A DNA stretch of 20,000 nt from an uncultured virus (IMG/VR IMGVR_UViG_3300048504_000529). Its lineage: Duplodnaviria > Heunggongvirae > Uroviricota > Caudoviricetes. Position 1 is the first letter of the stretch. Every line of letters begins with the position of its first letter. The notes beneath the pieces are model-generated. The model was not told where the DNA came from, did no database searches, and saw nothing but the letters and a program-made list of their open reading frames with translations. This document shows positions 1 through 20,000 of the stretch, one piece after another. The position numbers and the translations under genes were made by a program. The DNA is taken from IMG/VR virus record IMGVR_UViG_3300048504_000529; one strand, 5' to 3'.

Positions 1-1112
1 CCACTATCTCGTCCACTGTCTCCATCGTTCAAGTGAGAACCTATGGCAATTACTTCACCATCGTCACTCATGCTCACACTCCAACCAAAATTATCTAGAA
101 AACTTTCTCCGTCAATATCTTGACCAACTTGAACCCACTCGGAACAATCCCATTGATAAACTCTAGCATGACCACCTGCCGGATTTGATTCACTATTAAA
201 AGGAGCACCAATTATTACACGATCACCAACTGCGTTGGTATCAACACTCCATCCAGAACGATCTTTACTTGCTTCTCCGTCAATGTCTTCTCCTAACTGC
301 TTCCATTGTAATGTTATCGGAGTATCCGTTGGTGTAAGAGTTTGAGTCGGAGTTTGAGTTGGGGTTGGGGTTGGGGTTGAATCTTCTTCCCACACATTCG
401 GTACAGGAAATTTATTTTCAAGGTTACCTTTAAAACACTCACCAGTTTTTGTGCTAAATCTAAAATTCGTTCCTGCTTGCAAATCACCACTTATTTTTAT
501 TTCCAACGAACCATCCGTAAATTGTAAATCACCAAGTGCAACAATAAATGGAACAAAAGTTTTATCTCCTTGAACTTCTTTATCCCAACACAAAACTCCT
601 TCAAATGAGTTTGATTTAAATTCTACTTGATTTACTTGATCAGACCAAACCATTGATGAATCAAATAATGTTAAATTATCAAATTCTAAACAACATCCTT
701 TATCTTCACCGAATGTATCATCAAGTAAATTCGTTGGAGTAGGAGTTTGTGTCGGAGTTTGTGTCGGAGTTTGTGTCGGAGTTTGTGTTGGTGTTTGTGT
801 CGGAGTTTGTGTTGGTGTTTGAGTTGGTGTTGGTGTTTCTCCATTGGAAATTTTTTCTATAAATTTATATGAAACGGAATAATAATAGTATCCATTTAGT
901 TCCATAGTTAATGGTAGTTTTAGCATCTCAGGTTCACTGGTAAAATCAAATGTTATATCTCCAGTTGTTGCAGTTGTCTCTGCATATTCTATTAAAACTT
1001 CAGACTCAAGTTTCTCTGATGTGACCAAGAATTCAGTCCTAATTGGTGGTGAAATTTTATCACCAACTGTATATAGACTTAATATGTTACCTTCTAAGAA
1101 AAAGAAATCCAT
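1..1112 (-). CDS. Thr/Pro-linker + FG-GAP-like repeat (beta-propeller) protein, probable virion/adhesin protein; 3' end runs off the window
   Basis: Not in the ORF track because it is open at the edge. Manual translation from ATG 1112: MDFFFLEGNILSLY...ETPTPTQTPTQTPTQ...WKQLGEDIDGEASKDRSGWSVDTNAVGDRVIIGAPFN...ARVYQWDCSEWVQVGQDIDGESFLDNFGWSVSMSDDGEVIAIGSHLND. No stop to position 1. ATATTTATA motif lies 3 nt upstream of the ATG. Confidence 0.85.
   Translation of the reverse strand, partial: MDFFFLEGNILSLYTVGDKISPPIRTEFLVTSEKLESEVLIEYAETTATTGDITFDFTSEPEMLKLPLTMELNGYYYYSVSYKFIEKISNGETPTPTQTPTQTPTQTPTQTPTQTPTQTPTQTPTPTNLLDDTFGEDKGCCLEFDNLTLFDSSMVWSDQVNQVEFKSNSFEGVLCWDKEVQGDKTFVPFIVALGDLQFTDGSLEIKISGDLQAGTNFRFSTKTGECFKGNLENKFPVPNVWEEDSTPTPTPTQTPTQTLTPTDTPITLQWKQLGEDIDGEASKDRSGWSVDTNAVGDRVIIGAPFNSESNPAGGHARVYQWDCSEWVQVGQDIDGESFLDNFGWSVSMSDDGEVIAIGSHLNDGDSGRDS
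327..380 (-). repeat. Second TP/TQ low-complexity linker (TPTPTPTQTPTQTLTPT)
   Basis: gttggg and gtttgagtcgga units on the plus strand. Confidence 0.8.
733..837 (-). repeat. 12-bp tandem repeat encoding a (TPTQ)n linker
   Basis: Repeated gtttgtgtcgga / gtttgtgttggt units. Confidence 0.9.
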
Positions 1113-1115
1113 TTA

Positions 1116-1124
1116 TATAAATAT
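1116..1124 (-). promoter_or_regulatory. ATATTTATA motif (putative phage late-type promoter) 3 nt before ATG
   Basis: Same motif and spacing at 6854-6862 and 9335-9343. Confidence 0.6.
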
Positions 1125-1167
1125 ACCAAGAATCAGTAAGTTTTCTTAGTTTTTGTTTTAATGAAAT

Positions 1168-1944
1168 CTATTTAGGTGGATTGCTTTTATCAAAATGTCT
1201 ATTATAATACAATTTCTTTGGTTTCTCTGGCCTTGAAATTAATTTACACAATGGATTCCACATATCTTTTGTATTTGGACGATGCATTGTATCAATCATA
1301 ACACCTATATCATCATACCCCACATTAAACCCTTCTTTGCATATTAAAACTTTCCAAGAATTCAAATCTAGATGAAAATTTAAAATTGTGTGAAATAATC
1401 TTTTAGGTACAAATAACATAGTGTCTACTACAACAGGATAAGAATAACCACATTCCAATTTACCCGTTTTGCAGTGCTTTTTCCAATGCCACACCATTGG
1501 AAATTTAATTTCATCCCAGTTTGGATTGAAAACTTCTAGCATTTTATCTTTCAAAAAGACATCAAATCTTGTAATAAAAACAAAGTCATATTCAACAATA
1601 CCTTCATCAAAAGTATCAGAAACAATCTTCTTGTATTTTCGGTTAAACTCTGTCGTATGCTTATTCCGTTTCTCTATAATTTTTTTTACACTTATTCTAT
1701 GTTCTACATTTACAACTTTTTTTGTATACCAATTAACCAAGTCGTATGTGTGTTTTGTTTGGTAAGTATCAAATTTTAAATCAATTTGACATTTAAATTT
1801 AGATTCTAAATGAGATATAAACCTGATATGGGATTCAGTCGCCAGTTTTTGATTTTCAAATGATTCTTGTGTTAATGCAGTTTCTCTTGAATGACGACCT
1901 GCCTCACGAAACGATTCACCTACAAGGACAATCAACCCTCTCAT
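1168..1944 (-). CDS. Hypothetical protein, possibly glycosyltransferase-like
   Basis: The track's TTG start (1965) overlaps the upstream gene; ATG 1944 (MRGLIVLVGESFR) is more likely. YDFVFITRFD resembles the YD-x-V-x-x-x-R-x-D motif of viral GT-like proteins, but the functional call is weak. Confidence 0.65.
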   Translation of the reverse strand: MRGLIVLVGESFREAGRHSRETALTQESFENQKLATESHIRFISHLESKFKCQIDLKFDTYQTKHTYDLVNWYTKKVVNVEHRISVKKIIEKRNKHTTEFNRKYKKIVSDTFDEGIVEYDFVFITRFDVFLKDKMLEVFNPNWDEIKFPMVWHWKKHCKTGKLECGYSYPVVVDTMLFVPKRLFHTILNFHLDLNSWKVLICKEGFNVGYDDIGVMIDTMHRPNTKDMWNPLCKLISRPEKPKKLYYNRHFDKSNPPK

Positions 1945-1955
1945 GTGTGAATTAA

Positions 1956-3281
1956 TTATCTCCAAAGAAGATATCGTGTTGCATCAACATGGGTTGAATT
2001 TGTATTTTGGTGGAAACAGGCAGCGGCATAAACATTTTTATTTACCCAGGGACAATCAATAATTCTTGCAGTCCAAAGTTCACCTGTAAGATTATTTGAC
2101 ACTCTGTATATAATTTGTTTATTTACTCCGTCCCAATCAATATGATACTGCATTCCAGGTGTAAATAAGTAAACAAATGCTGTATTTGGGTTAATTCCAT
2201 GCATTTTTCCAGTTTCCTCTCCGTAATTTTGTTGAACTCCTTTTTCACGAATAGTTAACATACCATAACCCTTTGTAGAAGAAAGTTGTGAGAAATAAAA
2301 TGCGTAATCAAGTGATGAATAATTAGCAGAAGGATTTAACGATAACCCATACATTGTAGTTTGTTGTTCAATATTAGGAACTATTGTTAATCCCCATGCT
2401 CCGAGATTTGTACTTTTGGTAGATTTACTTTTGATTCCTGCGTTCCAACCGGAACCACCAGAAATTTTTTGAAATCTATTATTTGTTCCACGCATCCCAC
2501 CACCACTACTATTGTTATGAACAAATTCATCATTTGAATAACTAGGCATTGTACATCCCTCGGTAAATTTAAATCCATCTCTAGTTTCACTGGCGTTTGA
2601 ATCGTGATAAAAGTTAAATTTATAGTGCGAAGGTGATCCCGTGACACCAACTACCCCCTTGCTTCCTGTCGGACCAACGATATTGGATTTTGTTCCTTTT
2701 ACTCCAACATCTCCACCCTGAGCATTTATGCTAATTGATCCTTTTTGTCCTTTAAGTCCGACTTGTCCTTTGACTCCTTTGACTCCTTTTTGTCCGCTTG
2801 AAGCATTTTCACCAGGTAAACCAGTTGGTCCTATCTGTCCGAGTTCACCAGTGACTTGACTTCCCTTGCTACCTTTATCACCAATTATACTGCCACCAGT
2901 TTCACCGACATCACCAGTATCACCTCTGAAGTTAACCATGTCAGACGCAGACCTTGGTTGTCCTTTGACTCCTTTGAGTCCTTTGACTCCTTTACGTCCT
3001 TGGCCACCACGTTCACCTACATCGCCTTCTCCACCAGAAAATCCCTTACGACCTTCATTTGCAGAAATTCCTTTAAATCCTTTTAGACCTTTTAGACCTT
3101 CACTGCCCTTGATTCCATCATCTCCAGATCTTCCTTTTTGACCAGTTTGCTCTAGATAATCTTTTAATGATGAAAAAGATACTCTATTTGTTTTACCCAA
3201 TGATTCATCAATTACCAAGAATTCTGTATTATCATTAACCTGAGATGGTTTTAGTTCTGAGATTTTTTTTAACTCTGCCAT
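1956..3281 (-). CDS. Collagen-like fibre protein: KKISEL N-terminal module, interrupted Gly-X-Y region, C-terminal globular putative receptor-binding domain
   Basis: N-term MAELKKISEL...EFLVID; G-X-Y triplets over about aa 48-215; aromatic-rich C-terminal domain (SGWNAG...YGLSLNPSANYSSLDYAFY). Confidence 0.85.
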   Translation of the reverse strand: MAELKKISELKPSQVNDNTEFLVIDESLGKTNRVSFSSLKDYLEQTGQKGRSGDDGIKGSEGLKGLKGFKGISANEGRKGFSGGEGDVGERGGQGRKGVKGLKGVKGQPRSASDMVNFRGDTGDVGETGGSIIGDKGSKGSQVTGELGQIGPTGLPGENASSGQKGVKGVKGQVGLKGQKGSISINAQGGDVGVKGTKSNIVGPTGSKGVVGVTGSPSHYKFNFYHDSNASETRDGFKFTEGCTMPSYSNDEFVHNNSSGGGMRGTNNRFQKISGGSGWNAGIKSKSTKSTNLGAWGLTIVPNIEQQTTMYGLSLNPSANYSSLDYAFYFSQLSSTKGYGMLTIREKGVQQNYGEETGKMHGINPNTAFVYLFTPGMQYHIDWDGVNKQIIYRVSNNLTGELWTARIIDCPWVNKNVYAAACFHQNTNSTHVDATRYLLWR

Positions 3282-3295
3282 AATGTGTACCCAAT

Positions 3296-4726
3296 TTAAA
3301 GGTTATCTATGTTGTTTGAGGATTTGACCTCTGCAATTTCATGCGAAGCATCAGAATTTTGAATATTATATTTAAAATCTGACATCTTGTCCATGTAAAG
3401 TTCCTGGTTTAATATATGTTCTACATTACTATAAAAATCTGTTCCGTGGGTGTTATCAAATTCACCAAATTTATCTAATATCATATTATTGGAATAATTA
3501 CCAACTAGTATGTTGCTTATGTCAGTTGCCAAATTGGATTTTTCATTTTTAAAATATGCATCTGCTTCATCTACTCCGACTGATTCGTCTGGTATAAATT
3601 CATCACCGATGAATTCATCTGGATATGCATTGTTAGTAGGAAGATCTCCGATTTGATATCTGTGATTCATTATATGCATTGCCGACTTGGTACCGGGTCT
3701 TATATTTGTGTTGTATCCTCGTAATTCAGCTACTCGTATTCCACTTCCGACCGTACGTATCCATTCCCCACGGTGAGAACCACCTGACCGATTATCATAA
3801 TAATTGGCCCCGTTGCCTGATTTGTATTTACCTAGGCTAAGTAGTCCCGTAGAAAGATATCTTCCTGTGTATCCACCGAGTGGATTAGAGACGATATGAT
3901 ATTGCACTTGTGTTCCTTCTACATTAATTAACAGATGAAACCATTGATTATTAGGAATAGAATCTGCGTCCATCGCAATACCAGTGTAATGGAAATCTCC
4001 TTGAGTACCAGTGCTACCCTGTGCCTCAGTAAATATATAAAATTTCTTATTAGACAAATACATATTATGAATATGAGTTGCCCGTGTAAACATTACACCT
4101 AGCTCGGCATCGTATTGTCCCGATGATGACAGTCTCCAATTCTCAGAATGACTTGCTTGAGCATATTGAAATTGATGAAGTACTCCTGGTGCGTTTCTGT
4201 CGACTCTCATCATCATAGATACTGAATAATTTTTACCTAAATATGAAGTATCATTATTAGGTTTGTGTGTTGCACCCGGACAATAAAAAAGATGATGAAG
4301 TCTACTACCTGCATCACTCATATGTGCATTTAACGCGGTAGTCGTGCAAGTTCTTTTGTCACTACTTGGTAGGTGGGTAAGTGGAGGATGTGTGTTATTT
4401 ATCTTACTCCCAAGATGACTTGCGTATCTACCTTTGTTTATGTCCTGGCCAATATTTTTCCACCAAAGATTTTTTTTGTAATCATATACCATATTACCAC
4501 CATCGGTAGTTGTTGAACCAAAATTATTCATTGGTAAATAGGTTTTCATATTTGGGAGAAGTGTAGGTGTTGTATCTTCAGTCCATGCAACTGAACCTTT
4601 TACTTTAAGTTGTGGGACCCAATGATGCTTGCCGATTAAAGCTCTCTCGGCATCATTTTTTGCAACTCCAATGACAGCCGGAGCTCCCATTTTATGATAA
4701 TTTGATAAAGAAATTTTATAGGCCAT
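3296..4726 (-). CDS. Probable virion-associated protein with ConA/LamG-like beta-sandwich and acidic C-terminal tail
   Basis: 476-aa ORF between two collagen genes; segments YSVSMMMR, NNQWFHLLINV and VAELRGYN follow the LamG_3 pattern; GGAG SD upstream. Confidence 0.6.
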   Translation of the reverse strand: MAYKISLSNYHKMGAPAVIGVAKNDAERALIGKHHWVPQLKVKGSVAWTEDTTPTLLPNMKTYLPMNNFGSTTTDGGNMVYDYKKNLWWKNIGQDINKGRYASHLGSKINNTHPPLTHLPSSDKRTCTTTALNAHMSDAGSRLHHLFYCPGATHKPNNDTSYLGKNYSVSMMMRVDRNAPGVLHQFQYAQASHSENWRLSSSGQYDAELGVMFTRATHIHNMYLSNKKFYIFTEAQGSTGTQGDFHYTGIAMDADSIPNNQWFHLLINVEGTQVQYHIVSNPLGGYTGRYLSTGLLSLGKYKSGNGANYYDNRSGGSHRGEWIRTVGSGIRVAELRGYNTNIRPGTKSAMHIMNHRYQIGDLPTNNAYPDEFIGDEFIPDESVGVDEADAYFKNEKSNLATDISNILVGNYSNNMILDKFGEFDNTHGTDFYSNVEHILNQELYMDKMSDFKYNIQNSDASHEIAEVKSSNNIDNL

Positions 4727-4739
4727 GATAAAAACTCCG

Positions 4740-5456
4740 TTAAGATATGTTTAGTGCTCCACCACTCCAAGATACGGATACACTACTGTTAATTCCCACG
4801 GGACCACGAGTTCCTTGTGGTCCTCGTAGTCCTTGTGGTCCTTTTTGACCAGGTTGACCAGGTTGACCTGTTTGTCCTTTTTGTCCTTTTTGTTGGGTGT
4901 CACCTTTTTGTCCTTTTTGTCCACCGTCTCCTCCAGGTCCTATTCCTCCTGGTAATCCAGGTTGACCTTTTTGTCCTTTTAATCCAAGTCCACCTTTTTG
5001 TCCTTTTATACTAACTCCGTTGTCTCCTCGTTGACCTTTTTGGCCTGTTCCTGATTGACCTTTTTGTCCTTTTAATCCTTTGTCACCTTGTGTGGCAGAA
5101 CCTCGGTCACCTTGATCACCTCGGTCACCTTGCTCACCAGGAACTCCTGGACCACCGGGTTGACCTTTTTGTCCTTTCTCACCTTCAGATCCTCGGCCAC
5201 CATCAACACCGTCTGATCCAGAGTCTCCTCTATTACCATCACTACCAGGTTGACCAGGTTGACCTTTTTGTCCTTTGGGACCAAGCATCGCACCACCAAG
5301 TGCCGACTTAATATCTGCTAACCTTGTTTTTGAAGTGCGACCGGAAGTTCCTGCATCATCTCCACTTGTTACTGATTTGTCAATTACCACAAATTCATCG
5401 GAATCTGATAAATTATTGATCTCGTTTAGTTCGCTTATTTTTTTAACATCTGCCAT
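4740..5456 (-). CDS. Collagen-like fibre protein (KKISEL N-terminal module + GQK-rich Gly-X-Y repeats)
   Basis: MADVKKISEL...EFVVID; long G-X-Y run; strong AAGGAG SD at 5467-5472. Confidence 0.9.
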   Translation of the reverse strand: MADVKKISELNEINNLSDSDEFVVIDKSVTSGDDAGTSGRTSKTRLADIKSALGGAMLGPKGQKGQPGQPGSDGNRGDSGSDGVDGGRGSEGEKGQKGQPGGPGVPGEQGDRGDQGDRGSATQGDKGLKGQKGQSGTGQKGQRGDNGVSIKGQKGGLGLKGQKGQPGLPGGIGPGGDGGQKGQKGDTQQKGQKGQTGQPGQPGQKGPQGLRGPQGTRGPVGINSSVSVSWSGGALNIS

Positions 5457-5492
5457 TTTTAAATTGCTCCTTAAAAGTTTATCTGAAGTAAG

Positions 5493-5501
5493 AATAAATA
5501 T
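5493..5501 (-). promoter_or_regulatory. ATATTTATT variant of the putative late promoter, upstream of the fibre gene cluster
   Basis: One mismatch to ATATTTATA; lies between the terminator and the SD of 4740..5456. Confidence 0.4.
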
Positions 5502-5541
5502 ATCTAAATAATAATAATATTATGATAATTATTTATTTTAT

Positions 5542-5579
5542 AAAAAAAATGTACCCCAAACCATAAGGAAAGGGGTACA
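5542..5579 (-). terminator. Rho-independent terminator of the small membrane protein gene
   Basis: TGTACCCC (5550-5557) / GGGGTACA (5572-5579) 8-bp stem, 14-nt loop, followed by 8 U on the minus strand. Confidence 0.85.
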
Positions 5580-5587
5580 AAACTAAA

Positions 5588-5624
5588 GCCTGATTGCTCA
5601 GACATATTCTAGGTGTTACCTAGA
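5588..5624 (-). other. Two further 3' UTR hairpins
   Basis: Minus strand UCUAGGU-AAC-ACCUAGA (5608-5624) and GUCUGA-GCAA-UCAGGC (5588-5603, GNRA tetraloop). Confidence 0.65.
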
Positions 5625-5627
5625 GTT

Positions 5628-5861
5628 TTACTCTTTGTCACCTGCGATCAACGCAAGAACAACAAGAAGAGTAATTAAACCAGCAAGGCTTGCACCTTCG
5701 CCAACGAATCCGTCTACGATACCCTGAAGGTTACCGATTACGTCGAATCCAACTTTATCACCGAGGACGATTTGACCTGCTACTCCGAGTCCTACAACTC
5801 CGAGGAATATACCTGTCAAGCCCTTAACGAATCCATTTACTTTTTCGAATATTGCTTTCAT
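5628..5861 (-). CDS. Small Gly-rich membrane protein (77 aa)
   Basis: Hydrophobic segments GLTGIFLGVVGLGVAGQIVLG and LAGLITLLVVLALIAG; AAGGA SD; own terminator. Confidence 0.85.
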   Translation of the reverse strand: MKAIFEKVNGFVKGLTGIFLGVVGLGVAGQIVLGDKVGFDVIGNLQGIVDGFVGEGASLAGLITLLVVLALIAGDKE

Positions 5862-5884
5862 TTTGCTATTTCCTTATGTTCTAT

Positions 5885-5922
5885 GTTTTCTTAATTGAAA
5901 ACGTGCCTTCTTAATGAAGGAC
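5885..5922 (-). promoter_or_regulatory. Structured 5' leader: two tandem hairpins with (A)AUUAA loops
   Basis: Plus strand GTTTTC-ttaatt-GAAAAC (5885-5902) and CCTTC-ttaat-GAAGG (5906-5920); TATAAT on the minus strand at 5933-5938. Confidence 0.6.
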
Positions 5923-5973
5923 TTTTTTTATAATTATAATAATAATTTATTTTTTACTATAACTAAAGAGTTT

Positions 5974-6105
5974 TTATAAAAAGTTATACTTTCTATCCAC
6001 ACCCCCGATATGGTTGATATTACCATACATGACATTATTGTTGTCCGCCTCAAATGTATCGTTAGCATATTGCTGATTACATTTGCTATCTTTTAAAATA
6101 TTCAT
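5974..6105 (-). CDS. Small hypothetical protein (43 aa, MNILKDSKCNQQ...KYNFL)
   Basis: Manual ORF; ATG lies 9 nt after the -10 box of a TTGACA promoter, the same spacing as two other genes. Confidence 0.4.
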   Translation of the reverse strand: MNILKDSKCNQQYANDTFEADNNNVMYGNINHIGGVDRKYNFL

Positions 6106-6114
6106 AAAGTAACA

Positions 6115-6143
6115 AATATATTGCAAGATGCTATATATGTCAA
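6115..6143 (-). promoter_or_regulatory. sigma70-type promoter TTGACA-N17-TATATT
   Basis: -35 at 6138-6143, -10 at 6115-6120. Confidence 0.6.
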
Positions 6144-6158
6144 CTACTATTATGGGTT

Positions 6159-6299
6159 TTATCGTTTGAGGTGTGATCCTCGTTCTTTTGTTACTTTTTT
6201 ATCAAGTGCTTTCATTTTGAAATAATGAATAGGATAAGTTATAGGTAAGCACATATATGCTATTATCCATCCTATTTTATCAATAATATAATCAAACAC
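6159..6299 (-). CDS. Small hypothetical protein with hydrophobic N-half (46 aa, GTG start: MFDYIIDKIGWIIAYMCLPITYPIHYFKMK...)
   Basis: Manual ORF filling the gap; ATATTTATA at 6304-6312, 4 nt upstream of the GTG. Confidence 0.5.
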   Translation of the reverse strand: MFDYIIDKIGWIIAYMCLPITYPIHYFKMKALDKKVTKERGSHLKR

Positions 6300-6320
6300 A
6301 TTATATAAATATTATTAATG

Positions 6321-6683
6321 TTAGTTTTTATAATCTGTTAAATCAAAATTGTTTATTTTCATAATCCGTTTTTGTTTATCATTGGTGATGTTAACCAACC
6401 CAGGTGTCTTGGTTATTTTGACATGGTTTATTTGACACATTGTAATTTTATGGTTTTTACCATCTTCTTTGCTTAATGCCAATAATATATTGCCAATAAT
6501 GTTAATTTCGGATGTATCAAGAATACCATCACCTAAATAAAAACCATGACTTGAACTTCTATTTGTTAAATGAAACCAAGTTGCAGTCGGATGTGATTTT
6601 GTATACTCAATTACCAAGTCACTGTTTTCTTGGGCATTTGAACCAAATTTAACAATTTTGTTGTTAACTTGAAACAACTTCAT
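6321..6683 (-). CDS. Stand-alone NFACT RNA-binding domain-like protein (DUF814/NFACT-R)
   Basis: Pattern GxNAxENxxL...WFHL...SSH...V..TKTPGLV characteristic of NFACT-R. Confidence 0.75.
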   Translation of the reverse strand: MKLFQVNNKIVKFGSNAQENSDLVIEYTKSHPTATWFHLTNRSSSHGFYLGDGILDTSEINIIGNILLALSKEDGKNHKITMCQINHVKITKTPGLVNITNDKQKRIMKINNFDLTDYKN

Positions 6684-6694
6684 TTAATTTAAAA

Positions 6695-6850
6695 TTATGA
6701 TTTAATATACTTTTTATATGTAATATAAGCAATTACCACCACAGGAATAATAATTAAATAAATAGCATTAAACTGATGACTTGTATGTTCGCATAATCCA
6801 CTTACACAATCGAGATGCTTTGGATTGATTTTATCAAATATTGTTTTCAT
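6695..6850 (-). CDS. Small membrane protein with Cys/His motif (51 aa)
   Basis: Likely start ATG 6850 (MKTIFDK), 3 nt after ATATTTATA (6854-6862); HLDCVSGLCEHTSH followed by a TM helix and basic tail. Confidence 0.65.
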   Translation of the reverse strand: MKTIFDKINPKHLDCVSGLCEHTSHQFNAIYLIIIPVVVIAYITYKKYIKS

Positions 6851-7517
6851 TGTTATAAATATTATATTTATTAATTCTTTCACGCAAAATTTTTCTTTTT
6901 GCAGAAGTTTGTGGAATGCGATTGCGATACTTTACATTAAAGTTTTTGTAACCTGTTTTAAGAATCATATATCCACTTTCACCAATAAACTTCTTAACAA
7001 GTTCCAAGTAAATAAAAGCAAACATTCTTCCGTGGGTTGTATAACTTTTATTGAAATTGACTACAAACGATAAACGATCAACTATGATATGTGCCAATTC
7101 ATGTAAAATGATTGGTACATTACACATATGGTGTGGAATGCTGATAAAATCTGCACCAAACGCATATGCCATATTTTGATTTGGATTTGCTTTTTCAATT
7201 TTAAGTTCCGTTTCCGAAAATAGTCTTCCAAACTTTTTGCGAAACCAAGTGTTGTTTACAACTTCTGACATTTTTTCAATTGCATCTTCGAATGTCATGG
7301 AATTTTCGTCATGCCAAGGAATTAACGAATACTCAGCATTATACAATTTATTCATCTGAGAATCACGTGATCCGTTGTCGTAACGGTTTTTAAGCATTGA
7401 CCATGTACTGTGTGATTTACTCCAAACGCAGTTATCGTATTTACTTTTATTAAAATGCAGTATAATACCCTTTCTGTAACTCTCAATTACAACTTTGGGT
7501 TTGTGTTTTTCTCTCAT
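6834..7517 (-). CDS. HExxH zinc metallohydrolase, similar to Rv0185/TIGR04338-type (SprT-like) proteins
   Basis: RDSQxxxxYxAE, ILHELAH and downstream HGxxF motifs. Confidence 0.7.
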   Translation of the reverse strand: MREKHKPKVVIESYRKGIILHFNKSKYDNCVWSKSHSTWSMLKNRYDNGSRDSQMNKLYNAEYSLIPWHDENSMTFEDAIEKMSEVVNNTWFRKKFGRLFSETELKIEKANPNQNMAYAFGADFISIPHHMCNVPIILHELAHIIVDRLSFVVNFNKSYTTHGRMFAFIYLELVKKFIGESGYMILKTGYKNFNVKYRNRIPQTSAKRKILRERINKYNIYNNENNI

Positions 7518-7526
7518 TATTCTTAT

Positions 7527-7555
7527 ACAATAGCAAATTTTGTATAAAAAGTCAA
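7527..7555 (-). promoter_or_regulatory. Putative early promoter TTGACT-N17-TATTGT with extended TGn
   Basis: TTGACTTTTTATA core shared by four sites; ATG 9 nt after the -10 box. Confidence 0.75.
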
Positions 7556-7556
7556 G

Positions 7557-8921
7557 TCAATAAACCTTCGCATATACCGATGCTTCAAACATTTCCGACA
7601 AACCTAACGAATGAGCATATCCGTAAATTCCGGTGACAATCAAATCTTTTTCTTTGTCATTTTTAATAGCAGATGCGATTTGAAGTGCTTGTAATTTGGA
7701 TGTAAGATAATCTAATGCAACTGCATTGCTTTTAAAACCTTTTTCATTCAGTTCTCGTTCTAATGCAGTAACACCAGGTTTCAATGGAAAAACTTGACCA
7801 TAATATTTGTTTATCTCTGACAAAATTTTATCTTTTTTCATTGATTTGATTTTATTATTATCATACAAATCACGATTTGTTAAAGATTTAATAATATGCC
7901 GTGTCGCACCAAATCCACATTTACCATTATTTGCAAATTTTCCTTTTAACTCGATTTGAACACTTTGACCTACTCCAAAGGTTCTTATTTGCATATTTAA
8001 TCCTGCTACCGTTTCAATCACCACATCTTTTGAAGAAAATGGTGTTGCTTGTGGTTTAATACGACAGAACTTAAATGCTTGATTTTGCTTTTTAATATTA
8101 TAAACTGAGTAATTCACAGATGCTCCTGCTTTTTTTAATGAAATTCCAACTATTTCTGCTTTCTTGAATCCTTCTAATAATACCTTATTTAAAGAAACAA
8201 TGTCACTTGTCGCAGGAAGATCAGTTTTATTGCTAATCCAAATATCCGATGGATTCCATTTATCATTACTGATTCTAATTCCCAATTTATTAACTGGTTT
8301 CAAATGCTCTTGAAATTTTTTGTAAATGGAATTCATAAACACCGAGTCACGATGAAAGTGGTGTGATCGTGTGAGTTTGTTTCCTATTTTGGTTTTGATC
8401 TTTTCAGCAGTTAGTATCACGGAATTCAACCACTTTTCATCAGTTTTTAACCAGTTTAAAACTTTTCTTATTTCAGTTTTAGTATTACTTGAACCTAAAT
8501 CTAAAACTTTATCTACCGCATTTATTGTAGTTTCTTCATCTAAATTAAATTCACCGAGATGAACCAACGAAGCAAGTGCTATACAAACTGCACTTTCTGA
8601 TAGTTTTGTAATTTCTGCTCCGGCACCTGAACCCGAACCTTTTGAATAAGGAAGTTTATCAATTTGAGTAAATCTGTATCCAATATTTGTTTTAGAATCA
8701 ACAAAAACATTATTTACATTTTCTTTTAAATAAGAAATTACTTTGCCTGCATTTTTTGATGCTAATATTTTTTTGAGTGATTTAATGGAATTTGAATTAT
8801 AGAATAAAACAACATCCCCTCCATCAATTTTTATTTTATTTTTATTTTCAATATCACATATCAATCTATGTAAATAAGAAAATTCGTTTTTATCTACATC
8901 CGTATAACCAAATGAACCCAT
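7557..8921 (-). CDS. Putative PD-(D/E)xK-like nuclease of a large-phage family (DKWNPxDIW...GISLKK)
   Basis: 454 aa, basic; NDKWNPSDIW and IVGISLKK resemble a restriction-like catalytic D...S-x-K arrangement; start overlaps the upstream stop (TAATG). Confidence 0.55.
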   Translation of the reverse strand: MGSFGYTDVDKNEFSYLHRLICDIENKNKIKIDGGDVVLFYNSNSIKSLKKILASKNAGKVISYLKENVNNVFVDSKTNIGYRFTQIDKLPYSKGSGSGAGAEITKLSESAVCIALASLVHLGEFNLDEETTINAVDKVLDLGSSNTKTEIRKVLNWLKTDEKWLNSVILTAEKIKTKIGNKLTRSHHFHRDSVFMNSIYKKFQEHLKPVNKLGIRISNDKWNPSDIWISNKTDLPATSDIVSLNKVLLEGFKKAEIVGISLKKAGASVNYSVYNIKKQNQAFKFCRIKPQATPFSSKDVVIETVAGLNMQIRTFGVGQSVQIELKGKFANNGKCGFGATRHIIKSLTNRDLYDNNKIKSMKKDKILSEINKYYGQVFPLKPGVTALERELNEKGFKSNAVALDYLTSKLQALQIASAIKNDKEKDLIVTGIYGYAHSLGLSEMFEASVYAKVY

Positions 8922-9331
8922 TATTTATTTTTCCAGTCTTCACCTTCATCTAAATCTTCATAATCATCTTCAAGTTCTTCTAGTAAATCGTAATCCATGT
9001 TACCGTACTTGTCCAAAACCTTACTTTCTTCCGCAGTAAAATGATTTAAATCGTGAAGATACAAATGTCCATCAAATGTTGGATACGTTTGTCTAAATTC
9101 TTTTTCAAATCGTATAAACTTTTCTAATGTTAATGTATCATAAGGAAAATCAATACAGGCCTCAATTTCTTCTCCAAATTGACCACCAACAGAACCATCA
9201 AACTTGACCACAAATTCAATCATTTCATCGACTCGTTTGTCTATTTCTTCATTTGATATTCCAACGAATCCAAATTCCATGCCACGTATCGTTATTCCGT
9301 GTTTGATTTTATCTGAGTCGTTAATCTCCAT
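8921..9331 (-). CDS. Acidic hypothetical protein (136 aa)
   Basis: Likely start ATG 9331 (MEINDSDK), 3 nt after ATATTTATA (9335-9343); very acidic C-terminus; coupled to the next gene. Confidence 0.75.
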   Translation of the reverse strand: MEINDSDKIKHGITIRGMEFGFVGISNEEIDKRVDEMIEFVVKFDGSVGGQFGEEIEACIDFPYDTLTLEKFIRFEKEFRQTYPTFDGHLYLHDLNHFTAEESKVLDKYGNMDYDLLEELEDDYEDLDEGEDWKNK

Positions 9332-9609
9332 ATATATAAATATGGAATTTAAAGAGAAACCCACTCATTTATTTTCTAATGCACAACTACATTTTTGTTT
9401 GCAAGATAGTTAATCAAACTGAAAAACAATTCAGACGAAGTATTCTTGATCTTCGTAACAAGTTGATAGTATATTATATAATCGCAGTTAATTCTCACAA
9501 ATAAAAAATCCTATTCCACTCTAATTCACCAATTATACAATAAATTAAATTGATTGTAAGTAAACATCCATAAAGAATACTTGCCAAATATAAAAGGTTC
9601 TTTAGAAAA

Positions 9610-9852
9610 TTAATCAGCATCGATTTGTGCTTTCATTGCATCAATTGCATCTTCACGATCAAGTTCCGAAAATGTTCCAAATCCTTTACACCACGCACAC
9701 CATGCAAATGCAGATGAAGAACCCTCATCATAATATGAATGAATAACATGACCATTATATTCTAGTTTTTCTTCGTCAGAGACTGCGTTTTCTTCGTCAA
9801 GATCGATTCCAGATTCTGATGCACATTCTTGTAAATGTTTATTGAAACTCAT
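9610..9852 (-). CDS. Small acidic hypothetical protein (80 aa)
   Basis: ATG ORF starting 4 nt after the upstream stop. Confidence 0.75.
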   Translation of the reverse strand: MSFNKHLQECASESGIDLDEENAVSDEEKLEYNGHVIHSYYDEGSSSAFAWCAWCKGFGTFSELDREDAIDAMKAQIDAD

Positions 9853-9856
9853 AATA

Positions 9857-10093
9857 TTATATTGTTGCAGGTGACATTGAATTTGTAATGTCTCTTTGCA
9901 AAGACTTCAAGTCGTGTATGATATCATCAAGCACTTCTTCTGCTGATTGAATGCAGTATCCTTCTTTTCCGGCAAACTTCTTTGCTTCCCATCCATGAAA
10001 CTTACTTGTGTTAATGGAATCTTTGGGATCAGCATAACGAATATTTTCGTTAACGATTTCTTTGATTTTGTTTCTAATTTCTGCTTCTCTCAT
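9857..10093 (-). CDS. Small hypothetical protein (78 aa)
   Basis: ATG ORF directly behind the repeated promoter. Confidence 0.75.
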   Translation of the reverse strand: MREAEIRNKIKEIVNENIRYADPKDSINTSKFHGWEAKKFAGKEGYCIQSAEEVLDDIIHDLKSLQRDITNSMSPATI

Positions 10094-10112
10094 ATTTTTT
10101 TGTTTCTATTCT

Positions 10113-10159
10113 CTCACTTTCAATACAGTGATCTTATCACAATTATTATAAAAAGTCAA
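10113..10159 (-). promoter_or_regulatory. Putative early promoter TTGACT-N17-TAAGAT (TGn) plus conserved leader TGTATTGAAAGTGAG
   Basis: -35 at 10154-10159, -10 at 10131-10136; leader is 14/15 identical to 10365-10379. Confidence 0.8.
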
Positions 10160-10171
10160 CCTAAAAAATCA

Positions 10172-10339
10172 TTACTTGCTGAAATTCTTGATCATTCTAT
10201 TTAAATTTCTCAATTCATTCAATAAAAACTCAGCACCATCATAATTTCCAACTGACCTCATTTCCTTGATATCACTTTTTACTTCAATTCTTCTTGCAAT
10301 CTTTTCCGCAAGAATATCATTCTTATTTACTTCACTCAT
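10172..10339 (-). CDS. Small hypothetical helical protein (55 aa)
   Basis: The track's TTG start (10411) is the -35 box itself; ATG 10339 (MSEVNKN) is preferred. Confidence 0.7.
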   Translation of the reverse strand: MSEVNKNDILAEKIARRIEVKSDIKEMRSVGNYDGAEFLLNELRNLNRMIKNFSK

Positions 10340-10364
10340 ATTTTTATTTTTAACGTTGTTAAAA

Positions 10365-10411
10365 CTCACTCTCAATACAAGTATACTACCAAGAATATTA
10401 TAAAAAGTCAA
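10365..10411 (-). promoter_or_regulatory. Putative early promoter TTGACT-N17-TAGTAT (TGn) plus conserved leader TGTATTGAGAGTGAG
   Basis: -35 at 10406-10411, -10 at 10383-10388. Confidence 0.8.
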
Positions 10412-10423
10412 GCATTATTTTTG

Positions 10424-11968
10424 CTAATAAACAAGTTCTTTTAGTGTCTGCAAATCCAACTTACCTGTTGCAAGTACAGGTATTTCATTTACAATTTTAT
10501 GTTTTTTGGGAACAAATAAATTACCAAGTTGCTTGGATAGTTCACTTCTTAAGTTGGTAAAGTTAATATTCTCGGTGGTGATTAAATACAATTCTTCACC
10601 TTTGCGATCATGTGGAATTCCAACAATTACCAACTTTATTTGATCATCGTGTTGCCAATCAAGAATTTTAATTGCTTCTGCTTCAATTGTTTCGTGTGGA
10701 ATCATTTCTCCACCAATTTTGGAAAATCTTGATAAACGACCTTCAATAAAAAGAAATCCATCTGAATCAAGTTTACCTATATCACCTGTAACAAACCAAC
10801 CATTTTCAAATGCTGACTTGGTTTTAGAACTATCCATGATATACTCGGTGAATATATTATCACCTTGAAAGCATAATAATCCAGATTGTGTTCTTGATAA
10901 ATCTACCTTGGTTTCAGGATGAATTGTTTTCACTTTTATAGATGGTAACATCCTACCAACTGATCCGTGTTTGATTCCATTGGTTGTTGTATTCAATGAA
11001 ATCACAGGTGATGTCTCGGTAAGACCATAACCTTCAAGATACTTGCAATCTGCAATAGTTTCCCATTGTTTAATAAAATCTATGTTGCTTTTTTCTGCAC
11101 CTGCAACGACATATTGCAAACTTTTGAATTTGTTGCTCGATCCCTTTTTAAGATATCCACGCAAAAAGGTGGGAGTTCCTAGAAGTATGCTTACTTGCTC
11201 TGCTTGAATGGCTGCAATGGTTTTGTTTATTTCCAAGGGACTTGGTATTGTAACAATCGGAATGCCCTTGATCAACGGTAACCACATTGTAACGGTGAAT
11301 CCAAAACTATGAAACAGTGGTAGATTTGCAAGCAGTTTACTATTTTTTGGAAACTTCTGAATTTCACAAATTCCGTGGACATTACTGAGAATGTTTTCGT
11401 GCGATAATGATACTCCTTTTGGACTACCACTACTTCCACTTGTAAATAAAACTGCAAATTCTTTTGATGTGGCATTCGGTAATATATTCAATATTCGTTT
11501 GGAAATTGTTTTGGGAATTGAATGCAGAATATAGTTCTTGATTAATTTACATTTATCAGATTTGTATGCTTTTAATTGTGTATCACAATCAATTGTATCA
11601 GACTCAGGAAATGGATATTCGGGAAACTTTGTACGCATTGCAGAAACTGTTAATACCAACTTGATTCCTGATTTTGCTAAACAATGTCTTGCAACATCAT
11701 TTGTAACTGAGAAGTTTAAATTTACAGGTATTTTACCTGCAAGCAAAACTGCAACATTGGCAATTACACCAACTGCACAACTTGGAATTACAACACCAAC
11801 TCTATCTGAATTTGTAGATTTAGCAATATCTTTTGACAACGCAGTTGCCATTATCAAAATTTGCTTTTTAGTTATATGAATTGGTTTATCAAGACTATAA
11901 TCTGTAACACATACATTTGAAGAATTTGTGCGAAGTGAGTTGTACAACTCAAACACTAAGTTATTCAT
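10424..11968 (-). CDS. AMP-dependent acyl ligase, similar to the acyl-ACP synthetase domain of Aas, without the acyltransferase domain
   Basis: FTSGSSGSPKGV P-loop, LPLFHSFG, GTPTFLRGY, AGAEK, EGYGLTETSP, WFVTGD, GRLSRFSKIGGEM, TGKLD; GKIPVNLNF is typical of Aas. Confidence 0.9.
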   Translation of the reverse strand: MNNLVFELYNSLRTNSSNVCVTDYSLDKPIHITKKQILIMATALSKDIAKSTNSDRVGVVIPSCAVGVIANVAVLLAGKIPVNLNFSVTNDVARHCLAKSGIKLVLTVSAMRTKFPEYPFPESDTIDCDTQLKAYKSDKCKLIKNYILHSIPKTISKRILNILPNATSKEFAVLFTSGSSGSPKGVSLSHENILSNVHGICEIQKFPKNSKLLANLPLFHSFGFTVTMWLPLIKGIPIVTIPSPLEINKTIAAIQAEQVSILLGTPTFLRGYLKKGSSNKFKSLQYVVAGAEKSNIDFIKQWETIADCKYLEGYGLTETSPVISLNTTTNGIKHGSVGRMLPSIKVKTIHPETKVDLSRTQSGLLCFQGDNIFTEYIMDSSKTKSAFENGWFVTGDIGKLDSDGFLFIEGRLSRFSKIGGEMIPHETIEAEAIKILDWQHDDQIKLVIVGIPHDRKGEELYLITTENINFTNLRSELSKQLGNLFVPKKHKIVNEIPVLATGKLDLQTLKELVY

Positions 11969-12258
11969 GAATTAGATTTTCGTTGAATTCCTTTTTTACC
12001 GATTTCGTATCCTGCATTTTCAATGGCAGTTTTTATTTCGGCATCAGATAATGTTTTGTTTTTTAATAGCATTATATGAGTGTATGATGTTTGAACATCA
12101 AGTGTGACGGTCTTAACCTTCTTGGTCTTTGATAAATGCTTTGTTATACCTATTGCACACGAAGGACACACAAGACCCTTTACGTGTACAGAGATGGTGC
12201 TTCCAAGCAATAGCAAAGGAAACAACATTAATAAGCATACAAAATTAAATAAACGCAT
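11965..12258 (-). CDS. Secreted heavy-metal-associated (HMA) domain protein
   Basis: Signal peptide, then VKGLVCPSC...AIENAGY; overlaps both neighbours. Confidence 0.85.
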   Translation of the reverse strand: MRLFNFVCLLMLFPLLLLGSTISVHVKGLVCPSCAIGITKHLSKTKKVKTVTLDVQTSYTHIMLLKNKTLSDAEIKTAIENAGYEIGKKGIQRKSNS

Positions 12259-13541
12259 TACGCAAGAATCTTGTTTATAATCTTACCATCATGTGCAACC
12301 TTGAAAGGTCTTCCACTTGGTGAGTAATGTATTTCTTCAAGTTTAAGTCCAAGAGCATGAGCAATTGTTGCATTAAGGTCTTCCACCGAAGCACCTTCTT
12401 CTTCAACATAATGTGCTCGTTCGTCACTTACTCCGTAAACGGTTCCACCTTTAATTCCACCTCCAGCAAGAAATGCACTAAAAGCAGTAGGATGATGATC
12501 ACGACCAATACGACCTGCTTTTACTTCAGGACTTCTTCCAAACTCACTTGCAACCACAACCATTGTGTCGTTCAATTTACCGGTTCGTTCAAGGTCTTTT
12601 AATAATGCTGATAATCCACGATCAAGTGTTGCACCACGTGTTTCCATATTTCCGAATACATCATTGTGCATATCCCAACCACCAAGTTGAACTTCAACAA
12701 AACGAACACCGGTATCTACCAATCTTCGTGCAAGCAAACATCCTTGACCAAAATTATCATCTCCGTACATATCACGTGTTTCTTGAGTTTCTTTTGTTAA
12801 ATCAAATGCTTCCAAATCTTTACTACTCATTAATTTTACTGCATCGTTATACAAATCTGTATAAGCACGAACTTGCTTTTGTGAATATTCACCAAGAAAC
12901 ATTTTGTTGAATTCTTGTGCAGTTTTTAAACGACCGTCATACATAGTTTCATCAAGATACTTTGCAGCCTTTGAGTTCTGAATTCCACTTGAAGGATTTC
13001 CCAACGGAAGAGGACCATGTTTGCTTTCAAGAAATCCCGCACCAAGAACATCACTTCCTCCGTTGATGCGAACTTGTGCCGGCAAAGTTTTATTTAATTT
13101 ACCTGACAACCGACTTACCCAACTTCCCAACGTAGGATGTTTGATTGTTCCTCTTCGTTGATATGAAGTATGAAGCAAATAGTTTGCTTGTTGGTGTGCT
13201 CCTTGATTACTTGTCAAACTACGAATCAAAGATGCGTTGTGCATTTGTTTTGCAGTTTCTGGTAACCAATGACCAATTTGAATTCCGTCTGCACTTGTAG
13301 CAATTGCATTGGTTTCACCCATTACATCTGCGTTTTCTGGTTTCGGGTCAAATGTATCAATGTGAGTCATTCCACCTGACATATACAAAAATATGACGTG
13401 TCGTGCAGATGCAGGTTTGCCAGGTATTTCGTATGCAGTTAAATCACCTGCTCCCATGATGGCACTTACTCCAAGACAAGTCTTGGCCATTCCTTTAATA
13501 AATTTTCTTCTTGATAATTCGTCTGTTAATAGATGTTCCAT
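12258..13541 (-). CDS. DUF1501 family protein with Tat signal (PVC-type)
   Basis: SRRKFIK; VIFLYMSGGMTHIDTFDPK; CLLARRLVDTGVRFVEV; GWDMH; SEFGRSP; GRDHHP; AGGGIKGG; AAGGA SD. Confidence 0.93.
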   Translation of the reverse strand: MEHLLTDELSRRKFIKGMAKTCLGVSAIMGAGDLTAYEIPGKPASARHVIFLYMSGGMTHIDTFDPKPENADVMGETNAIATSADGIQIGHWLPETAKQMHNASLIRSLTSNQGAHQQANYLLHTSYQRRGTIKHPTLGSWVSRLSGKLNKTLPAQVRINGGSDVLGAGFLESKHGPLPLGNPSSGIQNSKAAKYLDETMYDGRLKTAQEFNKMFLGEYSQKQVRAYTDLYNDAVKLMSSKDLEAFDLTKETQETRDMYGDDNFGQGCLLARRLVDTGVRFVEVQLGGWDMHNDVFGNMETRGATLDRGLSALLKDLERTGKLNDTMVVVASEFGRSPEVKAGRIGRDHHPTAFSAFLAGGGIKGGTVYGVSDERAHYVEEEGASVEDLNATIAHALGLKLEEIHYSPSGRPFKVAHDGKIINKILA

Positions 13542-13567
13542 TTTGATTTTCCTTTTCTGTTTTAAAT

Positions 13568-15697
13568 TTAACGAATAAAAATAAATTCATGGGAGTTCAT
13601 AAGAATCCATGCAATATGTTTTGCTCCGTCTTTTTGATCAATGTATTTTTTTAAAAGTTTCATTTCTTTTGCGTTTGGTTCACGATTAAGAATGCTCATA
13701 AAAATGTCTTCAATTTTTCCGGTTTCACGTTTTTCCTCTGCCATTTGTTTCATAAAGTCGGCATTTTTATTGTTTACGATTTTTTGCTCAACAAATCCAT
13801 TGAGCATATTAAGAACTTGAGGTGTAGTTGCTTCAAAGTTTGAATTTTCAATGAGTGCTTTATCACTTCCACCAAACTGACGAATGAGGTGACCACCTCT
13901 TGCAGGATAACCTACATAACTACTACGAATCAAATCACGTGCAGGTATCTTTTTTGGTGCGTAAGTTGTTCCATCTGCTTTATTCAACTGAGCAACAACA
14001 TCTGCAAGATTTCGTGATGGTTTATCGGTCTCGGCGAGATATGCCTTTAACTCATCATAAATTTCTTGAGCAGTTTTATCTTTGTATCGTTCATAAACTG
14101 CTTGATACTTTTCATCGTAATTTGAAGGAACTCGTTCAGGTGAATCAATATTGTTGTAAACTAATGTTACCAATGAATCCCAAATTTGTTCTCCTGTCAT
14201 TCTTTGAAGTGGTGGTCCTGCAAAGTAAAATGTTTCGGGACTTTCATAATCATCTTTAACACTATCACGTGTAAATAAATCCATGCTATAAAGCACTCGC
14301 ATAAATTCTTTAACATCATAATCAACTGATGCCATAATTTTTTCAAGATACGCAAGCAATTCAGGATTACTAGATTCGGTCATATCATTCATATCGTCCA
14401 CCGGTTCAATCAACCCAATTCCAAATGCTCGTTTCCATAAACGATTCACTATAACGGTGGTGAATCTTGGATTTGCTTCTGAAGTAATCCATTCAGAAAA
14501 CTGCTTGCGACTTTGTGGAAGTTTTGTTCCTTGTTCAATTTTCAATGGTGGTGCAAAAATTGCTTTTGCATGAAGTGTGTCACCTGGTTTTGCGTCATCT
14601 TCCATAAACGCATCTGTAAGTTTGATTGTTCCTTTGCCTAATTCATCTGCTAATCCATATCCCATAATATCACGAATATAATTACGATATTGTGTAAATG
14701 TTCTTGCATCATCACTTTTATCTTCACGAACAAGTTTATTGAATTCGTTAACAATTTTTTGAAGTTCTTGTGGACCACGAACACGACCAACTCCGTCTGT
14801 GAATGCAGACATTTCATAAAATTGTTTTTGTGTCCATTTATCAAATGGATGATCGTGACACATAGCACATTCTAATCGTGTTCCTAAAAATACTTGTACG
14901 GTGTTTGCAAGATTATCTAATGGCATACCACGATCACGCAAATAAAATCCTATTGCTTCGTTGCCTGAATCATAATACGCACCTTCGGCGGCAATTAGTT
15001 TTTGCACGAATTCATCAAACGGAGTATTTGCACGAATTTCATTGCGAACATATTCACGATAACGAAATCCACTATTAATATTTGTGTTGTTGAGTTTGTC
15101 TTGAATGCGAAGAATATCAGCAAAGTAATTTAACTGATGACTAACATAACCCTCGGTGTCTAACAATTTATTTATGAGTTTAAGTTTATCTCCACGCATT
15201 TCTGTTTTGAATTCATCGATTTCTGCTTTACCAGGAATTCTTCCGATGATTTTTAGATATGCTCTACGCATAAAAGTATAATCATCTGTATCACGGGTTG
15301 GTCTTTGCCGTTCACTACGAAGTTTTTCCAACACCAAATTATCAGCATATCTTGCCAACTTTTTGATTGTTGCTTCATTTAATGGTCTTGGTAATTTAGG
15401 AACATTATAATCTGATGTCATATAATCATCACGAATCATTCGTTGTGATTGCAATGCCAATGCAGTTAATTTGAAACGAAATAATTGCAAATCGTTCTGT
15501 CGTTGAAACAACACACTTTCTCCGTTGTATTCAATAACTTTTCCTTCAAGTTCTTTTCCGTCACCACTAACAATAGTAACAACTTTTCGTTCTAAAGAAA
15601 TCTCTTTTAGATCCTCGGCATTAATCCGTTCCTGTGCGGTTAACCCGACAGAAATGCTCAAAAAGAGCCCCACTAGCACAAAACTTACGTTTTTCAT
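13568..15697 (-). CDS. DUF1549 (PSCyt2) + DUF1553 (PSD1) protein with signal peptide, SHD1-like N-terminal domain and CxxCH motif
   Basis: DDYTFMRRAYLKIIGRIP; FLGTRLECAMCHDHPFDKWTQKQFY; NPRFTTVIVNRLWKRAFGIGLIEPVDD; SNPELL; GEQIWDSL; terminal WILMNSHEFIF. Confidence 0.93.
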   Translation of the reverse strand: MKNVSFVLVGLFLSISVGLTAQERINAEDLKEISLERKVVTIVSGDGKELEGKVIEYNGESVLFQRQNDLQLFRFKLTALALQSQRMIRDDYMTSDYNVPKLPRPLNEATIKKLARYADNLVLEKLRSERQRPTRDTDDYTFMRRAYLKIIGRIPGKAEIDEFKTEMRGDKLKLINKLLDTEGYVSHQLNYFADILRIQDKLNNTNINSGFRYREYVRNEIRANTPFDEFVQKLIAAEGAYYDSGNEAIGFYLRDRGMPLDNLANTVQVFLGTRLECAMCHDHPFDKWTQKQFYEMSAFTDGVGRVRGPQELQKIVNEFNKLVREDKSDDARTFTQYRNYIRDIMGYGLADELGKGTIKLTDAFMEDDAKPGDTLHAKAIFAPPLKIEQGTKLPQSRKQFSEWITSEANPRFTTVIVNRLWKRAFGIGLIEPVDDMNDMTESSNPELLAYLEKIMASVDYDVKEFMRVLYSMDLFTRDSVKDDYESPETFYFAGPPLQRMTGEQIWDSLVTLVYNNIDSPERVPSNYDEKYQAVYERYKDKTAQEIYDELKAYLAETDKPSRNLADVVAQLNKADGTTYAPKKIPARDLIRSSYVGYPARGGHLIRQFGGSDKALIENSNFEATTPQVLNMLNGFVEQKIVNNKNADFMKQMAEEKRETGKIEDIFMSILNREPNAKEMKLLKKYIDQKDGAKHIAWILMNSHEFIFIR

Positions 15698-15775
15698 AAT
15701 ATGTCCAATAACTTAAATATATATTATTGTGACAATTTTGCAAGTTTTTTATTGTTAATTTACGACATTATGAAG

Positions 15776-16840
15776 TTATTTTACGAACTCTTTTTTGATT
15801 TTTGCTTCAGATGGACTATTCAATTTCTTACCATCGGGTAAAATAACATTGTGAAAAGTGGTAGGATAACGATAAAATGGTTTTCCATAAACACTATAAC
15901 TTAAAACAATTCCATTCTTAACCGTGAAACGACTTCCGTCTTCAAATTCAAATGACATTGTATTGCGATTATGATTTCCGTCAACATTCACTCCGATGCC
16001 ACGACCACCAACGATCACACTAAGTTTCATTTTCATTTTGTATACAAACTTCTCAACACCTTCTTTGGCATTTTGTTTTGCAGTATCTTTTAATATTGTT
16101 TTGTAATCTGATTTAAGTATATAAGCATATCCACCTCGTTCGTTATGATCATACTTGCTATCAAGAAAACGATTTAATATTTTGTTCAAATGATAATTTG
16201 ATTTAGTTTTATATAAATCATAAGTGCTTGTGACTTCCTTCTTTTTTGAATCTTTTTGATATTGATCAATGATCATTTCATAATAATCTTCAAAGTTTGT
16301 CTGCAATTCTTTTTCAAATCCTTTTCCGATTTTTTCAAGTTCTTCTTCAATCTCTTTGCTGATAGTACCTTTAGGTATGCTTGGTTTATTTGATCCTACA
16401 CCAATCTGACGTTTTACAACATCACCTTTCATTGCTTTTAATGTAACTGCAATCTTTTCCCAAGGTTCACACGCAGTCATTGCGTCTTTTACAATCTTGC
16501 TTGCTTTGGGACTTTTAATTGAACGTTTAAGTTGCTTTGCAGTTCTTTTAAGATATCCAGGAACATGAAGAACACTATTTGGAAAAGAATATTTGTATTC
16601 TTCTGTTTCTCCATCTTCTTTCTGAAATCCCCACACAGTAAATTCGTTTGCACCTTTTAATTTTGTGCTATTTGTTGCGATATCAAATGCTCTTGATACA
16701 TCAGTTTTAATTTTCTGAAATTGTGGATTTGGAATCTTCTCACCAGATTTCCATTTTTGAACAAACTCAATTGAGTCTTTGTGTTTTACATCAACCGTTT
16801 GAGATAATCTTATCTCGTTTACTATTCTCATGTATCTCAT
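15776..16840 (-). CDS. Hypothetical basic protein (354 aa)
   Basis: Long ORF with its own promoter; no family recognised. Confidence 0.8.
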   Translation of the reverse strand: MRYMRIVNEIRLSQTVDVKHKDSIEFVQKWKSGEKIPNPQFQKIKTDVSRAFDIATNSTKLKGANEFTVWGFQKEDGETEEYKYSFPNSVLHVPGYLKRTAKQLKRSIKSPKASKIVKDAMTACEPWEKIAVTLKAMKGDVVKRQIGVGSNKPSIPKGTISKEIEEELEKIGKGFEKELQTNFEDYYEMIIDQYQKDSKKKEVTSTYDLYKTKSNYHLNKILNRFLDSKYDHNERGGYAYILKSDYKTILKDTAKQNAKEGVEKFVYKMKMKLSVIVGGRGIGVNVDGNHNRNTMSFEFEDGSRFTVKNGIVLSYSVYGKPFYRYPTTFHNVILPDGKKLNSPSEAKIKKEFVK

Positions 16841-16849
16841 TATTATATA

Positions 16850-16878
16850 ACCTTATTATTTTTTTTATAAAAAGTCAA
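16850..16878 (-). promoter_or_regulatory. Putative early promoter TTGACT-N17-TAAGGT
   Basis: TTGACTTTTTATA core; ATG 9 nt after the -10 box. Confidence 0.7.
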
Positions 16879-16955
16879 GCACTTTTTTTAGCAACTTCGT
16901 ATTCCAAATTTCGGAAGTTTTGATGATGAATGATATCTTCTAGTAGTAATTTACC

Positions 16956-19900
16956 TCACATAGAATCTGTTAAATAGTTTATACTAAAATCTAAACGTCT
17001 ATCAAAAGAAATACTCTTATCTGAATTTAAGTTTGCAATCACAAGTTCATCCATTTCATTTAAGATCAATGGAAACGATTCGTGAGTTGTTGTTCCCGTG
17101 CCTTTATCATCAAATGCACTTCTGCATATTCCTGTATATGTCTGATCACTACTTCCTTGGCCAAACTTTTTTGGGAAAGGTGGTACACCGTCAGATTGTG
17201 TATGGTTCTGCATTGGGATTTTGAGTTCAAAATTTGGTGGAAGTGTTTTTGCTATCCATGACGCCCTAGCAGAATTAAATAGTGGAAATGGATTCAAGCA
17301 ACCATATAAAAACACAGTACTTCCTGTTTGTTCCCAATATATTTCAAACAAACTTGTGTCGTTATACGGAATGTAAGGTGGGTTCATGTCATTCATAACA
17401 AAATATTGACGAACCCACCATCTTTTTACATTTGATGCAACCGAAGAACCACCACTAGATTCAATAAACAATGACCAGCCACTCTCAGAAAATTCAGGAC
17501 TATACGAGTTCATGTCACGTGTGCTGATATAAAGATTTCCGTCAATTGCAGCTGCACTTGCCGTTGCAGGTGCCATTGCTTCAAATCTTACAACATCTCC
17601 AAAATTATATGAAGTTCCCCATGAAAATTTGCCTCTGAATGTAAAACCACTTCCGTTGCTTCCAGATTGTCCTTTACTTCCCTTGACACCTTTGACACCC
17701 TCCATGCCACTATTTAAAAGTTGCCAATATGCACTTCCTCCGTCTTGATATGGATATCCAAAATACTCAGAATTTACATCTTTTGTGGCGATGTAAGATT
17801 CACCACGAAACTTCAGACTTATTACATCATTTTTCTTGTAAAGGTGTGCTTTTTCTAAAACAAACTCACCTTCATAATTAAATTTTGTGGAATCACCCAT
17901 TATTCCTTTTTCACCACGTTCACCCGTTTCTCCTTTACTTCCTCTACTTCCTGTTTCACCAGGTATAGGATCTATCAATAAATCCCATTGCTCAGATTCA
18001 AAAGGTTTCCGAGTTATAGTCATTGGTGATTTGTACACATCAAAACTTGATATAACATCAGCACCGGCATCGTAGTCACCCAAAATCGCAATTACATTAC
18101 CATCTGTATTCATTGCTAGATGTGTTCCGTAATTAGGATTTCCTTCATTATAAAAATCTCTTAACTTCTTCCAAGACTTTGTCGCATTGGAAGTATCTAG
18201 AGAATACACCCCAACTTTACCCGAAACAGCATCTTTGCGATAGTCCGGTGATGATATTGCTATCAAGTTACCATTTTTATTAATTTTTACAGATGCTCCG
18301 AAATTCGCATTAGGTCGCATAACAGGTTCTTCATCAAAAATTTTATTACCAAGTTCACTCCATGATAGATTAATTTCATCCCATGTAAAAACCTGCACCA
18401 TTCCTACATCATTCATGCCATTAATCGGATCATTTATTTTGTAATCATATTTTGTATCACCAATAATCAAAAAGTCACCATTGTGACTGAGCATATGATC
18501 ACTTCCATAAGTTGAATCATCTAAATCACTGAATAGAGTTTGACCTACCTGTTTAATTTCAGGTGGTACACTACTTTCTTTTAGTTCAAAAACTTGAACG
18601 TGTTGGTTTCCCTCCTTGGCATCAGAATATGCTGATATAAATTTACCATTACCACTCACAGAAACTTTTTTTCCAAAGTGGATATTTGATTGAGTTCCAT
18701 TAGTTCCAAATACAGTTCCATATTTTATATAATTATTTGCTCCTATATTCCATTTGTATACATGAACTGCACCCATATTTAACAATGGTGCATACGATTG
18801 ATTGGGTGATCCGACTGCAATTGTATTTCCATCTGCACTCATTGCAACACTTTCCCCAAACAAAGAACCATCCTCTGAACCTAAGTTATCAGAACCACGT
18901 TGCACCCACATCGCAGTAGGACCCGTTGTATCCCAAGTAAAAACTCTAAAAAGTCCTGACGATTTTACTGATGATACCACGACAATATCACCACTTGAAT
19001 TAAATGCTATACTTTCACCAAATCTCTCATCTGTATTTTTACCGTAGTCTCTTGAAATTCTAGACCAATCCGGTGAATCATATTTATATTGTGAAAATGA
19101 ACCATAAATTATATTAGCATCATATGAAGAATCTTTATGTGATAATAAAATTTTATTTCCTTCATCATTAACATCCAATGCAGTCGTTTTGTGCGATGAA
19201 TCATTTGAATAACCAGATATTGTTGATGAACCAACCAATTTCCAATCTAGTGTGGGTACAGCCGCAGTTGCACCCTCAGTTTTTGCATTTCTTATGTAAA
19301 TAGAATTGTTATGGATAGAAGATTCTTCTGAATATGTAACTACATCATTTTCATTATATATCGTTTCTGTATCCCAAACTCCTTGCCACTTTAATGATAA
19401 ACCTTGTTCTCCACGATCACCAGTTTCCCCTTTTGTTCCTTTTAAAGATGCAACTTCACTTGCAGTCAAATCTTCAAATTTCAATTTATCACCTTTTAAA
19501 CCGTCTGGACCTTGCTCTCCTTGTCCACCTTGATTTCCTTTTTCACCATCATCACCTTGTGGACCAACATCACCTTTTAATCCGTCTGGACCTTGCTCTC
19601 CTTGTCCACCTTGATTTCCTTTTTCACCATCATCACCTTGTGGACCAACATCACCTTTTAAACCTTCTGGACCTTGCTCTCCTTGTCCACCTTGATTTCC
19701 TTTTTCACCATCATCACCTTGTGGACCAACATCACCTTTTAAACCTTCTGGACCTTGCTCACCCTGTGAACCTGAATTTCCTTTTTCTCCATCGTTTCCT
19801 TTTTCTCCAACATCACCTTTTAAACCGTCTGGACCTTGCTCTCCTTGCTCACCTTGGTTACCTTTTTCTCCATCGTTTCCTTTTTCACCTTGTGAACCAA

Positions 19901-20000
19901 CATCACCTTTTAAACCGTCTGGACCTTGCTCTCCTTGCTCACCTTGGTTACCTTTTTCTCCATCGTTTCCTTTTTCACCTTGTGAACCAACATCACCTTT
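16956..20000 (-). CDS. Large collagen-like fibre/adhesin protein with FG-GAP-like propeller and GxW/F...Y..xDVV modules; 5' end lies outside the window
   Basis: The frame stays open upstream of the track's TTG (19484) as ...GEQGPDGLKGDKLKFEDL. Repeats FGESIAFN, FGESVAMSADGNTIAVGSP, FGKKVSVS, FGASVKIN. Three modules WQGVW..YNENDVV, YEGEF..YKKNDVI and FRGKF..YNFGDVV, each after a collagen stretch. Confidence 0.88.
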   Translation of the reverse strand, partial: KGDVGSQGEKGNDGEKGNQGEQGEQGPDGLKGDVGSQGEKGNDGEKGNQGEQGEQGPDGLKGDVGEKGNDGEKGNSGSQGEQGPEGLKGDVGPQGDDGEKGNQGGQGEQGPEGLKGDVGPQGDDGEKGNQGGQGEQGPDGLKGDVGPQGDDGEKGNQGGQGEQGPDGLKGDKLKFEDLTASEVASLKGTKGETGDRGEQGLSLKWQGVWDTETIYNENDVVTYSEESSIHNNSIYIRNAKTEGATAAVPTLDWKLVGSSTISGYSNDSSHKTTALDVNDEGNKILLSHKDSSYDANIIYGSFSQYKYDSPDWSRISRDYGKNTDERFGESIAFNSSGDIVVVSSVKSSGLFRVFTWDTTGPTAMWVQRGSDNLGSEDGSLFGESVAMSADGNTIAVGSPNQSYAPLLNMGAVHVYKWNIGANNYIKYGTVFGTNGTQSNIHFGKKVSVSGNGKFISAYSDAKEGNQHVQVFELKESSVPPEIKQVGQTLFSDLDDSTYGSDHMLSHNGDFLIIGDTKYDYKINDPINGMNDVGMVQVFTWDEINLSWSELGNKIFDEEPVMRPNANFGASVKINKNGNLIAISSPDYRKDAVSGKVGVYSLDTSNATKSWKKLRDFYNEGNPNYGTHLAMNTDGNVIAILGDYDAGADVISSFDVYKSPMTITRKPFESEQWDLLIDPIPGETGSRGSKGETGERGEKGIMGDSTKFNYEGEFVLEKAHLYKKNDVISLKFRGESYIATKDVNSEYFGYPYQDGGSAYWQLLNSGMEGVKGVKGSKGQSGSNGSGFTFRGKFSWGTSYNFGDVVRFEAMAPATASAAAIDGNLYISTRDMNSYSPEFSESGWSLFIESSGGSSVASNVKRWWVRQYFVMNDMNPPYIPYNDTSLFEIYWEQTGSTVFLYGCLNPFPLFNSARASWIAKTLPPNFELKIPMQNHTQSDGVPPFPKKFGQGSSDQTYTGICRSAFDDKGTGTTTHESFPLILNEMDELVIANLNSDKSISFDRRLDFSINYLTDSM
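19488..20000 (-). repeat. Tandem DNA repeats encoding collagen: 4 x 81 bp then 2 x 90 bp (continues off the window)
   Basis: Units start with atcacctttt at 19488, 19569, 19650, 19731, 19812, 19902 and 19992; the two 90-bp units are identical. Confidence 0.92.

Follow-up and report, generated by a model that had tools for sequence, protein, structure and literature searches.

A terminator loop complementary to its own Shine-Dalgarno region in a small membrane-protein mRNA of an uncultured marine tailed phage

In the RNA phage MS2, long-distance pairing closes the start of the replicase gene; the partner lies upstream in the coat gene and is opened by translation. The phage mRNA described here resembles MS2 in a long-range pairing that would mask a ribosome binding site (RBS), whereas in MS2 this occurs within the genomic RNA of an RNA phage. 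Natural interactions in cis between the 3' end and the RBS of bacterial or phage mRNAs are known from very few cases, icaR and hbs. In the icaR mRNA of Staphylococcus aureus, the motif UCCCCUG in the 3'UTR pairs with the same mRNA's Shine-Dalgarno (SD) region, which blocks initiation and creates an RNase III substrate, and the pairing may act in cis or between molecules (PMC3868564). The hbs mRNA of Bacillus subtilis has a 14-bp interaction between its 5' and 3' UTRs that, unlike the arrangement reported here, has a protective effect and modulates how RNase Y cleaves the leader; masking of the SD is not described for it (PMC5737220). In B. subtilis reporters, pyrimidine-rich anti-RBS 8-mers located hundreds of nt downstream, 3'UTR included, pair with the RBS, promote decay and inhibit initiation in a context-dependent manner (Gill et al., 2025 preprint; PMC12697547). 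These 8-mers are synthetic and reported to be depleted from natural genes, and the study suggests that 3' anti-RBS sequences are generally selected against (PMC12697547). Type I toxins are defined in T1TAdb as peptides of 20-60 aa (PMC8594479), and the model for aapA1 requires 3' processing for activation (PMC5416894). No description of an anti-SD element in the terminator loop of a phage mRNA was found in the literature searched, a coverage that leaves out most subscription journals.

We analyzed a stretch of 20,000 nt from an uncultured tailed phage (IMG/VR record IMGVR_UViG_3300048504_000529), hereafter the window, in which an initial annotation had pointed to a terminator loop complementary to the SD region of its own mRNA. 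The unit spans 381 nt on the minus strand (5922-5542); it is a monocistronic mRNA, compact and structured, that encodes a small membrane protein of 77 aa. It is preceded by the -10-like box TATAATTATAAA (5938-5927, on the minus strand like all features of the unit given below), which stands without a -35 hexamer and is a candidate phage late-type promoter; the TATAA-AAGTC part of this box is nearly invariant in 30 relatives. Folding places two hairpins at the 5' end, hairpin 1 (GUCCUUC...GAAGGCAC, 5922-5903) and hairpin 2 (GUUUUC AAUUAA GAAAAC, 5902-5885). The 10-mer CAUAAGGAAA (5878-5869) follows in a single-stranded stretch of the leader and covers the AAGGA core of the SD, 9 nt before the AUG at 5861-5859. 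The coding sequence of 77 codons (5861-5628) encodes three predicted helices, two of them hydrophobic. Its 3'UTR of 77 nt contains two small hairpins, 3' hairpin 1 (CUAGGU AAC ACCUAG, 5623-5609) and 3' hairpin 2 with a GNAA tetraloop (GCAA in the window, 5603-5588), and ends with an intrinsic terminator hairpin (5579-5550). The latter has an 8-bp stem with four G-C pairs at its top (arms UGUACCCC, 5579-5572, and GGGGUACA, 5557-5550), a 14-nt loop (5571-5558) and a U-tract of eight residues (5549-5542), and no other convincing terminator was seen on the window's coding strand. The first ten bases of the loop form the putative anti-SD element, UUUCCUUAUG (5571-5562). They match exactly, UUUCCUUAUG being the reverse complement of CAUAAGGAAA, and both the complementarity and the positions given for it initially proved correct.

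The minus-strand fold also recovered every structure claimed at the outset, namely two 5' and three 3' hairpins, one with a GCAA loop, and the 391-nt stretch folds far better than shuffled sequences (z = -5.4; 0 of 100 as good). Covariance models from Rfam gave no match within 5300-6200 at E values up to 1. An ORF of 33 codons that runs through the terminator (5605-5504) was judged non-coding because relatives carry indels of 1, 5 and 8 nt.

The duplex between loop and SD comprises 10 perfect base pairs with a predicted energy of -12.6 kcal/mol. A further extension by about three pairs across a one-base bulge had been suggested. Such pairs exist weakly (A-U, G.U, A-U), although they follow a 1x1 A/G mismatch and no bulge, and they are not conserved; extending the duplex through the last loop bases gave inconsistent results among relatives. 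Like icaR, the unit thus has, within its 3'UTR, a motif complementary to the SD of its own mRNA (PMC3868564). It differs in that the icaR motif lies 260 nt past the stop codon in a long 3'UTR and that of the phage unit in a terminator loop; in that 7 nt pair in icaR and 10 nt would pair in the phage unit; and in that a bacterial regulator gene is controlled in one case and a phage membrane-protein cassette carries the element in the other (PMC3868564). In contrast to the synthetic 8-mers of the B. subtilis reporters, the phage element is natural, is kept by selection and is displayed in a terminator loop (PMC12697547).

We then estimated how often such a match arises by chance. When the loop was shuffled by mononucleotides, 5 of 500 shuffles gave a 10-nt match to the 63-nt leader (∼1%). 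A looser test accepted any perfect complement of at least 10 nt between a 63-nt 5' region and a 100-nt 3' region 231 nt apart, and was passed by 6 of 392 sliding controls in the window and by 35 of 2000 cross-pairs (1.5-1.75%), and by none of 86 distinct distant homolog loci. The exact 10-mer occurs three times in the window, the number that shuffles give as well; two of these copies are the partners, and the third sits inside a gene on the other strand. The loop motif is present once per locus. Hence, the match taken alone is uncommon but not overwhelming, and its extra weight comes from conservation.

The best predicted target of the loop among the 19 ORF starts in the window is the start of its own gene. 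The next gene follows at -9.5 kcal/mol, and the remaining starts at -7.9 kcal/mol or weaker. An SD-like motif was recognized by eye at only about 5 of the 19 starts, so that SD-dependent initiation is an assumption.

Parts of the stretch are present in 19 of 22 listed sequencing runs, 12 of which are recorded as RNA and come from 10 studies. Mapping of four marine RNA runs from four studies yielded seven matching contigs of 196-313 nt. All longer contig matches lie inside 5538-5915, and one contig matches only briefly at 5921-5955; the regions 5300-5537 and 5956-6150 have no contig cover in the four runs, which says nothing about transcript ends, as contigs carry no ends, strand or level, and DNA carry-over is possible. 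These data bear on the possibility that the structured 3'UTR and terminator are, or yield, a small RNA acting in trans, with a CU-rich loop that covers SDs of other phage or host genes; the match to the own SD would then merely reflect a general anti-SD mimic. Three conserved hairpins in the 3'UTR are consistent with such an RNA, and so is the pairing of the loop with the AAGGAG site of the next gene (4740-5456). However, the start of its own gene is by a clear margin the best predicted target of the loop in the window, the one other exact copy of the 10-mer is inside the other-strand gene, and a processed 3' species is not demonstrated by the RNA contigs, which cannot show ends. We therefore regard an action in trans as distinctly unlikely.

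In the predicted ensemble of the 381-nt RNA, seven of the ten loop bases are unpaired with probabilities of 0.97-0.98, while the two Cs and the final G of the 10-mer have predicted partners inside the loop. For the SD bases, the probabilities of being unpaired are 0.28-0.96. A contact between loop and SD would be a pseudoknot and is therefore missing from the minimum free energy (MFE) structure, since nearest-neighbour folding cannot score pseudoknots. A nested fold-back, which opens the terminator stem and joins the initiation region to the 3'UTR through a helix of -26.2 kcal/mol, was predicted at -114.6 kcal/mol compared with -116.3 kcal/mol for the MFE structure, a difference of 1.7 kcal/mol. 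This extended fold-back was dropped as the main model because its GCUUU/AAAGC segment varies on one side only in relatives and because the terminator stem must open.

The fold-back is reminiscent of the toxin mRNAs of type I toxin-antitoxin modules such as hok/Sok and aapA/IsoA, in which a 5'-3' fold-back silences the message, 3' trimming activates it and an antisense RNA, 60-200 nt long, lies over the leader, and to which the unit had initially been compared. In silico, the unit has the traits of such an mRNA (150-400 nt with 5'-3' sequestration of the SD), given its length of 381 nt, the complement and a fold-back alternative nearly isoenergetic with the MFE structure; its product is hydrophobic and its SD putatively masked. 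There is also a weak candidate promoter for an antisense RNA on the plus strand, with 8 of 12 matches (TTAACG, 5824-5829; a spacer of 18 nt; AATATT, 5848-5853). TTGACG replaces TTAACG in 12 of 37 relatives, and the candidate lies under a block of invariant synonymous sites described below. Yet a T-run that could end the antisense RNA is not conserved, and neither is GCUUU/AAAGC of the fold-back. Moreover, the toxins of hok and aapA1 type, with 20-60 aa, a cognate antisense RNA and activation by 3' processing, stand in contrast to a protein of 77 aa that belongs to a large, well-conserved phage family with 426 homologs (PMC8594479, PMC5416894), and the usual place of the gene is in an operon behind a porin-like gene, mostly with a plain terminator. 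The comparison with hok and aapA was consequently given up, and we consider a type I-like module the least probable of the explanations weighed here.

To follow the element across relatives, we gathered 158 loci, the metagenome relatives among these being the best 80 of 316. The close clade (L007-L051) shares 78-100% identity, and its main-clade alignment, A3, contains 30 distinct sequences. Among the 39 close-clade units with enough flanking sequence, 29 have the exact loop 10-mer and 3 have a single loop change (L010, C>U; L019, A>G; L028, U>C), two of which are wobble-compatible, a proportion that is not significant (estimated chance about 0.2). Five units (L033, L034, L036, L037 and L039) keep the stem with other loops of 16-18 nt, and two (L027 and L031) have a different, ordinary terminator. 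The SD 10-mer has no variable column where it is present, and its first C is missing in 5 of the 30 sequences. Seven of the ten loop/SD pairs never vary in the 30 sequences, two vary on one side and stay G.U or U.G, and one has a single mismatched cell, so that 99.7% of all cells are paired.

Nucleotide diversity in the 30 distinct sequences was 0.020 for the loop 10-mer and 0 for the SD 10-mer. For comparison, it was 0.162 for the last four loop bases, 0.175 for the unpaired 3'UTR, 0.331 for the unpaired leader and 0.321 for third positions of codons 13-77. Within the loop, conservation thus stops where complementarity stops. These values indicate purifying selection on both partners, which for the loop 10-mer is strong across the close clade, and the simplest reason that fits the exact extent of the selected loop part would be pairing with the SD of the same or a sister message.

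A chance match could in principle be kept by hitch-hiking among closely related sampled sequences. Complements of at least 10 nt do occur in 1.5-1.75% of gene-sized pairs, which with 19 genes per window leads to occasional matches, and covariation is absent. Against this, divergence at adjacent unpaired bases and at synonymous sites is 8- to 16-fold higher than in the loop 10-mer of the same sequences. The pair of 10-mers also survives on the L041-L050 branch (0.29 changes per site), on which 3' hairpin 1 was lost and the loop of 3' hairpin 2 enlarged or changed; in L041, both leader hairpins are replaced as well. Chance retention is accordingly very unlikely in our estimation.

Compensatory changes between loop and SD would have strengthened the case for pairing. 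No pair was altered on both sides in the 30 sequences (0 of 10 pairs), with both partners nearly invariant. Covariation was found elsewhere in the unit. Both-sided changes occurred in five of seven pairs of 5' hairpin 1 and in six of six pairs of 5' hairpin 2, and one pair of 3' hairpin 2 switches from U-A to C-G in ten sequences. 3' hairpin 1 is absent in 5 of 30 relatives. The terminator stem itself showed no covariation, as its eight pairs are invariant in all 30 sequences, which means that the whole terminator hairpin may be conserved for another reason. The stem together with the first ten loop bases could be a sequence-specific site for something else, such as an RNA-binding protein of phage or host, or could be a determinant of stability or termination, and the match to the SD would be incidental. 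In addition to the invariant stem, this alternative is favoured by the retention of the GUACCCC/GGGGUAC stem in L033-L039, where the loop differs, and by the fact that loop and SD are not linked by any compensatory change. On the other hand, an accidental perfect 10-nt match that falls on the SD is a ∼1% event, the conserved part of the loop ends together with the complementarity (0.020 vs 0.162), and no Rfam family matches the hairpin. We consider a site of this kind unlikely.

Two further patterns of conservation were observed in the main clade. The loop of 3' hairpin 2 stays GNAA (GCAA, GAAA or GUAA) in 27 of 30 sequences, which fits a selected GNRA tetraloop, and is larger in L041, L045 and L046. 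Synonymous sites are nearly invariant in codons 1-12, with a diversity of 0.027 compared with 0.321 in codons 13-77 of the 30 relatives; most of these sites (window positions 5824-5861, the first 12-13 codons) are unchanged also in both sister groups. The invariant block stops where the weak antisense promoter candidate on the plus strand would end. The block could reflect either an RNA-level constraint on the initiation region or a conserved feature of the other strand.

The sister lineages differ in their 5'-3' relations. In L027 and L031, both the SD region (AAUAGGAAAG) and the terminator differ from those of the main clade, and there is no complementarity. In L033-L039, the leader differs and loops of 16-18 nt are carried on the same GUACCCC/GGGGUAC stem; three of the five have a perfect complement of 7-9 nt to their own leader or start region. 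The match in L034 is 9 nt long (GUUAACAAG) and located 27 to 19 nt before the AUG, the one in L037 is 8 nt long (ACUAACAA) and extends to the A of the AUG, and L039 has a match of 7 nt (GAACUAA). Perfect matches in L033 and L036 are only 4 nt long, and L033 reaches 7 nt over AAUAGAA when G.U pairs are allowed. The number of shuffles that equalled or surpassed the real loop in duplex energy, out of 500 each, was 35 for L033, 4 for L034, 488 for L036, 90 for L037 and 66 for L039. The pairing site is therefore shifted in this group, and two of the five sequences have no complement beyond chance. This weak pattern, from five related sequences, is suggestive of a 5'-3' contact that is maintained but drifting. 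The initial annotation had named a lack of complementarity in homologous loci as evidence against its proposal; such a lack was found beyond the close clade and, within it, in 2 of 37 sequences.

The 77-aa protein has 426 relatives at E values up to 0.01 (431 candidates), with lengths of 63-104 aa among the 120 matches listed, and none of the 426 carries a Pfam domain or an informative name. Searches of Pfam, PHROG, NCBIfam and PDB with the protein itself gave no match, and its ESM Atlas neighbours are clusters of mostly viral (Uroviricota) proteins. AlphaFold2, run with 45 sequences, predicted three helices (residues 2-37, 41-53 and 59-74) with a mean pLDDT of 80.8. Nothing was found with a sequence profile against PDB or with Foldseek against PDB and BFVD. 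A tblastn search of the protein, a distant homolog and the porin-like partner against 50,697 phage records had no match, nor did a single-protein scan of IMG/VR. We also considered a phage holin and rejected it: PHROG and Pfam gave no match, there is no lysin among the 19 ORFs of the window, and distant homologs adjoin a porin-like gene among nucleotide-metabolism genes.

These distant homologs (∼50% identity) are encoded on IMG/VR contigs of up to 222 kb. Five such records were searched for a T4-type gp23 capsid protein, which two of them encode. The small gene begins 2-28 nt (median 16.5) after an ORF of ∼220 aa with a signal peptide and a C-terminal ...KF in 70 of 82 distinct distant loci. 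Five of these upstream ORFs were compared with family databases, with sub-threshold hits only: three in Pfam (Gcw_chp, Porin_4, Phage_OMP) and two in NCBIfam (TorF family porin; PEP-CTERM-associated outer membrane protein). The combination of a porin-like protein of the outer membrane with a small protein of the inner membrane thus looks like a conserved phage gene pair (L052-L158 and L001-L006), and in the two records examined its surroundings include genes for a dUTPase and a dCMP deaminase, or for a methyltransferase, an HNH endonuclease and a kinase. The loci L001-L006 are on contigs of metagenome-assembled genomes (MAGs) labelled Flavobacteriaceae (two), Proteobacteria, Woesebacteria, Opitutia and uncultured bacterium, a spread that fits phage contigs binned into unrelated MAGs better than true hosts.

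Terminators of the distant homologs are ordinary, with loops of 3-5 nt in 74 of 79, and the 14-nt loop is atypical among them. No porin-like gene was present upstream in the close clade (0 of 32 distinct loci), and an HMM of the porin-like protein had no match in the six-frame translated window. The small gene of the close clade is therefore a relocated, autonomous cassette, and the comparison of loci indicates that the unusual RNA features belong to this cassette and not to the gene family. An IMG/VR scan for the terminator stem with a loop of 12-20 nt returned 70 loci, 10 of them with a U-tract; neither the loop motif nor the gene was present in any.

All large ORFs of the window are on the minus strand, and searches with the 19 ORFs matched three collagen-repeat proteins to tail-fibre families. 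An unusual phage cargo is encoded at 10424-15697 on the minus strand, comprising an AMP-binding enzyme, an HMA-domain protein, a DUF1501 protein (E 1.9e-112) and a PSCyt2/PSD1 protein; the pair DUF1501 and PSCyt2/PSD1 is typical of Planctomycetota and Verrucomicrobiota. Four upstream regions share a promoter-like motif, TTGACT-N17-TAnnAT, which, unlike the box of the unit, has a -35 element and therefore points to a host polymerase of the sigma-70 kind. Repeats of CTTGACTTTTTATA...TAnnAT were located on the minus strand at ∼7520-7560, 10131-10160, 10383-10411 and 16842-16880, and two of the copies precede a shared GA-rich leader, TGTATTGAAAGTGAGAG. These copies are probably early promoters with a common leader. 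Directly after the U-tract of the terminator lies TTTTATAA (5532-5549), which is kept in nearly all 30 relatives (A3 columns ∼420-431). It resembles the box preceding the small gene and may act as promoter for the collagen-like tail-fibre gene downstream.

Overall, this uncultured marine tailed phage carries the unit as an autonomous cassette, in which a promoter and a structured leader precede the membrane-protein gene and a terminator follows it. That its terminator loop is an icaR-like anti-SD element acting in cis within this relocated cassette is a reading to which we give an even chance. The RBS would be free while the RNA is being made. The terminator hairpin would form ∼310 nt after the SD, and its exposed loop could then pair with CAUAAGGAAA, either within one molecule as a loop-to-leader pseudoknot or between sister molecules. 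With the terminator loop as partner, masking would start only once transcription is complete. The duplex would compete with the 30S subunit, and the outcome could be less translation per finished message, or a stability tied to translation as for icaR and hbs. Loop pairing probably lowers translation or couples translation to decay after transcription completes; pairing in vivo and the direction of its effect are inferred, and protection as in hbs would be another outcome. A self-silencing mRNA, as originally proposed, is thus plausible in view of the selection on the loop, the own start as its best target and the precedents of icaR and the 8-mers in a 3'UTR, while the absence of covariation speaks against it.

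A bolder version of the icaR-like reading would see the terminator loop as a timer in marine T4-like and related large phages, gained by the gene on leaving the porin operon. We put this forward tentatively and think it rather doubtful. If true, translation would take place only during transcription, each transcript would give a fixed small burst of a membrane-active protein, and the locus would exemplify a broader habit of these phages that is so far undescribed. The unit, 381 nt long, monocistronic, present in marine RNA contigs and with the anti-SD in the most exposed part of its terminator, is an unusually clean natural test object for self-limiting messages. The case also documents a change of regulatory dress, from the second place in an operon to a stand-alone cassette.

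What the first reader, a model, noticed from the sequence alone, without database searches (positions are those of the whole stretch)
10424..15697. Intact PVC-type DUF1549/1553 + DUF1501 envelope module, coupled to HMA and acyl-ligase genes, in an apparently viral genome
Seen: four co-oriented genes with a 26-nt gap, a TAATG overlap and an ATGA overlap. They encode a signal-peptide CxxCH protein, a Tat-signal DUF1501 protein, a secreted CxxC HMA protein and an Aas-like adenylating enzyme. They are flanked by phage-style promoters, orphans and collagen fibre genes. Known: the DUF1549/DUF1553 + DUF1501 pair is a functionally uncharacterised, highly expanded hallmark of Planctomycetes/Verrucomicrobia. 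Inference: a phage maintains a complete exported module with intact motifs and AT-rich codons like its neighbours. It could be an auxiliary system acting in the host periplasm (metal/redox handling, envelope remodelling or superinfection exclusion), and it also predicts the host phylum. I know of no description of this module in a virus but cannot search.
Basis: partly seen in the sequence, partly recalled or inferred. Interest (0 to 1): 0.85.

Follow-up and report, generated by a model that had tools for sequence, protein, structure and literature searches.

The report
Phage-borne Verrucomicrobial exported enzyme pair
A large uncultured ocean phage carries, and keeps under strong selection, two exported genes of a bacterial family whose function has been unknown for twenty years, here joined to a small metal-binding protein and a fatty-acid-activating enzyme.

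Summary
Four co-oriented, intact genes lie at 10424-15697 on the minus strand. They encode a Sec-signal DUF1549/DUF1553 protein with CxxCH, a Tat-signal DUF1501 protein, a signal-peptide HMA protein with CxxC, and an Aas-type adenylating enzyme. The junctions are as described: a 26-nt gap, TAATG and ATGA.

The DUF1549/1553 + DUF1501 pair is the known PVC module of Kamneva 2012. In both gene trees, all 35 viral and marine-metagenome copies form one clade apart from every cellular copy sampled. The best cellular identity is 53%, mostly Verrucomicrobiota. All 20 related IMG/VR contigs carry the pair, and several of them have terminase or T4-type capsid genes.

In the window's own lineage the genes are under purifying selection (dN/dS 0.05-0.24). 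A complex model scores 0.87 against 0.00 for the best control. DUF1501 models as a sulfatase/alkaline-phosphatase fold.

The HMA and ligase genes are add-ons seen only in this lineage, and they are variably present. That this contig is viral is well supported but circumstantial: no capsid or terminase gene could be reached. This scan has already reported the phage-borne pair five times on other DNA. I found no paper that describes it.

The parts
13568..15697 (-). DUF1549/DUF1553 (PSCyt2 + PSD1) protein of 709 aa. It has a Sec-type signal, a small SH3/Sm-like beta-barrel at 28-87, an all-helical body, and an invariant CxxCH-D-H motif at 277-283.
   Evidence: Pfam. Translation. CxxCH is present in 42 of 42 aligned homologues. 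AF2 model pLDDT 85.2. Fold searches.
12258..13541 (-). DUF1501 protein of 427 aa with a twin-arginine (Tat) signal SRRKFI and an alkaline-phosphatase/sulfatase-superfamily fold. It is the predicted partner of the PSD1 C-terminus.
   Evidence: Pfam E 1.9e-112. An RRx[FL] motif occurs in 41 of 42 homologues. AF2 pLDDT 78.6. Foldseek gives 117 PDB matches with E <= 0.001; those listed (ranks 1-50) are sulfatases, sulfamidase, LtaS and alkaline phosphatase. Complex model.
11965..12258 (-). HMA-domain protein of 97 aa with a signal-like N-terminus and a CPSC metal-binding motif. Its start overlaps the DUF1501 stop (TAATG).
   Evidence: Pfam 30.8 bits. Weak MerP/CopZ matches below their cut-offs. 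Sequence. dN/dS 0.17-0.20.
10424..11968 (-). Stand-alone adenylating enzyme of 514 aa. It is most like the C-terminal acyl-ACP synthetase half of Aas-type fusion proteins and has no signal peptide. Its start overlaps the HMA stop (ATGA).
   Evidence: Pfam. NCBIfam PRK08633 positions 620-1140 of 1147, E 2.3e-137, below the cut-off. Core motifs. Present or absent between strains.
15716..15743 (-). Weak sigma-70-like site TTGCAA-16-TATATT, just upstream of the DUF1549/1553 start.
   Evidence: Consensus scan only, 9 of 12 positions matched; sequence. This is inference.
16865..16879 (-). Copy of the lineage-specific promoter CTTGACTTTTTATAA(TA..TGnTAnnAT) in front of the conserved neighbour gene 15776-16840. 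It is a possible start of a transcript that runs on into the module.
   Evidence: 4 copies in the window against 0.26 expected. 42 distinct copies in the window and 15 related loci, all on the coding strand.
15776..16840 (-). Conserved upstream neighbour of 354 aa, lysine-rich, with no signal peptide and no family match. It is found only in the window's lineage.
   Evidence: 77-91% identity in most related loci (62% in the most divergent). No Pfam, PHROG or NCBIfam match. dN/dS 0.14-0.21.
10398..10412 (-). Next copy of the promoter motif. It marks the downstream end of the cluster and the start of a run of small ORFs, and it is a breakpoint in strain variants.
   Evidence: Contigs join 10412 to 11990, and there are many loose ends at 10382-10422.

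Best explanation
The window is a piece of a large uncultured marine tailed phage. Shown: an accessory region driven by repeated sigma-70-type promoters holds the PSCyt2/PSD1 + DUF1501 gene pair of Verrucomicrobiota/Planctomycetota type. In both gene trees the pair shares one clade with copies in at least two other lineages of large ocean phages, which is consistent with a single capture. It is kept under purifying selection with every family-invariant residue intact. Inferred: early in infection the Sec-exported PSCyt2/PSD1 protein and the Tat-exported DUF1501 protein meet in the host periplasm and form a heterodimer, with the PSD1 C-terminus sitting on the helical cap of DUF1501. DUF1501 is a metal-dependent hydrolase of the alkaline-phosphatase/sulfatase superfamily. 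The partner supplies substrate handling or a haem or metal centre through its CxxCH motif. My committed guess is that the complex cleaves sulfate or phosphate esters from envelope or periplasmic organic substrates, either to feed the infection or to edit host surface glycans. In this lineage only, an exported HMA protein would hand a metal to the complex, and a cytoplasmic Aas-like ligase would re-activate fatty acids. Both are optional add-ons. The likely host is a marine Verrucomicrobiota bacterium.
For: Family and integrity. These include 67 invariant columns in DUF1501 and 52 in its partner across 42 sequences, all counted against the window's proteins.

Phage context of relatives: 20 of 20 IMG/VR loci carry both genes. 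Terminase_6N occurs in 4 of 5 records searched. T4 Gp23 occurs in 1 of 4 records, in a 222-kb record rated 100% complete.

One clade: in the DUF1501 tree, 35 phage-type rows separate from 78 cellular rows (SH-aLRT 99, branch 0.53). The partner tree agrees, 32 rows against 63.

Cellular relatives: the best is 53% identical. The 80 best loci comprise 58 Verrucomicrobiota, 16 Planctomycetota, 1 Omnitrophota, 5 unlabelled and 0 Bacteroidota. 72 of the 80 have the partner gene at the same locus, upstream wherever its position was listed.

Selection: dN/dS is 0.05-0.17 for DUF1501, 0.12-0.17 for its partner, 0.17-0.20 for HMA and 0.08-0.24 for the ligase.

Binding model: score 0.87 against 0.00 for the best of 3 controls. 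That mark was reached by 116 of 157 solved complexes and 2 of 215 mismatched pairs. The runs agree in at least 96% of contacts and the partner pLDDT is at least 86. No relative of either protein has a solved structure, so the score is not recall of a known complex.

Fold.

Phage character of the window's own lineage: 19 of 19 ORFs lie on one strand and 93% of the window is coding. PHROG families 1462, 2496 and 9437 match almost only T4-like cyanophages among 50,697 phage records. There are 42 distinct copies of one extended -10 promoter. The same promoter occurs on one IMG/VR contig that has UvsX-, Dda- and gp32-like and baseplate genes. A run labelled viral metagenome holds 0.70 of the sampled words and contigs at 99% or more. 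No GTDB species genome among the 80 best holds a copy above 53%.

Host hint: the only 3 taxon-named relatives of the ligase among 120 listed are a Verrucomicrobia bacterium, Lentimonas and Coraliomargaritaceae, at 43-44% identity.
Against: No capsid, portal or terminase gene was seen on the window or on any of the 16 loci of its own lineage. Their metagenome records could not be searched or extended.

That lineage is absent from the IMG/VR copy held here. One NCBI record labels an 88%-identical protein as Flavobacteriaceae bacterium TMED42. Relatives sit on contigs of 358,699 bp and, by the protein index, up to 569,543 bp. That is unusually large for a phage.

The link to the IMG/VR contig G007 rests on a promoter motif alone. 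No protein is shared, and IMG/VR classes G007 as a provirus.

No enzymatic activity, haem attachment or metal has been shown for any member of these families. DUF1501 lacks the sulfatase C/S-x-P-x-R motif. The helical body of the partner matches no solved fold.

RNA-library contigs cover the genes, but this does not prove transcription. The GC content of 34.6% is far below what I recall for marine Verrucomicrobiota.
Confidence: 0.6

Rival explanations
1. The window is a bacterial chromosome or an integrated island or prophage of a low-GC marine bacterium such as a Flavobacteriaceae MAG, and the phages of IMG/VR took the pair from it.
For: NCBI labels one 88%-identical protein Flavobacteriaceae bacterium TMED42. 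Contigs reach 358,699-569,543 bp. The lineage is absent from the IMG/VR copy. The one IMG/VR contig with the same promoter motif is classed as a provirus.
Against: There is no housekeeping gene in the window or in about 35 kb of varied flanks from related loci; these hold only unmatched ORFs, fibre-like genes, glycan genes and PHROG-only families. None of the 80 best matches among 185,579 GTDB species genomes exceeds 53% identity, and none is Bacteroidota. There are 42 near-identical promoter copies, all on the coding strand. As I recall, Bacteroidota use a different promoter consensus from the TTGACT / TGnTAnnAT seen here. The sequence is present in a viral-fraction sample.
Confidence: 0.1
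2. The window belongs to a giant virus of a eukaryote (Nucleocytoviricota), not to a phage.
For: The window has collagen, FG-GAP and DUF285/BspA repeat proteins, 34.6% GC and many unmatched ORFs, and its relatives lie on contigs of 350-570 kb.
Against: The promoters are bacterial sigma-70 type with an extended -10. Stop and start codons overlap. The proteins carry Tat and Sec signals that make sense only in a bacterial envelope. All genes lie on one strand. The family matches are to phage-only PHROGs. The sister clade is made of tailed-phage contigs. The NCLDV capsid search was uninformative because its control did not ring.
Confidence: 0.04
3. The pair is mainly a redox device. The CxxCH protein is a c-type cytochrome that passes electrons to or from DUF1501, as Kamneva et al. 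proposed for the bacterial module, and the phage uses it to keep or redirect periplasmic electron flow.
For: CxxCH followed by D-H is invariant in 42 of 42 sequences, and these are the protein's only cysteines. Tat export fits a protein that carries a cofactor. The paper's proposal was read in passages of PMC3542564. An exported HMA metal-binding protein lies beside the pair.
Against: The protein has a single CxxCH in 709 residues and no cytochrome c fold was detected; only the small N-terminal barrel finds matches. DUF1501 models as a hydrolase fold with conserved Asp/His/Thr columns, not as an oxidoreductase. Haem attachment has never been shown for this family in the papers I found.
Confidence: 0.2
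4. The module changes the host surface to block further phage adsorption (superinfection exclusion), or to free progeny from envelope glycans, rather than to gain nutrients.
For: The module lies in an early-promoter accessory region. In phage loci of 12 kb or more, GDP-mannose dehydratase genes lie nearby in 15 of 52 (14 of 46 in the other phage lineages and 1 of 6 in the window's) and a Sulfotransfer_2-type sulfotransferase in 8 of 52. Neither occurs in 0 of 44 cellular loci. Strain-variable fibre genes lie next to the module.
Against: The glycan genes are near the pair in only a minority of loci and may simply share a variable island.
Confidence: 0.12

Closest known systems
DUF1501 + PSCyt1/PSCyt2/PSD1 'conserved genetic module' of Planctomycetes, Verrucomicrobia and Lentisphaerae (Kamneva et al. 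2012, PMC3542564; passages read)
   Same: The two Pfam architectures, the gene order, the twin-arginine motif on DUF1501, the signal peptide and CxxCH on the partner, and the unknown function are all the same. 72 of 80 cellular loci examined have the partner gene at the same locus as DUF1501.
   Different: Here the pair is carried by phage-like DNA as a single copy. It lacks PSCyt1 and the carbohydrate-binding domains seen in many bacterial copies. It forms its own clade, at most 53% identical to any cellular copy sampled. In this lineage it is followed by HMA and ligase genes, which are found beside it in 0 of 80 cellular loci.
Formylglycine sulfatases and alkaline phosphatase superfamily enzymes (for example sulfamidase 4miv, steroid sulfatase 1p49, carrageenan sulfatases, LtaS, E. 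coli alkaline phosphatase)
   Same: The predicted core fold is shared: Foldseek E down to 1.5e-6, probability 1.00, 117 matches at E <= 0.001. The protein is exported to the periplasm.
   Different: Sequence identity is 8-14% and TM scores are only about 0.4. There is no C/S-x-P-x-R formylglycine motif. No sequence-level match to any PDB chain was found. A dedicated partner protein is predicted to bind it.
Auxiliary metabolic genes of marine phages that act in the host envelope, such as phosphate-scavenging pstS and phoA of cyanophages (recalled, not searched here)
   Same: These are host-derived genes for exported proteins, kept under selection in large marine phages, and they sit in variable accessory regions.
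   Different: Those genes have known functions and known hosts. This pair has neither. It appears to have moved between unrelated phage lineages as a two-gene unit.
Aas / LplT-Aas lysophospholipid re-acylation system (NCBIfam PRK08633, PRK08043)
   Same: The ligase aligns end to end with the acyl-ACP synthetase half (E 2.3e-137) and keeps the adenylation core motifs.
   Different: It has no acyltransferase (PlsC) or transporter domain. The score is far below the family cut-off (459 against 1221 bits). It stands alone and is optional between strains.
MerP / CopZ periplasmic or cytoplasmic metallochaperones
   Same: It has an HMA domain, a CxxC motif in the usual position and, like MerP, a signal-like N-terminus.
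   Different: All NCBIfam matches are far below their cut-offs (20-30 bits against 62 or more). No mer or cop genes lie nearby. All 61 relatives found come from unnamed marine metagenome sequences.

Membership tests
PVC PSCyt2/PSD1 + DUF1501 module | A DUF1501 (PF07394) protein | tested here: met
   E 1.9e-112, full profile length, 376.7 bits against a cut-off of 27.
PVC PSCyt2/PSD1 + DUF1501 module | A neighbouring protein with PSCyt2 (PF07583) and PSD1 (PF07587) | tested here: met
   140.4 and 124.2 bits, both above their cut-offs. The gene lies 26 nt upstream on the same strand.
PVC PSCyt2/PSD1 + DUF1501 module | Twin-arginine motif on DUF1501, and a signal peptide plus CxxCH on the partner | tested here: met
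   SRRKFI at 10 and CAMCH at 277. These are conserved in 41 of 42 and 42 of 42 homologues. The signal peptides were judged by eye from the sequence; no predictor was run.
PVC PSCyt2/PSD1 + DUF1501 module | Residence in a Planctomycetota, Verrucomicrobiota or Lentisphaerota genome | tested here: not met
   The context is phage-like. No GTDB species genome among the 80 best holds a copy above 53% identity. Homology to the module holds; the carrier differs.
Alkaline phosphatase / sulfatase superfamily | The shared alpha/beta core fold | tested here: met
   Foldseek probability 1.00, E 1.5e-6 to 3e-4, to sulfatases, LtaS and alkaline phosphatase, on a model of pLDDT 78.6. TM scores are about 0.4, so only the core is shared.
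Formylglycine (type I) sulfatases | C/S-x-P-x-R motif that is converted to formylglycine | tested here: not met
   No [CS].P.R anywhere in the protein.
c-type cytochromes | CxxCH haem-attachment motif | tested here: met
   One CAMCH, invariant in the family.
c-type cytochromes | Covalently bound haem and a cytochrome c fold | tested here: inconclusive
   No cytochrome-fold match for the helical body. The model has 709 residues, so matches to single domains may be missed. Haem binding cannot be tested with these tools.
HMA metallochaperones (CopZ/MerP) | HMA domain with a CxxC metal site | tested here: met
   PF00403 at 30.8 bits against a cut-off of 24.8. CPSC at 31.
HMA metallochaperones (CopZ/MerP) | Score above a curated equivalog cut-off (MerP, CopZ) | tested here: not met
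   MerP 25.4 against 92.55 bits; CopZ 28.7 against 91.
Aas (acyl-ACP synthetase / 2-acyl-GPE acyltransferase) | Adenylate-forming domain with core motifs | tested here: met
   PF00501 E 6.1e-53. TSGSSGSPKG, YGLTE, GDIG and GKLD are present. The best NCBIfam match is the ligase half of PRK08633.
Aas (acyl-ACP synthetase / 2-acyl-GPE acyltransferase) | Fused or adjacent PlsC-type acyltransferase | tested here: not met
   Only profile positions 620-1140 of 1147 are matched. No acyltransferase domain occurs in the window's ORFs.
Tailed phages (Caudoviricetes) | Terminase large subunit, portal and HK97-fold capsid on the same genome | tested here: inconclusive
   None occurs in the 20-kb window or in related loci. 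The parent metagenome records are not held. The hallmarks were found only in the sister lineage and, as baseplate and replication genes, on the promoter-sharing contig G007.

The most novel reading that the evidence does not exclude
The PSCyt2/PSD1-DUF1501 pair is a two-subunit periplasmic esterase with a haem or metal centre. Several unrelated lineages of large ocean phages pass it among themselves as a cassette and switch it on early. It strips sulfate or phosphate from host envelope glycans or dissolved organic matter. The window's lineage, with contigs of 359 kb and perhaps up to 570 kb, would be a very large phage of marine Verrucomicrobiota. That phage has built its own four-gene version by adding a dedicated exported metallochaperone and a fatty-acid ligase. 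This single-copy phage version would then be the simplest handle for solving the function of a family that fills Planctomycete and Verrucomicrobial genomes.
Probability: 0.15. Interest if true: 0.8.

Novelty: new variant of a known kind. Interest (0 to 1): 0.6.

Why it matters
Planctomycetes and Verrucomicrobia carry DUF1501 and its PSCyt/PSD partners in large numbers of copies, yet no function, structure or cofactor is known for them. A phage copy is a natural minimal version. It is single-copy, has no extra binding domains, retains every invariant residue and is under strong selection. It now also comes with a confident heterodimer model and a mapped interface that can be tested by mutation.

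The pair would also be an auxiliary gene class not described in the papers I could search, acting in the host periplasm. It is widespread: dozens of marine metagenome contigs, 14 DNA runs that each hold at least half of the stretch's sampled words, and presence in metatranscriptome libraries. If the donor is the host, it also points to large phages of marine Verrucomicrobiota, a host group with very few known phages.

The weight of the finding is reduced in two ways. This scan has already reported the same pair on other phage DNA. The parts specific to this window, the HMA and ligase genes, are optional.

Tried and rejected
- **No whole genome for the window.** None is held.
- **Exact window ends in IMG/VR.** Exact 60-mers from both window ends: no match.
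- **Megablast of the whole window against 50,697 phage records.** No match.
- **tblastn of DUF1501 and of DUF1549/1553 against the same phage records.** No match for either. No deposited phage genome in that collection has the pair.
- **IMG/VR relatives of the phrog_1462-like protein and of the ligase.** None confirmed.
- **NCLDV capsid family search.** 0 of 4 records, but the control rang nowhere, so the result is uninformative.
- **Metagenome records behind L026, L027, L032 and L042.** They could not be searched. A locus handle is not accepted for fetching more of them. The hallmark-gene test on the window's own lineage could therefore not be run.
- **tRNA scan of the window and six related loci.** None found.
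- **Protein comparison of the window's lineage with two whole sister-lineage phages (G001, G003).** Beyond the pair, only two small ORFs, part of a large protein, glycan-synthesis enzymes (GDP-mannose dehydratase and epimerase types) and one further 190-aa ORF are shared.
- **Comparison with promoter-sharing contig G007.** One weak hit only.
- **blastn of the 76-nt promoter and leader against phage records.** Only chance-level hits, E >= 0.05.
- **PDB sequence searches.** None for DUF1501 or its partner.
- **Fold searches for the partner.** Only the N-terminal barrel finds matches (best Z 7.6 over 57 residues). The helical body gave nothing clear.
- **Marine megaphage Mar_Mega_1.** I considered it as the source, but nothing from the window matched any record in the phage collection, to which I assume but did not check that it belongs. 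Paper PMC9723777: abstract, introduction and most of the results read (part 1 of 2).
- **TMED42.** No relevant paper.
- **Cluster look-up.** It gave no further names.
- **Metatranscriptome contigs.** They cover 10136-16383 but not the outer flanks. The runs were chosen with this very stretch, so neither the cover nor the gaps say anything about expression level.
- **Back-joint 16773 to 10365 seen in three runs.** I read it as a strain or paralogue variant at the repeated promoter region and did not resolve it.
- **Earlier-findings look-ups.** Look-ups by genome and with the 15776-16840 protein returned nothing.

Full report
**The observation**

All ORFs of 60 aa or more that make up the gene map of the window lie on the minus strand. 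They cover 93% of it.
- 13568-15697 encodes a 709-aa protein with PSCyt2/DUF1549 and PSD1/DUF1553.
- 12258-13541 encodes a 427-aa DUF1501 protein that matches the whole profile (E 1.9e-112).
- 11965-12258 encodes a 97-aa HMA protein.
- 10424-11968 encodes a 514-aa AMP-binding enzyme.

I read the junctions in the sequence. There is a 26-nt spacer with AAAGGAAA before the DUF1501 start, then TAATG between DUF1501 and HMA, then ATGA between HMA and the ligase.

The motifs are present.
- The DUF1549/1553 protein has a hydrophobic signal-like N-terminus and a single CAMCH, which holds its only two cysteines.
- DUF1501 has SRRKFI, a twin-arginine motif.
- HMA has a signal-like N-terminus and CPSC.
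- The ligase has the adenylation core motifs and no signal.

GC3 of the four genes is 0.21-0.29. This lies inside the range of their neighbours, 0.16-0.35.

**What the carrier is**

No whole genome is held for this window. The window is not in the IMG/VR copy or in 50,697 deposited phage genomes.

The flanks hold collagen-repeat and FG-GAP proteins, many ORFs with no family match, and a 454-aa protein of phrog_1462. The detectable relatives of that protein in the phage collection are almost all T4-like cyanophages: 44 of 46 records at the default threshold, at 25-29% identity.

A scan of metagenome contigs with the DUF1501 protein gave 80 loci. Sixteen of them form the window's own lineage, here called group A, with DUF1501 85-99% identical. 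Several group A loci align to the window at 89-99% DNA identity across 9502-16889. Independent assemblies therefore bridge both ends of the cluster. Contigs from three further runs also bridge 15740.

Group A flanks add more of the same content:
- unmatched ORFs, collagen and laminin-G proteins, and a DUF285/BspA repeat protein;
- sulfotransferase, GDP-mannose dehydratase and glycosyltransferase genes;
- two more phage-only families, phrog_2496 (E 3e-100, 81 phage records, all but one named as Synechococcus phages or cyanophages) and phrog_9437.

No housekeeping gene and no tRNA was seen.

A lineage-specific promoter is the strongest internal sign of a phage. Its sequence is CTTGACTTTTTATAATA..TGnTAnnAT followed by a conserved leader.
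- It occurs four times in the window, against 0.26 expected by chance.
- It occurs 47 times (42 distinct copies) in the window and 15 of the 16 group A loci, always on the coding strand.
- It occurs in none of the other 191 loci held at that point, which included two whole sister-lineage phages.
- It is a bacterial sigma-70 promoter with an extended -10. That argues against a eukaryotic virus. By my recollection of Bacteroidota promoter consensus, it also argues against a flavobacterial host.
- In all of IMG/VR its 26-nt degenerate form hits one contig, G007, of 80,388 bp. G007 has four copies, 33.9% GC, 91 of 95 ORFs on one strand, and UvsX-like, Dda-like, gp32-like, ribonucleotide reductase, baseplate-hub and tape-measure-like genes.
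- G007 shares no protein with the group A loci, and IMG/VR classes it as a provirus. This link is therefore only suggestive.

Two further observations fit a virus. A run labelled viral metagenome holds 0.70 of the sampled words and contigs at 99% identity or more. None of the 80 best matches in 185,579 GTDB species genomes exceeds 53% identity.

Several points count against.
- I could not reach the rest of any group A contig, so no capsid or terminase gene is tied to this lineage.
- One NCBI record labels an 88%-identical protein as a Flavobacteriaceae MAG.
- Relatives lie on contigs of 358,699 bp and, by the protein index, up to 569,543 bp.

I put the phage reading at about 0.85, a bacterial island at about 0.1 and a giant virus at about 0.04.

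**The pair in other phages and in cells**

IMG/VR holds 20 loci with DUF1501 at 66-72% identity. All 20 also encode the DUF1549/1553 protein at 48-51% identity. Their records include:
- a 222-kb genome rated 100% complete, with a T4-type Gp23 capsid gene (E 1.6e-89; found in 1 of 4 records searched);
- records with a Terminase_6N gene (4 of 5 records).

Near the pair these phages carry Pol III alpha, DnaB, RecA-like, ClpB-like and ribonucleotide reductase genes. The capsid and terminase proteins are only 33% and 24% identical to those of any cultured phage.

Beyond the pair, these genomes share almost nothing with group A. The pair therefore sits in at least three unrelated large-phage backgrounds.

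Among cellular genomes the best DUF1501 match is 53% identical. The 80 best loci are 58 Verrucomicrobiota, 16 Planctomycetota, 1 Omnitrophota and 5 unlabelled. In 72 of the 80 the partner gene lies at the same locus, upstream wherever its position was listed.

The two gene trees agree.
- In the DUF1501 tree of 113 rows, the 6 group A and 29 other phage-type rows form one clade (SH-aLRT 99, stem 0.53) apart from all 78 cellular rows. Their nearest neighbours are a long-branched Verrucomicrobiota MAG and then a Verrucomicrobiales, Akkermansiaceae and Prosthecobacter clade.
- A FastTree of the partner protein (95 rows) gives the same split, with long-branch warnings.

The tree is unrooted, and the cellular sample was chosen by two sequence motifs. 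'Verrucomicrobiota-type origin, one capture' is therefore the simplest reading, not a proven one.

**Selection and variability**

Within group A, pairwise dN/dS against the window is as follows.

| Gene | dN/dS |
|---|---|
| DUF1501 | 0.05-0.17 |
| DUF1549/1553 partner | 0.12-0.17 |
| HMA | 0.17-0.20 |
| Ligase | 0.08-0.24 |

Synonymous divergence differs sharply between neighbouring genes against the same relative. Against L027, dS is 1.29 for the ligase and 0.044 for the partner. The region is therefore mosaic.

Of the 16 group A loci, HMA is detected in 11, the ligase in 10 and both in 6. Some loci are too short to tell. L028, L033 and L036 truly have HMA without the ligase. L035 and L037-L039 have the ligase without HMA. 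A contig in an RNA library joins 10412 directly to 11990, which is a precise absence of the ligase gene.

Among the 84 other phage-type loci, HMA occurs once and the ligase never. Among the 80 cellular loci, neither occurs. So the four-gene 'module' is a conserved pair plus two optional, lineage-specific additions.

The ligase's only taxon-named relatives among 120 listed are a Verrucomicrobia bacterium, Lentimonas and Coraliomargaritaceae, at 43-44% identity. This is a second, independent pointer to marine Verrucomicrobiota. The HMA protein has 61 relatives, all from unnamed marine metagenome sequences.

**How it may work**

The following is shown.
- All 67 invariant columns of DUF1501 and all 52 of its partner, across 42 phage and cellular sequences, are present in the window's proteins.
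- The DUF1501 model (pLDDT 78.6, pTM 0.80) matches sulfatases, sulfamidase, LtaS and alkaline phosphatase: 117 PDB chains at E <= 0.001, best 1.5e-6, TM about 0.4. It lacks the formylglycine motif.
- The partner model (pLDDT 85.2) has a small SH3/Sm-like barrel at 28-87 and a helical body with no clear match to a solved structure.
- Neither family has a solved relative by sequence.

The complex model of partner residues 100-709 with DUF1501 residues 45-427 scored 0.87, against 0.00 for the best of 3 controls. That mark was reached by 116 of 157 solved complexes and 2 of 215 mismatched pairs. The counts hold only roughly, because my own alignments were used. The three runs agree in at least 96% of contacts and the partner pLDDT is at least 86. 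The interface joins the conserved PSD1 C-terminus (479-499 and 601-707, including the invariant or near-invariant W697, L699, N701, F705 and F707) to DUF1501 residues 131-238 (including the invariant R204, Y227 and Y231). The model supports binding; it does not show it.

The following is inferred. Both proteins are exported, one by Sec and one by Tat, and they pair in the host periplasm. DUF1501 acts as a metal-dependent ester hydrolase. The CxxCH partner supplies a haem or metal centre or handles the substrate. The exported HMA protein would serve as a metal donor. The cytoplasmic Aas-like ligase would re-activate fatty acids.

The cluster lies directly downstream of a gene driven by the repeated promoter, so early expression is plausible but untested. 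Contigs from six metatranscriptome libraries hold 27-49% of the sampled words. Contigs from the two that were laid cover the genes. This does not prove transcription.

**Comparison with what is known**

The pair is a homologue of the module described by Kamneva et al. 2012 (PMC3542564, passages read). They proposed membrane targeting and electron transport and left the function open. He et al. 2017 (PMC5615132, passages read) noted that PSCyt genes lie beside unknown gene families and sulfatases, and suggested a link to carbohydrate use.

Full-text searches found no description of the pair in a virus. The terms searched were DUF1501 with DUF1553; DUF1501 with phage; DUF1501 alone; PSCyt2/PSD1 with virus; and the Pfam accessions with DUF1549/DUF1553. 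The only DUF1501-with-phage hit I opened concerns a weak CDD hit in a 61-aa Pseudomonas phage ORF. Supplementary tables of jumbo-phage surveys were not searched and could list these domains.

This scan has itself reported the phage-borne pair five times on other DNA, with the same reading. My tests were run before I saw those notes, and they agree.

**Verdict**

This is a new variant of a known kind: a known bacterial module of unknown function, captured by large marine phages and maintained there. In this lineage it carries a phage-specific HMA gene and ligase gene. It may sit in a very large genome.

Noticed in passing
window 7542-7556, 10146-10160, 10398-10412, 16865-16879 (minus strand): A highly conserved sigma-70-type promoter with an extended -10 and a conserved leader precedes four genes in the window. 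It has 42 distinct copies across the window and 15 related loci, all on the coding strand. It looks like an early-promoter family of this phage lineage.
   Followed up: yes
L207 / G007 (IMG/VR contig of 80,388 bp): This is the only IMG/VR contig that matches the 26-nt promoter pattern. It has four copies, 33.9% GC, 91 of 95 ORFs on one strand, and T4-like replication, recombination and baseplate genes. It shares no protein with the window's lineage and is classed as a provirus with 51% completeness.
   Followed up: partly
window 10412-11990: The ligase gene is a clean presence/absence cassette. A contig in an RNA library joins 10412 to 11990 with 31 other letters, and three related loci have HMA but no ligase. 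Many contigs break at 10382-10422, so this is a recombination hot spot.
   Followed up: partly
window 7557-8921 versus L032:14265-15542: The same genomic slot holds a phrog_1462 protein in the window and an unrelated phrog_2496 protein in a close relative. Both families are otherwise found almost only in T4-like cyanophages. This suggests swappable cassettes.
   Followed up: partly
window 16890-20000 and 1-5500: DNA similarity to close relatives stops at 16889. The collagen-repeat, FG-GAP and fibre-like genes differ between strains, as expected for host-recognition proteins.
   Followed up: no
L032 (metagenome contig of 358,699 bp); protein index: Near-identical DUF1501 genes (88-98%) lie on contigs of 317,731 to 569,543 bp. 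If these contigs are not chimeric, the lineage is a jumbo-sized or even megaphage-sized genome.
   Followed up: no
window 5628-5861: A 77-aa ORF with no family match is 44-57% identical to ORFs in many of the other phage-type loci and in the T4-like record G001. It is one of the very few genes shared across these lineages besides the pair.
   Followed up: no
window 13568-15697, protein residues 28-87: The DUF1549/1553 protein begins, after its signal, with a small SH3/Sm-like beta-barrel (best Z 7.6 over 57 residues). This domain lies outside the Pfam domains.
   Followed up: partly
window 16773 and 10365: Contigs of three runs join 16773 back to 10365 with about 35 other letters between. This is possibly a strain or paralogue in which the 354-aa neighbour gene sits behind a different copy of the promoter. 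It is not resolved.
   Followed up: no
L001, L017, L027 and other phage loci: GDP-mannose dehydratase genes (15 of 52 phage loci of 12 kb or more) and sulfotransferase genes (8 of 52 for one type) lie near the pair. They are found in 0 of 44 cellular loci of that size.
   Followed up: partly
window 6321-6683: A 120-aa ORF has a weak, sub-threshold match to the NFACT-R_1 RNA-binding domain (E 1.3e-4, 22.9 bits against a cut-off of 29.8).
   Followed up: no
L181 (Verrucomicrobiota MAG contig, 109,361 bp): Its DUF1501 and partner genes are the nearest cellular neighbours of the phage clade in both trees. They sit on very long branches (about 1.5), so the placement is unsafe.
   Followed up: no
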